64,000 nucleotides of DNA, from IMG/VR virus record IMGVR_UViG_3300042897_000994, positions 64,001 to 128,000 of that record. One strand, given 5' to 3'. Every line of letters begins with the position of its first letter. Positions within the stretch are counted from its first letter, which is position 1. The translations under genes and the position numbers were made by a program. This document shows positions 1 to 64,000 of the stretch, piece by piece. This DNA comes from a virus. The notes beneath the pieces were generated by a model that was given only the letters and a program-made list of their open reading frames with translations, was not told the origin of the DNA and searched no databases.

Positions 1-451
1 AGATATGGGAGGATTTAGAGTACAGTCATCGGTGGTAATACCTGAAGATCTAAATCAAACACGACCAGTCGAATTTGGTTTTACTGACAGAAAAGAATAT
101 CTGATAGATTTTAATCTTGAAGTTAAGAGTTTCACATTTATATTCGAGAACGGAATTCAACTTGCAGATCTTGAATTTATTATTGGAGGTGAAGGCGAAG
201 GAATAGGACTACTTAGAAGTGATGGTCAAATTTACTTCGGAAATGTTATGGAGACAATTAATGTATCTGTTGATGATATTAAACTTGCTCCTTATGAAGG
301 AGAAGAAAGCAACCTTGAATACAATAGTCTTCCAGATACTCTTGGCGGAAATCAACTAAGTTCTCTCAAATTTAGTGAAACAAATATAGACCCCGAGTCT
401 ATAAGTAATGTGGAAAGTAGCCAAAGTAAAGAATATAGAAACGACAAGTAA
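1..451 (+). CDS. 3' part of a gene truncated by the window edge; possibly T4 gp15-like tail terminator
   Basis: Frame is open to the window start. 'IPED...EFGFTDRKEYLIDFNLEVKSF' loosely resembles the gp15 C-terminal region; sits next to the head module. Confidence 0.35.
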   Translation, partial: DMGGFRVQSSVVIPEDLNQTRPVEFGFTDRKEYLIDFNLEVKSFTFIFENGIQLADLEFIIGGEGEGIGLLRSDGQIYFGNVMETINVSVDDIKLAPYEGEESNLEYNSLPDTLGGNQLSSLKFSETNIDPESISNVESSQSKEYRNDK

Positions 452-468
452 AAAGACACTAACTACTA

Positions 469-476
469 GATATATA
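469..476 (+). promoter_or_regulatory. Late promoter motif GATATATA (consensus RATAWATA-A)
   Basis: Same motif occurs shortly upstream of about 20 structural/late genes; analogous to T4 TATAAATA. Confidence 0.75.
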
Positions 477-491
477 AAAAAAATCTGAATA

Positions 492-2264
492 ATGAGTAAT
501 CTCAATGAAAATTATCTCGTTTACTTAAACGGCGCTTTTCCCAGTACTGCTGATTTGAATAAACAGAGTGATACATTAGCAATACTGGTAGAACAGTTTA
601 GAAAGAGCGGAAAAAGCGACGCCCAAATCTACTCAATCTTGAGTGGTATGGGAATTGAAAATTTAAAAATTTCTGCGTATTTTGAAGCAGAAAAGATGGG
701 AAAGTCTCTTCCACCTACACAACCACAAAACGCAACGCCTGCCACTGAATTTATTCAGGTAATCAGCGTAGAAGAAAAAAATACAAACAAAATGAACATA
801 ACAGAAACTTTAAAGAAGGCTGTATTAGAATCGGTTGAAGCTTTGAAGCCTTTTCAATCTGGAAAGTTTTCATATACTGCCAGCAAAGCCTCTCTTGTTT
901 TAACCGAATCTCTAACTACAATTAACAGAATCGAAAAGATGATGGCAAATGAAGTAGTTGAAAGAATTAAATCACGAGTTGAGAAAATTGCTGCTGAAAC
1001 TAATGAAAATTTAGAAACTGCAGTAGAAAATATTACAGCTAAAGTTAAAAGTGAAGTTCTAGCTGAAGCAGAATCTCTAAATTCTGAAGTAGGATCTAGA
1101 ATTAGAAATGAAGAATTAAATCTTGTACATTATTTGAGCAATTCTCTTCAGCAAATTAAAGATTTTTCACCAGTCGCAAATCTTTTTAGTCAGGTAAAAG
1201 AAAGTATTGAAAGAAATATGTTTAGCCTAAAGCTTAACTATTACTTGAATTCTGTACCACCTGCTGGTATGTATACCAAAGGGGTGGCTGAAATGAAAAG
1301 CGAATTTAATAAAGGTGAAACTTATCTAAGAGAAAACTTTTCAGATTTTGAAAAGTGGAATTGGGTTCCAGGAATTTCTCAAATGATTAAAGAATTCTCA
1401 GAATATACCAAGTCACTTAGAAGTAATGGGAGTGGAAAGCTGGTTAAAGTATATTCTCCAATCCAGGAAAATGAAGATAAGAGTATTACTTTCTTCTTAG
1501 GGGGTAAATTCTATGCAATTCACGAAGGAAGAGTTGAAGTTGCAAATGAAAATCAACAACCAAATTCAAGAACTTTAGCCGTTCTTGAAGGTCTTTCTTT
1601 GATGAAAGATATGGGAAGCACTTTTTCTTACTTCAAGGGAGATAAAAGTTTCGATATTAACAAAGAAACCGGAGCATTCTCTATCAACGGTAAAGCAGTA
1701 TCAGAATCTGAAGCTCCAAAACTTATCAACTTATTAAGAGAAAATGCAGTAATTGCTCTTCATGAATCTGCAGTAGTTGATAAATTAGCAGTTCTTATTG
1801 AATCAGTAGATTTAGTAAAAGAACTTGATTTTGTAAATTCAATTAACTCAATTATTCACAGAGATGTTGCAGTTAATATGATCAGAATTAACGAAAATGT
1901 TTACATCAACAGAGTAAACAAAGCGATGAATGTAAACGAAATGGTAGAAGTATCAAATCCAAAATTAGCTCAAGAATTAGTAAATGAGTTTGTAAACTTC
2001 GATATTTCTAATCTTGTATACGATCTTTTAGAAAAGAATGAAAAGGATATTCTAAATCTAAATGAAAAGATCGAAGTAGTAAGTAATAACTTAAAATTCC
2101 TACAAGAGAAAAAATCAGATATTGAAAGAGTTTTATCTTTGAAGCCAGATTCAAACGAATTGAAAGAGGCTGTTGAATTTGTTTCTTCAGAAATAACTTC
2201 ACAAGAAAAAAATCTTTCAGATCTGTATGTTCAACTTTCTTCTTTAACAGAAAAAAAAAGTTGA
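492..2264 (+). CDS. Coiled-coil-rich putative prohead core / internal head protein
   Basis: Late promoter upstream; many (L/I/V)-x-E sites (LNE, LTES, LHES, LIES, INEN, VNEF) like T4 gp21 cleavage sites; ends at an A9 slippery site. Confidence 0.5.
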   Translation: MSNLNENYLVYLNGAFPSTADLNKQSDTLAILVEQFRKSGKSDAQIYSILSGMGIENLKISAYFEAEKMGKSLPPTQPQNATPATEFIQVISVEEKNTNKMNITETLKKAVLESVEALKPFQSGKFSYTASKASLVLTESLTTINRIEKMMANEVVERIKSRVEKIAAETNENLETAVENITAKVKSEVLAEAESLNSEVGSRIRNEELNLVHYLSNSLQQIKDFSPVANLFSQVKESIERNMFSLKLNYYLNSVPPAGMYTKGVAEMKSEFNKGETYLRENFSDFEKWNWVPGISQMIKEFSEYTKSLRSNGSGKLVKVYSPIQENEDKSITFFLGGKFYAIHEGRVEVANENQQPNSRTLAVLEGLSLMKDMGSTFSYFKGDKSFDINKETGAFSINGKAVSESEAPKLINLLRENAVIALHESAVVDKLAVLIESVDLVKELDFVNSINSIIHRDVAVNMIRINENVYINRVNKAMNVNEMVEVSNPKLAQELVNEFVNFDISNLVYDLLEKNEKDILNLNEKIEVVSNNLKFLQEKKSDIERVLSLKPDSNELKEAVEFVSSEITSQEKNLSDLYVQLSSLTEKKS

Positions 2265-2440
2265 GCGATTTAACTAAAGCCGTAGTAATCCAAGATCTTC
2301 CTGGTCTCCAAAAAGACCAGGAAGTTTTTGTTAATGCCCTAGATTACTCGTCAGCTGAAGACGCTAAAGAAATCGAATATCAAGACTCTGAAGGTAACGG
2401 TGGGTATGTTCTCAGAAAATACCTAAAAGTTTTAATTTAA
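2258..2440 (+). CDS. -1 frame extension of 492..2264, or a TTG-started 59-aa gene; SH3-like small beta domain
   Basis: Open frame KLSDLTKAVVIQDLPGLQKDQEVFVNALDYSSAEDAKEIEYQDSEGNGGYVLRKYLKVLI*. It fills the gap exactly, and its TAA overlaps the next ATG (TAATG). Confidence 0.7.
   Translation, partial: KLSDLTKAVVIQDLPGLQKDQEVFVNALDYSSAEDAKEIEYQDSEGNGGYVLRKYLKVLI
2297..2329 (+). terminator. Intrinsic-terminator-like hairpin inside the -1 frame extension
   Basis: CTTCCTGGTCT-CCAAAA-AGACCAGGAAG (11-bp perfect stem) followed by TTTTT. Confidence 0.5.
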
Positions 2441-2802
2441 TGGAAAAAAAGATATACCTAAAGAATAAAGATTTGTATGAAGAAATCATCAAATCTAAAG
2501 AGCTTGATGAACTGACACCAAGGGCTCAAGCAATGTTAATGTTACTTGCACAAAGAGCATCCAGCAAACTTCCATATAGAAATCCAGATGACAGACAAGA
2601 TTGTATTTCTTCTGCATATTTAGATCTCTGGAGATATTGGAGAAGTTTTAACCCGGAAAAAAGTAAAAATGCATTCGCATATTACACAGAAATTTGTAAA
2701 AAGGGATTTGCTAAGGGATGGAATCAAATTCATCCTAAAAAATACGCAGGAACAATAAGCATTGATGGTGGCCGAGACTCAGACGGAATTTATACCATCT
2801 AA
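2440..2802 (+). CDS. gp55: Late-transcription sigma factor, T4 gp55-like
   Basis: 'YLKNKDLYEEI...DCISSA...FNPEKSKNAFAYYTEI' is the gp55-family region-2 signature. Confidence 0.85.
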   Translation: MEKKIYLKNKDLYEEIIKSKELDELTPRAQAMLMLLAQRASSKLPYRNPDDRQDCISSAYLDLWRYWRSFNPEKSKNAFAYYTEICKKGFAKGWNQIHPKKYAGTISIDGGRDSDGIYTI

Positions 2803-3281
2803 TGAGCGACATTAAGAAGATAAAGCCTACTCATAAATCTGGATTTAAACAGAGTTATTTCGAGCCCAAAAACTTATCAAAGTATTTGGGCTCATTTCCT
2901 ATAATATGCAGATCGAGCTGGGAAAGAAAGTTTGCAATTTTTTGTGATACAAATGACGCAGTGATTAAATGGAGTTCAGAACCTATTGAAATCAAATACT
3001 ACAATATTCTTGACAAAAAATTCCACAAATACTATCCCGATTATTTCGTTCAAATTCAAAAAGAAGGAAATCTTATTAATTATGTGGTAGAAGTTAAACC
3101 TTCTTCTCAACTCAAGAAACCTGAACCTCCGAAGAGAATTACAGAAAAGGTTGTAAATTCTTATAAAAGAGCATATGAAACTTATGTTATGAATCTTTGT
3201 AAATTAGATGCTCTCAGAAAATATGCAGAGCAAAGAAATTGGAAAGTTCTCGTTATAACCGAAAAAAGTAATCTAATCTAA
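2802..3281 (+). CDS. gp4: Head completion nuclease, T4 gp4-like (TnsA-type)
   Basis: 'PKNLSKYLG...RSSWERKF...WSSEP...YYPDY...VEVKP...EK'. Confidence 0.9.
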   Translation: MSDIKKIKPTHKSGFKQSYFEPKNLSKYLGSFPIICRSSWERKFAIFCDTNDAVIKWSSEPIEIKYYNILDKKFHKYYPDYFVQIQKEGNLINYVVEVKPSSQLKKPEPPKRITEKVVNSYKRAYETYVMNLCKLDALRKYAEQRNWKVLVITEKSNLI

Positions 3282-3282
3282 A

Positions 3283-3951
3283 ATGCCAAGTACTCCCTTA
3301 GATTTTATAATTAAAGGTGTTGGTATTCTTGATCCGATGGAGATCAAGAAGAATAGAGACATGTATATCAAAGAGAGTAAGAGTCTACCAATTGCTTCTA
3401 AAGGAGCAATAGAATGGTATGAAGAATCTGAAACTTTTAAGAATTTTCAAATAAAAAGAATAAGGACAGGTGAAGAATTAAAGCTCGGAAAGCTTTATTT
3501 CTTTGACTATGATCCTCTCGATAGAAATCAAATATATGATATTAAACCATTGATAATCAGTTTAGGTAGAATAGGGGCTAAAGACGGTTCGGTAGAAACT
3601 GGAATTAATCTAAATTATTTTCCAGAGAACGTAAAGTCAGCTATACTAGATTTTTATTTTAGAATCTTTGCAAATAGATTAAGAAGAGAAGTAAGAAGTT
3701 CCAGTGCATATAATGTACAAAAGCAGAACGGGATTGGAATTACTTGGGAAGAATTAGCACCGCTGGAAAAAAGACTTCGTATCAGTTATGGAGTTAAAAA
3801 TTACAAAATAGGTAGAATGACTGATATCAGCGAGTTTACATATGAAAGCTGGTATCAAATGACTACATATCAACCGAATGTAGATTTTAGGAATGCGACA
3901 CTTGCTGAAGTGTATCGTAATTATTTTGAATATATAAAAAATAAAGCATAA
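3283..3951 (+). CDS. gp2: DNA end protector, T4 gp2-like
   Basis: 'GKLYFFDYDP...YDIKPLII...GINLNY' pattern; lies between gp4 and portal. Confidence 0.7.
   Translation: MPSTPLDFIIKGVGILDPMEIKKNRDMYIKESKSLPIASKGAIEWYEESETFKNFQIKRIRTGEELKLGKLYFFDYDPLDRNQIYDIKPLIISLGRIGAKDGSVETGINLNYFPENVKSAILDFYFRIFANRLRREVRSSSAYNVQKQNGIGITWEELAPLEKRLRISYGVKNYKIGRMTDISEFTYESWYQMTTYQPNVDFRNATLAEVYRNYFEYIKNKA
3929..3936 (+). promoter_or_regulatory. Late promoter motif AATATATA before portal
   Basis: Matches the RATAWATA-A consensus. Confidence 0.6.
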
Positions 3952-3957
3952 TAAAAA

Positions 3958-5619
3958 ATGGCTGGCTTTCAGGACAGAAAAGGACCTCTTACTAGAGGAA
4001 ATCCTATAAGTGATACTCTCAAATCTTTGAGTAAGCTTGGGATGAAGTATGACGACATGGTCATTAGAAACTCTCGAGCTGTCGGTTTTACCGAGAGCAA
4101 GTTAGGTTATACGATGAATCCATCTGGATCTGATGCAGATGATATTTATTATGCATTTGCCGCTCTTTCAATGACGGATACTTCTAGTAAGAAGAATATC
4201 TCATTTTTTGATAAAAGTTATCCAAAGAAAAGAGATGAATTACGTCAGTTTGCAATTCAAGATGAAATTGAAGAGATTCTAGATACTGTTGCTGATGAAG
4301 CAATTGTATATGATGAGTCTAATTATTTTTGTTATCCTACCCTAAGAGGTCCTGTTAGTAAATCTCTAAGAGAAGATCTACAAGATAATTTTAACAAAAT
4401 TTACGAGTATTTTGGCTTTCAAGACGGACTTTCTGCATGGAACTATTTTAGAAAATGGTTAGTAGACGGTTATCTTTGTTTTGAAATTGTCTATAATGAC
4501 GAACAAGATCAGGTAATTGGATTTAAAGAGCTTGATCCAGTTTCTCTTTTTCCCGCAGTTGACAAAGATAGCGGTAAGAAGATTTGGATACAGTATAAAG
4601 GTGGCGGTCCTAAAGAAAGAATATTATGGGATGCTCAAGTAATTTATGTTTCATATTCTTCAGCTAACTCTCCTTCTAGAGTCTCTTACGTTGAAAGATT
4701 AGTTAGATCTTTCAACTTATTGCGAATTATGGAGCACTCCAGAATCATCTGGTCTGTTACCAATGCAAGTTACAAAATGAAATTTGTAATCCCAGTTGGT
4801 GGTAAATCTAAAACAAGAGCAAAACAATCTCTTTCTCAATTGATGCACAATTATCGAGAATTAGTAGATTTTGATTATGAATCAGGAGAATTATCTACTA
4901 ACGGTAAACCGATGATGCAGTTTCACAAAGAATATTGGTTGCCTTCAAAGGATGGAGAATCTCCGGAAATTGACACCCTTTCTAACGACGGCCCCGATCT
5001 TTCAGATGTAGAAACTCTTAAATGGTTTGCTGACAAATTAAAAATGGCTTCTAAGATTCCTTTCAGCAGATTTGACAAAGATAGTCCAGCTACATATGAA
5101 ATGGCAGCTGAAGGGATGCAAAGAGATGAAATAAAATTTGCTAAATTTATTAATAGACTTCGCTCTATATTCCAGGAAATTATTACTAAGCCCCTGTATC
5201 TACAGATGGTTTTAGATAATCCTGAGCTACAAGACGATTTTAACTTTAAAGCTAATCTTAGTGTAGAATATAATAAAGATAACGTATTTGAAGAATTAAA
5301 AGAAATGGAACTTGCTTCTAAAAGAATAGACTTTATCTCTACTATGATGAGTTCTCTCGTTGAACAAGATGCTGATATGAATGAAATACCATATTTCAAT
5401 CTAAGTTACCTAATTAAGAGATATGGTGGATTTAATCAAGAAGATCTCAGAGCCAATGAAAGAGAAAAAACGATTGAATCACTAGAGAAAGAGGGATACA
5501 GCAAAGAAGACTCCGAAAAGATAGTGGCAGGTGAGCCTAAAAAGAATTTCAAAAAACAAGAACCTGAAGGCGAAGAAGATTCGGCCGATGTAGGGGGAGA
5601 AATTGATTTAGGTTTGTAA
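3958..5619 (+). CDS. gp20: Portal protein, T4 gp20-like
   Basis: 'FRKWLVDG', 'ELDP', 'EYWLP..DGE..EIDTL', 'SKIPFSR', 'RDEIKFAKFINRLR' are gp20 signatures. Confidence 0.95.
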   Translation: MAGFQDRKGPLTRGNPISDTLKSLSKLGMKYDDMVIRNSRAVGFTESKLGYTMNPSGSDADDIYYAFAALSMTDTSSKKNISFFDKSYPKKRDELRQFAIQDEIEEILDTVADEAIVYDESNYFCYPTLRGPVSKSLREDLQDNFNKIYEYFGFQDGLSAWNYFRKWLVDGYLCFEIVYNDEQDQVIGFKELDPVSLFPAVDKDSGKKIWIQYKGGGPKERILWDAQVIYVSYSSANSPSRVSYVERLVRSFNLLRIMEHSRIIWSVTNASYKMKFVIPVGGKSKTRAKQSLSQLMHNYRELVDFDYESGELSTNGKPMMQFHKEYWLPSKDGESPEIDTLSNDGPDLSDVETLKWFADKLKMASKIPFSRFDKDSPATYEMAAEGMQRDEIKFAKFINRLRSIFQEIITKPLYLQMVLDNPELQDDFNFKANLSVEYNKDNVFEELKEMELASKRIDFISTMMSSLVEQDADMNEIPYFNLSYLIKRYGGFNQEDLRANEREKTIESLEKEGYSKEDSEKIVAGEPKKNFKKQEPEGEEDSADVGGEIDLGL

Positions 5620-5637
5620 AATTTTCGAATTAACAAA

Positions 5638-5645
5638 GATATATA
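5638..5645 (+). promoter_or_regulatory. Late promoter motif GATATATA
   Basis: Upstream of the prohead protease gene. Confidence 0.75.
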
Positions 5646-5661
5646 AAAAAAATTATAGAGC

Positions 5662-7482
5662 ATGGCTCATAAAAAACTTCTTATTTTAGAAAGATCCGGA
5701 GAAACCCTTAAAACGACAGCTGATGACGGTTCGGTTGTTCTAGAAGGCGTTTTCACACAAATTGGAGTTCGTAATAAAAATAACAGAATTTACGAAGAGA
5801 AAGAATTTCTTCCTCATGTTAAAGATCTTCAAGAAAAAATCAAGGGCAAAAAACTTTTAGGTGAATTAGATCACCCAAAGTCTTTCGATATTTCACTTGC
5901 CAACGTATCACACGTAATTGAAAAATTAGAGTACGATCCGTCAACCAAGCAAGTAATGGGAAGAATTAGACTTCTTGATACAGATGCAGGAAAACAAGCC
6001 AAAGCTTTAGTAGAGGCCGGTGTTCCTCTTAATATTTCATCTAGAGCCTCTGGGCGAGTTGATGAAAATGGAAAAGTAAAAATTCAGAAACTATTTACTT
6101 ATGATCTAGTAGCCGATCCAGGATTTGAAGCTGCTGAATTACATAGAGTAAATGAATCTCTAGGGTTTGACGACAGTGATGATCTATTGATTTATGAATT
6201 TGAAGATCTCAATTCAGAAGAAACTAAAGTAGAAGTTAAACCTGAAGAAATTGTTCAAGAGTCAAAACCTGAAATCAAAGAACCAATAAAAGAAAATACA
6301 GAAGAAAATACTCAACCTACTATGAATTATGTTAAAGTTGAAGATTTCGATAAGTACTCAGAATATCTGAAAACCGAAATCACGCAAATTAAAGAAGAGG
6401 CTTCAAAAGAGTCTATAGACTTCGAAACCTTCGAAAAGCTGGTTAAATATACTGAGCATATTGCTGAGAAACTTAATCAAGTTCACGATTATTCTAATTA
6501 CTTAGGAGAAAACTTAGATAAGAGTATTTCTCATGGTGATTATATCGTTGAAAGCGTAAATAAATTGAAAGACTATGCTAATTACTTAGCAGAAAGTTTA
6601 CAAAACGGGATTGGCTACTCTGAATATGTTGCTAATAAGCTCGAAGAGTCTATCAAATATCAAAACTATTTAGCAGAAAACGTTCAAAAGGGTATTGATT
6701 ATACTGAATATGTTGCCGAAAACCTAGACAATAGTATTCAGTACCAAAACTATTTGGCTGAAAATCTTGAAAGCTCTATTAAATACTCCGATTATCTAAA
6801 GGAGAATATCGAGAAGATCGGTAAATATGCAGACTACATTGCTGAAAGTGTTAATAGAATTCAAGAAAACAAACCAGCAGATGAAGAAACTCCAGCAATT
6901 AAAGTTGAAGAATCTGTAGAAACAACTCCAGAAGTTAAAGTTGAAGAGAATGATACTACTGTATCATATCAAGATCAAATTTCTAAGAAATTGAATGCTC
7001 TATTAGAATCAGCAGTAGTACAAAAAGAAGAAGATCACTTCTTTAGATTTTTAGACGCTTCTAAGAGAAATGAATTTTCTTCTCTTAACGAAAGTAAGCA
7101 AAACGAAATCAAAGGTGCATTTGAAATCAATAAATATTTTTCTGTTGCAGATGCAAATAGAATTTGGGAATCTTGCTTTATTCAAAAGCCAACTTCTCTA
7201 GATGTAGTTGGTAATATGCCAGAAAAATATAAAGCAAAGTGGGAATCTTTAAACGAGTCTCAACGAAGCAGTATTCTTGCCCAGTCTAAGTTTTGGCCTT
7301 TGAATACACAGTATCAGATTGATAACTTCTGGCAAACAAGAGACTTAAGAACTGTTAAAGTTAATTCTCCAGTTAATGAATCTTCTGTAGCTCCTTTAGC
7401 ACCAGAAGATAAGAATGCAGCAGTTAACGAACAGCTTGAAAATATCAAAAATGCAATTAAAGCAAGATTTGATAAGTTCTAA
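5662..7482 (+). CDS. gp21: Prohead protease (gp21-like) fused to scaffold/core region (gp22-like)
   Basis: N-terminal 'LEGVF...NKNNRIY...LGELDHP...VSH...ISSRASG...YDLVADP'; C-terminal acidic, repeat-rich coiled coil. Confidence 0.9.
   Translation: MAHKKLLILERSGETLKTTADDGSVVLEGVFTQIGVRNKNNRIYEEKEFLPHVKDLQEKIKGKKLLGELDHPKSFDISLANVSHVIEKLEYDPSTKQVMGRIRLLDTDAGKQAKALVEAGVPLNISSRASGRVDENGKVKIQKLFTYDLVADPGFEAAELHRVNESLGFDDSDDLLIYEFEDLNSEETKVEVKPEEIVQESKPEIKEPIKENTEENTQPTMNYVKVEDFDKYSEYLKTEITQIKEEASKESIDFETFEKLVKYTEHIAEKLNQVHDYSNYLGENLDKSISHGDYIVESVNKLKDYANYLAESLQNGIGYSEYVANKLEESIKYQNYLAENVQKGIDYTEYVAENLDNSIQYQNYLAENLESSIKYSDYLKENIEKIGKYADYIAESVNRIQENKPADEETPAIKVEESVETTPEVKVEENDTTVSYQDQISKKLNALLESAVVQKEEDHFFRFLDASKRNEFSSLNESKQNEIKGAFEINKYFSVADANRIWESCFIQKPTSLDVVGNMPEKYKAKWESLNESQRSSILAQSKFWPLNTQYQIDNFWQTRDLRTVKVNSPVNESSVAPLAPEDKNAAVNEQLENIKNAIKARFDKF
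6448..6852 (+). repeat. About ten 14-aa repeats (Y-x-x-Y-L-A-E-N-L-x-x-S-I-x) in the scaffold region
   Basis: YSNYLGENLDKSIS / YANYLAESLQNGIG / YQNYLAENVQKGID / YTEYVAENLDNSIQ / YQNYLAENLESSIK. Confidence 0.85.
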
Positions 7483-7483
7483 A

Positions 7484-7491
7484 GATATATA
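7484..7491 (+). promoter_or_regulatory. Late promoter motif GATATATA for major capsid gene
   Basis: Consensus match; implies a leader of about 90 nt. Confidence 0.75.
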
Positions 7492-7585
7492 AAAAATAAT
7501 AATCACGTAACTCGGATATCAAGAAGCAAAAGGTGTTGGGACCAAACGTGAAATAACAAAAACAACAAAAAAACTCAATCAAAAA

Positions 7586-9271
7586 ATGAATCATTTAATT
7601 AATGAAGCCGAAGTTGTAAGAACTTGGGCGCCCGTGATTGAGGAAGCTACTGGTATTTCAGACAAAGGTAAATTAAACTGGATGTCTAAATACTGCCACT
7701 TCCATCAGTTGAATGAGAATGTGTACAACCAAGTACACTTGAATCCTAACGCCAACGTTTATGGTATGGGTGCAGTTACCTTCCCAGGTGACCCAACCAC
7801 TACTACTGGATTCAATGCTCAAGCAACCGGATCTGGTGACAGACCTTTCAGTCTGCTTCCTCTAGCTATGCAAGTAGCTGCTCAAACAGTAGGTCTTGAC
7901 CTTGTTCCTGTAGTACCAATGTCTGGTCCTCTTGGAATCTTGACTTACTTAGACTTTATCTATGCTGGTGGTAGACTAGATTCTACTGAACCGCCATTGA
8001 TGGTTAAAGTTAACACTACTACCGCTACTTTTGGTAGTTCTTTAACGAATGCTACTGCATGGACTGCTAACACTACATATTATCTATGTTCTGCTGCTGG
8101 TGCTGCTACTTATGCTCTTACTTTTGTAGGTCTATCTCGTATCGACGGATTACCTATCTTTAAAGTAAATGCTTACAATAGTGGTGCAGCTCAGCCTAAC
8201 GGTACTGCAGGTACTGTAACTTTAGCAGCTGCAGCTATTGCTACTGCAACAATTTCAACCAATGCTAATGGTACAGGTGACATCGTTACATTTACCGCAA
8301 GCGGAACTCTTGAACTTGTAAAAGCTCTTGAAGATCATATCCCAGGTTTCTCTGGTGCTGGTTTTGCTCCTGCTGCAGTAACAGGTGGTAACAGTGTTGC
8401 TAACGTTGAACCTTTCTTGAGAGCTGATGGTGAATTAACATCAGATAACCTAATGGGTCTTTCATTGTTCAATAAATCAGTTGCTGCTGAAACTTACCAA
8501 GTTGCAGCTGCTGTAACTAGAGAGCAAGTACAAGACCTTAAGCAATTCGGTATTGATGCAGTAGCTCAAGTAGAAGCTGTATTGGTTAATGAATTGACTC
8601 AGTCAATCAACAAGTTGATTCTTCAGAGAATCTTCAGACTAGGTGCAAGTAACGCAGAAAACGTATTTAACGTTGATGCTACTAACTTAAACCTTTTTGT
8701 AGCTGCAACGGCTACAACCACTTCTATCGATCTTGGTACTAATGCAAATGGAGTAGCCGTAAGTATTCTTACTTCTTCTACTATCCCTACATCAGGTGAC
8801 AACGGTGGTACATTGCAAAGAAAGATTTTATCTAGAATCCTAGCTGCTTCAAACTTGATCGCTATCCGTGGTCGTAGAGGAGCTGCTAACTTTGCAGTAA
8901 CTAACGGTCAACTTGCTACTGCAATCCAAGATATCGCTGGATTTACTCCATACCCAATGGCTAACACCGTTAACCAAAACGGTGGATCTCTATATCCAGT
9001 TGGTTCTGTTGCAGGTGTAACTATCTACGTAGATCCTAACATGTCATGGACTGACACTAGAATCGTAGTAGGTAGAAAAGGTGACGGTAACTCTCCAGGT
9101 CTAGTATTCATGCCTTACTTAATGGCTGAATCTGCCCAGACTATTGCTGAAATGACTATGGCACCTAAAATTGCTGTTAAGTCAAGATTCACTCTAGTTG
9201 ATGCTGGTTTCCACCCAGAAACTATGTACTTCACTCTAGGAGTTAAGTTTACTAGTTACTCAATCGTTTAA
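7586..9271 (+). CDS. gp23: Major capsid protein, T4 gp23-like
   Basis: 'LVPVVPMSGPLG', 'EQVQDLK', 'LVNELTQSINK', 'RGRRGAANFAV', 'GLVFMPY', 'KSRF'; strongly biased codon usage; follows the protease gene. Confidence 0.95.
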   Translation: MNHLINEAEVVRTWAPVIEEATGISDKGKLNWMSKYCHFHQLNENVYNQVHLNPNANVYGMGAVTFPGDPTTTTGFNAQATGSGDRPFSLLPLAMQVAAQTVGLDLVPVVPMSGPLGILTYLDFIYAGGRLDSTEPPLMVKVNTTTATFGSSLTNATAWTANTTYYLCSAAGAATYALTFVGLSRIDGLPIFKVNAYNSGAAQPNGTAGTVTLAAAAIATATISTNANGTGDIVTFTASGTLELVKALEDHIPGFSGAGFAPAAVTGGNSVANVEPFLRADGELTSDNLMGLSLFNKSVAAETYQVAAAVTREQVQDLKQFGIDAVAQVEAVLVNELTQSINKLILQRIFRLGASNAENVFNVDATNLNLFVAATATTTSIDLGTNANGVAVSILTSSTIPTSGDNGGTLQRKILSRILAASNLIAIRGRRGAANFAVTNGQLATAIQDIAGFTPYPMANTVNQNGGSLYPVGSVAGVTIYVDPNMSWTDTRIVVGRKGDGNSPGLVFMPYLMAESAQTIAEMTMAPKIAVKSRFTLVDAGFHPETMYFTLGVKFTSYSIV

Positions 9272-9292
9272 TCTAACTTAGATTCGATACCC

Positions 9293-9321
9293 AAAGGGGG
9301 ACTCTTAGGAGTCCCCTTTTT
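9293..9321 (+). terminator. Rho-independent terminator after the major capsid gene
   Basis: GGGGACTC-TTAG-GAGTCCCC-TTTTT. Confidence 0.9.
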
Positions 9322-9331
9322 ATTTTCAATA

Positions 9332-9339
9332 GATATATA
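9332..9339 (+). promoter_or_regulatory. Late promoter motif GATATATA
   Basis: Consensus match upstream of 9360. Confidence 0.7.
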
Positions 9340-9359
9340 ATAGGAACAAAATAAATAGT

Positions 9360-10697
9360 ATGATGAAAAAAGTTTTAACTCTTGAAGAATATGATCAAAT
9401 AATAGAAGGCTTAAAGCCTATCAACACGGAAGAATATGATCATGATTTTATCACTTCAGTCATGTACGAAAAATTTGAAGTAGTTGATAAAACGGATAGA
9501 GAAATTAATGAAACCTTTAATCTATATTTAGCAGAAGGGGCTATATCGAATTTTATCGCTCTTTCAACAAATCCTATAACAGGAATCAAACTTGCAAATA
9601 ATGCAAAAAAATTAGCTAAAGCTCACATTCAAAACGCAACAGCTAAAATAGACTTTGAGAAGAAAATACAAGCAGCTGAAAGGGCAAAAGATAAAAATCC
9701 AGAAAAAGCTGATCAAGCTAAAAAGGCTATGGAAATTGCTAAATCGGCTTATGCTACCAAGAAAGAAGTTGCAGCTGATCAAATAGAAGCAATCCAAGAC
9801 AGGATGGGCGAATTGTCTAAAGACGATCCAAAGTTATCTAAAGTTTCCGCTCTTTTGAAAACCAAAGCTAGAGTCGAAGCAAATAAAAAGCTTCTAAGGA
9901 TATTAGATACAGAAGAAAGAAAGCAATTACAACTAACTATTAAAGATCAGGAAGAAAAAGCCAAGAATGCTGAAGCGCAAATGGCTGATTATGTTAGTTC
10001 TGAAAAAGAAAAAGATAATGCAGATAAAGGTGGAGAATCTACAGATCAGAAAGTCAAAGATTTACAAGATAAAATAGACTCAGTTCAGGATAAAATAGGT
10101 AAAACTGAAGATCCTGAAGATAAAGCTAAATTGAGCGTAGATAAAGCTAAATTGAATCAAGAGAAAGCAAAAGAAAAAGGAGAAGATTTAGATAAAGCAA
10201 ATTTTAAAGTAGCAGCTGAAACTGCAAGATTAAAATATGTACAAGATAAAACTCCTCAAAACTACTTAGAATATCTAAAGACAAGTCTTAAATACGACGA
10301 ATCTGCAGAAAATCCTAATAAAGAAGCTATCGATAAAAAGAAAGAAGCGATTAAAGACTGGGAAGAGAAAGTTAAAGCAAAACCTACTGAAAAACCAAAG
10401 GGTGACAAAACTGAACAGGAAATCGCAGATCTTAATAAAAAGAAAGAAGACTTAGCAGCTAAAATCGCAGATCAAAGAGAAGGTGTTGATACTTCTAATA
10501 AGCTTTACACCGATGCTTTGAATAAAAGAGATTCTATTAAAGATACAGAAAGCCCAGAATGGGCCAAAGCTGCTGAAGAATACAGTGCAATCTCCTCAGA
10601 AAGACAAGCAGATCTAGCTAGACTAAGCGGTCTAGAAGCTCAGTTGAAAACTATTTCGCAGAAAATTTCAGATCTCCAGGCTAAGAAGAAAAAATAA
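9360..10697 (+). CDS. Lys/Glu/Ala-rich coiled-coil protein, probable internal head protein
   Basis: Late promoter; N-terminus MKKVLTLEEY..IIE resembles a capsid-targeting leader. Confidence 0.5.
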   Translation: MMKKVLTLEEYDQIIEGLKPINTEEYDHDFITSVMYEKFEVVDKTDREINETFNLYLAEGAISNFIALSTNPITGIKLANNAKKLAKAHIQNATAKIDFEKKIQAAERAKDKNPEKADQAKKAMEIAKSAYATKKEVAADQIEAIQDRMGELSKDDPKLSKVSALLKTKARVEANKKLLRILDTEERKQLQLTIKDQEEKAKNAEAQMADYVSSEKEKDNADKGGESTDQKVKDLQDKIDSVQDKIGKTEDPEDKAKLSVDKAKLNQEKAKEKGEDLDKANFKVAAETARLKYVQDKTPQNYLEYLKTSLKYDESAENPNKEAIDKKKEAIKDWEEKVKAKPTEKPKGDKTEQEIADLNKKKEDLAAKIADQREGVDTSNKLYTDALNKRDSIKDTESPEWAKAAEEYSAISSERQADLARLSGLEAQLKTISQKISDLQAKKKK

Positions 10698-11194
10698 TGA
10701 ATCGATCCAAAGAGCCTAGAATCGTATTTAGAAACTGGGGAAAAACTCCGAGAAAACATCAGGTAGTATTAAAACATCTAACCGAAGATCAAAAGAAGTT
10801 TCTACAAAACAATGAGTTCATAAAATTTCTACCAAAAGAGCATCAACTATTTTCTATTCTTTTCAAGATTAATTATATGGAAAGAATGTTAAAAAGCGAA
10901 AAGATTTTTAAGCCAAATCCGTATACTGGGGAATTTAGCAATGAAAGACAGCTTTTTAAAGATAGCAATCTAGTAGATTGGTATTGCGCAATATGTAAAG
11001 TAGATATTGTTTCTAAGATGAATGACTTCGAACCTCAGAATTTTTTATGTGAGAAATGCAAAGAGAGTCATGGAGATAGAAATACAATAGACTCTCGAAT
11101 AAAAGAAAATTCTATTCTCTTTACTCAAAACTGTAAGAAAGAATTGAAAATAGAGCAGAAGGAATTTCTTAAGTATGTTAAAAGAAATGTTTAG
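10697..11194 (+). CDS. Hypothetical protein with CxxC...CxxC zinc finger
   Basis: CAIC...CEKC; TAATG coupling to the upstream gene. Confidence 0.6.
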   Translation: MNRSKEPRIVFRNWGKTPRKHQVVLKHLTEDQKKFLQNNEFIKFLPKEHQLFSILFKINYMERMLKSEKIFKPNPYTGEFSNERQLFKDSNLVDWYCAICKVDIVSKMNDFEPQNFLCEKCKESHGDRNTIDSRIKENSILFTQNCKKELKIEQKEFLKYVKRNV

Positions 11195-12027
11195 AGAGCT
11201 AAAGCTTCAGTATAACTAATCTTTTCTATCTCTTTTATTTCGCTAAATTTAGAAGTGTTATAGATTTTAACTCTCCTGCCTTCTAGTGAATTAACTAGTG
11301 AGGAGTAATGGGGTAACCAATTCCTTTGCATCACTTCATCGCTGGCCCCCTTTTTACCGTAACCATCATGCCAGTGCGTATTACCACCAGAACCGTTTTT
11401 ACCATCAAATCCCATTAAAACAATTTTTTTAGCACCTAGATGATATGCAACATTGATTGCGGCATATCCTGAATTTCCACCAGTTCTAATTCCATTGGGT
11501 TCTAATTCTAACCCTTCTCTTCCAGTTTCTACTAAATTGATAATGTCATCAGTTTTTGGAGATGGATTTTTTGTTGCTTTAATTCCTTTGAATAGATGAA
11601 TTTCTTTTTTGAATGTATCATAAAAACTCGAATCACTCCAATAAAGAACCTGAGCAAAGGGCAGATATAAAAATGCTTTGTTTACTGCAATAACTATTTT
11701 GTCTTTTAGAATCTCAAAATCAAAATCTTTTAATGAAGGACCTCCACCGACTATATAAATAGTTTCACCTAGAAATATAGGTTCGAGATCAGAAATTTTT
11801 TCGTATCTGCTATACTTAAATCTGAGACCTTCTTCACTATAGTTTCCTCTAGTCGGCTGATGAACATAAACATTATTAACTCTCTTAGTAGCTACGACAC
11901 CAGATTTTTTGGATTCTATTTGAAGCTCTTTTTTCTCTTCAATCGTGATTTGAACTTGATCCTTCTTTCTGATTATATGTTCTCTTCTTGATGGTAGAAC
12001 ACTAATCTTTTTCTTTCTTACCGCCAT
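11191..12027 (-). CDS. DUF115 / MptE-like (Maf-type glycosyltransferase-related) protein
   Basis: 'IYIVGGGPSL', 'IAVNKA', 'GGNSGYAAINVAYHLGAKKIVLMGFD'. Start placed at ATG 12027, just after a minus-strand late promoter at 12034-12041. Confidence 0.75.
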   Translation of the reverse strand: MAVRKKKISVLPSRREHIIRKKDQVQITIEEKKELQIESKKSGVVATKRVNNVYVHQPTRGNYSEEGLRFKYSRYEKISDLEPIFLGETIYIVGGGPSLKDFDFEILKDKIVIAVNKAFLYLPFAQVLYWSDSSFYDTFKKEIHLFKGIKATKNPSPKTDDIINLVETGREGLELEPNGIRTGGNSGYAAINVAYHLGAKKIVLMGFDGKNGSGGNTHWHDGYGKKGASDEVMQRNWLPHYSSLVNSLEGRRVKIYNTSKFSEIKEIEKISYTEALAL

Positions 12028-12048
12028 ATTAATTATATATTTGTAATG

Positions 12049-12075
12049 AAACAATTGTTCATAATCTTCATATAA
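12049..12075 (+). promoter_or_regulatory. Putative middle promoter AAAC-N18-TATAA
   Basis: AAACAATTGT...CATATAA; recurs with 17-nt spacing at four other gene starts. Confidence 0.6.
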
Positions 12076-12094
12076 CGTATAACGTTAAAAAAAT

Positions 12095-13060
12095 ATGACA
12101 GTGAAAGTAGAAAACTTTTTATTTACAGAAAAGTATCGTCCAAGCACTCTTAAAGATCTTATTGCACCGGCCAGAGTTTTAGAAAAATTAAAAAACGGTG
12201 TTTATCAACACCTTCTTCTATACGGAAGCCCAGGAACTGGAAAGACGAGTAGTGCTAAAGTTTTAGTTAGGGAATTCGGGCATCCTTATTTGTACATCAA
12301 TGCAAGTACTGATACTAGTGTTGATATTGTTAGAAATAGAATTACAGACTTCTGCGCAAACAGAAGTATTATGGATGAACCCGGTAAATTAAAGGTTGTA
12401 ATTCTAGATGAGATAGATGGAGTATCTGATCAGTTTTTCAAAGCTCTAAGAGCTACAATGGATCAGTTTAGTGCAAATGCTCGATTTATCGCAACCTGTA
12501 ACTTTATTAATAAAGTTCCAGATCCTATTCAGTCTAGATTTGAAATGATTAATTTTGATTTTTCAAAAGATGAAGAGAATGAATTAGTAAAACAATACAT
12601 ACTGAGAATAAACCACATCTGTAAAGAAGAAGGCATTACGATAGATAAGCACGCAATTTTAGAATTAGTCAAGAGAAAATTTCCAGATCTTAGAAGTGTT
12701 TTAAATACTATCCAGGGATATTATAGTCAGGGATTAAAAAACATCACTTTAGAAGATATTAAAAAGTTCAATTCTATCTATAAAGATGTTTTTGAACTTG
12801 TATTTCAAAATGTAGATCCTATTAAGAACTATCAGTATTTAGCTTCTGAATATTCAAATCGAGTAGATGATGTTTTAAATTCCCTAGGAAATGATTTTAT
12901 TGACTATATTAAAACTGAACAACCTACTTATGAAAAGGCAGTTCCACAAATAATCATTACAGTGGCCAAATATCAATCGATGAGAAGCCAAGTCATAGAT
13001 CCAGTTATCACAATGTTGGCTTGTGTTTATGAATTACAAACAATAATTAAAGGGGCATAG
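12095..13060 (+). CDS. gp44: Sliding clamp loader AAA+ subunit, T4 gp44 / RFC-like
   Basis: 'EKYRP', Walker A GSPGTGKT, 'INAS', 'ILDEID', 'IQSRF', 'PDLR'. Confidence 0.95.
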   Translation: MTVKVENFLFTEKYRPSTLKDLIAPARVLEKLKNGVYQHLLLYGSPGTGKTSSAKVLVREFGHPYLYINASTDTSVDIVRNRITDFCANRSIMDEPGKLKVVILDEIDGVSDQFFKALRATMDQFSANARFIATCNFINKVPDPIQSRFEMINFDFSKDEENELVKQYILRINHICKEEGITIDKHAILELVKRKFPDLRSVLNTIQGYYSQGLKNITLEDIKKFNSIYKDVFELVFQNVDPIKNYQYLASEYSNRVDDVLNSLGNDFIDYIKTEQPTYEKAVPQIIITVAKYQSMRSQVIDPVITMLACVYELQTIIKGA

Positions 13061-13095
13061 TTTTCAAAAAGTTTTTCGTTTTCGAAAATTTTTAT

Positions 13096-13103
13096 TATAT
13101 TTG
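13096..13103 (+). promoter_or_regulatory. Possible Bacteroidota housekeeping -7 promoter element (TAnnTTTG)
   Basis: TATATTTG lies 3 nt before ATG 13107, after a T-rich spacer. Confidence 0.35.
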
Positions 13104-13106
13104 TAT

Positions 13107-14315
13107 ATGAACAAAAAACACACGTTGGTAATAGATGGAAACTACTTTCTGTTTAGAACCTTATACGTTTTACCGAGAAACAAAGGAAAGATTTTAGAGA
13201 CTAAAGCCGATGTAGGAATTTTCGTAAGAAAACTTGCAACAGATTTCGCATCTGAGATTAGAAAATTTAGAACTATGGTAGATCAAGTGGTCTTTACTAT
13301 AGATTCAAAATCATGGAGAAAAGATTTTTATCCACAAAGCGAATACAAAGGTAATCGAAGTTCTGATGAATCTATCAATTGGGAAAATTTTGTAAAAGGT
13401 GGCGAAGACTTTAAAGAATTTTTAAAATCAAAGGGGGTTATTTTACATAAAGTAAATGGAGCTGAAGGTGATGATCTAATTTTTGCATGGTCAGTAAATG
13501 CTAACTACCGAGAAAAGCCGGTAATTGTTTTTTCTGGTGATAGAGATTTACTTCAGCTTGTAAATTACAATCAATCTACCAGATCTTACACTATCTTCTA
13601 TTCAAACACGCACAAAAAACTCTGTGTATTCAAGGGTTTTTCTGATTGGTTAGAAAGAGAAGAACATCAAGTCACTGATATTTTTGATATGCAAAAATCA
13701 GTTGAAGGAGATAACATCATTCGCAATGGTTTGAAATCTTTGATTAAAGATTCTAAGTTAAATTTAGAAGAAATTCATCCTGGAGAATTCGCATTTAAAA
13801 AGGTTTTAACTGGAGATGCTGGAGATAATGTAAAGCCAGTTTACTACTATCAAGTAACTAAAGATGACAAAACTAGAAATTACGGACTTTCTGACAAGAA
13901 AGCCGAAATGATTTTTAGAGAGTTTGAAAAAAAGTACGGTACCTTTAAGATAGAATACCTGTATGATGAAGAATATCAAAGACAAATCTGCAATTTAATT
14001 GTAAAACACTTAAATGCAGACAAAATGCCTTTCGATAGAATTCTTCAAAATATCAAAGACAACACACATTTAGTTATTTTGCATCAGAGATCAATTCCAG
14101 AAGAAATTACAAATCAAATGTTTGAATTAGTTGATCAAATGCAAGATTTAAAAATTCCAAATTTTGAAGCAATATCTTCTAAAGACGAATTGCTAAAAGG
14201 TTCTTCTTATCTAACTGAAAATTACAGACCGGCCAGTTCTAACTTCTTTGAAGAAGGAGGCGAAGAAGATAGGTCCTTCATCTTGAAGAGTAAACCTTCT
14301 GACTCTTTATTCTAA
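13107..14315 (+). CDS. rnh: 5'-3' exonuclease / T4 RNase H-like flap nuclease
   Basis: 'LVIDGN', 'SWRK..YP..YKGNR', 'EGDDLI', 'SGDRDLLQL', 'GDAGDNV'. Confidence 0.9.
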   Translation: MNKKHTLVIDGNYFLFRTLYVLPRNKGKILETKADVGIFVRKLATDFASEIRKFRTMVDQVVFTIDSKSWRKDFYPQSEYKGNRSSDESINWENFVKGGEDFKEFLKSKGVILHKVNGAEGDDLIFAWSVNANYREKPVIVFSGDRDLLQLVNYNQSTRSYTIFYSNTHKKLCVFKGFSDWLEREEHQVTDIFDMQKSVEGDNIIRNGLKSLIKDSKLNLEEIHPGEFAFKKVLTGDAGDNVKPVYYYQVTKDDKTRNYGLSDKKAEMIFREFEKKYGTFKIEYLYDEEYQRQICNLIVKHLNADKMPFDRILQNIKDNTHLVILHQRSIPEEITNQMFELVDQMQDLKIPNFEAISSKDELLKGSSYLTENYRPASSNFFEEGGEEDRSFILKSKPSDSLF

Positions 14316-14328
14316 AATATATAAACAG

Positions 14329-14748
14329 ATGGAACTTTTCGATTTTATAAAGGTAATTTTTGAGCAGAACAATAAGTACGAAAGTTTAAAGAGCTACGAT
14401 AAAGTTAAGCACAACTTTATGCTGAATAGATTTATGTCTATTCAATATCCTATTCAAGCTCAAATGTTTAACAGATTGGGAATTTCTTCTCTTGGAGTTT
14501 CTGATTCTTGGAGAAAAGTAGGTCGACAATATAAAAGAACTCCAGGTTGGGTTTTTACTAAGTTGAAGAAGAATCAGAAGAATCAAAAAAATTACTCGCC
14601 TTCACCGGAAGCGCTAAATTTATTTCTTCAAATTAATCAGATAGGAGAAAGAGAATATAAAGAAGCTCTACAGTTTAATCAAGAAGGTGTTGTTGAATCT
14701 TTAAAGTCGATTGAAAAACAATTAACTTCTAATGGAGCTAAAGAATGA
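14329..14748 (+). CDS. Possible clamp loader A subunit (gp62-like)
   Basis: 'LFDFIK..F...FMLNRFMS' resembles short gp62 homologues; close to gp44. Confidence 0.45.
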   Translation: MELFDFIKVIFEQNNKYESLKSYDKVKHNFMLNRFMSIQYPIQAQMFNRLGISSLGVSDSWRKVGRQYKRTPGWVFTKLKKNQKNQKNYSPSPEALNLFLQINQIGEREYKEALQFNQEGVVESLKSIEKQLTSNGAKE

Positions 14749-15436
14749 AATTAATCATTGGGAAGTACCTGTTTGGATAGAAATAATTCTGTACAAGTCA
14801 TGTGCATATGATCTGAAGCTAGTTAATGATATTAGAACCAGAGCAGTAAAGACCAAAAACGAATCAAATGGTGAATCTCTCTTCATCTTACCTAAAGATC
14901 TTAAAGAACTAATATCTAAAAGACCTTATTCTACAAGATTAAAGAAACAGTCTAAGATGACTGAATCTGAGATAGCACAAGATGTAGATTCTGTTTATTT
15001 TATCAATAATATTCTGAATGCTCTTCAGAATTTGAGAATAGTTAAGATCTTTCTTTCTAATTCAATTTTTACAGGAAGAGTTTATAGTACTTTAGATGAT
15101 CAAGAAGTCATTATGCTAGAACATTCAGTAGAATATGGGGTTTTAGATCTTCCTAAATTCTTTACAGAAAAAGAACTCGAATCTTTTAATAAAGCGATGA
15201 TGAATTTAGGGTTTTTGAGCAACAAATATCTTCAAAGAGACCCCTATTTTAAAATTGGAACTAGTGAATTTTTACAGAAACTTGAAGATTATATAACTGA
15301 ACTTTTCTTAAAAGACGAAATAGAAGATCAAGATTCTAAAATGATTTTTCTTGATAAATTATACGCCTTAATTGATCCAAAGCTTGAAGAAGACGACACT
15401 TTGTTACTAGTCTTGACCGACTATAAGAATTTGTGA
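14732..15436 (+). CDS. Hypothetical protein
   Basis: 234-aa ORF in the operon; no recognisable motif. Confidence 0.6.
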   Translation: MELKNEINHWEVPVWIEIILYKSCAYDLKLVNDIRTRAVKTKNESNGESLFILPKDLKELISKRPYSTRLKKQSKMTESEIAQDVDSVYFINNILNALQNLRIVKIFLSNSIFTGRVYSTLDDQEVIMLEHSVEYGVLDLPKFFTEKELESFNKAMMNLGFLSNKYLQRDPYFKIGTSEFLQKLEDYITELFLKDEIEDQDSKMIFLDKLYALIDPKLEEDDTLLLVLTDYKNL

Positions 15437-15442
15437 TATATA
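15435..15442 (+). promoter_or_regulatory. Late promoter motif GATATATA
   Basis: Upstream of the neck gene. Confidence 0.75.
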
Positions 15443-15458
15443 AAAAAACACAAATGTC

Positions 15459-17405
15459 TTGGCAGTTTCAAGTAATACCGTAAACGAAGTCGGAGAATCA
15501 ATTTTAATTACTCTCATAGCTCCTTATGAAAGGGTAGTTTCAGTCTTGTCATACACAGATTCGGTTATAGGAGAGGATGCTTATAACTACTTCAAAAAAG
15601 AGTTCAGATGGTCCATTGATGATGTTACATATTCAGACTATTTGAATTTAACTGATGAGAATCTGTATTCTCTTAATTTAGATCCTAATAATCCATTTTG
15701 GATTCAGTATAGGTATACCGTTGAATCTTTAGAATCTGGTCATGAACTCACATTTGAAAGCATTTCTTTAGAAGTTTTAACAGAGCAAGGCACTCTCGTA
15801 GTTGTTCCTCAATATGAATGCTGTTCCGGTGATGAAGCTAATGTATGCAACAATCTGGTTTTAGAGTGCTGCGGGAATGAGACCTGGAATCCATATAATA
15901 TCGGAGGAGCAATTTCTACATATAAGTTTTTAAGTAAAGCAGTATCTGATATTTTTGGATTTTGTGTTCAGTATTACAAGACTGAAGCTGATCAAAGAAG
16001 CAAAGACGTTGTTCTAAAAGAATATACACTTTTTAATGTGATTGAATCCGCAGAGGTAAAAATCATGGTCCCAGACAATGAATTACCAACGAGAGAGATT
16101 GCATTTAATCCTTTGATGATGGATTATGCAATGGATGTTTTCGAGATTCATGTAGTAAAGAGTGAATTTGAACAGATATTTGGAAGAAAAAAGAAACCAG
16201 AACAGGGAGATTATCTTTATTTTCCTATTATGCAGAAACTTTATGAAGTTAACAGCGTAGCAAGACCAGATGATTTTATGTATGATTCTAGTTACTGGAG
16301 AGTAGGCTTAGTTACATATCAACAAAGAGGTAATTTTGCATTTAGTGATCAAAACATAGAAGATGAGGTGGAAGCCCTTATTTCTAATCTGGATGACTTT
16401 GAACCAGAAGTTATTAAAGAAGAAAAGATCATAACTAAACCACAAGAATATAAGACTGTAGGAACCGAAGGAAATGATTATGTAAGAAGAATTCTTCTGA
16501 AAAAATTAATCATCAAAGAAGAGAAGATTTACAATAACTGGACTGTAGTAGGAAAATATTATTATAGACTTTCTTCGCTCGCATCAGCTGAAAGAGGAAT
16601 AGTCTATAGATACAATTCCGGAATTTCCGAAGCAGATAGTAGAAGTTTCACGTACTGGTTCAAACCTGGATTTACCAAACCTATCTATTCAAACGTAAGT
16701 ATCACTTCGATATCTAATAACGGCGGATTAGCAGAAATAATCGTTTCCGCTACTGGATATGCAGTAGGAGACTATGTAGTTATTGAAGGCACATCCGATT
16801 ATAATGGTTTAGCAGAGATAGTTGAAGTTTCATCTTCATCGTACACTATTGATAAAGATTATGTAAGCTCTACCATTACACCAACTGCTAGACTGCATAA
16901 AGAAGAAAAATGTAATTTTCTTAATTATGAGTTAAATTCTTCAGTTTTATTCGGGGTAAGCTATACGCAGAATTATTATGTGATAGAGATAAACAGTATG
17001 AAATATGTCTTTAATTTGACGACTAATTCAGCTTCTCTTTCAAATAATCAATGGTATGCAGTAGTAATAAATTTCTCGAATGTTTTCCAACAGCTTTCGT
17101 TATTCTTATGGAAATCACAAACCCTTTTAGGTTCTAGCGATCCTACTCGAAACGTAGAGCTCGAAAACATTTATACGTCTACATATCAGACTTCATCAAA
17201 AGTTACTCTAGCTTCTAACGGGGAGTGGGGAGTTTATGGTTGCAATATGCAATTTACCAATTTTAGAATATTTACTCAGCCTATTGAAGTAGAAGAACAA
17301 TCTCTTGTACTTTCTCAATATGTTGTTAAGAATACAGATCTTGCGGAGCTAGTAGACAATGCTACTCCTCAACTCAGATTAAGCAGAGTTTCTAACCCTA
17401 GATAA
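15459..17405 (+). CDS. Neck protein gp14-like core with N-terminal beta domain and C-terminal LamG-like domain
   Basis: 'KDVVLKEY...FEIHVVKSEFE...PEQGDYLYFP...LYEVNSV' is gp14-like; 'SFTYWFKP...NQWYAVV...TNFRIFTQPI' is LamG-like; TTG start. Confidence 0.7.
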   Translation: MAVSSNTVNEVGESILITLIAPYERVVSVLSYTDSVIGEDAYNYFKKEFRWSIDDVTYSDYLNLTDENLYSLNLDPNNPFWIQYRYTVESLESGHELTFESISLEVLTEQGTLVVVPQYECCSGDEANVCNNLVLECCGNETWNPYNIGGAISTYKFLSKAVSDIFGFCVQYYKTEADQRSKDVVLKEYTLFNVIESAEVKIMVPDNELPTREIAFNPLMMDYAMDVFEIHVVKSEFEQIFGRKKKPEQGDYLYFPIMQKLYEVNSVARPDDFMYDSSYWRVGLVTYQQRGNFAFSDQNIEDEVEALISNLDDFEPEVIKEEKIITKPQEYKTVGTEGNDYVRRILLKKLIIKEEKIYNNWTVVGKYYYRLSSLASAERGIVYRYNSGISEADSRSFTYWFKPGFTKPIYSNVSITSISNNGGLAEIIVSATGYAVGDYVVIEGTSDYNGLAEIVEVSSSSYTIDKDYVSSTITPTARLHKEEKCNFLNYELNSSVLFGVSYTQNYYVIEINSMKYVFNLTTNSASLSNNQWYAVVINFSNVFQQLSLFLWKSQTLLGSSDPTRNVELENIYTSTYQTSSKVTLASNGEWGVYGCNMQFTNFRIFTQPIEVEEQSLVLSQYVVKNTDLAELVDNATPQLRLSRVSNPR

Positions 17406-17413
17406 ATAATTAT

Positions 17414-18061
17414 ATGTCAAAAAGAAAAGAAGAACTTAGATCCCAAATCGATCATCTAATTCACGACGATCTACCACTCGAAGTTCCTGGTTACGATGAA
17501 GAAAATATCGATGATGTAGCCAAGAGAACTACCGATTATGTAGATTATACTGAAACAAAGGCAAGGACTCTTACCAAAGCAAAAAAGCTCATGGACGGTC
17601 TTTTAAAATTGTATCTTTCAGAAGAAATTATTGAAGATCATGAATACATCAAAGCCAAACTTGAACTTGATAAAATGGCTTTAAGCTCTTTGATCTTTCA
17701 AATGGAGGCTGCCGAAAGAGCAATTGTTACAATGCTTCGAAACATAGACGATGGCGAAATGCACCCTCGTATGTTTGAAGTTTTAGGTGGAATGCAGAAG
17801 ACTCTTCTAGATATTATCAAAAGCCAAACTATGTACATGATGGCAGCTGAAGAAAATATTAAAAAGATAGGAAGAGATATTGATGTTTATCATTCAAGTC
17901 CCCAGAAAGCAATAGGTCCTAAAAATACAAACTCTGATGGGGGAATGTCAGTAAGAGGAACAAAGGATTTAATGAAGAGTATACAACAAAAACCGGAAGA
18001 AGAGCTTGATTTTCAACCACCTGAAATAGAAGACGTAACTCCAGAAGAAGACGAAGATTAA
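17414..18061 (+). CDS. gp16: Terminase small subunit, gp16-like
   Basis: 'HPRMFEVLGGM' and 'GTKDLMK' match gp16 motifs; directly before the large subunit; GATAAATA at 17401. Confidence 0.75.
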   Translation: MSKRKEELRSQIDHLIHDDLPLEVPGYDEENIDDVAKRTTDYVDYTETKARTLTKAKKLMDGLLKLYLSEEIIEDHEYIKAKLELDKMALSSLIFQMEAAERAIVTMLRNIDDGEMHPRMFEVLGGMQKTLLDIIKSQTMYMMAAEENIKKIGRDIDVYHSSPQKAIGPKNTNSDGGMSVRGTKDLMKSIQQKPEEELDFQPPEIEDVTPEEDED

Positions 18062-18062
18062 T

Positions 18063-19883
18063 ATGCCAGCACAGTATAAAGATAGCGAAGTACAGCTAGT
18101 AGTCCCAAAGGGAGATCTTGAAGAAAGAATTTCCTGGAGCAGTGAAAAAGTCAGCCAGTTTATGCTTGCTCTCGACGAAGGATATAAACCCAAGGGTGGA
18201 ACTCCTTTCTATGAAGGTAATCCTGATTTGAGAAAGGGAAATATACTTTTTGATTATACTGCACATGAAATTGAAGAAATTAAAAAATGCGCATCAGATA
18301 TATGTTATTTTGCCGATAACTACTGCACTGTAATGACTGATGAAGGTCTTAGAACAATTGTTCTCAGAGATTATCAGCATGAAATGTTGAATCACTTTCA
18401 AGATAATAGATTTTCAATATGTCTCGCAAGTCGTCAGATAGGAAAGACAATATGCTCTTCTATCTATATTGCATGGTATGTCTTATTTAACTATGACAAA
18501 AATGCTTTGATTCTTTCTAACAAAGGCGCAACTACTAGAGAAATTATTGATAAGGCAAAAGTAATTCTTGACAATTTACCTTTCTTTTTGAAACCTGGTG
18601 TCGTAAAGAATGACGTCTTTAATATGAAGTTTGATAATGGCTGTCGTATCATCGGTCAGAGTACAACTAAAAAGGCAGCAATCGGTTTTACCATTCACTT
18701 GTTGTTTATGGACGAGTTTGCACACATCCATTCAAGTTTCTTGGACATATTTTACGAAAACGTTTATCCTACAATTTCATCTTCAAAAATCTCTAGAGTA
18801 ATCATAACGAGTACTCCAAATGGTTTTAACAAATTCTACGATCTCTATACTACTTCGATAAACGGTAAAAATGAATATGCACCCTTCCGAGTAGACTGGT
18901 GGCAAGTTCCCGGCAGGGATGATGCATGGATGAAAAGAGAAGTAGCGAATCTTGGAACAGAAGAAGCTTTCAACAGACAATATGGCAATCAGTTTATCGC
19001 TAGTTCTAATCTACTCTTAGGGCCTTCTACTATTAAACGTTTACAGGCTGGAGAAAAAGCTTTTGTTCATCATGAATTTTATGAGTTAGATGACATTGAT
19101 ACTAATTATAGCAGTCTGGTCTGGCATCCTGAATTCGATATTGATAGAACAAGAGAAGACGGAGAATACTGGGTTCTTTCTGTAGATATCGCAGAAGGAA
19201 ACGGTGGAGACTATTCAGTAATTAATATCTTCAGTATTGATGTTATCCCAACTGAAGACTTTAAGAATATCAAAAATCCTGGTACTTTTATCGACTTTTT
19301 TGGATTGAAGCAGATAGGAGTTTTCAGAAGTAATGAGCACACAATAGAAGAATTTAGTAAAATTCTATATGTTTTAGGATTTAATATTTTTGATCCAGAA
19401 AACGTTAAAATGGTTATTGAGTGGAATATGTTTGGATCCGAATTGATTAGAAGAATGGAAACTATTTTTCCAGCCAAGAATGATTTTGATGAAGAAATGA
19501 TAGTCAAATTTAAACATAGAGCAGATGCCAAACAGCTTAAATTCGGATTAAAACTAAAAAGAGATAACAAATCAATCTTCTGTCAAAATTTTAAAAAATA
19601 TGTTTCGCAAAATAGAATTACAGTAGAACACAAACACACAATTACCGAGTGTATTAGTTTCGGTAAAACACCAACCGGAAGCTACGAAGGAATGTTAGGA
19701 AATGACGATTTAGCAATGTCATGTGTAAACGTTTCTGAATTTTTTCATACCGTTGACTTTTCTGATTTTGTAGAAGAAAAATATGACCTTGTAGATAAAA
19801 GTATTCAAAATGTGATTGATGAATTATTGGCAAGAGATAAAGATGACGGTAATCTTTTTTATGATATTTACGATCTAGTTTGA
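18063..19883 (+). CDS. gp17: Terminase large subunit, gp17-like
   Basis: 'LRDYQ', 'SRQIGKT', 'MDEFAH', 'STPNG', 'VDIAEG.GGDYS', 'DDLAMS'. Confidence 0.97.
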   Translation: MPAQYKDSEVQLVVPKGDLEERISWSSEKVSQFMLALDEGYKPKGGTPFYEGNPDLRKGNILFDYTAHEIEEIKKCASDICYFADNYCTVMTDEGLRTIVLRDYQHEMLNHFQDNRFSICLASRQIGKTICSSIYIAWYVLFNYDKNALILSNKGATTREIIDKAKVILDNLPFFLKPGVVKNDVFNMKFDNGCRIIGQSTTKKAAIGFTIHLLFMDEFAHIHSSFLDIFYENVYPTISSSKISRVIITSTPNGFNKFYDLYTTSINGKNEYAPFRVDWWQVPGRDDAWMKREVANLGTEEAFNRQYGNQFIASSNLLLGPSTIKRLQAGEKAFVHHEFYELDDIDTNYSSLVWHPEFDIDRTREDGEYWVLSVDIAEGNGGDYSVINIFSIDVIPTEDFKNIKNPGTFIDFFGLKQIGVFRSNEHTIEEFSKILYVLGFNIFDPENVKMVIEWNMFGSELIRRMETIFPAKNDFDEEMIVKFKHRADAKQLKFGLKLKRDNKSIFCQNFKKYVSQNRITVEHKHTITECISFGKTPTGSYEGMLGNDDLAMSCVNVSEFFHTVDFSDFVEEKYDLVDKSIQNVIDELLARDKDDGNLFYDIYDLV

Positions 19884-19928
19884 TATATAAATAGAAGAAT
19901 ACAAAAAGCTATTCCGCGAAGATATATA
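19882..19928 (+). promoter_or_regulatory. Two tandem late promoter motifs (GATATATA at 19882 and 19921) before the sheath gene
   Basis: Two exact motif copies 39 nt apart. Confidence 0.75.
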
Positions 19929-19946
19929 AAAAAAATCTAACTAAAA

Positions 19947-22900
19947 ATGGCATTAAGTCCTCAAATTGCTGCATTCAAATCTTCAGGTGTATATAGACTG
20001 GAGTTTGACAAAAGTCAAACCGTAGCTATTCCAGCTGAACAATTAAGACTTATCGTAGGATTTTCTAGAAAAGGTCCTTTTAATACTCCAGTGTTTTGTC
20101 CAGATTCAGGTTTCTTTAGAAGTGTTTTCGGAGACATCAGCAGAGCTGATGAGAGAAAACAAAGTTACTTCCACAGAAGCTGTTTAACTGCATTGGAGAG
20201 AGGTCCAATTCTAGCTCTTAACCTATTGAGATTAAACAACGCTACCGATGGCACCGGAGACTACGATGAGGCATATATGTTCTCTAGTAGTTCAACTTCG
20301 GCTAACGAAGGTTACACCACAGACGCACTCTACTCTGGTTACTACAATCAAGATAAGTTCTTCTATCCAGAAGAAGCAGCTACTTTAACAAACATTGGAG
20401 CGACAGACTCGGCTCCTTTCAACAAATTATTCAACTTCGTAAATCTTGGTCAGTCAAAGCTAACAGTTCTTGTTAGAAAAGCTGCTCCAGATAACGTAAG
20501 AGGTTTCAACGTTACAGTTCAAGACTGGTACGGATCTGCAAATATTCCAAGCTTTTTAAACCCTGAAAGTTATATTTCAGATTTTATGGTAGATGTGCTT
20601 GTAATGGGTGGAGATTTCGGTGCTGATGCAACTGCAACCTATCCTTACGAAAGATTCTCTTCAGATCCTTCTTTTGCTCAATATTTTGACAAGCAAAGAG
20701 GTTTGGTTAGAAAACTTTCTCCAAGTGATGTAACTGATACTTCAGTTGCTCAATTCTTGAATCTTCCACAAGTTCAATTCCTTTCAACATACACAGGTTG
20801 TTTAATCCCTGAATTTACAGATCTTCAAGGTAATAACTTGTATATTGAAACTCTAATTAACGCAGATACTGCAGCAACCGGTTTATTCTGTGCAATAAAC
20901 ACTGCAATGTTTGATCTTGATCTGGTTATCGATGGAGTAAATGGTGGAATTGACCTAGTAGGCCACGAACTCGAAAGACTTAAACCTGAAACTGTAGACT
21001 TCCTTTCGTATAAAGGAACCATTGTATCAGATCTTAGCTATGCAGGAAACGTAAGTACTGTTAATTCGGTTTCTCTATCTGGGTGCACGATTTTACCAGA
21101 AAGTGCGGGAGATATAGAATTTAGCGTATCTAAAGCAAGTAACCTTGCTCTTTATAATGTAATCACAGGAATGACTGCTAACGTTGATGTTAGCGATAGA
21201 ACAGTAGGTACGTATATTCTAACGGCGACTGGAAGTTATGCAGTACCTGTTATCTTTAAAACTTCTACTTCTACGCAAGCTACTTTTGCAGTATCCAGTG
21301 TAAAAAGCGATACTTCTAGTAATTTTAGTGCTGCAGATTTTCCAAATGCAAGTGGAACCCTTAAATTTATTAATCCTGTTGATATGAATTTTGTAACTCA
21401 AGAAGACGGAGATACTGGTACTATTGTTGCAGGACCCGCTTCTACTCTATATGAAGCTGCACAAGACGGGATTGTTACTGATGGTGATAAAGCAGAATTC
21501 GGAGCAACATATGCAACTTCTGCTACTCTATATCTAGACTTTAACGCAGAGAACAAAGATTATATCTATTCCAACAATAGTGGAATAGATGAAATACCTA
21601 TTTCAGACGAATTATACCCACTCCCAGTATTTACTGTAAATGCTTATGAAGATGCAGCTTTCACTTCACCAGTTACTGATGACGCAGATTTCGGAATTAA
21701 TCAGGGAGGTAAGTTTTTCTTCAATACTGCTGAAGTACCTTATACTAACGGTACATTCGGAGTTCAAACCTTTGCAGGTTCTCTTAACATAACAATGGAT
21801 GTTTTAGAAGATTCTACAAATGCTGGAAGTACTCTAAGAGCAAACCAAGTCATCGTAAGTTCTACATATTCTGCAGATGTTCTGGTAGGAAACTACTTAG
21901 TTCAAAATGTAGGAAACACTGCTTCTGGGATTTCTTCTAGATTAACTAGGATCACCGAAGTAGTCGGTTTAAGTAACTTTACAAATCCTTCACACCCTAC
22001 ACCACAAAATGCTCTTAAAATTACATGTACTGGTGAAATCTTCATCAATACAATAGGCGGACAAGACACTGTAGAATTATACTACCCTGTTACTGAATGG
22101 TTTAACTACTATGAGCTTTTCACTCTAGACGGATTTGCATTAGGTTCTTATAATATGCCTGATGGTACTAATGACCAACAGAATAATATCATATACGATA
22201 CTTTATCTGGAACTAACTTATTTAATGCTCTAATCGATAAAGACAATATTTCTTACAGATATATCGTAGATACATTCGGAAACGGAATCGAAGCTGGAGA
22301 TAAAGCACTATTATTTACTCTTGCAAAAGAAAGACAAAATGCATTCTTACTTGCAAACGCTCCTTCAGTAGCAAACTTTAAGAAGAGCACCGATCCTTCA
22401 TTCTTGAATATATTAGGACAGTTTGATACTTACTTTGTTTCTACTGGTGGTAATCTTTCAAATAACCCAACTGTTAGATATTCATTACCTAGCATAACAC
22501 AAGGTTCTAGCTATGGAGCTTTCTACTTCCCATTCCTAGTGGTTAGAGAAAATGGAAGCAACATTACAGTTCCACCAGCTGCTTATGTTTCTAATAACTA
22601 TATCGACAAATATACTGCAGCTCTTCCTTGGTCAATTGTGGCCGGAACTAGAAGAGGGGTACTTGGGGGTAGAGGTTTAGTTGGAGTTGAATACAACTTA
22701 AGCAAAACTGATAGAGATAACGTTGAACCGTTTGGATTGAATCCAATTGTATTCCAACCAGGAAGTGGATTGGTAATCTTCGGTAACAAAACTGCACAAC
22801 AAAACGTTGTAAGTGCTCTATCATCTGCACACGTTAGAGAAGTTCTAATCTACATTCAAGATGGATTGGCCGCAATCTTGAGGAACTACTTGTTTGAATT

Positions 22901-23144
22901 TAATACTGCTCAGACAAGATTAGAAATCAAGACTTTAGCTGATAACTTCATGACAACCGTACAATCAGAAAATGGTGTATATGCATTTAGAAATATCATG
23001 GACGAAACAAACAATACTCCAGATGTTATTGATAGAAATATCGGTATTCTAGATACATTCATCGAACCAGTAAAAGGTATGGAAATCTTGGTAACAAGAA
23101 CAACTATCTTAAGAACTGGCCAAATTCAATCAGGAAATGCCTAA
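19947..23144 (+). CDS. gp18: Contractile tail sheath, gp18-like, with large insertions
   Basis: 'SGVY..EFD', 'KGPFNTP', 'VPPAAYV', 'AGTRRG', 'NPIV...IFGNKT', 'FEFNT..TR', 'DETNNTPDVIDRN'. Confidence 0.95.
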   Translation: MALSPQIAAFKSSGVYRLEFDKSQTVAIPAEQLRLIVGFSRKGPFNTPVFCPDSGFFRSVFGDISRADERKQSYFHRSCLTALERGPILALNLLRLNNATDGTGDYDEAYMFSSSSTSANEGYTTDALYSGYYNQDKFFYPEEAATLTNIGATDSAPFNKLFNFVNLGQSKLTVLVRKAAPDNVRGFNVTVQDWYGSANIPSFLNPESYISDFMVDVLVMGGDFGADATATYPYERFSSDPSFAQYFDKQRGLVRKLSPSDVTDTSVAQFLNLPQVQFLSTYTGCLIPEFTDLQGNNLYIETLINADTAATGLFCAINTAMFDLDLVIDGVNGGIDLVGHELERLKPETVDFLSYKGTIVSDLSYAGNVSTVNSVSLSGCTILPESAGDIEFSVSKASNLALYNVITGMTANVDVSDRTVGTYILTATGSYAVPVIFKTSTSTQATFAVSSVKSDTSSNFSAADFPNASGTLKFINPVDMNFVTQEDGDTGTIVAGPASTLYEAAQDGIVTDGDKAEFGATYATSATLYLDFNAENKDYIYSNNSGIDEIPISDELYPLPVFTVNAYEDAAFTSPVTDDADFGINQGGKFFFNTAEVPYTNGTFGVQTFAGSLNITMDVLEDSTNAGSTLRANQVIVSSTYSADVLVGNYLVQNVGNTASGISSRLTRITEVVGLSNFTNPSHPTPQNALKITCTGEIFINTIGGQDTVELYYPVTEWFNYYELFTLDGFALGSYNMPDGTNDQQNNIIYDTLSGTNLFNALIDKDNISYRYIVDTFGNGIEAGDKALLFTLAKERQNAFLLANAPSVANFKKSTDPSFLNILGQFDTYFVSTGGNLSNNPTVRYSLPSITQGSSYGAFYFPFLVVRENGSNITVPPAAYVSNNYIDKYTAALPWSIVAGTRRGVLGGRGLVGVEYNLSKTDRDNVEPFGLNPIVFQPGSGLVIFGNKTAQQNVVSALSSAHVREVLIYIQDGLAAILRNYLFEFNTAQTRLEIKTLADNFMTTVQSENGVYAFRNIMDETNNTPDVIDRNIGILDTFIEPVKGMEILVTRTTILRTGQIQSGNA

Positions 23145-23163
23145 ACAAAATAAATAAAAAAGG

Positions 23164-23718
23164 ATGCCATTACCACACTATACTCAAGCTAAAGCTTCTA
23201 TTCAGAAGTTTGAAACGGTACAACCTAACCTATTTGAAGTTACGATGCTCCCTCCTGCGGGTATTGGATTTGACACAGGTCTGGTTCTTCAACATGTAAT
23301 TAAAATCAGCGGTCTAGATGCTGTAAATCCTGCATTTGAAGCAGTTGGACAGAAATATAAATTTGCTGATAGAAGTTATGCAGGTATGCCAGGACAAACT
23401 TATGTAGATCTAAGTATGGATTTTACTGTTAACTTGAATGATGCTAACGAAGCTTATATTTACAAATCTATGCAAGACTGGTATAAGCTAATCTATGATC
23501 CAGCAACCGGGGAAATGGGATTAAAGAAAGATTATGTTGGAACGATTATCGTTCTTCAATATAACAGAGCAGGAGATGTATTTAGAAAGATAACTTTTAA
23601 AGATGCATTTCCTACTGGAAATCCAACATTTGCCGATGAATTGAATTATGAAACTCAAGACCCAGCAGCGGTATCTATGAGTTATAGAAGCGACTACTGG
23701 ATCGAAGAATTAGTTTAA
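23164..23718 (+). CDS. gp19: Tail tube protein, gp19-like
   Basis: 'PNLFEV', 'QDWY', 'QYNRAG', 'DAFPT', 'SDYW'; follows the sheath gene. Confidence 0.9.
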   Translation: MPLPHYTQAKASIQKFETVQPNLFEVTMLPPAGIGFDTGLVLQHVIKISGLDAVNPAFEAVGQKYKFADRSYAGMPGQTYVDLSMDFTVNLNDANEAYIYKSMQDWYKLIYDPATGEMGLKKDYVGTIIVLQYNRAGDVFRKITFKDAFPTGNPTFADELNYETQDPAAVSMSYRSDYWIEELV

Positions 23719-23733
23719 TTAAACAAAATTTAT

Positions 23734-23757
23734 AAGGGTCCGAAAGGACCCTTTTTT
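23734..23757 (+). terminator. Rho-independent terminator after the tail tube gene
   Basis: AAGGGTCC-GAAA-GGACCCTT-TTTT. Confidence 0.9.
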
Positions 23758-23762
23758 ATGCT

Positions 23763-24725
23763 ATGGCTAAAGCGATGAAGTCCAGATCTGCTTCTTCTAA
23801 AACTTCAAAAGAGAAGCCTAAATTATCTGATCTAAAACAGATTGTGATGGGAGGTGATGAAGACACGAAGAGCAATACAGCGGGAAACGATTCTGCAAAA
23901 TCTGATTATTCTTCGGATTCTAATTCAATGCTTAATGCACCTAATTCACAAGTTCCAAACCGAGAACTTAATTACAAAAAAGATCCAAAGCTTTATAAAG
24001 CTCCAGAATCAATTTCTTTGGATAAATCGGCTGCGGGAAGTGCAAAAGCTGCTAAGTCTTTCGTTAAAACCCCGGTAGATTCTAATTATACTTCACCCTA
24101 TCCAAAAGAAACCCCTCTCAGAGATTTAAAAGCTCCTGATATTGTTAATCAATCTAAGGTTTCTGATCCTATAAGTTCTCTTGGAAATATGAAAGTCCCA
24201 GGACCGAAAGATTCTGATTATAGTGATATAAGAAACAATTCGAATCTTGCTTCGAGCAAAAACTTTGATGCATATTCTCGACAAGAATTAGATCCTTCCG
24301 GGAATTCTTCGCAAGTTAGAAATCAAGTTAATCAATCTTTAGCTAATTCTAACTCATCAGTTACTCAGCAGAATTATAAAGACAATAGTGGTAAAATAGG
24401 TAAGGGTGATTTTAGTGATACGCAAAAGGGAAATCAAGAATTTAAAAAAATCAAAGATTCTGCTGTCAAAGAAGGTAGTCCACAAAGAACTTCTTCGATA
24501 CTTGATCAATCTGTAACTGATACAAAAGCCGTAAGTGTTGTAATGCCTGAAATGCCTAAAGAATCTCCAGGTGGAGATCCCATGAAAGGTTCGGTAGAAC
24601 CTACTAAAGCTAAAGATGATTTTACAAGCAAAACAAAATCACAGACAAAAGAATCTATAATGTCTAAAGTAAATGAATCAGGTCTTCAGGCTGCCGGAAG
24701 TTTATCAATAAACGTTTTTAGATAA
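23763..24725 (+). CDS. Ser/Lys/Asn/Pro-rich, probably disordered hypothetical protein
   Basis: Low-complexity 320-aa ORF with few hydrophobic residues. Confidence 0.6.
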   Translation: MAKAMKSRSASSKTSKEKPKLSDLKQIVMGGDEDTKSNTAGNDSAKSDYSSDSNSMLNAPNSQVPNRELNYKKDPKLYKAPESISLDKSAAGSAKAAKSFVKTPVDSNYTSPYPKETPLRDLKAPDIVNQSKVSDPISSLGNMKVPGPKDSDYSDIRNNSNLASSKNFDAYSRQELDPSGNSSQVRNQVNQSLANSNSSVTQQNYKDNSGKIGKGDFSDTQKGNQEFKKIKDSAVKEGSPQRTSSILDQSVTDTKAVSVVMPEMPKESPGGDPMKGSVEPTKAKDDFTSKTKSQTKESIMSKVNESGLQAAGSLSINVFR

Positions 24726-24775
24726 CAAAAAAATTTGCATTCAGTTAGATATATAATCTAATAATCTAATAATAT

Positions 24776-25018
24776 ATGCAGAAAGAAACCCTAACTGAAA
24801 AGCTACAGGTTTTGCTTTCCAAAAACGATCTTCGGGCTTTAAATACTATAATTGCAGCCAGGTCTATGGAAACGGGAGAAAAACCAGTGCCGGCTTCTTT
24901 TTATATAAGAGAACTTATAAAAAGAGATATTGAAGAAAATTACCCAGAACAAAAAAGTTTTGTTGGGGATAAAGTAAAACAAATAATCAGTAACTATCAC
25001 GAAAATGGAAAACAATAA
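24776..25018 (+). CDS. Small hypothetical protein, possibly ribbon-helix-helix
   Basis: 'KLQVLLS...SFYIRELIKRDI'; late motif at 24748. Confidence 0.5.
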   Translation: MQKETLTEKLQVLLSKNDLRALNTIIAARSMETGEKPVPASFYIRELIKRDIEENYPEQKSFVGDKVKQIISNYHENGKQ

Positions 25019-25988
25019 CGATTACAAAGAATCTCTAAAGAAAGAGATTGAAGAATTGGAAAGCTCACCTGTGCAATATGATGCCGAATATGTACAGGAA
25101 ACTGAAGCACCCGAACCTAAACTCGGTAGAGTAACTTCTCACATCAGAGATAAAGAAGAGGAGCTTAAAGAAGTTAACGAAAGAATCGGTTACATTAATC
25201 TTTTAATGACTAATCTCCCATCAAAGGGAAGATTTTATCGTAATGATATGAGAATTTCAATTAGAGCTGCAAGAGTTCTAGAAATTAGAGAATTCTCTAC
25301 AATGGATGAAAATAGTATTCTTGATGTAGATGAAAAACTGAATTCAATCTTGAATTCTTGTTGTAGAATTGAATATGGCGGAAGAAGAGGTAGTCATAAA
25401 GATATTCTAGAAGAAGACAGACTTTTTATTATCTTGTCTATTAGAGAATTAACTTTTGCTACCGGCGAAAACCGGCTTATGATCAATGCCAAATGTAACA
25501 ATTGTAAGAATGATAATTCTTATGAATTGAGAACTAATATTCTACAGTATTATAATACAGATGAGTACGATAAGTACTATGATGAGGAATATAGAGCGTT
25601 TAAATTTGAAACAAAGTCATCAGGAACTATTGTAATGGCTCCTCCTACAATCGGGGTGATGAGAACAGTCACTGAATATATTAAAGAAAAGGAAGAGAAG
25701 AAAGAAAATTGGGATAAGTCATTCCTGCAACTCTTACCTTATCTACAAAGAGATTGGAGAGGTTTTGATAAAAACGGAATCTTTAACGCAAATGTTGAAT
25801 TTAACGGATGGTCAGCCAACAAATATTCAACAGTATATAGACTTGCAGAAAAAATAAGAGTCGGAGTCAAACAAGAGCTAACATGTCAGTGTGGAAACTG
25901 TGACGGGGAGGTCACAGTGCCGATAACCTTTCCCGGAGGCATCAAAGGTCTTTTCGTTATTTCAGATCTCTCTGGAGAACTACTTTAA
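25005..25988 (+). CDS. Baseplate hub / tail assembly chaperone, T4 gp26-like
   Basis: 'LPSKGRFY', 'DRLFIILSIR', two CxxC pairs (CNNC, CGNC); upstream of the tape measure gene. Confidence 0.75.
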   Translation: MENNNDYKESLKKEIEELESSPVQYDAEYVQETEAPEPKLGRVTSHIRDKEEELKEVNERIGYINLLMTNLPSKGRFYRNDMRISIRAARVLEIREFSTMDENSILDVDEKLNSILNSCCRIEYGGRRGSHKDILEEDRLFIILSIRELTFATGENRLMINAKCNNCKNDNSYELRTNILQYYNTDEYDKYYDEEYRAFKFETKSSGTIVMAPPTIGVMRTVTEYIKEKEEKKENWDKSFLQLLPYLQRDWRGFDKNGIFNANVEFNGWSANKYSTVYRLAEKIRVGVKQELTCQCGNCDGEVTVPITFPGGIKGLFVISDLSGELL

Positions 25989-26235
25989 AGCAAAGGTGGC
26001 TCTCTATTACCACATCAGGCTTCAGCCTAGTGAAATAGAGAACCTCCCTTTCTATGAGTTTGAAATAACTATGAAAGAATTATCCGAATTGCTTAAACAG
26101 AAGAATGATGCTGAGAGAAAAGCTTATGGCCAGCAACAAGATTCTAGTGGAGGTGACGTAGGTAAATATATGGGAATGGCTAAAAATATGACAAGCGGAC
26201 TTAAAATGCCTAAATTTAGTAGACCTAAATTCTAA
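25930..26235 (+). CDS. gp51-like hub assembly protein, probably the +1 frame extension of the gp26-like gene
   Basis: Frame open from 25927. The gp51-like motif 'ISLENYFKAKVALYYH...SEIENLPFYE' begins upstream of the only candidate start (GTG 25996). Confidence 0.65.
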   Translation, partial: FPEASKVFSLFQISLENYFKAKVALYYHIRLQPSEIENLPFYEFEITMKELSELLKQKNDAERKAYGQQQDSSGGDVGKYMGMAKNMTSGLKMPKFSRPKF

Positions 26236-26259
26236 TATATAAAAAAACATCTTTGAAGG

Positions 26260-29109
26260 TTGGCTCTCGATAAAGGATACGAAAAAAAGGCTCTTGAACA
26301 ACAAGCTGCAATACTTGGTGTGATGGAGAAAATAGAAGTCCTTTCAAAGGACACAAATCAAAGTGTAAAACGCATTGAACAGATAGCGATTGGGAGCGTA
26401 GAAGTTGATAGAAAACAACTTGAAGTTGCCAAAGACTCAAACAAAGTTTTACGCGAGATTAAAGCTATTCTTCAGTCATCTTCTAAAGATAAAAAATCAG
26501 ATTCTGGCGTAACTGAAGGGAAGTCAGCCAAAGAAAAAATAGTTGCAGCAGCTTCAAATTTTGGCGAAACTGCAAAGAGTTTAGCATTAATTGCAGGAGC
26601 TTTAATAATCTTCGCGGGTGCTATCGCAGCAATTAATGCAATAGTAACTCCTTTAGATGTTCTGAAATTTTTACCTTTTATCGCAGTAGTAGGCATTACA
26701 TCTTTTGCTTTTGCTGAAATATCAAAAGGCTTCGCAGAAGATGGAGTTACCAAAAAGGACATTCTAAATACGGGACTTTTAATGGTAGTAGTGGCTGGAG
26801 CCATTGTTGCAGTAGGTGCAATTTTTGCAGCCGCTGCTTTCTTAGGCGGTCTTTCTCCGCAAAATGCACCAAACCCCATGTGGGTATTAGCTTCTGGATT
26901 CGCAATACTTGCGTTTAGTTTTTCACTTTCCCTTTTACTAAAGTCATTGCAAGGAAATCCACTAGACACTAAAACTGCTCTAAATGCAGGTTTGCTCATG
27001 GTAATTATAGCAGGAGTTGTTGTAGCAACTGCATATATTTTTATGGCATTACCACAAGTCGGACCTGAACAAGCTCCTAATTTACTATGGGCAGCAGGAT
27101 CTGGTCTAGCCGTACTTGCCTTTAGTTTTGGTATGTATGCCCTGTTAAAGGCTTTAAAAGATCAAGGATTAGCTTTAAAAGATATAGTAATAGCAGGAAT
27201 AGCGATGATAGTAATTGCAGCTTCTATTGTAGCTACTGCATATATTTTTAAGGCATTACCACAAGTAGGACCGGAAAATGCTCCTGATTTACTCTTTGCA
27301 GCTAAAGCAGGACTTTCTCTAGCACTCTTTACTTTTGGTTTTATTATGATATCTAAATACACCAAAGATCTTTCTTTAAAAACTGTGGCTTTGGTAGCTC
27401 TGTCGATGATAGCAATAGCCGGAATAATTTTAGCAACTGCTTTCTTGTTTCAGTATCTTCCAGATGCAATGAAATATCCTAGTATAGAATTTTCTCTAGG
27501 CGCTGGATTAGCTGTAGCTATTTTTGGAATAGGTTTTGCTCTCCTTTCTAAAGTAACCGCAACTATGCAATATGGAGATATTATCAAAACTGTATTGGCG
27601 GCTGTAGCTATAGCAGGAGTTATTCTAGCAGTTTCTTGGATATTTAGTTATCTTCCAGACGAACTTAGAGCTCCTAGTATAGAATTCACATTAGGTGCAG
27701 CGGTAGGCTTAGGAATTATGGGAGTATTGTTGGCAGGCTTAGGATTATTGATGACGACATTAACGCCTGCAGTATTCGGGTTTGGTATACTTGCAGTTCT
27801 TCTTTCTGCTTTAGCTATTGTAGGAGTAGCTTGGATTTTTACACTGCTCCCATCTAGTTTATTTGAACCTGGCGGATTGATTTATAAAGCAACTGATGCA
27901 ATTTATTATTTTGGTTCTAAAATGATTGATTTATTTAGTAAATTAGCTGGAGCTATCATTAATGGAATGGTATCATTCTTTACTGCTATTACTAATTTTG
28001 TAGTTAAACTTGCAGAAGTCGGTCCGGTCAATTTAATAGCACTTGGGGGAGGCCTCGTTTCTTTGGCTGCTGGTATTGCAGCAGTTTCAGCTGCAATCGC
28101 GGGTGGTGGATTAGCTAGTGGAGTTGCATCAGCAGGAACTGCCGTGGCTGGATTTGTATCTAGCGGAATCGGTAAAGTTAGCGATTTTTTATTCGGTGGA
28201 GGAGGAATGAAAGAAGAAGGATCTAAAGCAGTAAGTCCGTATAATGCTATTTTGACTCTAGCTGCACAAGGAAAAAATGTCGACTTCGCAGCTAAAGCGG
28301 TATCTGCTCTCGCAAATGCAGTTAAAGCATTTTCAGGCCCTCTTACTTCTATAAATTCTTCTCTGGGTAGCGCAACTACACAGATGATAGCTTTCATTCA
28401 ATCTGTAAATTCAAATGCTGCTACAAACTTTTTACCTCCATCTAAGTTAATAGAAGCATTGACAGATTCTACTGAGTATCTACACGATGCAATGGAAGAA
28501 TTAGGAGATCAAACTTCTTATGCCAAAAATGAGTTCGATCAGTTTAAGAATATTGCAAGTCAGTATGCAAGTGTTTTTGTAGGAAATGCAAAATCACCCG
28601 GATTCATTAGTGGTCTAATAGGGGGCAGCGGAAGACCCGTTACCGTAATCGACGAGATTGTTTTAGGTATGAAAGGTATGAATGACTTCATATCTAAAAT
28701 TGTATCTCAGCAAAGTCCTCTCCAAAAAATTGCAAGAACTTTTGAAGATATCGCAGAATCAATGGAAGACTATATTGATGCTGTTAACGGCGTTAATGTA
28801 GCTAAAATGACTGCACTTAATGATCAGTTGAAGATCATGCAGAAATTCAATCAACCTGGAATTTCTCAAAGTTTTGAAGCAGTTAAAGGATTAGTTGATA
28901 AGCTTATCGATCTTGAAAAGGAAAAGAGTAGCTCTCTTATTAATATTGAAACCGGCGGTGGTTCATCTAAAGCTACTGAAATTTCAGAAGCAAGCATGAT
29001 TATGTTAGCAAATAGAATAGCACAGTCTATGGGACAGATGAAAGTAATTATAACTGATCCAAATACGGGTAGATCATTAGGGGTAGTAGGTAGGTTAAGC
29101 AGCGAATAA
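26260..29109 (+). CDS. Tape-measure-like protein with repeated hydrophobic helices
   Basis: 949 aa, Ala/Gly/Leu/Ile-rich, about 69-aa internal repeats; follows the chaperone pair; late motif at 26234; TTG start. Confidence 0.75.
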   Translation: MALDKGYEKKALEQQAAILGVMEKIEVLSKDTNQSVKRIEQIAIGSVEVDRKQLEVAKDSNKVLREIKAILQSSSKDKKSDSGVTEGKSAKEKIVAAASNFGETAKSLALIAGALIIFAGAIAAINAIVTPLDVLKFLPFIAVVGITSFAFAEISKGFAEDGVTKKDILNTGLLMVVVAGAIVAVGAIFAAAAFLGGLSPQNAPNPMWVLASGFAILAFSFSLSLLLKSLQGNPLDTKTALNAGLLMVIIAGVVVATAYIFMALPQVGPEQAPNLLWAAGSGLAVLAFSFGMYALLKALKDQGLALKDIVIAGIAMIVIAASIVATAYIFKALPQVGPENAPDLLFAAKAGLSLALFTFGFIMISKYTKDLSLKTVALVALSMIAIAGIILATAFLFQYLPDAMKYPSIEFSLGAGLAVAIFGIGFALLSKVTATMQYGDIIKTVLAAVAIAGVILAVSWIFSYLPDELRAPSIEFTLGAAVGLGIMGVLLAGLGLLMTTLTPAVFGFGILAVLLSALAIVGVAWIFTLLPSSLFEPGGLIYKATDAIYYFGSKMIDLFSKLAGAIINGMVSFFTAITNFVVKLAEVGPVNLIALGGGLVSLAAGIAAVSAAIAGGGLASGVASAGTAVAGFVSSGIGKVSDFLFGGGGMKEEGSKAVSPYNAILTLAAQGKNVDFAAKAVSALANAVKAFSGPLTSINSSLGSATTQMIAFIQSVNSNAATNFLPPSKLIEALTDSTEYLHDAMEELGDQTSYAKNEFDQFKNIASQYASVFVGNAKSPGFISGLIGGSGRPVTVIDEIVLGMKGMNDFISKIVSQQSPLQKIARTFEDIAESMEDYIDAVNGVNVAKMTALNDQLKIMQKFNQPGISQSFEAVKGLVDKLIDLEKEKSSSLINIETGGGSSKATEISEASMIMLANRIAQSMGQMKVIITDPNTGRSLGVVGRLSSE

Positions 29110-29241
29110 TCTGTTTAACTCTAATGATAGATCTTAATCTATTATAATACCATATTAAAGATTTATTTGCGTTAAGCAGTCATCATCTATTTAATTTTTT
29201 GGATAATTTTTTCTTCTCATTTTTCTTGTTTATATTGTAAT

Positions 29242-30012
29242 ATGAACTTAGAAAGACCCATCGTATTTTTCGATGTAGAGACTACAGGTCTAGACATTGC
29301 CAAAGACAGAATCATTGAACTGTGTATGATTAAGCTTATGCCAGACGGTGAAAGGAAAATGTGGAAATCTAGATTTAATCCAGAAGGAAGAAAATCTTCA
29401 GAAGGTGCTCTAGGAAAACATGGGATTGAAGATGAAATTCTATTAGATGAAGATACATTTTCATATTTGGGAGTAGAAGTATTCAGTTTTATTTCAGGCT
29501 GTGATATTGGAGGTTATAATGTAACCAAATTTGATCTACCTATTTTAGTCGAAGAACTCTTAAGAGCTGGAATTACTTATAACTACAGAGAAGTTAAAAT
29601 AGTTGATGCATTTTCGATTTATTCTAAAATGGAACCTCGAACTCTCGAAGCAACTTATACCAAATTTACTGGAAAGATTTTGGAGAATGCTCACAGTGCT
29701 CAAAGTGATATTGAAGCAACTATAGAAATTTTCGAAAAGCAGAAAGAAGTTTATTCTTTAGATTCGATAGAAATGATAGATAATCTTTCAATTGAAAGAG
29801 AAACACTTGCAGATTTAGGTGGAAAATTCAAACTCAAAGAAGGAAAAATAATCTATAACTTTGGAAAATATTTCGGAAAAGAAGTTAAAGAAGTTTTTGA
29901 ATATGATTCAGGTTATCTAGAATGGATGAGTAGATCAGATAATTTTCCGCAAGAAACTCGAATCATCGCCGGAAAATTATTTAAAAAAATGCAAGCAGAG
30001 GCAAAAGCCTAA
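29242..30012 (+). CDS. dnaQ: DEDDh 3'-5' exonuclease (DnaQ / Pol III epsilon-like)
   Basis: 'FFDVETTG', 'GYNVTKFD', 'AHSAQSD', C-terminal 'FGKY.G...YLEW'. Confidence 0.9.
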   Translation: MNLERPIVFFDVETTGLDIAKDRIIELCMIKLMPDGERKMWKSRFNPEGRKSSEGALGKHGIEDEILLDEDTFSYLGVEVFSFISGCDIGGYNVTKFDLPILVEELLRAGITYNYREVKIVDAFSIYSKMEPRTLEATYTKFTGKILENAHSAQSDIEATIEIFEKQKEVYSLDSIEMIDNLSIERETLADLGGKFKLKEGKIIYNFGKYFGKEVKEVFEYDSGYLEWMSRSDNFPQETRIIAGKLFKKMQAEAKA

Positions 30013-30037
30013 AACTTATTGTCTAACTTTCATATAA
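30012..30037 (+). promoter_or_regulatory. Putative middle promoter AAAC-N17-TATAA
   Basis: AAACTTATTGT...CATATAA before the topoisomerase operon. Confidence 0.6.
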
Positions 30038-30057
30038 AAGTAAATTAATAGTGTCTA

Positions 30058-31998
30058 ATGGCTAAGGCGGTAGAACAGAAATATAGAAAACTTACAGACA
30101 TAGAGCACGTCCTCTTAAGGCCAGGTATGTATATCGGCTCGGTAAAACAACACGAGGGTGAAATTTATCTTTTAAATGAAAGTAGAAACTTTGAAACACA
30201 AAAAGTCAGTTACAATCCAGCTTTTTTAAAGATTTTTGATGAAATTATCTCTAACTCAGTAGATGAACATAAAAGAAATCCAAAGCTAAATCAGATTGAA
30301 GTTAAAGTAGACAGAGAAGGCGGTACTATCTCAATTACAGATAACGGAGGAATTCCGGTTCAAAAGCATAAGGAATATGATGAGTGGATTCCAGAATTGA
30401 TTTTTTCAAATCTGAAAACAGGATCAAACTTTGACGATTCAGAAGATAGGACAGTTGCTGGTACTAATGGAGTAGGGGCAACTCTTACAAATATCTTTTC
30501 TAATCATTTCAGAGTTTCAACTTGTGATGGTAGTAAAGAATATGTGCAAGATTTCTACGATAACATGCATCGCAGAAACGAACCTAAAGTTTCTAATAAG
30601 AAAAGAGGCTACACTGAAATATTTTATTCTCCTGATTTTTCCAGATTTTCTGGAATGGATGGAATTGATGAAATTTCATACCAATTAATGAGAAAACGAG
30701 CTTGCGATATTGCAGCATGTAACAACAAGCTCAAAATAACTTTCGACGGAGAAGTATTTCAATTTAAGTCTTTTAAAGAATATTCAGAAATGTATGTTTC
30801 TGAAATCTTCTATGAAGAATCAGAGAACTGGAAAATCGGAGTAGGTCATTCCGGGCAGGGATTTCAATCAGTATCATTCGTAAATTCAGTAGAAACAAAA
30901 GACGGAGGTACTCATGTTGAATATATCTTCTGGCAAATCTGTAATTCTTTAAGAGAAAAAATCAAAAAGAAGTATAAAGTTGAAGTAAAGCCTTCGGAGA
31001 TTAAGAATCACATGTTCTTGTTCATCGATTCTACCGTAATTAATAGTTCATTTTCATCTCAGACAAAGGAAAAGCTGATTACTGAATATAAAGAATTCGG
31101 AACTGAACATGCTGTTACAGAAGCCCTTGTCAAAAAGGTATTTACTTCTGAGGTTGTTAAGTCTCTTTTAGATTGGATAGAACAAAAACAGCTAGCAGAA
31201 GAAAGAAAACAACTCAGAGCTCTAAACAAAAATCTCGATAAAGCAAAAATCATCAAATTGATTGATGCTAAATCTAAAGACAGAGAAAAATGCACTCTTT
31301 CGATATTTGAAGGCGACTCTGCAAGTTCTGCATTTAGACAATATAGAAATCCGCAGTATCAAGGTGCATTTCCGCTACGAGGTAAGTTCATTAATGTAAT
31401 GGAAGTACCTAACACAAAGGTGATTCAAAACCAAGAAGTAAAGAATCTACTTGCTTCTATTGGTTTGAAAATGGGGGAATCTCCAAAGGATTTAAGATAT
31501 GGAAAGATTTTAATCTACACCGATCAAGATCATGATGGAATGAGTATTGCAGGTCTTTTAATGAATTTCTTTGCCAAATATTGGCCTGAACTTTTTGAAG
31601 AAGAAAGAATATGCAAAGTAGAAACTCCTCTACTAGTTGCTAAAAACAAAAAAGAGACCTTTAGTTTTTATACACAAGAAGAATTTGATACTTGGAGTAA
31701 AAAGACAAATACCAACTCCTGGGATATTGAATATAAAAAGGGTTTAGCTTCTTTGGAAAATGATGAATATGAAGAGATCATCAGAAACCCGAGATATTTC
31801 GTGGTAGAAAAAGGAAAGAATTTTAAAGGTGTATTTTCTACTTGGTTTGGTGGTGATTCTCAACCTAGAAAATATAAAATATTAGGAACTTCTCCCGAAC
31901 CTATCGAGGAATTAGAACCAGAGCCAACTCCTTCTAAGCCAAAGGCAGAGAAGAAAGAACCTGAAAAGAAAGAAAAGAAAAGCATTAGTTTATTTTGA
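30058..31998 (+). CDS. gp39: Type IIA topoisomerase ATPase/TOPRIM subunit (gp39+gp60 fused)
   Basis: 'EHVLLRPGMYIGS', 'EIISNSVD', 'GTNGVG', 'EGDSA', 'PLRGK', 'DQDHDG', 'YKKGLAS'. Confidence 0.97.
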   Translation: MAKAVEQKYRKLTDIEHVLLRPGMYIGSVKQHEGEIYLLNESRNFETQKVSYNPAFLKIFDEIISNSVDEHKRNPKLNQIEVKVDREGGTISITDNGGIPVQKHKEYDEWIPELIFSNLKTGSNFDDSEDRTVAGTNGVGATLTNIFSNHFRVSTCDGSKEYVQDFYDNMHRRNEPKVSNKKRGYTEIFYSPDFSRFSGMDGIDEISYQLMRKRACDIAACNNKLKITFDGEVFQFKSFKEYSEMYVSEIFYEESENWKIGVGHSGQGFQSVSFVNSVETKDGGTHVEYIFWQICNSLREKIKKKYKVEVKPSEIKNHMFLFIDSTVINSSFSSQTKEKLITEYKEFGTEHAVTEALVKKVFTSEVVKSLLDWIEQKQLAEERKQLRALNKNLDKAKIIKLIDAKSKDREKCTLSIFEGDSASSAFRQYRNPQYQGAFPLRGKFINVMEVPNTKVIQNQEVKNLLASIGLKMGESPKDLRYGKILIYTDQDHDGMSIAGLLMNFFAKYWPELFEEERICKVETPLLVAKNKKETFSFYTQEEFDTWSKKTNTNSWDIEYKKGLASLENDEYEEIIRNPRYFVVEKGKNFKGVFSTWFGGDSQPRKYKILGTSPEPIEELEPEPTPSKPKAEKKEPEKKEKKSISLF

Positions 31999-33362
31999 TG
32001 AAAAGAACAGTAGAAGATTTTTTCGATAGAGAATATTTAGATTACGCTAAATACGTAGTTGAAAGTCGAGCTATTCCCTCCGTGATAGATGGTCTAAAGC
32101 CATCGCAGAGAAAGATTATTTATGCAGCTAACCGGATTTGGAAAACAGGAAATGAAAAGCCTATGAAGCTTTTTCAATTGGCTGGTAATGTAGCTGCAAC
32201 TACAATGTATCACCACGGGAATGCATCATTGGAATCTGCTCTGGTAAACTTGGCACAAACCTTTAAAAATAGTATGCCACTCTTACACGGGATCGGTCAA
32301 TTTGGTTCTTTAAGAAGTCCAGAAGCTGGAGCTCCTAGATATATTGGTGCTAAACTACATCCTAATTTCAGACTTTTATATAAAGATTTTGAACTTTTAG
32401 AAAAAAGATATGAAGATGGAGAAGAAATAGAACCCCGTTTTTTTCTGCCGATCGTTCCTACTGTTCTTCTAAACGGAAGTTCGGGAATTGCAGTTGGATT
32501 TTCTACTAATATTTTTAATCGAAATCCTCTTGATATTATTCAAGCATGTCTTAGCGTTCTAGAAGGAAAGAAGTTAAAAGACTTACCTCCCTGGCGTTCT
32601 AATTTTAGAGGAACTTATGAAAAAGCCGAAGAAGGAGAAAGCACCTGGTATATCAAAGGTTCTTTTGAAGTTAAAAATACTACCACTGTAGAAATTACAG
32701 AACTTATTCCTAGCTTTACCTATGAGAAATACGAGAATCATCTTAATAATCTCTTAGAAAAACATATCATATCTAGTTATGAAGATAATTGTTCTAACGA
32801 TATAAATTACACTCTAAAGTTTAGCAGAGCAACTCTTCAAGAACTTATTGACAAGGGAAAACTTGCAGAAGTTCTTAAAATGCAAGAAAGAGATACCGAA
32901 AATCTTACAGTGATAGACGAACAAGGAAAGCTAAAAATCTTCAATAATGCAAAAGAGATAGTTTCTTATTTTGTTAATCTTAGATTGGGTTACTATCAGA
33001 AAAGAAAAGACTATTTTATAGAACAAATAGAAAGAGAACTTATGATTCTTTCTAATAGAGCTCGCTTCATTAAGGGTATTTTAGAAGAAAAGATCAAAGT
33101 TAATAAAGTAAAGAGAGAAGATCTTATAGCTACTTTAGAAAAAATGAAATTTGATAAAGTAGATGGAAGTTTTCAATATTTGATTGGAATGCCAATCTAC
33201 TCTCTAACTTTAGAAAAGTACGAAGAGCTTCTAAAACAAGTTACAGACAAAGAATCTGAACTTGAATTAATGAAAAAGTCTGATATTACTGAAATGTATA
33301 AAAAGGACTTGAAAGAACTTGAAAAGAAAATCAAAGAAACTTCTAATAACAATAACAAATGA
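31995..33362 (+). CDS. gp52: Type IIA topoisomerase breakage/reunion subunit (gp52-like)
   Basis: 'RAIPSVIDGLKPSQRK', 'YHHG', 'GAPRY' (catalytic Tyr), 'NGSSGIAVG'. Confidence 0.97.
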   Translation: MMKRTVEDFFDREYLDYAKYVVESRAIPSVIDGLKPSQRKIIYAANRIWKTGNEKPMKLFQLAGNVAATTMYHHGNASLESALVNLAQTFKNSMPLLHGIGQFGSLRSPEAGAPRYIGAKLHPNFRLLYKDFELLEKRYEDGEEIEPRFFLPIVPTVLLNGSSGIAVGFSTNIFNRNPLDIIQACLSVLEGKKLKDLPPWRSNFRGTYEKAEEGESTWYIKGSFEVKNTTTVEITELIPSFTYEKYENHLNNLLEKHIISSYEDNCSNDINYTLKFSRATLQELIDKGKLAEVLKMQERDTENLTVIDEQGKLKIFNNAKEIVSYFVNLRLGYYQKRKDYFIEQIERELMILSNRARFIKGILEEKIKVNKVKREDLIATLEKMKFDKVDGSFQYLIGMPIYSLTLEKYEELLKQVTDKESELELMKKSDITEMYKKDLKELEKKIKETSNNNNK

Positions 33363-34432
33363 GCAAACTTGCTTTAACCTACGATGACATTCAGTTAGTA
33401 CCTGCACTATCTACAGTTGCATCTAGACAAAAAATAAAATTGCGTACTCTAGTGTCTAGAAGATACGGTATTTTGAATCCTTTCGTAGCTTCTCCGATGG
33501 ACACGGTTTGTGAAGAAGAAATGGCATTCAAGATGTTCTTAATGGGAGGTGTAGGATGCATTCATCGATTCATGTCGGTTGAAGATCAGATAAAAATAGT
33601 TCGTAGTTTGAACGGTAGAATCTATGGCGACGGTTTTGGAGGACCTTATGAGGATTGGGGAATTATGTTGGATGATTGGCACTCAGAAATTCCACACATC
33701 CCAATTATGGCTGCAATTGGAGTGATGGCTTCTGACGTAGAAAGAGCTAAGAAATTAGTAGAAGCAGGAGCAAATATTATTTTAATAGATGTTGCACACG
33801 GTCATCATCAAAATGTGATTGACATGATAAAAATATTAAAAGAAGCTCTACCTCAGCATGTAGACATTATTGCAGGTAATATTGCAACTGCTCAAGCTGC
33901 AATTGATTTAGAAGAAGCAGGAGCAGACGGTCTCAGAGTAGGTATAGGGGGAGGATCTCTCTGTACTACTCGAGTTAAGACCGGATTTGGTATTCCAAAC
34001 GTAACTTCAATTATGGAAATTGAAGCAGTTGCTAAAACTCCAATTATGGCAGATGGGGGAATCAGAAGCAGCGGAGATATTGCCAAAGCATTAGCAGTCG
34101 GTGCATCTTCGGTAATGTTAGGTTCGTTATTGTCTGGTACTGATGAAGCACCCGGGCAAATTATCGAAAAGCCTAATGGTTTATACAAGAGATATAGAGG
34201 AGCAGCTTCATTAGAAACAAAAACGGTTCACGGTCAAGCTCAACGAAACGTAGAAGGAGAATCTACGGTTGTTCCGTATAAGGGTGGTGTTAAATTTATT
34301 TTGAACGGACTTATTGATGGAGTTAAATCTGCACTTTCTTATGCAGGTTCAGAATCTTTAAAAACTTATAATCCAGAATTTGTACAAGTTACAAACGCTG
34401 GAGCAGCAGAAGCAAAACCACATTTACTATGA
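33359..34432 (+). CDS. IMPDH/GMP reductase family enzyme without CBS domains; probably GMP reductase
   Basis: 'SPMDTV', 'IDVAHG', 'GIGGGSLCTTR', 'ADGGI'; flap lacks the IMPDH Arg-Tyr dyad. Confidence 0.85.
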   Translation: MSKLALTYDDIQLVPALSTVASRQKIKLRTLVSRRYGILNPFVASPMDTVCEEEMAFKMFLMGGVGCIHRFMSVEDQIKIVRSLNGRIYGDGFGGPYEDWGIMLDDWHSEIPHIPIMAAIGVMASDVERAKKLVEAGANIILIDVAHGHHQNVIDMIKILKEALPQHVDIIAGNIATAQAAIDLEEAGADGLRVGIGGGSLCTTRVKTGFGIPNVTSIMEIEAVAKTPIMADGGIRSSGDIAKALAVGASSVMLGSLLSGTDEAPGQIIEKPNGLYKRYRGAASLETKTVHGQAQRNVEGESTVVPYKGGVKFILNGLIDGVKSALSYAGSESLKTYNPEFVQVTNAGAAEAKPHLL

Positions 34433-34692
34433 TAGAAGTAGAATCAAGCACAATTAAAAAGATAGGATATAGTTATCCAGATAGAAAGCTTATTGTAGAG
34501 TTTAAGTCTGGTGGAATTTATCACTATAAAGATGTACCCGAAGAAGTTTTTGAAGAGTTAAAAACTTCTGAATCTATGGGAAAGTTTTTAAATGAAAATA
34601 TAAAGAAAAAATATGAATTCGAAGCTGTATATTTACCTGGACGACGTGAGGACTCCGAAGGATCCGAACTGGAAAGTAGTCCGAAATTATGA
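34429..34692 (+). CDS. KTSC domain protein
   Basis: 'VESSTIKKIGY...LIVEFKSG.IY.Y.DVP......L....S.GKFLN..IK'. Confidence 0.9.
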   Translation: MIEVESSTIKKIGYSYPDRKLIVEFKSGGIYHYKDVPEEVFEELKTSESMGKFLNENIKKKYEFEAVYLPGRREDSEGSELESSPKL

Positions 34693-35071
34693 GGAATTTG
34701 TAGATCTAGTTTCTAAAACTGGACTAGAAAATATTGAAACAATATCCTTAGATCATGATCTAGGTCCTATAGCAATGTCAGAATATTTTAACAATGTTTC
34801 ACCTAATTACAAACTTGACTATAATAATCTTATAGAAGAAAAGACAGGATATGATTGTGCAAAATGGTTAGTTGATTATTATTATGAAAAATATGATAAA
34901 GAAGTTTCTAGAAATGAAAAAAGAAACTCCGGAATATTATTCCCTCGGATTTACACTCATTCTGCTAATCCGATTGGTTCTGCTAATATCATGGGATATG
35001 TAAATAATTTTTTAATGAATGAAGCTCAACCACAAGATTGTGTTAGAGTACAAATAGAACATACAGTATGA
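34613..35071 (+). CDS. Cyclic-phosphate-processing receiver-like domain protein
   Basis: 'YLDDVRTP', 'ISLDHDLG', 'TGYDCAKWL', 'HSANPIG'. Confidence 0.8.
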   Translation: MNSKLYIYLDDVRTPKDPNWKVVRNYEEFVDLVSKTGLENIETISLDHDLGPIAMSEYFNNVSPNYKLDYNNLIEEKTGYDCAKWLVDYYYEKYDKEVSRNEKRNSGILFPRIYTHSANPIGSANIMGYVNNFLMNEAQPQDCVRVQIEHTV

Positions 35072-35286
35072 ACCTAGTATTTGAAGCTACATTATCTGCA
35101 CTAGAAACTCAGAGAAAAGAAGCGTTAGCAGAGCTTTCTGTATATTTTCTCAGAACTAATGAGTACGATAAATCCGCGATAATAGATGCAGTTAAAAAAT
35201 TAAATGAAGCTGAAAGCTGTATCGAAACCTTGATGAAAAATTTCATAGAAGAAAATAATGAGCAACAGGATAATATTAGTGGGTAA
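35068..35286 (+). CDS. Small helical hypothetical protein
   Basis: ATGA-coupled 72-aa ORF. Confidence 0.6.
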   Translation: MNLVFEATLSALETQRKEALAELSVYFLRTNEYDKSAIIDAVKKLNEAESCIETLMKNFIEENNEQQDNISG

Positions 35287-35743
35287 GGCCGGGAGCGGTA
35301 AGGACCACATCAGAAAAAAATTCCAAAGGAGAGGCTTCGAGTATGCGATTTCATATACTACGAGGCCTCCTCGTGAAGGAGAAGTAGATGGTAAAGATTA
35401 CTATTTTCTAAGTGATGAAGAGTTCACAGAGATGCAGAAAAATGATCTATGGTATGAGTGGGTTGAATTCAATGGTTGGAGATATGGAACCACGAAAGAG
35501 CAATTCTATTCAGAAAAGCCAATGGTCTTTATTATGACTCCAGTAGGTCTTTCTCATGTAAAGGGTGAAGACAGAGAATCAAGCTTGGTAATTTATTTGG
35601 ATATTGATAGACTTACGAGAATCAGAAGACTAGATGCCCGAAATATGCCAGGAGATTCAGTTTGGAGAAGAGTACAAGCTGATAGCGAAGACTTTAAAAA
35701 CTTTAATAACTTTGATATTGTGATTAAAAACTCAGATTTTTAG
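35258..35743 (+). CDS. gmk: Guanylate kinase
   Basis: 'GKAGSGKD', 'SYTTRPPREGEVDGKDYYF', 'YGT'. Confidence 0.9.
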   Translation: MSNRIILVGKAGSGKDHIRKKFQRRGFEYAISYTTRPPREGEVDGKDYYFLSDEEFTEMQKNDLWYEWVEFNGWRYGTTKEQFYSEKPMVFIMTPVGLSHVKGEDRESSLVIYLDIDRLTRIRRLDARNMPGDSVWRRVQADSEDFKNFNNFDIVIKNSDF

Positions 35744-36129
35744 TGTTCACAATAGAAAATATCAAAGACAAAGATCTACTAAATAGAATAGTAGATGAAG
35801 AAACCGATCAAATATTCAAAAGACCGGGCAGAAGAGGCAGAAGCTATGATGAATTAAGAGCTTCAGTTTTGCAGGGTAAGGTTGCAGAACTTTACTTAGT
35901 CGAAACTGGAAAATATAAATTCTGCGATCTTAAATATCATGATCTCTATAATCAAAAGAAACAGATTATAGAAGTTAAAGCTTATTCTTCTACTGAAATT
36001 CTCCCACCCTTCGTAATCAAAGATATCAGAAAGATTCAATCTTTAGATTGGAACAAATCTGATTGGTATTACTACTTTGGAGTTTTCGAAGGAGTGTACA
36101 CTCTACATCAAAGAATAAAACTAAAGTAA
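35743..36129 (+). CDS. Hypothetical protein, possible PD-(D/E)xK nuclease
   Basis: 'GKVAE...HD...IEVK' pattern. Confidence 0.45.
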   Translation: MFTIENIKDKDLLNRIVDEETDQIFKRPGRRGRSYDELRASVLQGKVAELYLVETGKYKFCDLKYHDLYNQKKQIIEVKAYSSTEILPPFVIKDIRKIQSLDWNKSDWYYYFGVFEGVYTLHQRIKLK

Positions 36130-36155
36130 AAACAATTGTAAAAAAACTGATATAA
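36130..36155 (+). promoter_or_regulatory. Putative middle promoter AAAC-N17-TATAA heading the DNA modification operon
   Basis: AAACAATTGT...GATATAA; first 10 nt are identical to the copy at 12049. Confidence 0.6.
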
Positions 36156-36160
36156 CAAAT

Positions 36161-36730
36161 ATGCAAAAATATATTATCTTTGAAGGTCTAGATCGTTGTG
36201 GTAAAGACACTCAAGTTGGATTAGTACAAAAGTCTTTTTCGGATGAGACTTTTCATGTCTTCCATTATAGCAAAATCCCACTAGAAACTCCAGAACAAAA
36301 CAGAGAATATAGTGAAAGAATGTATAGAGATATGTTCAATGTGATGATAGAGAATAAAGGTGAAAATAGAAATTTTATCTTCAATCGATCTCATCTCGGA
36401 GAATCTGTATATGCTCCTCTATATAGAAATTATTTAGGTGATTATGTTTTTAAGATTGAAGAAGAATATATCGAAGATCTAAAATCTAATCTTTATCTTG
36501 TAGTTTTGGTAAATGAACCTTCTATCTTAATCAGTAGAGAAGATGGAGATTCTTTAAGCAAAGGCGAAGAAGATATTGCTAAAGAAAAACAAATGTTTGA
36601 AAGAGCTTATTTTGAAAGCAAAATTCAAAATAAAATCTTGATCGACTGTGGAGTAGATAGCCCAACAGAAATTGCACAAATTATTAAAGACTTTATTTTA
36701 GATTCAGAAAATGAAAATATACCAGGGTAA
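36161..36730 (+). CDS. Thymidylate-kinase-like dNMP kinase (candidate modified-dCMP kinase)
   Basis: 'FEGLDRCGKDTQ', 'FNRSHLGE.VY..LYR'; overlaps the TS homologue. Confidence 0.85.
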   Translation: MQKYIIFEGLDRCGKDTQVGLVQKSFSDETFHVFHYSKIPLETPEQNREYSERMYRDMFNVMIENKGENRNFIFNRSHLGESVYAPLYRNYLGDYVFKIEEEYIEDLKSNLYLVVLVNEPSILISREDGDSLSKGEEDIAKEKQMFERAYFESKIQNKILIDCGVDSPTEIAQIIKDFILDSENENIPG

Positions 36731-37583
36731 TTCTTTCGCATCTGTATACAGAGATCTTCTGAACGATCTTTTAAATTCTCCTGAATATACATGTTCGCCT
36801 AGGGGAATGGAAATAAGAGAAATTACAGACTGTGCTCTAGTAATTGAAAATCCTGTCTTTGCAATGTATGAAAATGAGAGAAGATCTACTCAAGAAAAAT
36901 ATATTGCTGCAGAGTTTTTATGGTACTTTGCTGGTAGAAATGATTTAAGTTTTATCGAAAGATTCGCAAAGTTCTGGCAACATGTTGCAAATGAAGATGG
37001 AACTTTAAATTCTGCTTATGGAAATTTAATTTTCACAAAAAAGAATGAGCATAACATTTCACAGTGGGAATGGGCTTATAATTCATTAGTCGAAGATAAA
37101 GATACTCGTCAGGCAATTATGCATTTTAATATGCCTGAACACCAAAGACGTGGAAATAAAGATTTTGTTTGTACTCTAACTGGAATTTTTCAGATCAGAG
37201 AAAATAAATTGAATTTTACTGTGAACATGCGAAGTAATGATGCCATCTTAGGAACTCCTACAGATATTCCTTTCTTCTGTGTTTTGCAGATCCAAATGTT
37301 AGAACTTTTAAAGTCTACATATCCAGATTTAGAACTCGGTACATATACACATTTTGCGCATTCTCTTCATATTTATGAAAGACATTTTCAACTGGTTGAA
37401 GAAATGTTAAAAGATGACAATTTTATTGCAAAAGATTTACCAAAAATCGATCAGACCCTGATATATAGATCAGGGAAACCCAACGAAAAAGTATTGGAAA
37501 TGATTGATAAAATTGAAAAAGGCGAATCTGATGTAGAAGCAACAGGTGAAATTTTTAAATGGATTTATCAGAACATTTTCTGA
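36711..37583 (+). CDS. Thymidylate synthase homologue of dCMP hydroxymethylase type (T4 gp42-like)
   Basis: 'NSAYG', 'DFVCT', 'MRSNDAILGTPTD' with Asp where ThyA has Asn177, 'SLHIYERHF'. Confidence 0.85.
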   Translation: MKIYQGNSFASVYRDLLNDLLNSPEYTCSPRGMEIREITDCALVIENPVFAMYENERRSTQEKYIAAEFLWYFAGRNDLSFIERFAKFWQHVANEDGTLNSAYGNLIFTKKNEHNISQWEWAYNSLVEDKDTRQAIMHFNMPEHQRRGNKDFVCTLTGIFQIRENKLNFTVNMRSNDAILGTPTDIPFFCVLQIQMLELLKSTYPDLELGTYTHFAHSLHIYERHFQLVEEMLKDDNFIAKDLPKIDQTLIYRSGKPNEKVLEMIDKIEKGESDVEATGEIFKWIYQNIF

Positions 37584-37610
37584 TATCAATAAAAAAGATT
37601 ATAATTTAAT

Positions 37611-38765
37611 ATGAACGTTACGAAATTTGAAAAGCCAGACACTTCCGTGAAATCGGTATATGTGTACTATTTTGGCAAGTATCCGAAGAAAACAAAACCA
37701 GCTAAAGATGTAACTTTACCTATCAGGCTTTGGCCAGAAGCTAAATTTTATATTAGATGTAATACTAAAGGAGGAATCGGAAAGAATAATCTGGAATATT
37801 TCTCTAATCTTTACAACGGAACTCAATTTGAGTTAGTAGAAGAAACTCTCGATCAAGTAGTAGATGCAGAAATGCTCTTTATCCATCATGAAAATTATAA
37901 TGCATTTGGTGGAGTAGTTCGAGAATGCTGTATTCATTTTGCTCAAATTCTAGGGAAATGGACGAAAAAGGCAACAGTTTTCTACAATGATGAATTATTC
38001 TCTGGTTTCTATGATATTAGGGATTGGTTAGAATCAAGATCAACAAATGAAAACTTCTTGAAAAATAATCCTCAAATTTTAGAAAGAGTTCCAAGAAGCG
38101 AAAATTGGGAAAATGTTACTCTGCTCATGAATGAAAATAAAATCACAGACTGGGCTGATGTACATGTAAAAGACACTCTAACCGATAGAATTGAAGTTTC
38201 TTATCTATCAGATATTATTTTATATGATCTTCCTACCTCGGGAATGAAATATAAAAATAGTTATGAAAAGAAGGGAGTTTATGTTCCTCTGTTTACAGCA
38301 GAAAGAATTTCAGTTTGTAACAAACTTTTCAATGGAAATGTAGAGATTACTTTTGCTGGATCTCGTTCAGATGAATTAAAAGAAAATATTGCAGGCGATG
38401 GAAAATACATTCAGAATTTTGAATTACCTGCATTCTTGAAAAAATTCGATTGGACTATTTATATCGGAAAGGGAAAGCAGTCTTCATATCTAGGAGCTAC
38501 TTTTTACGAACCTCTATTAAAAGGTCTTCCTGTTTTTGTATGGACTGAAACCGACAAACAAAAGAAAGTTTTTGGTGATATCGATTGTTATTTCTCAACT
38601 GAAGATCAATTACAAAAGCTTGTTGAAAAGTGGGATATGAAAGAACTTTACAAAACTCAAGTAGTACATATCTTCGGAAATGAACCTGAAGAAACTGGAG
38701 AATTTGAAAGTGTACAAGCTACAGAAATTCCAAAAGAAAAGCCTAAAGTAATTGCACTATTCTAA
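37611..38765 (+). CDS. Putative DNA glycosyltransferase, T4 beta-glucosyltransferase-like (GT-B)
   Basis: Colinear resemblance to T4 BGT as recalled: NAFGG~NFFGG, FYND~LFTD, ITFAG~IEFFG, IYIG~LIIG, ETDKQKKV~EFDTKHRI; directly follows the dCMP-type TS. Confidence 0.7.
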   Translation: MNVTKFEKPDTSVKSVYVYYFGKYPKKTKPAKDVTLPIRLWPEAKFYIRCNTKGGIGKNNLEYFSNLYNGTQFELVEETLDQVVDAEMLFIHHENYNAFGGVVRECCIHFAQILGKWTKKATVFYNDELFSGFYDIRDWLESRSTNENFLKNNPQILERVPRSENWENVTLLMNENKITDWADVHVKDTLTDRIEVSYLSDIILYDLPTSGMKYKNSYEKKGVYVPLFTAERISVCNKLFNGNVEITFAGSRSDELKENIAGDGKYIQNFELPAFLKKFDWTIYIGKGKQSSYLGATFYEPLLKGLPVFVWTETDKQKKVFGDIDCYFSTEDQLQKLVEKWDMKELYKTQVVHIFGNEPEETGEFESVQATEIPKEKPKVIALF

Positions 38766-39877
38766 TGATTGGAATAATTAGAACTCGACCATCTTTTGCA
38801 AGAGTAGAATATGAACCCTATCATTTTTTAAAATGGCTTGAGCTTTTTCCTCAAAATAGATTTTTGTGGTTGAGTAAAAATCCAGATAAAGTTAAAAAAA
38901 GATTCGGAGAAGAAAATTTTCCAGCAATAGAATCTTTTGATCTTGATGAATATTTTACAATTGAAAGTATCTCTGAACGTGAAAAGTATTTGGATGATTT
39001 AATTAAGAGTAAAAATCTAACTCAGATAATTACTATTCATAATGATATAAAGCAAAACTTTAAAAATGGAGCTGAAGAAAAGGGAACTTCCTTTTTTAAC
39101 GGTATAGTAGAATCTGATAGTCTACCTACTTTTGTATCAGTGAAAAATTTCTTTGAAGTTAATCACATTCCTTATTATCTTTCAAAGAAAATTCCAGTCG
39201 TTCATGTTTATGTAGATCCCCAAGAAGCATCTTGGAATAGAATGACAGGATGCATTGAAGAAAAATATTTCTTCTATGAGAACTCAAGAATAGATGCAAA
39301 GTATCTACCTTTTGTAGAATGGAGTTTTTCAAAGCAGATTAAAAAATATTCAAAGAAAAAGAAATTTGCATTTGGATTTACAGTAGTTACTGAAGACCGG
39401 GAACCTCTTTATTATCAATTAGCAGATATTAAAAATGTCAATTTTCTGGTTAAATTTCCGAAGATAGGAATTGATACCACGGTAAAAAGAGCCGATTATG
39501 CAGAAATGCTTAAAGAGAGTGAATTTACTCTTGTGATTCCTTCGTATGAAGATACTGATTTTAGTAGTATTCGATTTTGGGATGCTATTACAAAAGCTTG
39601 CATTCCCTTTATTTTAGATACATGTAAATGGGAACAGGCTTTTGAGCAACATCCAGAAATAACAAAAATCATAAGTGAAGATCTTTTGGTGAATACTGAT
39701 ACCGTAAAAGAAAAGATTGAAAATACTGATTATGAATCCTTGCTAAATAAAATCTGGAATACTCAAGACTGGAAAAATATTCAAGATCTAGAATGGTATC
39801 AAGATCAGATTAAGGGAATTTCATTTGCAGATTCTGATAAACCTAAACCACCTTCCAAAAATATAGCTTTATTTTAA
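38765..39877 (+). CDS. Second putative DNA glycosyltransferase, GT-B with exostosin/GT47-like motif
   Basis: 'YAEMLKESEFTLVIPSY...SSIRFWDAITKACIPFIL'; TAATG-coupled to the BGT-like gene. Confidence 0.65.
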   Translation: MIGIIRTRPSFARVEYEPYHFLKWLELFPQNRFLWLSKNPDKVKKRFGEENFPAIESFDLDEYFTIESISEREKYLDDLIKSKNLTQIITIHNDIKQNFKNGAEEKGTSFFNGIVESDSLPTFVSVKNFFEVNHIPYYLSKKIPVVHVYVDPQEASWNRMTGCIEEKYFFYENSRIDAKYLPFVEWSFSKQIKKYSKKKKFAFGFTVVTEDREPLYYQLADIKNVNFLVKFPKIGIDTTVKRADYAEMLKESEFTLVIPSYEDTDFSSIRFWDAITKACIPFILDTCKWEQAFEQHPEITKIISEDLLVNTDTVKEKIENTDYESLLNKIWNTQDWKNIQDLEWYQDQIKGISFADSDKPKPPSKNIALF

Positions 39878-40296
39878 TGGAATTACTCAACACCCACCCA
39901 ATTAAAAAATCAGATTTAGGCTTTCATGGCAACCTTTTCGGAGGGAAATTGCTCGCCTGGATCGATGCAGCTGCTGCTGGGTATTCCATGCAATTATGTG
40001 ACACCCCTAGAATGGTTACTGTATCAATTGATAAATGTATTTTTGAAAAGCCAGCAAGAGAAAGTCAGCTTTTAAAAATTTACGGAGAGCCAAGTGAATT
40101 AGGCAACACTTCAGTCACGATGTACCTAGAGGCAAGAGCTCATAATGTTTACACTGGCAGACAGACTCTTGTCTTAAAAACTCATATCAAATTTGTACAT
40201 ATTGATGAAGAAGGAAATCCAATTCCAATTGCAGAAAAAGGCAGAACTCGGGTACAAAAAATGATCGATTCAAAAACAAATATAGAAGAAAAATGA
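39877..40296 (+). CDS. Hotdog-fold acyl-CoA thioesterase (YciA-like)
   Basis: 'DLGFHGNLFGGKLLAWIDAAA', 'VTVSID', 'FVHIDEEGNP'. Confidence 0.9.
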   Translation: MELLNTHPIKKSDLGFHGNLFGGKLLAWIDAAAAGYSMQLCDTPRMVTVSIDKCIFEKPARESQLLKIYGEPSELGNTSVTMYLEARAHNVYTGRQTLVLKTHIKFVHIDEEGNPIPIAEKGRTRVQKMIDSKTNIEEK

Positions 40297-41312
40297 AAAT
40301 ATTAGTAGTAGGCGCAGGATTAAGCGGAGCAGTAGTTTCAAGACATTTAGCAGAAACTGGATGTAAAGTTACAGTTATCGATAAAAGAGATCACATTGCA
40401 GGAAACGCATTTGATTATACGAATGAACATGGAATAAGAGTTCATAAATATGGACCACATCTCTTTCATACTCGAAATGAAAAGATCTTTAAATATCTAA
40501 GTAGATTTACAGAATGGGTTCCTTACTTTCATAAAGTAAAAGCTCAGTTGGAAGATGGTAGATATGTCACACTCCCAGTGAATAAAGAAACAAAAGAGAT
40601 TGTTGGTGAAGAAAACATTTTGGATATTTTCTTTAAACCTTACACAAAGAAAATGTGGGGAAAGGAAATTGAAGAACTTGATCCGGGTATTGTAAACCGA
40701 GTGAAACAATTTACTCGAGATGATATGAATGATCTTTATTTTCCGGACGATGAGTTTCAATGTATGCCAAAAGATGGTTATACTAAGATGGTAGAAAATA
40801 TGTTTGAACATGAAAATATTCAAATCAATCTTTCAACTGGATTTCATAAGAGTATGGAAGCTAATTTTGATTATGTTTTCAACAGTATGCCGATTGATGA
40901 ATATTATGATTTTTGCTATGGTGAACTTCCCTATCGATCAATCAAGTTTCATACTGTAGATCTTCCTGCACCAAAAATGTTACCTGCAGTTACTGTGAAT
41001 TTTACTCATACTGGTAAATTTACTCGAATGACAGAGTGGAAAAATATTCCGGCACATGGAGAAAATCCCTCAATGACGACTTTGACTTATGAAGAGCCTT
41101 GCGATTATGCAGATAATGATAATGAAAGATATTATCCAGTCAAAGATGTTGAAGGTAAAAACAGAGAGCTCTTTAGTAAATATCAAGCAATAGAAAATCC
41201 AAAGACAATTTTTATGGGAAGATTAGGTCTTTATGTTTATATTGATATGCATCAATGTATCAGCTCTACTCTTACTATTGTGGAAAAATTCATTAAAGAG
41301 AAAAATGTATAA
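40293..41312 (+). CDS. glf: UDP-galactopyranose mutase
   Basis: 'VGAGLSG', 'HIAGNAFD', 'VHKYGPHLFHT', 'YTKKMWG', 'LPYRS', 'TRMTEWK', 'YYPV', 'GRLG.Y.Y.DM'. Confidence 0.95.
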   Translation: MKILVVGAGLSGAVVSRHLAETGCKVTVIDKRDHIAGNAFDYTNEHGIRVHKYGPHLFHTRNEKIFKYLSRFTEWVPYFHKVKAQLEDGRYVTLPVNKETKEIVGEENILDIFFKPYTKKMWGKEIEELDPGIVNRVKQFTRDDMNDLYFPDDEFQCMPKDGYTKMVENMFEHENIQINLSTGFHKSMEANFDYVFNSMPIDEYYDFCYGELPYRSIKFHTVDLPAPKMLPAVTVNFTHTGKFTRMTEWKNIPAHGENPSMTTLTYEEPCDYADNDNERYYPVKDVEGKNRELFSKYQAIENPKTIFMGRLGLYVYIDMHQCISSTLTIVEKFIKEKNV

Positions 41313-42060
41313 AGATTTGTCAAGATTGCTATATGGCACTTCTGATCCATATTCCGAATGGAAAAAAATTAATTTTCCCATTGAAAGAGACTATCCAATG
41401 ACAAATATCTATTCTTCTTTAATACGAGAATCAATTGAAGAAACTAATACTAATTTTTGGTTAGAAATTGGCAGCATGTTTGGAGGTTCTGCGATTAAAA
41501 CGGCTAAAGTTGCAAATAGTCTTAAGAAAGACATATCAATTATATGTATAGACCCTTTTTGCGGAGATGTTTCTATGTGGGAACACAATATTTTTTTAAA
41601 AAATCAAAGAGAACAAGGATTCATTGCAAAAAATTCTATATATCTTGATCTAGATGGTTGCAGACCAACTTTAATGGATAAATTCCTCGGAAATGTAATT
41701 TCTGAAGGTTTCGAAAAAACTATCTTACCACTCCCTACTACGAGTATGGTAGGAATGCGATTACTTGAAAGATTTAGAGAAGATAAAAAAATTGATAGAG
41801 GTCCGGGTGTAATCTATCTTGATTCTGCTCACGAATGGTATGAAACTTATATAGAATTAGTTACTGCATGGAGAATACTAGCTCCGGGTGGAATTTTAAT
41901 AGGAGACGATTATGATTGGCCTGCAGTAAATCATGATGTCAATAAATTTGCAAGAGACTATAAAGTTAAAATTTTAGAGAAAGAAAAAGCACATTGGATG
42001 ATTAAAAAACCTCTAACTGTAGGATATTTAGCATCTCCTTTTTTTATGGGTGGGTATTAG
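41305..42060 (+). CDS. Class I SAM-dependent methyltransferase (Methyltransf_24-like)
   Basis: 'LEIGSMFGGS', 'IDPF', 'IYLDSAH', 'PGGILIGDDY'; start moved to ATG 41305, overlapping the end of glf. Confidence 0.85.
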   Translation: MYKDLSRLLYGTSDPYSEWKKINFPIERDYPMTNIYSSLIRESIEETNTNFWLEIGSMFGGSAIKTAKVANSLKKDISIICIDPFCGDVSMWEHNIFLKNQREQGFIAKNSIYLDLDGCRPTLMDKFLGNVISEGFEKTILPLPTTSMVGMRLLERFREDKKIDRGPGVIYLDSAHEWYETYIELVTAWRILAPGGILIGDDYDWPAVNHDVNKFARDYKVKILEKEKAHWMIKKPLTVGYLASPFFMGGY

Positions 42061-42072
42061 ACACTCCGAGGA

Positions 42073-42080
42073 GATATATA
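42073..42080 (+). promoter_or_regulatory. Late promoter motif GATATATA before the RimK pair
   Basis: Exact motif. Confidence 0.75.
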
Positions 42081-42100
42081 AATAGAAAAATATCTCCTTG

Positions 42101-43588
42101 ATGCCACAAATTAAAAATCTAGACTCTTTCTTATCAGAAGGAGCTTCAGAACATAAGACAATATTAATTCTTACTGCAAGACCTAAGTCTTCTGATACCT
42201 CAGAAAGATTTGTCGAAGAGGCAAAGAAGAGAGGATTCAAAGCATATGTTGTAGATGTAAATTCAACTAAACTTGTTAAGATTGATGATAACAAGTTTAA
42301 AATAGAAAATACAGAAACAGGCAAAGGCCCAACGGTTAATAGATCAGAAACAGTAGTTCTCAGTAGAAGAGGAGTTCTCTCTAATACATTTACAAAAAAT
42401 TTAGCGTATAGTTTAGAAAAAGCTAAATTTTTCTGCGTGAATAACATTCAATCTATGGAAACCTGCGAAAATAAGTATCTTGCAGGGGCACAGTTAGAAG
42501 CTGCGGGTATTCCAGTTCCTAAGACTGCGCTTCTACCAAATGATGAAAGCATAGATGAAGCTATCAAAAAGGTTGGAAGCAAATTTCCAGTTGTTGTAAA
42601 ACTTCTTTCTGGCACTCAAGGTGTTGGAGTTTCGATAGTAGATTCTTATGCCTCTCTAAAATCAGTGTATCAGACTTTAAAGAAACTGGACAAGGGAGCA
42701 GAAATCCTGATTCAGGAAATGATTCCTTCTGATTATGATATCAGAATACACGTTTTAAATAGAAGTTTTGATCCAGAAGATGATTCACCAGAGTCTTCTC
42801 AAATTATAGGAGCAATGAGGAGAAATAGAGTAAAGAAAGACTTTAGAACTAATTTTTCTCTTGGTGCAACAACACAAAAAATTAAACTAACTCCAGAGAT
42901 CGAAGAAATTGCCAAAAAAGCAGCTAAAATCGTAGGATGTGTTTGGTGTGGTGTAGATATTATCATCGACAAAAAGACAGGAAAGCCTTATGTTCTTGAA
43001 GTAAACTCTTCACCTGGAACGAAAGGTATCGAAAAAACAACTGGAATTTCTGTGACTGGAAAAGTTCTTGATTTTCTTCAAGACCAAGGAAATTGGATGA
43101 TGGACAGATTTGAAACAGGTTTTAGAGAAATTATCGATATTCATGGAGTAGGAAAATTTGTAGCTAAATTCGATACCGGAAACGGTTCTAAGAGTAGTTC
43201 GATGCATGTCGATTCTTACGAAATAGAAGGAGATACTTTAATTTGGAAATTGAAAGGTAAAACTTATAAGAATCAGATCATAGGATATTCAAAAGCTGAA
43301 GTTGGAAAGCATACATTCAAAAGACCTATTATGCTTATCGATATCAGTGTAGGTGGTAAAGTTCTTAGAGATGTTGAAGTAAGTCCAGTCGATAGATCAG
43401 GTAAAAGCACTCCTTTTCTTGCAAATAGAAAATTTATGGAAAGAGCTGGTATCATGGTAAATCCTGATAGAGAATTCTATATTACTAACATTTCTTCAGT
43501 AGATAAAAACTTTAATGCAGTCGATGCTAAAGGAGACAAACATGCTGGTATATCTGTAGACAATGATGTGGAGGACGAAGATGAATAA
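42101..43588 (+). CDS. rimK: RimK-family ATP-grasp ligase fused to RimB-like retropepsin protease domain
   Basis: 'IPVPKT', 'FPVVVK..SGTQGVGV', 'IQEMI', 'DIR', 'FRTNFSLG', 'GVDII', 'LEVNSSPG'; C-terminal 'AKFDTG..SSMH...DRS..STPFLANR'. Confidence 0.92.
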   Translation: MPQIKNLDSFLSEGASEHKTILILTARPKSSDTSERFVEEAKKRGFKAYVVDVNSTKLVKIDDNKFKIENTETGKGPTVNRSETVVLSRRGVLSNTFTKNLAYSLEKAKFFCVNNIQSMETCENKYLAGAQLEAAGIPVPKTALLPNDESIDEAIKKVGSKFPVVVKLLSGTQGVGVSIVDSYASLKSVYQTLKKLDKGAEILIQEMIPSDYDIRIHVLNRSFDPEDDSPESSQIIGAMRRNRVKKDFRTNFSLGATTQKIKLTPEIEEIAKKAAKIVGCVWCGVDIIIDKKTGKPYVLEVNSSPGTKGIEKTTGISVTGKVLDFLQDQGNWMMDRFETGFREIIDIHGVGKFVAKFDTGNGSKSSSMHVDSYEIEGDTLIWKLKGKTYKNQIIGYSKAEVGKHTFKRPIMLIDISVGGKVLRDVEVSPVDRSGKSTPFLANRKFMERAGIMVNPDREFYITNISSVDKNFNAVDAKGDKHAGISVDNDVEDEDE

Positions 43589-44552
43589 GATTAAGCTGTT
43601 CGAAGAATTTATTCGAGAAGAAAAAAGTCCTAGAATTCTAGTCTTGAATTTTATGGTTGATAGTGTTTCTGCTGAAGGAACAGAAAAGAAATATGCAGAC
43701 GGTTACAGAAGAGCAAATAATATTTTGGCTAGTAAGCTGAAAGAAAAGGGATTTACACCAGTTAACGCAGAGTATTCTGATCTCGTTTTTTCGAACTCGG
43801 ATCTATTCGTAAACGAAGAGTCTCTATCTTCATTCGACTTTGTATTTTTAGGCTTGATGGCCAAAAAAATGGAGTTAGCTAATATCGTAACCGATTATTT
43901 AAAAGATAAAAATATTCCTTATTTTTCCTATGGAACTCCTAGAGACAGGGGAAACAAGCTTGAAGATATGTGGAATCTTTCAAGAGAAGGTCTCCCTTAT
44001 ATTCCAACTTTCGTTTCTGCTTCATTTGAAGAATCATTAAACTATATGAAAAATAACAAATGGGATTTTCCAGTAGTTGTTAAAGATATGGATAGTGCAG
44101 GCGGAGCAGGAGTTAGTAAAGCCGATGATGAAAAAGAACTAAAAAAGCTTTTCGGCATTTCTGATGAAAAACACCAAGGAAACTTTGAAAGCTTTAAAAT
44201 GATCCAAAAGTTTATTCCAAACGATGGAGATTATAGAGTTCTTATTTTTGATGGGAAGATTATAGCTATCGCAAAGCGTTGGACTGAAGACAAAAAGGAG
44301 TTCAGAAATAATATGTCTTTAGGCGGAAAGGGAAAGATGGAAGACCTTCCCCAAAAAGAAAAAGATCTTGCACTAGCTGCAGCTCAAACCACCAGAAAAC
44401 AGATGGCTGGTGTAGATTTAATACAGTCGAAAGATGATAAAAAATGGTACATAATGGAAGTGAACAGCTCTCCACAGTATCACTATTTTTCTGAAATTCA
44501 GGACTTAGATTTTCCTCAATTACTTGCGGATTATATAGAAGACAAACTATGA
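43581..44552 (+). CDS. rimK: Second RimK-family ATP-grasp ligase
   Basis: 'FPVVVK....GGAGV', 'IQKFIPNDGDYR', 'FRNNMSLGG', 'AGVDLI', 'MEVNSSP'; start moved to ATG 43581. Confidence 0.9.
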   Translation: MNKIKLFEEFIREEKSPRILVLNFMVDSVSAEGTEKKYADGYRRANNILASKLKEKGFTPVNAEYSDLVFSNSDLFVNEESLSSFDFVFLGLMAKKMELANIVTDYLKDKNIPYFSYGTPRDRGNKLEDMWNLSREGLPYIPTFVSASFEESLNYMKNNKWDFPVVVKDMDSAGGAGVSKADDEKELKKLFGISDEKHQGNFESFKMIQKFIPNDGDYRVLIFDGKIIAIAKRWTEDKKEFRNNMSLGGKGKMEDLPQKEKDLALAAAQTTRKQMAGVDLIQSKDDKKWYIMEVNSSPQYHYFSEIQDLDFPQLLADYIEDKL

Positions 44553-44683
44553 CAAGTTGGAATATTACAATTCTAAAGGAAACTTCAGAAGGTTTTTTGT
44601 GCATGTCGCCGAATGGCGATACTCACTGGATGACTAGAAATGATTATGAAATCTATCTAGAGAACAGAAAGGAAAAATGTTGA
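44549..44683 (+). CDS. Small hypothetical protein (44 aa), not in the ORF track
   Basis: ATGA overlap with the RimK stop; MTSWNITILKETSEGFLCMSPNGDTHWMTRNDYEIYLENRKEKC. Confidence 0.55.
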   Translation: MTSWNITILKETSEGFLCMSPNGDTHWMTRNDYEIYLENRKEKC

Positions 44684-44764
44684 AAATAGTTCAATCTAGA
44701 CTTTTCATTCTCGTCCATTTTGATTATATTTTATTATTAAACTTTATTACTACCTTAAATAAAT

Positions 44765-45295
44765 ATGTCGCAAACATACGTGACCTCGGATCATTTTATT
44801 GGAAGAACGAATATCCTAAAGATTAACAATAGGTCATATTCTTCTATAGAAGAAATGAACCAAGATTTTGTTAGACGTTGGAACTCTAAAGTTAAAAGCG
44901 AAGATACAGTTTATCATTTAGGAAATTTTATATGGGATCCTCTTATAGGATCTGAGTATTTACAGTTACTAAATGGAAAGATAATCTTAATTCCAACTCA
45001 AAACGATAAAGCTTCAGTTGAACTATCTAGTATAGCTAAAAATCATCTTACATTAGCTAAAGATAAAATCGTAGAATTGCCTAAATATGGAATCGTAATG
45101 TCTCACTATCCACAAGAAGATTGGAATGGAAAGGATTCAGGGACTATACACCTACATGGCGGAAAATCAGAAATTAAAACAGATCTTACTCTTTCCAGAA
45201 GAGTAAATTGTTCTGTAGAACTTTGGGACTATTATCCGGTAGAAATAAACGCAATATTAGACTTTGTTAAAGAATTTGAAGAAAATAGAAAATGA
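44765..45295 (+). CDS. Calcineurin-like metallophosphoesterase fold with degenerate metal ligands
   Basis: 'VTSDH', 'EEMN...RWN..V...DTVYHLGN', 'SHYP', 'HLHG', 'NCSVE'. Confidence 0.8.
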   Translation: MSQTYVTSDHFIGRTNILKINNRSYSSIEEMNQDFVRRWNSKVKSEDTVYHLGNFIWDPLIGSEYLQLLNGKIILIPTQNDKASVELSSIAKNHLTLAKDKIVELPKYGIVMSHYPQEDWNGKDSGTIHLHGGKSEIKTDLTLSRRVNCSVELWDYYPVEINAILDFVKEFEENRK

Positions 45296-46032
45296 ACGAA
45301 ACCTACCGGCAACTGGCAATACATTTTAAGGAAACAAAAGACGAAAAGACATTCAACAAGCTCTATGCTCGTATCAAACCCGGTTTGACAAACTACATCT
45401 ATAATATCGTTAAAGATAGAGAAGCTGCCAATGATATCGTATCAGATACTCTAACTAAATTATACACCTTAATAGACACTTATAATCCCCAATATGAAGT
45501 TACAACTTGGCTCTATCGAATAGCTAAAAATGACGCAATTCATTTCATTTATTATCGTAACTCTTTTACTTCTTTGAACGCTTTTGCAGATAAAGGATAT
45601 GAAGCTATTGATAGTGATGATCTAAAAAGATTTGGGGGAAAATCTTTGAGTATAGACGAGTCTTATCAACAAACAAATGTAGAAAAAGAGCATCTAGAAA
45701 AAGAAGAAAATCTACAGAAAAAATATAATATTTGCGTAGATGCAATAAACTCTCTGAAGCCAAAATATCGCCAGATAATGATGGATCGTTTCTTTGGAAA
45801 AATGGCGTATCAAGATATTGAAGCAAAGATAAACAATCCAATCTTTGAAAAAATCAAAGAGATAGAAGAAGATTCCAATTTAACTGAGGATGAGAGAAAA
45901 TATGCTCTGAAGAAACTAAAATCTTCTCTTATAAATCTTCAAACTGTTAAAAATAGAATACATAGAGGGAGGAAGATTATCCAAGAAATTCTAGGCAATC
46001 ATCCTATCTTCTGTGTGCGCGAAGATATATAA
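45292..46032 (+). CDS. ECF-type RNA polymerase sigma factor
   Basis: Region 2 'AANDIVSDT..K......YNP.Y..TTWLYRIAKN'; region 4 'L.PKYRQI......MAYQDI...TVKNRIHRGR'. Confidence 0.9.
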   Translation: MNETYRQLAIHFKETKDEKTFNKLYARIKPGLTNYIYNIVKDREAANDIVSDTLTKLYTLIDTYNPQYEVTTWLYRIAKNDAIHFIYYRNSFTSLNAFADKGYEAIDSDDLKRFGGKSLSIDESYQQTNVEKEHLEKEENLQKKYNICVDAINSLKPKYRQIMMDRFFGKMAYQDIEAKINNPIFEKIKEIEEDSNLTEDERKYALKKLKSSLINLQTVKNRIHRGRKIIQEILGNHPIFCVREDI

Positions 46033-46046
46033 AAAAAATAAAAATT

Positions 46047-46517
46047 ATGCTCAAGAAGTTTCAAGAATACATTAAAGAAGGTGATTCAGGTGAAGCTCCT
46101 CACTATATGTTCTTTGGAAATCTTAAAACGATTCAGAAAGACGTAAATATGCTTTTATCTCTCCCAGAAGATCAAGTTGCCGCAATATTAGCGAACGGTC
46201 ATGATTGGGCATCTGATCATATTGCCACATCTAAAGATGACATTGAAGAAGTTACTAATTTTTTTTCCGGCGAATTTTCACCAATGATAGGTGAAGGTTT
46301 CATAGAAGGTGCTTTAACCGCCGCATTCGAAGACTACACTAAATCTATAAGCAAATTTACAGATCTTCAAAAGACTTTTATCACAATGTCTAAAGACAGA
46401 GTAACTGAAAGACAAAAAGTTAAAAATCAGTTGATAGAAGCTCTAAGAGATTTAAGAGCTAAAGAATCTTATTATAAAGAAGTTCTGCAAGAAGACGCAG
46501 ACTTCTTTGAGATGTAA
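46047..46517 (+). CDS. Hypothetical late protein with capsid-targeting-like leader
   Basis: GATATATA at 46024; MLKKFQEYIKE; 'YMFFGNL...GHDWASDHIATSKDD'. Confidence 0.65.
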   Translation: MLKKFQEYIKEGDSGEAPHYMFFGNLKTIQKDVNMLLSLPEDQVAAILANGHDWASDHIATSKDDIEEVTNFFSGEFSPMIGEGFIEGALTAAFEDYTKSISKFTDLQKTFITMSKDRVTERQKVKNQLIEALRDLRAKESYYKEVLQEDADFFEM

Positions 46518-46541
46518 ACTTTATGCTCTTTCTTTCTATAA
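46516..46541 (+). promoter_or_regulatory. Putative middle promoter AAAC-N17-TATAA
   Basis: AAACTTTATG...CTATAA. Confidence 0.55.
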
Positions 46542-46553
46542 AAAAGAAAGGTT

Positions 46554-46964
46554 ATGTACTGGATAAATTTCTTTAAAGAAATCTCGATATGGAGAATGGT
46601 TCGAAGAATCGCTCGCAGAAATCAAAATCTCCTCGAAGAGAATAATTTAAGAGTCGATTGGGTTGGTAGAATGTACACGGTAGTAAATCTGCCTGATGAG
46701 ATTATCGAAAATCCCTATTTAGAACAGACTTATGTAATTTCTCAATTGAGAGAGTATGACAAAATGTTAATATCCCTAGGATTAGCTGATGTTGTTTATC
46801 CTGAATTTTCAAAAATTGAAGGGGAAGCTGCCTATTTACTTGTTCTTTATCCCGAATCAGATTATTTAAACTGGTCAAGATTCATCTTTAATCTTCTTAT
46901 CACTGGATCTGTAATTACTTGTCTCTATTTTTTCTGGACTCTCTATCTTTCTAAATATATTTAA
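46554..46964 (+). CDS. Hypothetical protein with C-terminal transmembrane helix
   Basis: 'FIFNLLITGSVITCLYFFWTLYL'. Confidence 0.65.
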   Translation: MYWINFFKEISIWRMVRRIARRNQNLLEENNLRVDWVGRMYTVVNLPDEIIENPYLEQTYVISQLREYDKMLISLGLADVVYPEFSKIEGEAAYLLVLYPESDYLNWSRFIFNLLITGSVITCLYFFWTLYLSKYI

Positions 46965-47716
46965 TGGGAAAGACCGTAAGTATTAACAACAAGAGATATT
47001 ATGTTGTTGACGAAAACAATCTAATCTATTTACCTTCAGTAACTACTATTATAGGTTCAATGACTGATAAAACCGGTCTTGAACAATGGAGAAAAAGAAT
47101 AGGAGAAGAAGAAGCAGACAAAATTTCAAAATTTAGTGCCAATCGAGGCACTCTAATGCATACGTATATAGAAAATTTTTTAACATCTGAAAAAGAAGAA
47201 AAGAGAGATAAACTGTTAGATTCTTTAGAAGTTACTACTACATATGCAAGAAGAAATAATTTTACTGAAGATGAAATAAAAGTCGGTAGAATGCTTTTTT
47301 TCAATTTTTATAACGGAGGTCATTTCGATGTCATTAAAAGAGTAGTAATGCACGAAGAAATGTTATTCTCGCTTAACGGCGGAGGATATGCAGGTAGAGT
47401 AGATGATATTTACGAATCTTTGGATTCAAGTATAGTCATAGCAGATTATAAGACAAGTAAAAAACCAAAGAAAGAAGAGTGGATAGAAGGATATAAAATG
47501 CAAATCAGTGCATATTTTGTAGCTTATTGGGAAATGTTTGGAATTAAACCCCAAAGAGCAGAAATTTGGATCAGTAATGAACAAGATCATTTTCCACAAA
47601 TCTTTACAATGGATCAATCGGCTATTAAAGAATACTATACAAAATTCATCGAATTAGTAAAAGGCTTTCATTCTAAATTTCCTGTCGAGGTTTCCGAATA
47701 TATAAATAACAAATAA
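46964..47716 (+). CDS. PD-(D/E)xK exonuclease (RecB/Cas4-like phage exonuclease)
   Basis: 'PSVTT', 'W..R.G', 'RGT.MH..IE', 'AGRVD', 'DYKTS', 'QISAY'. Confidence 0.9.
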   Translation: MGKTVSINNKRYYVVDENNLIYLPSVTTIIGSMTDKTGLEQWRKRIGEEEADKISKFSANRGTLMHTYIENFLTSEKEEKRDKLLDSLEVTTTYARRNNFTEDEIKVGRMLFFNFYNGGHFDVIKRVVMHEEMLFSLNGGGYAGRVDDIYESLDSSIVIADYKTSKKPKKEEWIEGYKMQISAYFVAYWEMFGIKPQRAEIWISNEQDHFPQIFTMDQSAIKEYYTKFIELVKGFHSKFPVEVSEYINNK

Positions 47717-47728
47717 AAAAAATTTGTA

Positions 47729-48232
47729 ATGTCCGAAATCAACGAGAACGAACAAGAACTTCTTAATACTTTTATGAAGAAGAAGTCTGCAGGCGAAGAA
47801 CCACCAGTAGACAAAAATGCGGAAGAGATGATTTCCCGTTGGGACAAGAAAAAACAGGGAACTTGCCCACGTTGCGGCAATAAAGTAAAATATTGTTCTT
47901 GCCCAGAAGATGACTACTATAGCACAGTAAATGCATACAGAATACCAAACACTAAAAAGGTAGAAGTAGAAGAAAACTACGTTAAAACCTTTGAACAGTT
48001 TGTAGATGATGGATCATCAAGGCTAGATTCTTACCCCAAGTCTGTTGCTCAAGTGAACGCTTTTTTAAAGAGTAAAAATGTAGAAGAAATATTGAATAGA
48101 GGTAAAGGCTATTTTTACTTTTCTAAAGGTAGATCATATGACTGGCCGTCAACATCGGTTTATGTTTATGGGATAAATGACATGACATTTGAAGAATGGT
48201 ATGACGAATATAAAAAACTATCTAATTTTTAA
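47729..48232 (+). CDS. Hypothetical late protein with Cys cluster and internal capsid-targeting-like motif
   Basis: AATATATA at 47697; CPRC...CSC; 'YVKTFEQF'. Confidence 0.6.
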   Translation: MSEINENEQELLNTFMKKKSAGEEPPVDKNAEEMISRWDKKKQGTCPRCGNKVKYCSCPEDDYYSTVNAYRIPNTKKVEVEENYVKTFEQFVDDGSSRLDSYPKSVAQVNAFLKSKNVEEILNRGKGYFYFSKGRSYDWPSTSVYVYGINDMTFEEWYDEYKKLSNF

Positions 48233-48235
48233 ACT

Positions 48236-48535
48236 ATGAATAAAATAGAAAATTTTCTAAACAAACACTTTCAAAAACTCGTAGCTGTTTTTTTGATTTT
48301 GATTTTTGTTCAAACATGCGGAGATGATGCTAAGCCTCTTCGTAAAAGAGTGGAAACTCTATCAGCTAAAATTGATTCTCTAGATCAAAAAGCTATCAGT
48401 AAAAAGGATCTTCAAATTGAAGGTTTAAAGGTTGAAAAAAGACTTATTCAAGCTACTGATAGAAAGTTGATGGACGTAAACAGACAATTTGAAATAGAAA
48501 AAGAGATCGAATCTCTACAGAAAAATAAAAAATAA
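48236..48535 (+). CDS. Membrane-anchored coiled-coil protein (possible lipoprotein or spanin-like)
   Basis: Hydrophobic stretch ending in QTC, then coiled coil. Confidence 0.5.
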   Translation: MNKIENFLNKHFQKLVAVFLILIFVQTCGDDAKPLRKRVETLSAKIDSLDQKAISKKDLQIEGLKVEKRLIQATDRKLMDVNRQFEIEKEIESLQKNKK

Positions 48536-48536
48536 A

Positions 48537-49094
48537 ATGGCGACTATTGCTTCACTTTTAAAATCTGCAACCGGATGTGCTGCACCTTCAATGTGCGGAA
48601 AATACGGAGCGTTTGTAGATTGCATAGTGGACATAGTGCAGGGAGAATCTCCCTGCTTTTCTATTCAAATTTACGACGCAAATCTAGAAAGAGCTAATTT
48701 AGCAAACTTTGATCTAATTCAAGTTGTTGTAACTGATATTGGTGGAAATACAGTAGGGATTTTTTCAGATCCTAGATTGATAGGATCTGAATTAGATCAG
48801 CCCCTCACTGTAGATGATGTAGATGGAATCTTAAGTTTTTGTATTCCTGGGAGTTTAACTCTGTATGCAATGACTGGTAAATTATTAGCAGACATTAGGT
48901 TAACTTCACTAGATTCTGCTGGGAATTCTGATAATGTTTACATCACATGTCTTTGGATTGGAAACATTAAAGCTACTAGATTTAATAATATGTCTTCTAG
49001 TACTTCCTCTGGATCATCTGGTTCTGCTGGAACTAGTGGAATAGCTCCTGATTATCACGGAACAAGTGGTAATACCATAACAATACCAACATAA
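48537..49094 (+). CDS. Putative virion/fibre attachment protein
   Basis: Beta-rich; ends in a short SSG/TSG run like the next gene. Confidence 0.45.
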   Translation: MATIASLLKSATGCAAPSMCGKYGAFVDCIVDIVQGESPCFSIQIYDANLERANLANFDLIQVVVTDIGGNTVGIFSDPRLIGSELDQPLTVDDVDGILSFCIPGSLTLYAMTGKLLADIRLTSLDSAGNSDNVYITCLWIGNIKATRFNNMSSSTSSGSSGSAGTSGIAPDYHGTSGNTITIPT

Positions 49095-49102
49095 GAAGAA
49101 AC

Positions 49103-50167
49103 ATGCCATATTCTGATATTTCGCTTATTACTGATTCATATCTTTTATTTCAACCGCTTGATTTCATACAGTTGTCACATGATGAAAACAATTATATCAT
49201 CGGAAGAGTTGTCAGCTATAATCCAAATACCGGAAATCTTGTTTTTACTCCTATTCAGGTAAATGGATCGGGTACTTATAGTTCATGGACTGTAGCTCTG
49301 TCTGGTTCGCCAGGTTTGTCCGGTTCTTCTGGTCTTAGTGGTAGTTCAGGAACATCTGGTTCTTCAGGAACTTCAGGTTCTTCTGGTTCTTCAGGAACTT
49401 CAGGTTCTTCAGGATCTAGTGGTAGTTCAGGAACATCTGGTTCTTCAGGAACTTCAGGTTCTTCTGGTTCTTCAGGAACTTCAGGTTCTTCAGGATCTAG
49501 TGGAACTTCAGGTTCTTCGGGATCTTCAGGAACTTCAGGTTCTTCTGGTTCTTCAGGAACTTCAGGTTCTTCAGGATCTAGTGGAACTTCAGGTTCTTCG
49601 GGATCTTCCGGGACATCTGGTTCTTCAGGATCTAGTGGTTCATCAGGTTCATCAGGAACTAGCGGTACAGATGGTTCTAGCGGTTCTTCAGGAACAAGCG
49701 GTTCATCAGGTAGTTCAGGAAGCTCGGGTTCAAGTGGTTCTTCAGGTTCTTCAGGTTCATCTGGATCTTCAGGATCTTCAGGATCGTCTGGGACAAGTGG
49801 TACATCATTCAGTTCTCCATATTCAGGAAACATACAGATCAACGGACAAGCTTGGGTAACGGCTGATGCTAACGGTAACACCTCGGCAAGCACCACTGTC
49901 AATTGGAATGATAGTAATATACAGACATTTACATTAAACGCAGCAACTACAACATTTACTTTCAGTAACCCAAATGCTGGTGCCACATATATTCTTATTA
50001 TAAGACAAAACGCAGAAGGATCTTATACGATTACATGGCCTGTAACCGTGGCTTGGGCTGGTGCATCTACGCCTACTATGACAGCAACAGCCAGCAGATA
50101 CGATGTTTACACTTTTGTTTATGATGGATCTAAGTACTTTGGATCATATGTACAAAACTTTACATAA
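49103..50167 (+). CDS. Fibre protein with collagen-like (G-S-S / G-T-S)n stalk
   Basis: About 55 Gly-X-Y triplets; C-terminal 'LIIRQ..GS..ITWP..V.W' fibre-tip domain. Confidence 0.8.
   Translation: MPYSDISLITDSYLLFQPLDFIQLSHDENNYIIGRVVSYNPNTGNLVFTPIQVNGSGTYSSWTVALSGSPGLSGSSGLSGSSGTSGSSGTSGSSGSSGTSGSSGSSGSSGTSGSSGTSGSSGSSGTSGSSGSSGTSGSSGSSGTSGSSGSSGTSGSSGSSGTSGSSGSSGTSGSSGSSGSSGSSGTSGTDGSSGSSGTSGSSGSSGSSGSSGSSGSSGSSGSSGSSGSSGTSGTSFSSPYSGNIQINGQAWVTADANGNTSASTTVNWNDSNIQTFTLNAATTTFTFSNPNAGATYILIIRQNAEGSYTITWPVTVAWAGASTPTMTATASRYDVYTFVYDGSKYFGSYVQNFT
49301..49803 (+). repeat. 9-bp codon-triplet repeat array with 81-bp higher-order duplications
   Basis: TCAGGTTCT / TCAGGAACT units; the block starting TAGTGGTAGTTCAGG at 49336 recurs at 49417. 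Confidence 0.9.
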
Positions 50168-52167
50168 TGATAGTATTTCCATTTTCATTTATTAAGTCGA
50201 TTTCAAATCTAGATGAAGGGCTTATTATTCATTTAGATGCAAATGATCCTTCAAGTTATCCTGGTACTGGTACAGCAGTATTTGACTTGGCTGGCCCATA
50301 CGATCACACTTTAACCGGTGCAACTTACACAGTTCTTAATGGCATAAGGTGTTTTGATTGCACAACAGGAACTAAAAGAGTTGTTGTGGATGGAACTGGT
50401 CCTACTTTACCAACTTCGGGATACACCTATATTACTTGGGCGAGATTGGAAGCTAATCCATCAGCATTCAGAACATTACTTTACACCAATTCACCTAGAT
50501 ACACACCAATCACAATTCTCGATGGAACTGATACTCTAGGTTATTGGGACAGTGCATTTAGAAGCTCTGGTTACAACACTGCATCTTCAGTCGGGGTTTG
50601 GGTTCAATATGCGATAGTCGGAGATAGTTCATCTCAAACATTTTACATAAACGGATTACAAGTTGGAAGTTCAATCTCTTATGGAGCAGGGGGAACTGCA
50701 CATTTCGGATGGGGAAATAATCATAATGTAACCCAACCTTGGGGTTATGTTGCAAACTTGTACTTATACAATAGAAAATTATCCTTTCCTGAGATCGTAG
50801 AACAATATAACACACTTTCTCCAGCCTTTAATCTGGTTCTGGATTATAACACATTTAATACATCATCATATAGTGGTAGTGGAACAACTATCAATGATTT
50901 AAGTGGTAATAGTAGGAATGGAACAATCACAGGTTCTCCAACCTGGACTAGTAATTATTTTACTTTTAGTGATGATTATGTAACAACACCAAATTTAAGT
51001 TCAGTAATAACAGCACTTAACGAAGTTCATTCAGTAGAGGTATGGGTATATCCGACTAATAATGGAGTACTGGTTCAATATAATGGTACTCCGACTCCAA
51101 ATAATACGGGATACCACGCTTCCGCAATAGAAATAGTTGGTGGTAATTTAGAAGTTGGACTTTGGGATGGAACTGTATTAGCTTCAACCGGCAACATAGG
51201 TGCAGTTTCATTTAATGAATGGCATCAAATAGTTTTAACCTACAACGGTTCAGTATGTAGGGGATACCTTGATGGGGTATTTAAGGGTTCGGTGAATGTA
51301 GCATGGGATTCACCTATGGATTATTCTCTACCATTTTATATGAACTTTGGTCCCCAAGATTCTACAAATCAGGGTGACGGAAGTTATTTTGATGGTAGAT
51401 TTGGTATAATGCGAGTATATAATACCGCTTTAACCGACGCACAGGTATTATCTAATTATAATTCTACCGTACCAACTATCGTTAATATAACCACCAATGG
51501 TTTGGTATTATATTACGACCCATCAAGTGCATCATCATATCCAGGCAGTGGTACAACTATTACTGATTTAAGTGGTAACGGTAGAAATGGAACGATGTCA
51601 AATATAACATATACATCCCCTTACTTTGTATACAATGGTTCTTCGTCTCAAGTTAGTATTGCTGACAATGCATTATTAGAACCGGGGAGTGGGGATTGGA
51701 CAATGGAAGTATGGGTTAACCAATCTGTTTCAGGTAACGATGTTGTATTAGGAAAGTTCGATCCAGGCGGACTCGCAGTAGATGTGAGTTATAGTATAAG
51801 AACAACCAATACAACCTATTATGCTCAAATAGGTTCGGGCTCTGGATCAGGCTCAACACTATTCGTAAACAGTACAAATTATGTAGGAACTATTGGTTCT
51901 TGGTCCCAAATAGTTTATGTATTTACAAATGTTGCTGCTAATACACTTCAAACATTTGTCAACGGTTCAAGCATAGGTACTGTAAGTCACAGTTTACCAA
52001 GTATATTAAACACTTCTGCTAATTTATACATCGGTTCATATAATAATGGTGAATCTCTACAATACTTTGACGGTAAAATTGGAATAACCCGCTTATACAA
52101 TAGAGCATTAACTGCATCGGAAGTTTTGGATAATTACAATGCAGATAGATCTAAGTATAGTTTATAA
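50167..52167 (+). CDS. Triple LamG/concanavalin-like domain protein (fibre/adhesin)
   Basis: Three units starting '(G/N)L...D....SY(P/S)G(S/T)GT...DL(S/A)G' and ending 'YN(R/T)(A/K)L(S/T)...Y'. Confidence 0.9.
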   Translation: MIVFPFSFIKSISNLDEGLIIHLDANDPSSYPGTGTAVFDLAGPYDHTLTGATYTVLNGIRCFDCTTGTKRVVVDGTGPTLPTSGYTYITWARLEANPSAFRTLLYTNSPRYTPITILDGTDTLGYWDSAFRSSGYNTASSVGVWVQYAIVGDSSSQTFYINGLQVGSSISYGAGGTAHFGWGNNHNVTQPWGYVANLYLYNRKLSFPEIVEQYNTLSPAFNLVLDYNTFNTSSYSGSGTTINDLSGNSRNGTITGSPTWTSNYFTFSDDYVTTPNLSSVITALNEVHSVEVWVYPTNNGVLVQYNGTPTPNNTGYHASAIEIVGGNLEVGLWDGTVLASTGNIGAVSFNEWHQIVLTYNGSVCRGYLDGVFKGSVNVAWDSPMDYSLPFYMNFGPQDSTNQGDGSYFDGRFGIMRVYNTALTDAQVLSNYNSTVPTIVNITTNGLVLYYDPSSASSYPGSGTTITDLSGNGRNGTMSNITYTSPYFVYNGSSSQVSIADNALLEPGSGDWTMEVWVNQSVSGNDVVLGKFDPGGLAVDVSYSIRTTNTTYYAQIGSGSGSGSTLFVNSTNYVGTIGSWSQIVYVFTNVAANTLQTFVNGSSIGTVSHSLPSILNTSANLYIGSYNNGESLQYFDGKIGITRLYNRALTASEVLDNYNADRSKYSL

Positions 52168-52212
52168 ATGTAACTATAAATGGCTTTAGGATATATAATT
52201 GAAATATAGTTG

Positions 52213-52596
52213 ATGAAACATATTATGTTATTCGAAGAATTCATCGGAGAAGCTGGACGCTATCCGTATGTGGATCCAGAAGAAGGTACTGGTAAAAAAC
52301 CTGAAGGATCCGGTCGTAGACTATACACAGATGAAAATCCAGATGATACAGTACCTGTAAAATTTAGAACAAAGGAAGATATAGTAGATACTCTTAACAG
52401 AGAAGACTTTAAGTCTAAACCTCATGTTAGACAGTCTCAAATAATTAATCTCATTCATCAAAGAACTCGAGCTGCTCATAAACACGCTAAAGATCCAAAA
52501 GTTATTAAAAGACTTGGAAGAGCTCTAGAATATATTGAAAAAGTTAAAGAGGAGTCAAAGAAGAAAACAATAGAATTAAACAAAGATAAAAAATGA
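52213..52596 (+). CDS. Hypothetical late protein with capsid-targeting-like leader
   Basis: GATATATA at 52190; MKHIMLFEEFIGE; 'GTGKKPEGSGRRLYTDENP'. Confidence 0.7.
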   Translation: MKHIMLFEEFIGEAGRYPYVDPEEGTGKKPEGSGRRLYTDENPDDTVPVKFRTKEDIVDTLNREDFKSKPHVRQSQIINLIHQRTRAAHKHAKDPKVIKRLGRALEYIEKVKEESKKKTIELNKDKK

Positions 52597-53516
52597 AAAA
52601 AGAAAAAATAGTAAGAGGATCAGTAATCTCAACCTTTGTGATCCTTTATTTGATGGTTTCGATTATTTCGACTATTCACGTAATAGACTTTTTCGAACTT
52701 TCAAACCCGTATTGGCTAGCAGTCACTTTGGCTATTGCCTTTGAAGTTGGAGCTGCTGCTTCATTAGCTTCTTTGGTTATTTTAGATAAAATGAATAGAG
52801 GCTTGGTTTGGACTCTATTCAGCGCAATCACTCTGATGCAAATGCAGGGTAATATGTACTACGCATTTACTAATCTTCAGGATTTTACTTCATGGTCAGA
52901 ACTTTTTGGATTAATAGAAGAAGAAGTAATCTTTCAAAAGAGAATCATTGCTGCAGTGTCAGGAGCAATATTACCTCTTGTTGCATTAGGATTTATCAAA
53001 TCCCTGGTAGATTATATCAAGCCAGAGTCTGAGAAAGAAAAACTAATAGAAGAGGAAGAGAAAGAAGTAAAAGAAGAAATTTTAGGATCAGAAGAATATC
53101 TTTTTAATTTACAAAAAAATGAGATAAAGGAAGAACCGAAAAAGGAATCCTTCGAAGATTATTTAGTAGATATCCCACTTAAGTACGCAGAATCATATTC
53201 AGAACCTTCAATAGAAGAAAATGTAGAAGATATGAGAAAGGTAGTAGAAGCATATGATGATTTAGAAGAAGAAATCAAAGAATGGGAAGAAGCTTCATTA
53301 ACAGACTTTAACGAAGATGTCGAATGGGACGAATCACACGCTTTAGATCAAGTCCTAAACGATATTGCAGAAGAAGTTGAAGAAGAAGTTGAAGAAGAAG
53401 TTGGAGAGATTGAAGTTACTGAAGAACCGGAAGTTGTAGTCTCAGAAGAAAATGATTTCTCAGAATCTATTCAAACGGAAGAAGAAAACGAAAACGCCGA
53501 AGAAAAAAAAAGTTGA
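52593..53516 (+). CDS. Four-TM membrane protein with long acidic tail, ending at an A9 slippery site
   Basis: Four hydrophobic segments in the first 140 aa; Glu-rich C-terminal half; ends EEKKS*. Confidence 0.75.
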   Translation: MKKEKIVRGSVISTFVILYLMVSIISTIHVIDFFELSNPYWLAVTLAIAFEVGAAASLASLVILDKMNRGLVWTLFSAITLMQMQGNMYYAFTNLQDFTSWSELFGLIEEEVIFQKRIIAAVSGAILPLVALGFIKSLVDYIKPESEKEKLIEEEEKEVKEEILGSEEYLFNLQKNEIKEEPKKESFEDYLVDIPLKYAESYSEPSIEENVEDMRKVVEAYDDLEEEIKEWEEASLTDFNEDVEWDESHALDQVLNDIAEEVEEEVEEEVGEIEVTEEPEVVVSEENDFSESIQTEEENENAEEKKS

Positions 53517-53662
53517 TAGATCAAATACGAAAGAGATATTCAACCCCTTCGACAATAACGGAGGATTCTTCAGAAGATTCGACCACAAGACAGCGAGGTG
53601 GATCGATGTCAAATAGAACAAGAACTAATAAGTTCGTAGTTGGTAGTAGAAAAAGAAGATAA
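53510..53662 (+). CDS. Putative -1 frame extension of 52593..53516
   Basis: Open frame KLIDQIRKRYSTPSTITEDSSEDSTTRQRGGSMSNRTRTNKFVVGSRKRR*. Confidence 0.55.
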   Translation, partial: KLIDQIRKRYSTPSTITEDSSEDSTTRQRGGSMSNRTRTNKFVVGSRKRR

Positions 53663-53723
53663 TGACATTTTGTCATAAAGTTTATTAGAAAAAATTATAA
53701 AATGAGACATTTTGTCTCATTTT
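53662..53723 (+). promoter_or_regulatory. Two related palindromic operator/UAS-like sites
   Basis: ATGACA-TTT-TGTCAT (53662-53676) and AAAATGAGACA-TTT-TGTCTCATTTT (53699-53723); centres 42 bp apart. Confidence 0.7.
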
Positions 53724-53729
53724 TCTTTT

Positions 53730-53744
53730 TGGCATACTTTTTGA
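53730..53744 (+). promoter_or_regulatory. Sigma54-like -24/-12 promoter
   Basis: TGGCAT-ACTTT-TTGA versus consensus TGGCAC-N5-TTGC, with exact spacing. Confidence 0.55.
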
Positions 53745-53786
53745 GATATTTAATAAACAAATCAAAATAAAAAAATATAAGAAAAT

Positions 53787-54158
53787 ATGTTTTACAATCC
53801 AATTAACTTAAGAGAAATGTTTGATCTTTTAGATCGCGGCCCTCTATGGAAAACTTCTTCAATTACCAAAACTAGAAATTGGGGGATAGAGGCCAGAGAA
53901 GTCGAAAACGGATTTGAAGTTGAAATGGCTCTTCCCGGATATGAAAAAGATGAAATTCATATAGATGCAGAGTCCACAGTCGTAAATGTTTACACCGAAA
54001 GGGCTAATAAATGGGGAGAAAAATTTTCACAAAGAATTGCAGTTCCTGACCATTGTGAAATTAAAAACATTTCCGCAGAATACAAAAATGGAATTTTAAC
54101 AATCTTATTTCCTGCCAAAGAAGAAAGAAACGAAAAGATTTCTATTCAAATAAAATAA
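53787..54158 (+). CDS. hsp20: Small heat shock protein (Hsp20 / alpha-crystallin)
   Basis: 'EMALPGYEKDEI', 'ISAEYKNGILTI.FP'. Confidence 0.92.
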   Translation: MFYNPINLREMFDLLDRGPLWKTSSITKTRNWGIEAREVENGFEVEMALPGYEKDEIHIDAESTVVNVYTERANKWGEKFSQRIAVPDHCEIKNISAEYKNGILTILFPAKEERNEKISIQIK

Positions 54159-54182
54159 ACAAAAAAGCATTTTCTTATATAA
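54157..54182 (+). promoter_or_regulatory. Putative middle promoter AAAC-N17-TATAA
   Basis: AAACAAAAAAGC...TATATAA. Confidence 0.5.
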
Positions 54183-54187
54183 AAACT

Positions 54188-54424
54188 ATGGAAAAACAAT
54201 TAGAAATGAACGCATCTAGAGCAATAAGCGTCTTGATTCAGGGCGTAGAAATTGCTCAGAAACAGGGTGCATACACTTTAGATGATGCAGAATTGCTGGC
54301 TAAAGCTGTTAAATTTTTCAAAAACGCGGCTAAAGTAACCTCTGCAGAATCTGAAGAAAAAGCACCAGAAACACCGTCTGAAGAATCCTCAACCCCAACT
54401 AGAACAAGAAGCAAAGCAAAATGA
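54188..54424 (+). CDS. Hypothetical protein
   Basis: 'LIQGVEIAQKQGAYTLDDA' helical hairpin plus disordered tail. Confidence 0.65.
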   Translation: MEKQLEMNASRAISVLIQGVEIAQKQGAYTLDDAELLAKAVKFFKNAAKVTSAESEEKAPETPSEESSTPTRTRSKAK

Positions 54425-54972
54425 TACAAGTAAGTAATAAAAACCCAAAAGAAATGACTGCTCAAGAAATTGAAGCAGAAATCAAAGAACTTTCCGATAT
54501 CTCTGGAAAGATTTTAATTGAAAATAGAGATAGAACATACCCTATCAATGTAGCAGATTCTAAGGGATTGAATACAATGATTAAGCATGTCGAAAAAGCT
54601 AAATGGTCTCACACCGAAGCAGCGGCTCTTATAGCTCTAGTAATGGATCTTAGAGATCAAAAAGCTAAACTAGATGAGAATGGAAACATTCATTTGAGAA
54701 CCGCTAATATTTCCAGTTTATATCAAACTATGCTGAAATATACAGGTCAAGGTTTCTATGAGGCTAAAGAACATATTCAAATTTTAGCTACTGTAGGCGA
54801 AAGCATTTCAAATGCAATGGAAATTGTTGCTAAAGATAATAATACTCTTAGAGAAATTCACACTCGTCTAAGCGTATTAGATGATGAAATGCAGTTACAT
54901 ACTGCAGCACCTCAATCAGAAATTTCACAAGAAACTCAAATTGAAGCTGAAGCTGAAGTAGTTAGTGAGTAA
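54421..54972 (+). CDS. Hypothetical helical protein
   Basis: ATGA-coupled; followed by a terminator. Confidence 0.65.
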   Translation: MIQVSNKNPKEMTAQEIEAEIKELSDISGKILIENRDRTYPINVADSKGLNTMIKHVEKAKWSHTEAAALIALVMDLRDQKAKLDENGNIHLRTANISSLYQTMLKYTGQGFYEAKEHIQILATVGESISNAMEIVAKDNNTLREIHTRLSVLDDEMQLHTAAPQSEISQETQIEAEAEVVSE

Positions 54973-54988
54973 TTTGATTTTCCATACT

Positions 54989-55015
54989 AAAGCGGGCTTT
55001 GGCCCGCTTTTTTTT
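54989..55015 (+). terminator. Rho-independent terminator
   Basis: AAAGCGGGC-TTTG-GCCCGCTTT-TTTTT. Confidence 0.92.
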
Positions 55016-55050
55016 GCTCTCGGAAAGATAAATAAAAAAACAAATCGGGT

Positions 55051-55662
55051 GTGGATATATCATCTTCAGTAACTGAAATACTTATAGCTTTTATTTCTGG
55101 TATTTTTGGTCCAATTGCGATCATGTATGCTAAAAAGAGATTTGAAAGCAAAAAACAAGATTTATTAACAGAGGCCTTTGAGTTTGGTGCTGTAGTAGAT
55201 CAAGAAGTTGACGATTTACTTTTTGGTTTAGATCTTGATAGAGTTTGGATTGCTCAATTTCACAATGGAGGACACTTTTATCCTACTGGAAAAAGCATCC
55301 AAAAATTTAGTATTTTTTATGAAACTGTGCATGACGGTATTCAAAAGATTACTCCACAGTTTCAAAACATTCCATGTTCTCTCTTTGCTAAAAGCTTTTC
55401 AGAAATAATAGCGAATGATGAACTTTTAGTTCAAAATTTTAATGTTGACGAGAGAACCTACGGATTAAAAAACGTAGCAGATACAACAGGATGCAAATCT
55501 ATTGTTATGGTTCCTCTAAAAACACATAACGGTAAAATTTTCGGTTGTCTCGGTGTTGAAAGAGTGAGAAGAATCGGATTTGAAGATGAAGATTTAACTA
55601 CAGTTAGAGAATCAGCTGCTTTTCTATCTGGATTGCTATTTCAACATTTAAAAAATTCTTAA
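55051..55662 (+). CDS. Single-TM + GAF-domain protein, candidate T4 gpT-type holin
   Basis: N-terminal TM; 'DRVWIAQFHNGG', 'KSIVMVPL...GKIFGCLGVE'; late motif GATAAATA at 55027. Confidence 0.6.
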   Translation: MDISSSVTEILIAFISGIFGPIAIMYAKKRFESKKQDLLTEAFEFGAVVDQEVDDLLFGLDLDRVWIAQFHNGGHFYPTGKSIQKFSIFYETVHDGIQKITPQFQNIPCSLFAKSFSEIIANDELLVQNFNVDERTYGLKNVADTTGCKSIVMVPLKTHNGKIFGCLGVERVRRIGFEDEDLTTVRESAAFLSGLLFQHLKNS

Positions 55663-55689
55663 AAATGGAAGGCGACAGTCATAAACGGA

Positions 55690-55884
55690 ATGAACAAGAA
55701 AGTAGCAACCCTGTGTCTTATATTAGCCACCTTTTTCAACCCTTTGGGCTTCGATGCCCTATTCGCGTTGACAACGAAGTGGACAGGGTCCTATTGGGTT
55801 ACGGACTTAATTTTTTACCTTCTTTCGGGATTATTTTTTGGCTTATATTTCTTATTTTCTAAACTAAACAAAAAAGAAAGATAA
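55690..55884 (+). CDS. Small two-TM membrane protein
   Basis: Two hydrophobic helices with basic ends. Confidence 0.6.
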   Translation: MNKKVATLCLILATFFNPLGFDALFALTTKWTGSYWVTDLIFYLLSGLFFGLYFLFSKLNKKER

Positions 55885-55893
55885 AATAGGTAT

Positions 55894-56136
55894 ATGGGTT
55901 TCAATAAAAGATATATCTCAAGAGAATCTCTTAAAATTGTTTATAAAGAAAAAGGAGCAGAAGGAATTGAATGTTATTTAACTAAACCTGATGCCCTAAT
56001 TATTGACAGCGACTGCAAGATCAATCTATGTTCAATAGCCGAAACTATTGAAAGTATTAAAGATTGGATATCGGAAGAACAAGAACAAGAACAACAATTA
56101 GAAAAAAATATTAATGTCGTAAATCATGGCGGTTAA
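55894..56136 (+). CDS. Hypothetical protein
   Basis: MGFNKRYI...KPDALI; in operon. Confidence 0.6.
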   Translation: MGFNKRYISRESLKIVYKEKGAEGIECYLTKPDALIIDSDCKINLCSIAETIESIKDWISEEQEQEQQLEKNINVVNHGG

Positions 56137-56854
56137 AAGAGATAAAAACGCAAACGCACAAAGAGATTATACTATCGATTTAGATAATGTTAGACTAACC
56201 CCAAAACAACAAGAACTCTACGAAAATATATGTAGCAATGAAGTAATATTTGCAACAGGCCCAGCCGGAACAAGCAAGACTTTTACTGCAATGTACAGTG
56301 CTCTTCGTCTATTGAGCAAAGGAGCCATTCGAAAAATTATTTTAACGAAACCTATTCAAGAATCTGGAGAAAAATTAGGATATTTACCAGGTACTGTAGA
56401 TGAGAAAATTGCTCCTTATTTAGAAAGTTTTATACTTACTCTAAAAAAAATTATCCCAGAAGCAGCAGTAAATGAATTGTTCGCTTTTGGTATTATCGAA
56501 TTTAGACCTCTTGCCTTTATGAGAGGAGCAACCTTCGATCATTCTCTAATGATTTTAGATGAAGCCCAAAACACTATCGAAAGCCAGCTAATCTTGTATC
56601 TTACTCGTTTAGGAAATAAGAGTAAAATTCTAGTAATGGGTGATACTAATCAGATTGATATTAGAGAAAAAGATTCTGCATTCGAAAACTTCATCGGAAT
56701 GATTTCTGACGTAAAAGGAGTTACTCATCACAAATTTGATAGAGAAGATATCGTAAGAAATAAAATGATTGTAGAGATTACTGATCGATATGATGTTTGG
56801 AAATCTCAGCAACCTAAGGGCAGTAGTGGTTCTTCCGGAAATAGAGGCAGATGA
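56126..56854 (+). CDS. phoH: PhoH-like ATPase
   Basis: 'GPAGTSKT', 'GEKLGYLPG', 'FMRGATF', 'LDEAQN', 'TRLG', 'GD..Q.D', 'DIVR'. Confidence 0.95.
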   Translation: MAVKRDKNANAQRDYTIDLDNVRLTPKQQELYENICSNEVIFATGPAGTSKTFTAMYSALRLLSKGAIRKIILTKPIQESGEKLGYLPGTVDEKIAPYLESFILTLKKIIPEAAVNELFAFGIIEFRPLAFMRGATFDHSLMILDEAQNTIESQLILYLTRLGNKSKILVMGDTNQIDIREKDSAFENFIGMISDVKGVTHHKFDREDIVRNKMIVEITDRYDVWKSQQPKGSSGSSGNRGR

Positions 56855-57507
56855 AAATAGCCACAATCACTCCTACTCGAGGTGATAGAAAAGATTTTTT
56901 AGCCCAGTGTAGACGAATGATTCATCGTCAAACACTTCCTCCTGACGAAGTTATATTTGTAAACTTTCAGAGTAGAGACGATGAGAAAGATATAACTCTT
57001 CGTTACAGAAGAGGAATTGCAGAAGCTATAAAAAGAGGCTGTGACATTGCTCTATTTATTGAAGATGATGATTGGTATCATCACGAGTACATTGAGTGGA
57101 TGGTAAGGATGTGGGAATCTAGAGGACGTCCTGATCTTTTTGGCATAGAAGAGACTTATTACTATCATCTAAAACTACAAAATCTTTGGCATTCTAATCA
57201 CGCAGATCGTTCTTCTGCTTTTTCTACTTTGGTTAATCTCAAATTTACTGGGATGACTTGGCCCGCAGATAATGATCCTTTCACTGATTTGTGGATTTGG
57301 AGAGAATGGAAATGCAGAAAAGCCACTATTAAATTTGATAGAGAGAAGATTTATACAATTGGTGTAAAACACGGAATCGGGTTGACTGGTGGGTCTGGGC
57401 ATCGAAATAATCTCAAATGGACAATGCAGAAAGCTCAGTTCTGGTTCAACGGAAAAATAAACCAAATAGATGTCCAGTTCTATAATAGAATGAGAAATCT
57501 TATATAG
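56851..57507 (+). CDS. GT-A (GT2-like) glycosyltransferase
   Basis: 'ITPTRGDR', 'FIEDDDWY'. Confidence 0.75.
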   Translation: MKIATITPTRGDRKDFLAQCRRMIHRQTLPPDEVIFVNFQSRDDEKDITLRYRRGIAEAIKRGCDIALFIEDDDWYHHEYIEWMVRMWESRGRPDLFGIEETYYYHLKLQNLWHSNHADRSSAFSTLVNLKFTGMTWPADNDPFTDLWIWREWKCRKATIKFDREKIYTIGVKHGIGLTGGSGHRNNLKWTMQKAQFWFNGKINQIDVQFYNRMRNLI

Positions 57508-57508
57508 A

Positions 57509-58177
57509 GTGCATCCAGATATTTTAGTCACAGTAGTTAATCACAATCACAATGAAAATGCTCTTAAATTGCTTACGCAATTTTCAAGAGATTTTAAAAC
57601 AATCGTAATCGATTCTGGATCCGAAGTAAAGGATAACCGATTTATCTTATTAGACAATGTTTATTATTCAGGTCTCTTTAATAAAGCATGTGAGCTTTTA
57701 AAAGAAACTGATAAAAAATGGCTTCTTTTTATCGCATCTGATGTAAGAATAGACGAAGATAATTACTGGAAGCTAACACGTAGGCTCTGTGACCATCGAT
57801 CATTTAGTGATATAGGTCTATATACTCCTAGTGTAGAAGGTCGCTCGCACCTTTTCTTAAAACAACAAACCGGAAGCCATAAATATCGAGATGTAAATTT
57901 CGTAGAAGGTTTTATGTTTTTAACAAGAAGATCCATACTTTCAAAAATGCACCCAGTTGATGTAAGATTGAATAAAATCGGATGGGGCTTAGATGTAATG
58001 AAAGGATTCTTTTGTAGAGAACTAGGTCTTCGATCGGTGGTAGACGACTTGGTAAGTGTTTATCATCCACCCGAAGCTGGATATTCATATGAAGAAGCCG
58101 TTGAAAATTGCAAAAGATGGGCCAAAGTTCAAAGCCCAGAGTTTAGAAAATTCTTAAAAATAAATACAGGACTATGA
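57509..58177 (+). CDS. GT-A (GT2-like) glycosyltransferase
   Basis: 'VVNHN', 'VIDSGS', 'YYSGLFN', 'FIASDV', 'GWGLD', 'VYH'. Confidence 0.7.
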   Translation: MHPDILVTVVNHNHNENALKLLTQFSRDFKTIVIDSGSEVKDNRFILLDNVYYSGLFNKACELLKETDKKWLLFIASDVRIDEDNYWKLTRRLCDHRSFSDIGLYTPSVEGRSHLFLKQQTGSHKYRDVNFVEGFMFLTRRSILSKMHPVDVRLNKIGWGLDVMKGFFCRELGLRSVVDDLVSVYHPPEAGYSYEEAVENCKRWAKVQSPEFRKFLKINTGL

Positions 58178-59145
58178 AAGCACTAATTACCGGAATTAAC
58201 GGACAAGACGGATCATACTTATCAGAATTTCTTTTGGAAAAAGGTTATGAAGTGTATGGGATATTAAAAAGAAATTCAGTATCAGAAAATCAAACTTATC
58301 GACTAAATGGGGTATACTCCGAGTTAAAACTTTTTTACGGTGACATGACTGACCTTTCATCTCTAATCAGAGTGATAGAAGAAGTTAGACCAGACGAAAT
58401 TTATAATTTAGCAGCACAGTCTCATGTTAGAATTAGTTTTGATCAACCTATTTACACTGCAAATACTACAGGAATTGGAACCCTGAATTTATTAGAATCT
58501 GTAAAACTGATTAAGCCGAACACAAAAATTTATCAAGCTTCATCTTCTGAGATGTTCGGAAACTCTATTGATACTGACGGCTTTCAGAGAGAAAATACTC
58601 CACTAGTGCCAGTTTCTCCCTATGGTTGTGCAAAAGTTTATGCATATAATATCTCTAGAAATTATAGAAATTCTTATGGGATGTTTGTATCTAATGGAAT
58701 TCTTTTCAATCACGAATCTCCCAGAAGAGGAACAAATTTCGTTACAAACAAAGTAGTTAAAGAAGCCGTAAAGATAAAGCTATTCATGTCAGATTCTCTA
58801 CGTCTTGGAAATTTAGAAGCTACTCGAGATTGGGGTCATGCTAAAGATTACGTAAAAGCGATGTGGATGATTCTACAACAAGAAAGACCTGATGATTTTG
58901 TTTGTTCAACTGGAATATCTCATTCAGTTAAAGATTTGTGTGAATATGTTTTTTCCTCTTTAGATTTGAATTATAGAGACTATTTAAAAATAGATGAAAA
59001 ATATTTTAGACCTGAAGAGTTACGTGATTTAAAAGGCGATTCTTCAAAACTTAGAAATCTTACCGGATGGGAACCTGAATATACATTTGAATCAATGTTA
59101 GACGAGATGATTGAATATTGGCTACAATACTACAAGAATAAATAA
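58174..59145 (+). CDS. gmd: GDP-mannose 4,6-dehydratase
   Basis: 'ALITGINGQDGSYL', 'YNLAAQSHV', 'QASSSE', 'SPYG.AK', 'NHESPRRG..FVT', 'RDWGHAKDYV'. Confidence 0.97.
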   Translation: MKALITGINGQDGSYLSEFLLEKGYEVYGILKRNSVSENQTYRLNGVYSELKLFYGDMTDLSSLIRVIEEVRPDEIYNLAAQSHVRISFDQPIYTANTTGIGTLNLLESVKLIKPNTKIYQASSSEMFGNSIDTDGFQRENTPLVPVSPYGCAKVYAYNISRNYRNSYGMFVSNGILFNHESPRRGTNFVTNKVVKEAVKIKLFMSDSLRLGNLEATRDWGHAKDYVKAMWMILQQERPDDFVCSTGISHSVKDLCEYVFSSLDLNYRDYLKIDEKYFRPEELRDLKGDSSKLRNLTGWEPEYTFESMLDEMIEYWLQYYKNK

Positions 59146-59148
59146 TTT

Positions 59149-60045
59149 ATGAAAATAATTACAGGAGGAAGCGGACTGATAGGATCTGAATTTTCAGAGG
59201 GAATGAAATTAAAAAGTTCTGACTACGATCTAAGAAACAGATCAGAAGTAATTAGAATGATAGGAGACTTTGCTCCTACTACTATTATACACACTGCTGC
59301 AAAGGTAGGTGGTGTCTGGGCTAATATGAATTATAAAGCCAATTTTTTCTATGATAATATTACGATGAACTCGAATATTATTCATGAAGCAGCAATGAGA
59401 AAGGTTGAAAAACTGATAGTGTTTCTTTCGACTTGTGTTTTCCCAGATTCTGTAGAATATCCTCTAGATGAAACCAAGATTCATTTAGGTCCTCCGCACT
59501 CATCGAATGATGCTTATGCTTATGCCAAAAGAATGGCAGATGTTCAAGTGAGAGCGTACAATCAACAATATGGAACCAAATATTTTTGTGTAATTCCTAC
59601 TAATGTATATGGTCCACAAGATAATTACAATCTCGAAAACAGTCATGTATTGCCAGCTCTTATTCATAAATGTTATTTAGCAAAAAAGAATAATACTGAC
59701 TGGGAAATTTGGGGAGACGGTACACCCTTACGAGAATTTATTTTTTCTAGAGATGTAGCTGAAATTTGTGATCTTTTATTAGAAAAATATGAAGATGATT
59801 CTCCCGTAATTCTTTCTACTTCTTCTGAAATTTCAATCAGAGAAGTCGCAGAGATGATTGGAAAAATTATGAACTTTAAGGGAAAAATAAAGTGGCTTTC
59901 TGATAAACCTAATGGGCAATTTAGAAAACCTTCCGATAATTCCAAGCTATTATCGATCATAAATTATAAGTTTACTCCGCTTGATGAAGGCTTGTCAGAA
60001 ACAATAGAATATTTCATACAAAATTATGAGAAGGTGAGGAAATAA
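59149..60045 (+). CDS. fcl: GDP-L-fucose synthase
   Basis: 'TGGSGLIG', 'AAKVGG', 'STCVFP', 'YAYAKR', 'PTNVYGP.DNY', 'SHVLPALI', 'GDGTPLREF'. Confidence 0.95.
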   Translation: MKIITGGSGLIGSEFSEGMKLKSSDYDLRNRSEVIRMIGDFAPTTIIHTAAKVGGVWANMNYKANFFYDNITMNSNIIHEAAMRKVEKLIVFLSTCVFPDSVEYPLDETKIHLGPPHSSNDAYAYAKRMADVQVRAYNQQYGTKYFCVIPTNVYGPQDNYNLENSHVLPALIHKCYLAKKNNTDWEIWGDGTPLREFIFSRDVAEICDLLLEKYEDDSPVILSTSSEISIREVAEMIGKIMNFKGKIKWLSDKPNGQFRKPSDNSKLLSIINYKFTPLDEGLSETIEYFIQNYEKVRK

Positions 60046-60851
60046 TGACAATACATAGAAGACAAATATTAGTTCAGAAACAAGAAACCAAAAAGATAGT
60101 TTTGCCGCACAGCAAGCTAGGAGGAAAGATATTTGTCTATACTATTTGTTGGAATGAAGAAAAGCTTCTTCCTTTCTTTATTGAACATTACTCAGAATTT
60201 GCAGATAAGATCATTATTTATGATAATGAATCTACAGATTCTTCTGCTCAAATTATGAGCAAATATCCTAAAGTTCAGCGCAGAGAATATTCAAGTAATA
60301 ATCAGATCAGAGATGATCTTTACTTAAAGATCAAAAATAATGCATGGAAAGAAGTCAGAGGCACTGCAGACTGGGTAATTGTTTGTGATATGGACGAATT
60401 TTTTTATCATCAAAATATCCAAAACTTTTTGAACACTACAAAGAGCAGAGGCTTTACCATTATTAAGCCGCAGGGTTATAATATGGCTTCTTTTGAATTC
60501 CCCCAGTACGGAAACCCTTTAGTAGAAACTGTTAAAACAGGTCTGCCTTTTGATCCAGAATCAAAGATGTGTGTTTTCAACCCGGGTGTGATTAAAGAAA
60601 TGAATTATACCGCAGGATGTCACTACGCAAAGCCACAAGGAAATATAAAGATTCTAGAAGACAAAGAAGCTAAACTACTACATTACAAATTTCTGGGAAG
60701 GGATAACTTCTTAAATAGAAACATTCAATATAGAGGAAGACTGAGCGAAGCAAATAAGAGAAGAGGATGGGGAGCTCACTATTTACAGTCAATGGCTGAT
60801 CATGAAAGTACTTTTGATGGAACTCTGGCTCAATCTACTCAAGTAATATGA
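60045..60851 (+). CDS. GT2-like glycosyltransferase
   Basis: 'WNEEKLLPFF..HY', 'YDNESTD', 'WVIVCDMDEF', 'GCH', 'LLHYK'. Confidence 0.85.
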   Translation: MTIHRRQILVQKQETKKIVLPHSKLGGKIFVYTICWNEEKLLPFFIEHYSEFADKIIIYDNESTDSSAQIMSKYPKVQRREYSSNNQIRDDLYLKIKNNAWKEVRGTADWVIVCDMDEFFYHQNIQNFLNTTKSRGFTIIKPQGYNMASFEFPQYGNPLVETVKTGLPFDPESKMCVFNPGVIKEMNYTAGCHYAKPQGNIKILEDKEAKLLHYKFLGRDNFLNRNIQYRGRLSEANKRRGWGAHYLQSMADHESTFDGTLAQSTQVI

Positions 60852-61669
60852 AATCTCAAAGAATTTCAAAAATAGAAAAAAAACCTACATTTTCTCTCCC
60901 TAGAGATTTTAATTATGAGTCGTATCATCTGCTGAATCCAGACGTTTCTACAGGCGGCTATGTAGGAAAGGAGGGAGCCATACAACACTGGCTTGCATAC
61001 GGACAGTACGAAGGTAGAAAATATAAATTTGTTCAGCCACAGAGAAGAGGGAAGATTAGTGTAATTATGCCTTCTTATTTAGGAGAATATTCTACAGAAT
61101 TAACTACATCAGCCAAGAACAGAGAAACAAAATTTGAAAGAGCAGTAAATTCTTTTCTTTATCAAACCTATAGAAATTCTGAATTGATAATTATCTCAGA
61201 TGGGTGTCATAGAACTTCTGACATACTTAAGAGAAGATTTTTACGGTATCTGGGAAATCAAATTATTCTTATTTCTTTAGAAAAGCAACCCCTATTCAGT
61301 GGAGAAGTTAGAAATGCAGGATTAAGAGTAGCCACCGGCAATCTTGTCTGCTATTTAGATACTGATGACATGTTTGGAGCTAAACATTTAGATTCTCTTT
61401 CTAAGGGATTTGATTATGATTCTGATTGGTGTTTTTTTGATGACTATTTATATGACGGAAAACAAAAGACTCTTAGAAATTCTACACTAGAATACTCGAG
61501 AATCGGAACAAGTAATTTTACACACAAAAGATCAGTATCTGTAAATTGGGCCGACGGTTATGGACATGACTATGAAACAATTATGTCTCTTATCCAATTA
61601 CGACATCGAAAAATTCAAACTCCTGAATATTTTGTCTGTCATCAGACATCAATCGGTTTAGATTTTTGA
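60848..61669 (+). CDS. GT2 glycosyltransferase with N-terminal 'Y..LNPDV...HW...G..EGR' module
   Basis: 'ISVIMPSY', 'ELIIISDG', 'RNAG', 'YLDTDD'. Confidence 0.85.
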   Translation: MKSQRISKIEKKPTFSLPRDFNYESYHLLNPDVSTGGYVGKEGAIQHWLAYGQYEGRKYKFVQPQRRGKISVIMPSYLGEYSTELTTSAKNRETKFERAVNSFLYQTYRNSELIIISDGCHRTSDILKRRFLRYLGNQIILISLEKQPLFSGEVRNAGLRVATGNLVCYLDTDDMFGAKHLDSLSKGFDYDSDWCFFDDYLYDGKQKTLRNSTLEYSRIGTSNFTHKRSVSVNWADGYGHDYETIMSLIQLRHRKIQTPEYFVCHQTSIGLDF

Positions 61670-61691
61670 TAAATAAATAATAAATAATAAA

Positions 61692-62783
61692 ATGAGGTAT
61701 AGTAGACAAGTTAAAGGCCAAATCCCCCAGGATTTTGACTATAGAGACTATCTAGAGCTGAATCCAGATGTTGCAGCGGGGGGTTTTCATGGAATAGAAG
61801 GAGCAATGAGGCACTGGATTAATCATGGAATGCATGAAGGCAGACAATATAAGAAACAACAACACACCAGAAAAAATATAACCGTGCAAAAAAATTTACT
61901 TAAGCCCAAGCTGATAAGTTATTATGCAGATTTTCAGCCAGGTGACTATTACAAGAATTTTGCTATCACTCTTATCGATAGATGTAATCAGTTTGGAATT
62001 GATTTTGATATCGTAGAAAAAATTTCAAAGGGAGGTTACAGTGCAAACTGTTTAATGAAGCCTGAATTTATTCTTGAAAAAATGATAGAATACAAGAGGG
62101 ATATTCTATGGATGGACTGTGACACAGACTTTAGAGAACCTTTTGCAGAATTTAATTATCTTTCTCAAGATATTGGATTAGCTACTCACAGTGGAGATAT
62201 GAATGGAATTAAGGCATCTCCGGTTCTCTTAAACTATACAGAAGGCGCATTCAGAATTGTTAGAGAGTGGGTAGTTCATACAAACTCTGCACTGAGAAAG
62301 GGAATTACCGAACTTGATCACGATGCCCTAAAACACTATGTTCTTGAAAAGTTGAAAGGGCAATATAGTACATTTCTTCTTTCTCAAAACTGGTATGATT
62401 TTGTAAATGGCCGCTACATCTATAATGGAAATAGTGCAATCTTTGAGAAAAAACAAGTTCACATAGAAGTTCAAGCAATGACAAATGAACAGAGATGGAA
62501 CATATCGAGTGATGTAAAAACTTTCATATTAGATGTAAAGATAGAAGGAATGGACGGTGTAGAAATTGCTTATAATTCATTGATGAATTTTTCAAATCAT
62601 TCCAGAATAAAAATCTATCTACCAGAGTCTAGTAAAGATATTTTAGGACCTTTTGTAGGAAAAATAAAGGCAGAATCCGGTGGAGAAGTATATTATGGTC
62701 TCGCTAATGCAGGTCATAATGAAATAAAAATAGAAGTTAAAAATACTTTAGAAAAAGATTGGGACAAGCATTATGGAAATTAA
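61692..62783 (+). CDS. Nucleotide-diphospho-sugar transferase with the same N-terminal module
   Basis: 'YLELNPDV...HWINHGMHEGR'; 'KPEFILE...ILWMDCD'; GATAAATA at 61668. Confidence 0.75.
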   Translation: MRYSRQVKGQIPQDFDYRDYLELNPDVAAGGFHGIEGAMRHWINHGMHEGRQYKKQQHTRKNITVQKNLLKPKLISYYADFQPGDYYKNFAITLIDRCNQFGIDFDIVEKISKGGYSANCLMKPEFILEKMIEYKRDILWMDCDTDFREPFAEFNYLSQDIGLATHSGDMNGIKASPVLLNYTEGAFRIVREWVVHTNSALRKGITELDHDALKHYVLEKLKGQYSTFLLSQNWYDFVNGRYIYNGNSAIFEKKQVHIEVQAMTNEQRWNISSDVKTFILDVKIEGMDGVEIAYNSLMNFSNHSRIKIYLPESSKDILGPFVGKIKAESGGEVYYGLANAGHNEIKIEVKNTLEKDWDKHYGN

Positions 62784-63612
62784 AGGTATAGGTCTTCCGT
62801 TTCCTGCAGAATATTCTTCATGTTCAAACTTATCCCCAAAGGGATTCAGATGGACTCACGGAGATTCGGCATATCACATTTACATAGATGGAGATATTGA
62901 AAAGGGTCTTCATACTCCTAAACATGCTGGAAAATATGGATGGCTTTGCGAATCTAGAGACATTTGTGATGAAATATACGGAAAGGTAAAATCAAACACC
63001 AGTTTGTACAAAAGATTCTTTTCTGGAATATTTACATGTGACAGAGAATTGCTGTCTGATCCTTTTTTTATTTATGCGCCTCCGGGTTCCAATTTGTCTT
63101 GGACGAAACCAAACGAAATGCAAATTTTTGAAAAGTCTAAAAGATGTTCGATGATCTCTTCTCCGAAGGATAGAACACCAGGCCACAGATTTAGATTAGA
63201 AATTGCAGCTCAACTACAACCCCACCTGGATCTTTTTGGTGGAGCTCACGGATCACCCAGAATCGGAGAAGGGGTCGGTCCGACAGGAGACTGGTGGAGA
63301 TCTAAATTACCTGCTTTACAAGACTATCGTTTTTCTGTAGTTTTTGAGAATGCAGTATATGAAAAGTACTACACTGAAAAAATTACAGATTGTTTTGCAA
63401 CTGGAACAATTCCAATCTACTGGGGAACAAGGTCAGTCACTGAAGATTTTAACCCAGAAGGAATAATTTTTTGGGAAGATTTTAAAGGGATCGATACTCT
63501 CACAGAAGATTTATATAATTCAAAAATAGAAGCTTTAAAAGAAAATTTAGAAAGAGTTAAAAAATTAGAATCAGCTGATGATGTTCTCTTTAAACAAATA
63601 ATTAGAAGATGA
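62773..63612 (+). CDS. GT10-like fucosyltransferase
   Basis: 'DYRFSVVFEN....YYTEKITDCFATGTIPIYWG'. Confidence 0.88.
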   Translation: MEIKGIGLPFPAEYSSCSNLSPKGFRWTHGDSAYHIYIDGDIEKGLHTPKHAGKYGWLCESRDICDEIYGKVKSNTSLYKRFFSGIFTCDRELLSDPFFIYAPPGSNLSWTKPNEMQIFEKSKRCSMISSPKDRTPGHRFRLEIAAQLQPHLDLFGGAHGSPRIGEGVGPTGDWWRSKLPALQDYRFSVVFENAVYEKYYTEKITDCFATGTIPIYWGTRSVTEDFNPEGIIFWEDFKGIDTLTEDLYNSKIEALKENLERVKKLESADDVLFKQIIRR

Positions 63613-64000
63613 AATTAAATCTCAAAAGAGTAACAGCTGTATGTATTGACGGCAGAGAAATGACTTCAGATATATTGGAAAGATACAAGCTGATTATGTC
63701 ATATATGACTTCAGTTGTAGACTTTCACGAAGTAAAATTCTTTGGTACTTTTGATCCTCAAATTCCTGATGTGCAGTTTAATCAAATAGCTCCGATGGAT
63801 GTTAATGGTTACTCAAAATTCTGTATATTTAGACTGAATGAAGTTGTAAATTCAGATTTTTGTCTCGTATTTCAAGACGATGGATTTATTGTTAATCCTG
63901 AATTATGGGAAGATGAATTTTTTAACTATGATTGGATAGGTTCTCCTTGGCCACTATATATGGGATGGCCCAGAGAAGGTCATCAAGTAGGAAACGGAGG
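63609..64000 (+). CDS. DUF5672-like glycosyltransferase-associated protein, truncated by the window end
   Basis: ATGA-coupled; 'YSKFC...L....SDFCLVFQDDGFIVNP..W..EF..YDWIGSPW...VGNG'. Confidence 0.8.
   Translation, partial: MKLNLKRVTAVCIDGREMTSDILERYKLIMSYMTSVVDFHEVKFFGTFDPQIPDVQFNQIAPMDVNGYSKFCIFRLNEVVNSDFCLVFQDDGFIVNPELWEDEFFNYDWIGSPWPLYMGWPREGHQVGNG

Follow-up and report, generated by a model that had tools for sequence, protein, structure and literature searches.

We asked why a long open reading frame (ORF) of a T4-like phage should end directly behind a run of A residues while a second frame stays open across the same run, and whether one gene could in this way yield two proteins. The window, by which we mean the whole stretch of 64,000 nucleotides that was analyzed, comes from an uncultured T4-like phage with a genome of 160,937 bp. 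The ORF, on the plus strand at 492 to 2264, encodes an uncharacterized protein of 590 amino acids in the zero frame and ends in ACA GAA AAA AAA AGT TGA. Its run of nine A residues (A9; G AA AAA AAA A) lies on the same strand at 2251 to 2259, within a 16-mer at 2249 to 2264, and includes an in-phase heptamer, A_AAA_AAA, at 2252 to 2258; the zero-frame stop codon, TGA, is at 2262 to 2264 (plus strand), one codon past the run. In the -1 frame, no stop is met for 60 codons, from the run to 2437 (KLSDLTKAVVIQDL...LRKYLKVLI), with TAA at 2438 to 2440, and the extension that it encodes (2258 to 2440, plus strand) consists of the junction Lys and 59 residues that include a predicted SH3-like barrel. 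The +1 frame is also closed, by a stop at 2275 to 2277, 5 codons after the run. The extension stop overlaps, as TAATG, the ATG of a gene for a gp55-like late sigma factor (2440 to 2802, plus strand; PHROG late sigma factor, E = 1e-13), and a tight junction between the extension and gp55 is also found in the relatives L002, L003, and L010. These genes lie in a late morphogenesis block with the order gp15-like gene, 590-amino-acid gene, gp55, gp4, gp2, and portal. The ORF end, the 60 open codons of the -1 frame, and the overlap with the sigma factor gene were all part of the original prediction and were confirmed from the sequence. Stop codon readthrough was rejected as a route to a longer product, since the zero frame meets TAA two codons beyond TGA, and a phage tRNA that promotes the shift was ruled out, since the phage genome contains no tRNA genes.

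We compared the site among 11 diverged lineages from independent metagenomes, with protein identities of 34 to 96%, and found that the only positions around it that are invariant in 11 of 11 lineages are G-A9 and the T and A of the stop codon. Across these lineages, none of 12 third codon positions upstream is invariant, compared to all 3 of those in the E-K-K codons. A TRA stop is present at the identical position in every one of the 11, an outcome with a chance of approximately 0.17 per lineage, and the -1 relation between the two frames is also kept in every lineage. Conservation of the run and stop in homologues, on which the proposed recoding depends, was thus borne out. The L023 and L011 sequences have A10 with AAT T[GA]A; relative to AGT in the window, the L023 change converts Ser to Asn in frame 0 and leaves Lys unchanged in frame -1. 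At all of the out-of-frame recoding sites seen, the run consists of 9 or 10 A's, never 7 or 8. Conservation of the run exceeds what the protein requires; part of it is explained by conservation of E-K-K as protein, which is also seen in relatives with a fused domain, together with codon bias (AAA accounts for 69% of Lys codons and GAA for 83% of Glu codons).

A trivial explanation is that the run was undercalled by one A, as the original prediction had itself allowed, or that a recent frameshift mutation killed the domain. Long homopolymers are indeed error prone, and in every case the addition of one A would restore the frame. However, the same state is found in JGI, NCBI WGS, ENA, and Logan assemblies from many samples; more than 15 independent assemblies contradict an undercalled A10, and the zero-frame stop has been kept while the surrounding sequence changed, although an in-frame gene would gain nothing from retaining it. 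A decaying domain is also at odds with the purifying selection on it across lineages in which synonymous sites are saturated. We therefore regard an undercalled A10 as unlikely and error or decay as hardly credible.

Heritable phase variation would place the change of frame in the DNA, with replication slippage switching the run length and the long form made from a subpopulation of genomes. Run length variation at the DNA level also occurs in the lineage of L018 to L021, where near-identical sequences have either a fused A11 allele, in frame (L018 to L020, three assemblies from three runs), or A10 followed by the stop, out of frame (L021, one assembly). In contrast, every sequence found for the window clade and the L003 clade, from more than 15 assemblies, is out of frame, and a search of 5.8 billion proteins found no in-frame allele among close relatives. 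In addition, a switch that is mostly OFF is incompatible with strong purifying selection unless ON genomes are common, and we consider phase variation very improbable as the source of the long form.

The extension itself shows the pattern of a coding sequence in the -1 frame, with dN/dS values of 0.08 to 0.26 in that frame and of at least 1 in most comparisons for the other two. The 14 linker codons starting at the run have omega values of 0.07 to 0.76. These data also bear on a reading in which there are two genes, with the 59-amino-acid ORF starting at the TTG of TTGA by termination-reinitiation coupling and its SH3-like product acting as a free subunit. In the window and in the L006 and L026 clades, the stop shares bases with a TTG that could serve as a start, L002 and L095 have an ATG 17 nucleotides (nt) after the stop and ahead of the domain, and gene callers annotate a gene of 56 or 44 amino acids in some relatives. 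However, the -1 codon that overlaps the stop varies among TTG, ATA, CTA, and TTA, so what is conserved is Leu or Ile rather than a start codon, and the separate TTG-started gene considered in the original prediction is unlikely. In L003 and L011, the first ATG, GTG, or TTG is a TTG that lies within the fold, 21 codons past the beginning of the extension, and starting at this first canonical codon would delete barrel strand 1; in L009 and L010, the only candidate start is a GTG inside strand 1. The position of a start therefore differs among lineages, whereas conservation at the protein level extends from the run onward, and independent initiation leaves the frozen A9 and the fixed -1 relation unexplained. 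On these grounds, we judge the presence of two separate genes to be improbable, although the window clade or the L002/L095 clade, taken alone, would also fit separate initiation.

An AF2 model of the extension has a pLDDT of 91.9 and forms an SH3-like barrel with strands at residues 5 to 10, 22 to 26, 38 to 43, 48 to 52, and 56 to 58. In a Foldseek comparison with the PDB, the top 50 matches are all SH3 domains, with TM scores of 0.5 to 0.77 (mostly at least 0.6) and E values of 3e-3 and weaker, and the model agrees with the SH3-type barrel that had been proposed for the added peptide. At the sequence level, the extension matched no Pfam family at E values up to 1, including families of the SH3 clan, and nothing in the PDB, and the 59-amino-acid peptide had no tblastn match in the phage collection. 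The modeled resemblance to SH3 is thus at the level of fold only.

The 590-residue protein belongs to a family of 353 representative clusters, in most of which the SH3-like domain is fused in frame, a layout that also speaks against a free subunit. A hidden Markov model (HMM) of the extension matches at least 43 family representatives with the domain fused in frame, L001/P0028 and L030/P0020 also carry such a fusion, and the fused junction often reads SEKK[ST]K...GYVEA. Relatives of the P0015/P0016 type have neither the run nor the domain. The long form predicted from the window sequence would share its domain arrangement with the product that most members of the wider family encode in a single frame. 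In the AF2 model of the 590-residue protein (pLDDT of 71.6), a helical N-terminal part is followed by a beta-rich middle at approximately residues 315 to 487 and a C-terminal helical hairpin at 506 to 589. We found no PHROG match for 27 family members and nothing meaningful in Pfam or PDB profile searches with the 590-residue protein; Foldseek matches in BFVD were uncharacterized myovirus proteins, and a wide VIA-align search matched only generic helical hairpins, at residues 507 to 590. The label of head protein given in the original prediction was consequently not sustained, and identity as a capsid or prohead protein was dropped, as these searches revealed no homology to a known head component. 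The genomic neighborhood (gp15, gp55, gp4, gp2, and portal), which is the only basis for a functional assignment, suggests a role in morphogenesis.

Because the run and stop are invariant, the -1 frame is under selection, some lineages have no usable start, relatives carry in-frame fusions, run and domain are absent together, and the extension has a recognizable fold, we conclude that the A9 run at 2251 to 2259 is very probably a conserved programmed recoding site, used by either the polymerase or the ribosome. With standard decoding, translation would terminate one codon after the run and give a short form of 590 residues ending in ...TEKKS. In a fraction of expression events, the frame would move by -1 within the run, and the product would continue as ...TEKKK-LSDLTK..., through a short linker and an SH3-like barrel of approximately 55 residues, to a long form of 649 residues. 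The making of both forms, as originally predicted, is what we infer from the comparative and structural evidence; their ratio and the machine that slips are likewise inferred.

Two routes could produce the shift, and both yield the identical 649-residue protein: RNA polymerase may add one extra A on the run (transcriptional slippage), or the ribosome may slip by -1 on A_AAA_AAA. Because the runs have 9 or 10 A's, never 7 or 8, and no conserved stimulatory structure was found, we lean toward polymerase slippage, and both routes could act together. Bacterial RNA polymerase slips efficiently on 9 A's or T's, a length that fits the 9- to 10-bp hybrid (PMC5009743). A purely ribosomal -1 frameshift, with no part for the polymerase, is possible but less likely as the mechanism. 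The heptamer is in the correct phase, and a second site in the family (see below) contains the dnaX heptamer. We also found small hairpins 5 to 8 nt downstream of the run in L002, L095, L003, and L009, and between L002 and L095 a T-A pair of the hairpin gives way to G-C by substitutions that are silent in the -1 frame. This compensatory change keeps the pairing and fits a ribosomal stimulator. However, 7 A's would suffice for a ribosomal slip, and yet 9 or 10 are kept, including positions that the heptamer does not need. No hairpin conserved among the lineages was evident in the 40 nt 3' of the run (z scores of -1.5 to +1.1), with the window lacking structure over this interval (z of +1.06), and where some clades have weak hairpins of 5 to 6 bp 3' of the run, their spacing varies from 0 to 8 nt. 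No Shine-Dalgarno (SD)-like motif was seen upstream of the run in the aligned sequences. In addition, L018 to L021 have, in the same gene, an in-phase A8 (GAA AAA AAA CTC) 19 nt upstream of the run, which is read straight through with no frame junction, an observation that also counts against a shift by the ribosome alone.

Genome-wide, the phage has three A9 runs, and no run of A10 or longer or of T9 or longer occurs in the 160,937 bp. Such a count is unremarkable, given that run frequencies fall geometrically with length; what is unusual is position and shared flanks, since two of the three are in copies of the 16-mer, each separated by 2 nt from the stop codon that closes a long ORF (the third is intergenic). 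An A8 run at genome position 154800 was considered as a further junction and rejected, since it marks a normal boundary between genes, where a separate ATG is present. There are exactly two copies of the 16-mer, AGAAAAAAAAAGTTGA, at 2249 to 2264 and at 53501 to 53516, whereas 0.06 copies are expected from shuffled sequences (n = 100), none of which gave two. The second copy, on the plus strand, is an exact match and ends an unrelated ORF (52593 to 53516, 307 amino acids), as had been reported. Both alternative frames are open there for 37 to 50 codons, and the peptides that they encode had no homologue by tblastn against 60 related loci, so no conserved extension supports the second copy as a recoding site. 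We do not claim it as a working site; it is an unproven candidate, and the data fit equally well with A9 being tolerated only at the extreme 3' end of a gene.

Another clade of the 590-residue family has a second, independent A9 site, which reads NNA AAA AAA AAG and contains A_AAA_AAG, the dnaX heptamer, in phase. The preceding codon, whether GCA, GGA, or CTA, has A as its third base, which stretches a sufficient heptamer to 9. The -1 extension at this site in L092 matches that of L094 (E = 4e-19), and its BLASTP comparison with the in-frame far relative P0086 was not significant; the sequence match between L092 and L094 and the layout are what support this putative site.

A terminator-like hairpin with an 11-bp stem and a 6-nt loop, followed by TTTTTGTT, lies at 2297 to 2332 (plus strand), inside the extension and 33 nt past the zero-frame stop. 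The stem-loop proper, at 2297 to 2324, precedes a U-tract, and the structure has a predicted dG of -22.8 kcal/mol (z of -6.7). Synonymous changes have occurred nearby in L004, L023, and L096, yet all three keep the stem intact. At the equivalent position, the L002/L095 clade carries a hairpin that differs in sequence, and no hairpin is present in the L003 clade. If this element acts as a terminator, ribosomes on unslipped transcripts would stop at TGA (2262 to 2264), the hairpin would form, and transcription would end before gp55; on transcripts with an extra A, translation in the -1 frame through the hairpin would prevent termination and bring ribosomes to the TAATG-coupled gp55 gene. Slippage would then set both the share of the SH3-bearing protein and the late supply of gp55. 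We regard it as rather doubtful that the run and hairpin form one such switch and that poly(A) slippage is a reusable and evolvable device in this phage group. On this view, it appears that poly(A) slippage arose at least two or three times in the 590-residue family and again in an unrelated family of membrane proteins.

A large protein family of T4-like phages, with 353 clusters and no annotation, gains a very probable recoding event that is deeply conserved, and current gene callers shorten or overlook the C-terminal domain of this family. In such phages, A9 runs at ORF ends should be annotated as candidate junctions rather than errors. The run length of 9 to 10, the A8 that is read through, and the independent A9 sites provide a natural test set for polymerase slippage versus ribosomal frameshifting, and they raise the question of how the phage late-transcription complex behaves on homopolymers. 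Transcription of the gene is presumably the work of host polymerase together with the phage gp55 sigma factor. If the link between the terminator and gp55 is true, slippage would be a regulatory input to late gene expression.

Among known systems, the -1 frameshifts of Escherichia coli dnaX, lambda G/GT, and T7 10A/10B (PMC5009743, PMC4066793) share two features with the phage site: an X_XXY_YYZ heptamer of A's that is in phase, and an extension at the C terminus of a fraction of a phage or replisome protein. Unlike these cases, the phage site has no conserved SD-like or hairpin stimulator that we could find, and its run is held at 9 to 10 rather than 7; the 590-residue family is also unrelated to tail chaperones or capsid proteins. 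In Shigella spa13 and mxiE and Citrobacter tssM (PMC5009743, PMC4256274), polymerase slippage on a homopolymer likewise adds a C-terminal extension, in other genes and other organisms. In spa13, the end of the extension and the start of spa32 overlap, with an effect on spa32 expression (PMC5009743, PMC4256274), and the phage extension similarly ends in TAATG at the gp55 start, although an effect on gp55 is speculation. Thermus thermophilus dnaX, which makes tau and gamma (PMC5009743), likewise carries a coding-strand run of exactly nine A's and makes two products with a common N terminus, with nearby stops in the nonextended frames and no need for a downstream RNA structure. It differs in that the genomic frame encodes its long product and the short one arises by slippage, so that the polarity at the phage site is reversed, and in that the phage gene is apparently late, its protein is unrelated to dnaX, and its slippage is predicted. 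Thus, the site in the window is, with good support, a new case of a type of recoding that is already known.

The open reading frame (ORF) at positions 492 to 2264 of the window encodes a 590-aa protein and ends ACA GAA AAA AAA AGT TGA, while the -1 frame stays open from its run of nine A's (A9, 2251 to 2259) to a TAA at 2438 to 2440 that overlaps the gp55 ATG. The 16-mer that contains the run, AGAAAAAAAAAGTTGA, has an exact second copy at 53501 to 53516, where it closes an unrelated 307-aa ORF (52593 to 53516). Sequence inspection thus confirmed the anatomy given in the original prediction. The whole genome contains three A9 runs and no longer run of A; one is intergenic, and each of the other two, in the 16-mers, lies 2 nt upstream of a long ORF's stop. 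We found that gene callers treat the extension (2261 to 2440 in the window) and its equivalents in related loci inconsistently, as a 56-aa gene in L002, as a 44-aa gene in L003, truncated so that it begins within the fold, and with no gene call in L096 and the contig of homologue P0003.

The source of the window is a 160,937-bp contig of an uncultured T4-like phage with a G+C content of 34%, in all of which ARAGORN found no tRNA genes. Matches to PHROG identified a gp55-like late sigma factor (2440 to 2802), a gp4-like head closure protein (2802 to 3281), a gp2-like DNA end protector (3283 to 3951), the portal (3958 to 5619), a prohead protease fused to a scaffold-like part (5662 to 7482), the major head protein (7586 to 9271), a gp14-like (Hc2) protein (15459 to 17405), and the large terminase (18063 to 19883). 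A GATATAT-A8 motif is repeated just 5' of gene starts (470 to 483, 5639 to 5652, 19922 to 19935, and 46025 to 46038), including those of the 590-aa and protease genes; it looks like a late-promoter-like element ending 8 to 10 nt ahead of the ATG.

The model of the 590-aa protein (pLDDT 71.6) is helical in its N-terminal half and beta-rich at residues 315 to 487, and it has a C-terminal helical hairpin (506 to 589), after which come the linker and barrel of the extension. Its structural neighbors are uncharacterized myovirus proteins, including one of Tenacibaculum phage PTm1, and no library searched (PHROG, Pfam, PDB, or structure searches) names it, so its designation as a head protein is unsupported. 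Its gp15, gp55, gp4, gp2, and portal neighbors and an AT-rich motif that its gene shares with other gene starts suggest a role in late morphogenesis. The extension is modeled as a small barrel (pLDDT 91.9), for which the top Foldseek rows in PDB are all SH3 domains (best TM 0.65 to 0.77) and, in BFVD, several rows correspond to SH3-like proteins of phages. The proposed SH3-like character therefore holds for the fold but not for family membership, since neither Pfam nor PDB sequences gave a sequence-level SH3 match.

A word-indexed search returned 19 homologues of the 590-aa protein, and 353 were recovered when 1.84 billion representatives were searched with a profile; we examined the DNA of approximately 30 loci from IMG/VR, JGI metagenomes, NCBI WGS, ENA, and Logan. 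Three clades have the recoded state: that of the window (75 to 99% identity), P0007/P0008 (approximately 40%), and P0009 to P0014 (34 to 36%). In all three, the protein ends E-K-K-[S/N/R]-stop, the DNA reads G-A9 and two bases, or A10 (L011 and L023) and one base, before TGA or TAA, and the -1 frame then encodes a domain of approximately 55 residues, with gp55 immediately after. Other relatives, for example LR756500.1 (L001/P0028, 617 aa) and L030/P0020, have the domain fused in frame without the run; directly 5' of the fused gene in LR756500.1, a 462-kb phage, lies a 411-aa ORF (L001:2728-3963) that looks like a TnpB/IS605-family protein, judging from zinc-ribbon cysteines near its C terminus. 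Among 166 family proteins, an HMM of the extension detected 43 in-frame fusions of the domain, whose junction frequently reads SEKK[ST]K...GYVEA, and a similar FxVGDxVxV barrel follows the helical hairpin in many further members. The P0015/P0016 type has neither run nor domain and nests beside the recoded P0009 to P0014 clade in a quick tree. In the same tree, a lineage with longer runs falls among the fused SEKKSK forms: three Logan assemblies (L018 to L020; L018:4586-4596) have A11 and read in frame as ...SEKKKLSES..., while the near-identical L021 (2099 to 2108, one ENA assembly) has A10 and T TAA and is out of frame, a difference that reflects either true polymorphism or the assemblies.

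Conservation of the A run and stop in homologues had been proposed as a check, and across 11 aligned lineages the only invariant bases around the site are the nine A's with the G ahead of them and, in the stop, T and A. Third codon positions are invariant at 0 of 12 upstream sites and at 3 of 3 in GAA AAA AAA; with dS between clades at approximately 0.9 to 1.7, silent positions near the run have reached saturation. The extension has a dN/dS of 0.08 to 0.26 in the -1 frame, compared with at least 1 for other frames in most comparisons. Over the first 14 codons, counted from the run, omega is 0.07 to 0.76, and the linker peptide that they encode is recognizably conserved (K[LI][NTI]E[AGS][LI]K[PS]xEA[YF]V). 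Where the window has AGT after the two lysines, L023 has AAT, which changes Ser to Asn in frame 0 and keeps Lys in frame -1.

The original prediction had also raised a separate TTG-started gene and an undercalled run. However, the -1 codon overlapping the stop is TTG, ATA, CTA, or TTA, so that Leu/Ile is conserved there rather than an initiator; in every lineage its form yields a zero-frame TRA stop with the next A, for which the chance from genome codon usage is 0.17 per lineage. In L003 and L011 the first ATG, GTG, or TTG after the run is a TTG 21 codons in, and in L009 and L010 the sole candidate start is a GTG within the first strand, so that in the model an independent start in these four would delete strand 1 of the barrel. 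No in-frame allele was found among close relatives by word-indexed search. Together, the conservation, the selection in the -1 frame, the missing starts, and the lack of an in-frame allele make it unlikely that sequencing error, decay, or a separate gene accounts for the site; programmed recoding, as originally predicted, is very probably the correct reading. We conclude that the recoding site is real and well conserved.

Sequence alone cannot decide which machine is responsible, because the same protein would result whether ribosomes shift by -1 on A_AAA_AAA or RNA polymerase inserts one extra A on the run. We lean toward polymerase slippage because of the run lengths, a second family site, and the surrounding sequence. 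At all out-of-frame sites seen, the run counts 9 or 10 A's and in no case 7 or 8, more than a heptamer needs, and A is also kept where a heptamer could dispense with it, in the middle of GAA and at the start of the codon that follows; this following codon is AGT, AGC, AGA, or AAT, though AGY makes up just 26% of Ser codons. At the second site, GCA, GGA, or CTA precedes AAA AAA AAG, stretching a sufficient heptamer to nine, and in L018 to L021 an in-phase A8 (GAA AAA AAA CTC) 19 nt 5' of the A10/A11 run is read straight through. A purely ribosomal shift, which we consider rather unlikely, finds some support in 5- to 6-bp hairpins 5 to 8 nt 3' of the run in some clades, one pair of which persists between L002 and L095 through a change from T-A to G-C that is synonymous in the -1 frame. 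However, the 40 nt 3' of the run have no conserved structure (z of -1.5 to +1.1; +1.06 in the window), and no Shine-Dalgarno-like element was seen in the sequences 5' of it. Slippage also agrees with published work, in which runs of nine A's or T's cause efficient in vivo slippage of bacterial RNA polymerase, whose hybrid spans 9 to 10 bp (PMC5009743).

The second family site lies in a distant clade of seven representative clusters, whose proteins end ...VGDE[AV]E..KKK just inside the barrel. Here (L092:3078-3090, L093:1995-2013, and L094:2803-2818), NNA AAA AAA AAG is followed by a stop 0 to 2 codons on, and the -1 frame is open for approximately 165 to 200 codons after the A9; from KKK on, L092 and L094 share 36% identity in their extensions (E = 4e-19). 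Since this clade is monophyletic and apart from that of the window in a quick tree, and the A10/A11 lineage sits among fused forms, the device probably arose more than once. The 307-aa protein with the second 16-mer is a membrane/acidic protein, in whose family L065, L075, and L085 have an A9 at residues 167 to 171 and a homologous acidic C terminus next in the -1 frame. For the window's own second copy of the 16-mer, we found no conserved alternative-frame product, and its alternative-frame peptides had no homologue among 60 loci.

Within the extension, 33 nt beyond the TGA of the zero frame, is a terminator-like hairpin with an 11-bp stem followed by TTTTTGTT (2297 to 2332; dG of -22.8 kcal/mol, z of -6.7), which is too distant from the run to be a ribosomal-shift stimulator. 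The stem is unchanged in L004, L023, and L096 of the window clade. At the equivalent place, a hairpin with another sequence, likewise followed by GUUUUUGUU, occurs in the L002/L095 clade, and none is present in the L003 clade. As a speculation to which we give little credence, the hairpin might form and terminate transcription only when ribosomes have halted at the zero-frame TGA, which would couple slippage with read-through into gp55. A slippage-dependent extension of Shigella spa13 that overlaps spa32 influences spa32 expression (PMC5009743).

We found no publication on the 590-aa protein family, while poly-A recoding as a class of mechanism is already well known. The closest case that we found in the literature concerns the T4-like Campylobacter phage CPt10, in which a methyltransferase has a poly-A frameshift; the authors of that work proposed that slippage might rescue it (PMC2853527). 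Like the nine A's described here, the slippage site of Thermus dnaX is a run of nine A's or T's (PMC5009743).

Follow-up and report, generated by a model that had tools for sequence, protein, structure and literature searches.

Why proteins with different tasks in a viral genome should end in the same few residues is the question raised by this locus. The window, that is the whole stretch of 64,000 nucleotides analysed here (positions 64,001 to 128,000 of the viral record IMGVR_UViG_3300042897_000994), encodes four proteins with a C-terminal -(S/A)LF: an RNase H, the large subunit of topoisomerase II, a 384-aa protein and a GT47-like protein (Table 1). A sequence-only reading of the window had claimed -LF ends for these four genes, and all four C-termini do read as stated in the translations, as SDSLF (RNase H), SISLF (topoisomerase II), VIALF (384-aa protein) and NIALF (GT47-like protein). 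Each tail is preceded by a K/P/E-rich stretch of variable linker; the peptide itself is basic and hydrophobic with one aromatic residue, and acidic residues are absent from the last 4-5 positions of both putative transferases and topoisomerase II. It is the same short peptide as that on the phage's own DNA polymerase. The same early reading took the tails as docking motifs for a sliding clamp, an interpretation that is supported by the sequence comparisons set out below: the four tails probably dock on a PCNA-like sliding clamp of the phage. Since transferases, topoisomerase II, RNase H and polymerase carry the same terminal peptide, all of them probably ride that clamp.

Table 1. Features relevant to the shared C-terminal tails (window coordinates, except where the genome is given)
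Feature	Coordinates	Strand	Evidence or C-terminus
gp44-like clamp-loader ATPase	12095..13060	+	phrog_168 'clamp loader of DNA polymerase', E=1.6e-73
RNase H / 5'-3' exonuclease (FEN-like), 404 aa	13101..14315	+	ends ..KSKPSDSLF; SLF codons 14304-14312
Topoisomerase II large subunit, GyrB-like gp39-type	30058..31998	+	ends ..KKEKKSISLF; SLF codons 31987-31995
Thymidylate-synthase-family enzyme, candidate pyrimidine hydroxymethylase	36711..37583	+	Pfam Thymidylat_synt, E=1.2e-22
384-aa protein, no assigned family	37611..38765	+	ends ..EKPKVIALF; ALF codons 38754-38762; acidic/Pro linker
GT47-like putative DNA sugar-transferase, 370 aa	38765..39877	+	ends ..PSKNIALF; ALF codons 39866-39874
UDP-galactopyranose mutase (GLF)	40293..41312	+	Pfam GLF, E=3.7e-51
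250-aa PCNA-fold candidate clamp, just upstream of polymerase C-half	genome 55480-56232		AF2 and Foldseek

Across the whole record (160,937 bp, 173 ORFs), with the expectation taken from the internal frequency of the LF dipeptide, seven ORFs end in -LF where 0.73 would be expected (Poisson P=1.2e-5; P ~0.005 once corrected for 400 dipeptides), and no other C-terminal dipeptide in the record is over-represented as strongly. The narrower [SAT]LF ending, a pattern picked post hoc, is found five times against 0.12 expected. The other three carriers are the C-terminal half of the DNA polymerase, a 188-aa protein and a 70-aa ORF of the replication module. The genome-wide list of C-termini that had been asked for when the tails were first remarked upon has -LF ends that are not spread at random, falling on the polymerase, the gp33-like factor described below, RNase H and topoisomerase II. 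One must consider that the carriers might have nothing functional in common, their shared ending being due to chance or to the skewed composition of an AT-rich genome: C-terminal F and K are common in the record (19/173 and 30/173, respectively), and -KK and -NK are over-represented as terminal dipeptides too. Such an origin is nonetheless extremely unlikely at a P of ~1e-5, the more so as the enrichment is repeated in the complete relative LR756500.1 (10/671 -LF ends against 2.8 expected).

Comparison with relatives argues against chance in two further ways, through the retention of -LF in all orthologues on divergent linkers and through the gain or loss of the extension in one piece. Tails that were not conserved in homologues had been named beforehand as a result that would speak against docking; instead, homologues retain the tails even where the linkers have diverged. 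In LR756500.1, the nearest complete relative, -LF is kept in 5/5 orthologue pairs, and among alignment-filtered pairs it is kept in 4/4, whereas only 8/68 other pairs have the same last two residues (Fisher P=5e-4). The RNase H (Pfam 5_3_exonuc_N, E=3e-18) has an orthologue there of 46% identity ending ..ISDNSLF, and the topoisomerase II large subunit (Pfam DNA_gyraseB, Toprim, TOPRIM_C and HATPase_c, followed by a K/E/P-rich linker) has orthologues ending ..LETALF in LR756500.1 and ..KSKAIF in the relatives L010 and L014. The 384-aa protein ends ..VTSLF in L010 and ..TSSLF in L014, and all 13 homologues of the GT47-like protein with at least 46% identity end x[SATP]LF on divergent linkers. 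LR756500.1 also carries -LF on the OB/Zn part of a NAD-ligase (..QVSLF) and on a PF09198 enzyme (..EDLF), a member of the T4 beta-glucosyltransferase family, and contig L013 encodes three consecutive transferases, one of them PF09198, that end -SLF, -TLF and -ALF.

Further afield the tail disappears together with its linker. More distant homologues of both transferases are without the entire extension (four such homologues in the case of the GT47-like protein), as are both transferases of the L011 lineage, where the orthologue of the 384-aa protein, 53% identical, stops at the domain boundary. The topoisomerase II of more distant huge phages has no tail, and RNase H homologues of 322-335 aa from such phages have no extension, that of Lak-A2 ending ..ANALFE. 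By sequence comparison, linker and tail come and go together as one module. A DNA search of a phage collection with the transferase genes gave zero matches, and scanning IMG/VR with the GT47-like protein and with the RNase H as single queries turned up no close relatives. In relatives, a few of the proteins that end in -LF are not known to have anything to do with DNA (DUF4326, DUF6939 and a membrane-like ORF).

What the tail might bind is best approached through its carriers. The C-terminal half of the family B polymerase (PF00136, phrog_1918) ends ..IYTTTLF, and among the best 150 representatives of this family at 50% identity there are 82 ends in -LF, nine in -LW and seven in -IF; the tail is conserved across 32-67% identity. 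The 188-aa protein ends -KLF in 55/55 homologues, and its AF2 model consists of a helical domain with a low-confidence tail. It had been guessed to be gp33 before the structural search, and the top match of the helical domain in VIA-align, among 48,161 chains, was indeed T4 gp33 (3tbi_A), the sole match with Z>=5, with a Z of 5.9 (middling by the tool's own scale) and an rmsd of 2.6 over 71/71 residues. Foldseek with the model of this protein returned nothing, and a search of huge phages that are more distantly related did not find the gp33-like family. The C-terminus of the gp55-like late sigma (window 2440-2802) reads ..DGIYTI and so has no -LF. On contigs where the polymerase ends -LW, the adjoining gene ends ..ETLW (a DUF5131 protein, L041) or ..IDAW (L042), and the polymerase-adjoining gene of Lak-A2 ends ..IDSW; in the next Lak protein with a W end, an M13 peptidase, the terminal W is part of the fold. 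At most, these sequences hint at an F-to-W co-variation between the tails of the polymerase and its neighbour.

A candidate receptor is encoded beside the polymerase. The AF2 model of the 250-aa protein (pLDDT 88.5, pTM 0.82) has the two-domain beta-alpha fold of a clamp protomer, and its top Foldseek matches are all PCNAs (ASFV, yeast, human and archaea) at prob 1.0, E ~1e-10 and TM 0.66-0.70, with bacterial beta clamps (DnaN) lower among the matches. The Pfam gp45 models PF02916 and PF09116 had zero matches in the genome, this protein included; in PDB, neither sequence nor profile searches yielded anything for the clamp candidate or for the 234-, 188- and 139-aa proteins. The 234-aa ORF at 14732-15436 had been the first clamp candidate and was dropped in favour of the 250-aa protein. 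As a gp44-like clamp loader is also encoded, directly upstream of the RNase H gene, the phage would load its own clamp. These genes bear on a different receptor, the host beta clamp, on which the tails could recruit phage enzymes or compete with host clients. QL[SD]LF is the bacterial beta-binding consensus and may form the very end of a protein, E. coli Pol II being an example; NIALF, VIALF and SISLF fit its positions 2-5. Docking on DnaN is quite unlikely all the same, given a PCNA-fold clamp gene adjoining the polymerase gene, a dedicated loader, the presence of the tail on the phage polymerase and gp33-like factor, and the missing consensus Gln.

The identity of the carriers also bears on whether the partner is a clamp at all. 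All belong to the replication or early class, so any replisome hub would produce equal enrichment, be it a gp32-like SSB, a helicase or a scaffold of the replication compartment, and T4 RNase H depends mainly on gp32 for its function. We regard such a hub as unlikely: the C-termini of the polymerase and gp33 are the clamp-binding positions in T4 and RB69 (PMC2988020), and the SSB has a conserved acidic tail of its own (..DEFLKGLDI), which suggests the SSB as a ligand rather than a receptor. That every carrier is non-structural would suit a different type of C-terminal signal, for instance a degron that sets when early proteins are removed, or a tag for localisation or packaging, and hydrophobic C-terminal residues can serve as protease tags. 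This would leave unexplained both the conservation of the polymerase tail across such divergent homologues and the presence of classic clamp clients (ligase, FEN and polymerase) among the carriers, and is very unlikely. Docking on the phage's own clamp is the reading carried forward here.

The GT47-like protein matches Pfam Exostosin_GT47 (PF03016) at E=1e-5 and 25.5 bits, below the curated cut-off of 33.4, and its homologues have a precomputed PF03016 match. The 384-aa gene is its conserved neighbour. The name 'BGT-like', given to the 384-aa protein at the outset, finds no sequence support: a Pfam search had zero matches even at E<=1, and homology was rejected at the sequence level by hhalign against two PF09198 members (probability 2%). 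Upstream of the two transferases lies the thymidylate-synthase-family gene, in the same neighbourhood in L010 and L014; the UDP-galactopyranose mutase gene lies downstream and also adjoins transferases in L010, L011, L013 and L014. The mutase could provide a sugar donor.

Combining these observations, the receptor would most likely be the phage's PCNA-fold trimeric clamp, put on DNA by the gp44-like loader. Within this clade of large, uncultured phages the same epitope would have been appended to RNase H/FEN, topoisomerase II, two sugar-transferases and the 70-aa replication-module protein, and in relatives also to the NAD-ligase and the enzyme of the T4 beta-glucosyltransferase family. The clamp might then serve as a tool-belt through which Okazaki-fragment processing, decatenation, late transcription and DNA glycosylation are brought to fresh DNA, with the transferases presumably acting behind the fork; we infer that the tails bind the clamp, that the enzymes work in step with the fork and that DNA accepts the sugar. 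The fullest form of this proposal, in which one interchangeable -(S/A)LF peptide lets the clamp tool-belt also carry topoisomerase II and a set of DNA sugar-transferases, so that hypermodification and decatenation are coupled to the fork, is finely balanced between right and wrong. To our knowledge, no clamp-tethered type II topoisomerase has been described so far. Topoisomerase II and NAD-ligase would extend the list of candidate clients of a viral clamp, and a C-terminus resembling that of the polymerase is suggested as a sequence rule by which DNA-directed enzymes might be recognised among unannotated phage genes.

Among known clamp-binding peptides, the bacterial QL[SD]LF resembles the tails in its hydrophobic-small-L-F order, which occupies the last four positions in three of the four window tails, but Gln is found in 0/4, and the likely receptor here is the PCNA-like clamp of the phage, not DnaN. 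A second parallel is the PCNA tool-belt of archaea and eukaryotes (FEN1, DNA ligase I, polymerases and DNMT1), which shares with this system a clamp of PCNA fold and a putative clientele that includes polymerase, FEN-like nuclease, ligase and DNA-modifying enzymes. In archaea, many PIP motifs form the very end of the protein, with an aromatic last residue; unlike the PIP box Qxx[ILM]xx[FY][FY], the tails described here have no Gln and a single aromatic.

In T4, the DNA polymerase gp43 and the late-transcription factors gp33 and gp55 carry C-terminal epitopes that are alike and interchangeable; these bind gp45 and are borne on linkers that diverge (PMC2988020). As with these epitopes in T4 and RB69, the tails are short hydrophobic peptides at the extreme C-terminus, on linkers that diverge in sequence and length; they likewise end the DNA polymerase and a putative counterpart of gp33 (the middling Z 5.9 match), in a phage with its own trimeric-type clamp and gp44-like loader. 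The peptide differs, being x(S/A)LF-COOH after a basic or Pro-rich linker rather than a hydrophobic-acidic epitope, the gp55-like sigma has no tail, the clamp is missed by Pfam gp45 models, and the putative clientele is wider (topoisomerase II, RNase H, sugar-transferases and NAD-ligase). The mechanism may be that of T4, with a peptide of another type.

It is in the transferases that the comparison reaches an old question, namely whether phage DNA glycosyltransferases act on the replisome or afterwards. An interaction of T4 alpha-glucosyltransferase with gp45 was reported by Sommer et al. 2004 (pmid 15381072, as cited in PMC6024577), but was absent in vitro and in vivo in a later study (bioRxiv 10.64898/2025.12.06.692756, PMC13216743), and as the 2004 evidence has thus lately been contradicted, T4 is a weak precedent. 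Like the 2004 proposal, the present reading ties a DNA glycosyltransferase to replication via the sliding clamp; unlike T4 alpha-glucosyltransferase, for which no common tail has been described, two or three transferases per genome here bear a tail of the polymerase type. With transferases that carry the polymerase's terminal peptide, and with tailed and tail-less lineages to compare, the question of replisome coupling becomes directly testable.

Of the 173 non-overlapping open reading frames (ORFs) of the whole record, seven end in -LF, whereas the frequency of this dipeptide inside the proteins predicts 0.73 (P=1.2e-5); no other C-terminal dipeptide is as over-represented. The sequence-only reading had singled out four of them in the window and taken the shared tail for a likely sliding-clamp docking motif: all four endings are exactly as it gave them (see table), and the non-random occurrence that it proposed to look for is found genome-wide, with the C-terminal half of the polymerase among the carriers alongside a 188-aa protein and a 70-aa ORF. 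C-termini in -KF are mildly over-represented (4 versus 0.7 expected).

Carriers of the -LF tail and other features considered (W, position in the window, which is bases 64001-128000 of the record; G, position in the whole record; L003 and L004, pieces of the record)
Feature	Position	Strand	C-terminus	C-terminus in LR756500.1	Remarks
gp55-like late sigma	W 2440-2802		..DGIYTI	..AEIYSI	small; Sigma70_r2, E=6e-4
Match to PHROG annotated as alpha-2,3-sialyltransferase	W 11191-12054	-			E=1e-34
gp44-like clamp loader	W 12095-13060	+			phrog_168, E=1.6e-73; directly upstream of RNase H gene
RNase H / 5'-3' exonuclease	W 13101-14315	+	..KPSDSLF	..ISDNSLF	
Topoisomerase II large subunit	W 30058-31998	+	..KKSISLF	..LETALF	
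IMPDH/GMP-reductase-family enzyme	W 33359-34432				around transferases
cREC_REC domain protein	W 34613-35071				around transferases
384-aa protein without family	W 37611-38765	+	..KPKVIALF		
GT47-like protein	W 38765-39877	+	..SKNIALF		
4HBT thioesterase	W 39877-40296				around transferases
Methyltransf_24 enzyme	W 41233-42060				around transferases
gp32-like SSB	G 40671-41591 (L003:2671-3591)		..DDLDEFLKGLDI	..NDMNEFLADLDL	
502-aa helicase	G 43327-44835 (L003:5327-6835)		..KKFKF	..QNIKF	phrog_16
Family-B polymerase, 468-aa N-half	G 50763-52169 (L003:12763-14169)				outside window
250-aa PCNA-like clamp	G 55480-56232				abuts polymerase C-half
Family-B polymerase, 378-aa C-half	G 56232-57368 (L004:6232-7368)		..IYTTTLF	..IYSSSLF	outside window
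188-aa protein	G 60209-60775		..KKIRRLF	..KIKKLF	between DnaB-like helicase and Mre11
70-aa ORF			..KDSKDNLF	..NKKGLF	upstream of helicase, flanked by primase and a 146-aa ORF without family
UDP-glucose dehydrogenase	L013:2392-3711				contig; intein-splicing domain match
Lak-A2 polymerase	MK250019.1, 346643-348070		..TAALW		TAG read as Gln

The record (160,937 bp, GC ~34%, CheckV completeness ~50%) carries a replication gene set of T4 type, including a gp32-like SSB, a primase, two helicases, UvsX and a Mre11/Rad50 pair; the halves of its split polymerase lie ~4 kb apart, with both ribonucleotide reductase subunits and the clamp gene in between. Its nearest records are uncultured huge phages: the polymerase C-half is 64% identical to that of LR756500.1 (462 kb), the nearest complete relative, and 35–38% identical to those of LR756501-4 and Prevotella phage Lak-A2. 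Taken whole, LR756500.1 has 10 -LF ends among 671 called ORFs (2.8 expected), and conservation of the tails in homologues is borne out there, as all five carriers with an orthologue retain -LF after differing residues. Counting only orthologue pairs aligned to their ends, the last two residues are the same in 4/4 -LF pairs versus 8/68 other pairs (Fisher P=5e-4). Two further -LF proteins of LR756500.1 bear on the search among DNA enzymes (polymerase, ligase) that the sequence-only reading had proposed: a 396-aa protein with NAD-ligase OB-fold and zinc-finger domains (..QVSLF), and a 418-aa protein of PF09198, the T4 beta-glucosyltransferase family (E=7e-23; ..IIEDLF), whose gene adjoins a thymidylate-synthase-like gene; its remaining -LF ends belong to a DUF6939 protein, a DUF4326 protein and a membrane-like ORF. 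Topoisomerase orthologues on L010 and L014, contigs of relatives, end ..KSKAIF, and the RNase H and topoisomerase homologues of more distant huge phages have no such extension, the Lak-A2 RNase H (..ANALFE) excepted. In LR756500.1 the genes for the topoisomerase large subunit, polymerase C-half, clamp loader and NAD-ligase are in pieces with inserted ORFs, one a DUF7487/TnsA-like endonuclease, which suggests heavy invasion by introns, inteins or homing endonucleases.

When the polymerase C-half was searched against 1.84 billion cluster representatives, the best 150 (32–71% identity) comprised 82 ending in -LF, 9 in -LW and 7 in -IF, the others being mostly fragments or bearing acidic extensions. 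The terminal LF is thus ancient in this polymerase lineage and has been strongly conserved. In Lak-A2 the polymerase ending in -LW is followed by a 141-aa gene ending ..DIDSW, and a similar pair (..DSLW then ..IDAW) occurs on contig L042; -LF ends are enriched in Lak-A2 (9 versus 2.3 expected), mostly on small ORFs without known function.

On the transferases the tail comes and goes. Among 17 database homologues of the GT47-like protein, all 13 at 46% identity or above end in x[SATP]LF on linkers that vary in sequence and length, and the four more distant (37–46% identity, 356–360 aa) end where the globular domain ends. Orthologues of the neighbouring 384-aa protein end ..VTSLF on L010 and ..TSSLF on L014; that on L011, 53% identical, stops at the domain boundary and adjoins the gene for P0014, a tail-less GT47-like homologue; the extension is thus missing from both transferases in one lineage. 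L013 encodes three consecutive transferases ending ..KISLF, ..KTNTLF and ..STGALF, the third a PF09198 member. Judged by this presence and absence across homologues, the tail is a module which the clade of the studied phage has attached to several enzymes. Beside the L013 transferases lie a UDP-glucose dehydrogenase gene and a NUMOD3/TnsA-like endonuclease gene. Sequence comparison does not back the name 'BGT-like' previously given to the 384-aa protein, which has no Pfam match and reaches a probability of 2% in hhalign against PF09198 members.

The block holding the transferases, found again in relatives, contains a guanylate-kinase-like enzyme, a weak thymidylate-kinase-like match, a thymidylate-synthase-family enzyme, UDP-galactopyranose mutase and a methyltransferase, a layout that fits a hydroxymethyl-pyrimidine plus sugar pathway. 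Block layout and polymerase-type tail together make DNA the likely acceptor. No paper on polymerase-type tails on phage glycosyltransferases or a type II topoisomerase was found in a search that most subscription journals lay outside. Coupling of T4 alpha-GT to gp45 was reported in 2004 (as cited in PMC6024577), and was not reproduced by a later study with C-terminally tagged enzymes (bioRxiv 10.64898/2025.12.06.692756, PMC13216743).

Pfam gp45 models found no clamp in the genome. The 250-aa family is well conserved (55–91% identity among the matches listed), and the top Foldseek matches of its model (pLDDT 88.5) are all PCNAs (probability 1.0, TM 0.66–0.70), with some bacterial beta clamps (DnaN) ranking below them; the phage therefore has a PCNA-like clamp of its own. 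We regard this clamp as the probable receptor of the -LF tails, ahead of host DnaN. The bacterial beta-clamp-binding motif is QL[SD]LF, and docking on the host protein is kept alive, at low probability, by the resemblance of NIALF, VIALF and SISLF to its last four positions; the Gln is absent. The SSB has an acidic-hydrophobic tail of its own, kept in LR756500.1, possibly a further replisome interaction system that works through tails. Next to the clamp loader gene lies the gene matching the sialyltransferase PHROG, the sole minus-strand gene in its part of the window.

Docking on the phage clamp would follow the mechanism of T4, where a flexible linker carries a common clamp epitope at the C-terminus. 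T4 gp43, gp33 and gp55 each bind the clamp gp45 through a C-terminus that resembles those of the other two and can be exchanged for them, on linkers that have diverged (PMC2988020). A gp33 counterpart was guessed for the 188-aa protein before the structural search that matched it to gp33; its AF2 model has an acidic disordered N-terminus, a helical domain of good confidence and a floppy tail, and 55/55 database homologues end in -KLF. Against 48,161 chains, T4 gp33 (3tbi_A) was the top match (Z 5.9, rmsd 2.6 Å, spanning all 71 residues of that chain) and the sole one with Z of at least 5, a score that is middling for a helical domain when taken alone. Two counterparts of the T4 trio carry -LF, the polymerase and the gp33-like protein; T4 gp55 has the polymerase's epitope, whereas the gp55-like sigma here lacks the polymerase's peptide and conserves a different ending. 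The -LF motif is real, under selection and shared with the polymerase, which has it at the site by which gp43 of T4 and RB69 grips the clamp. The T4 epitope, however, is acidic, whereas the -LF peptide is basic with one aromatic residue, and PIP boxes have a Gln that these tails lack.
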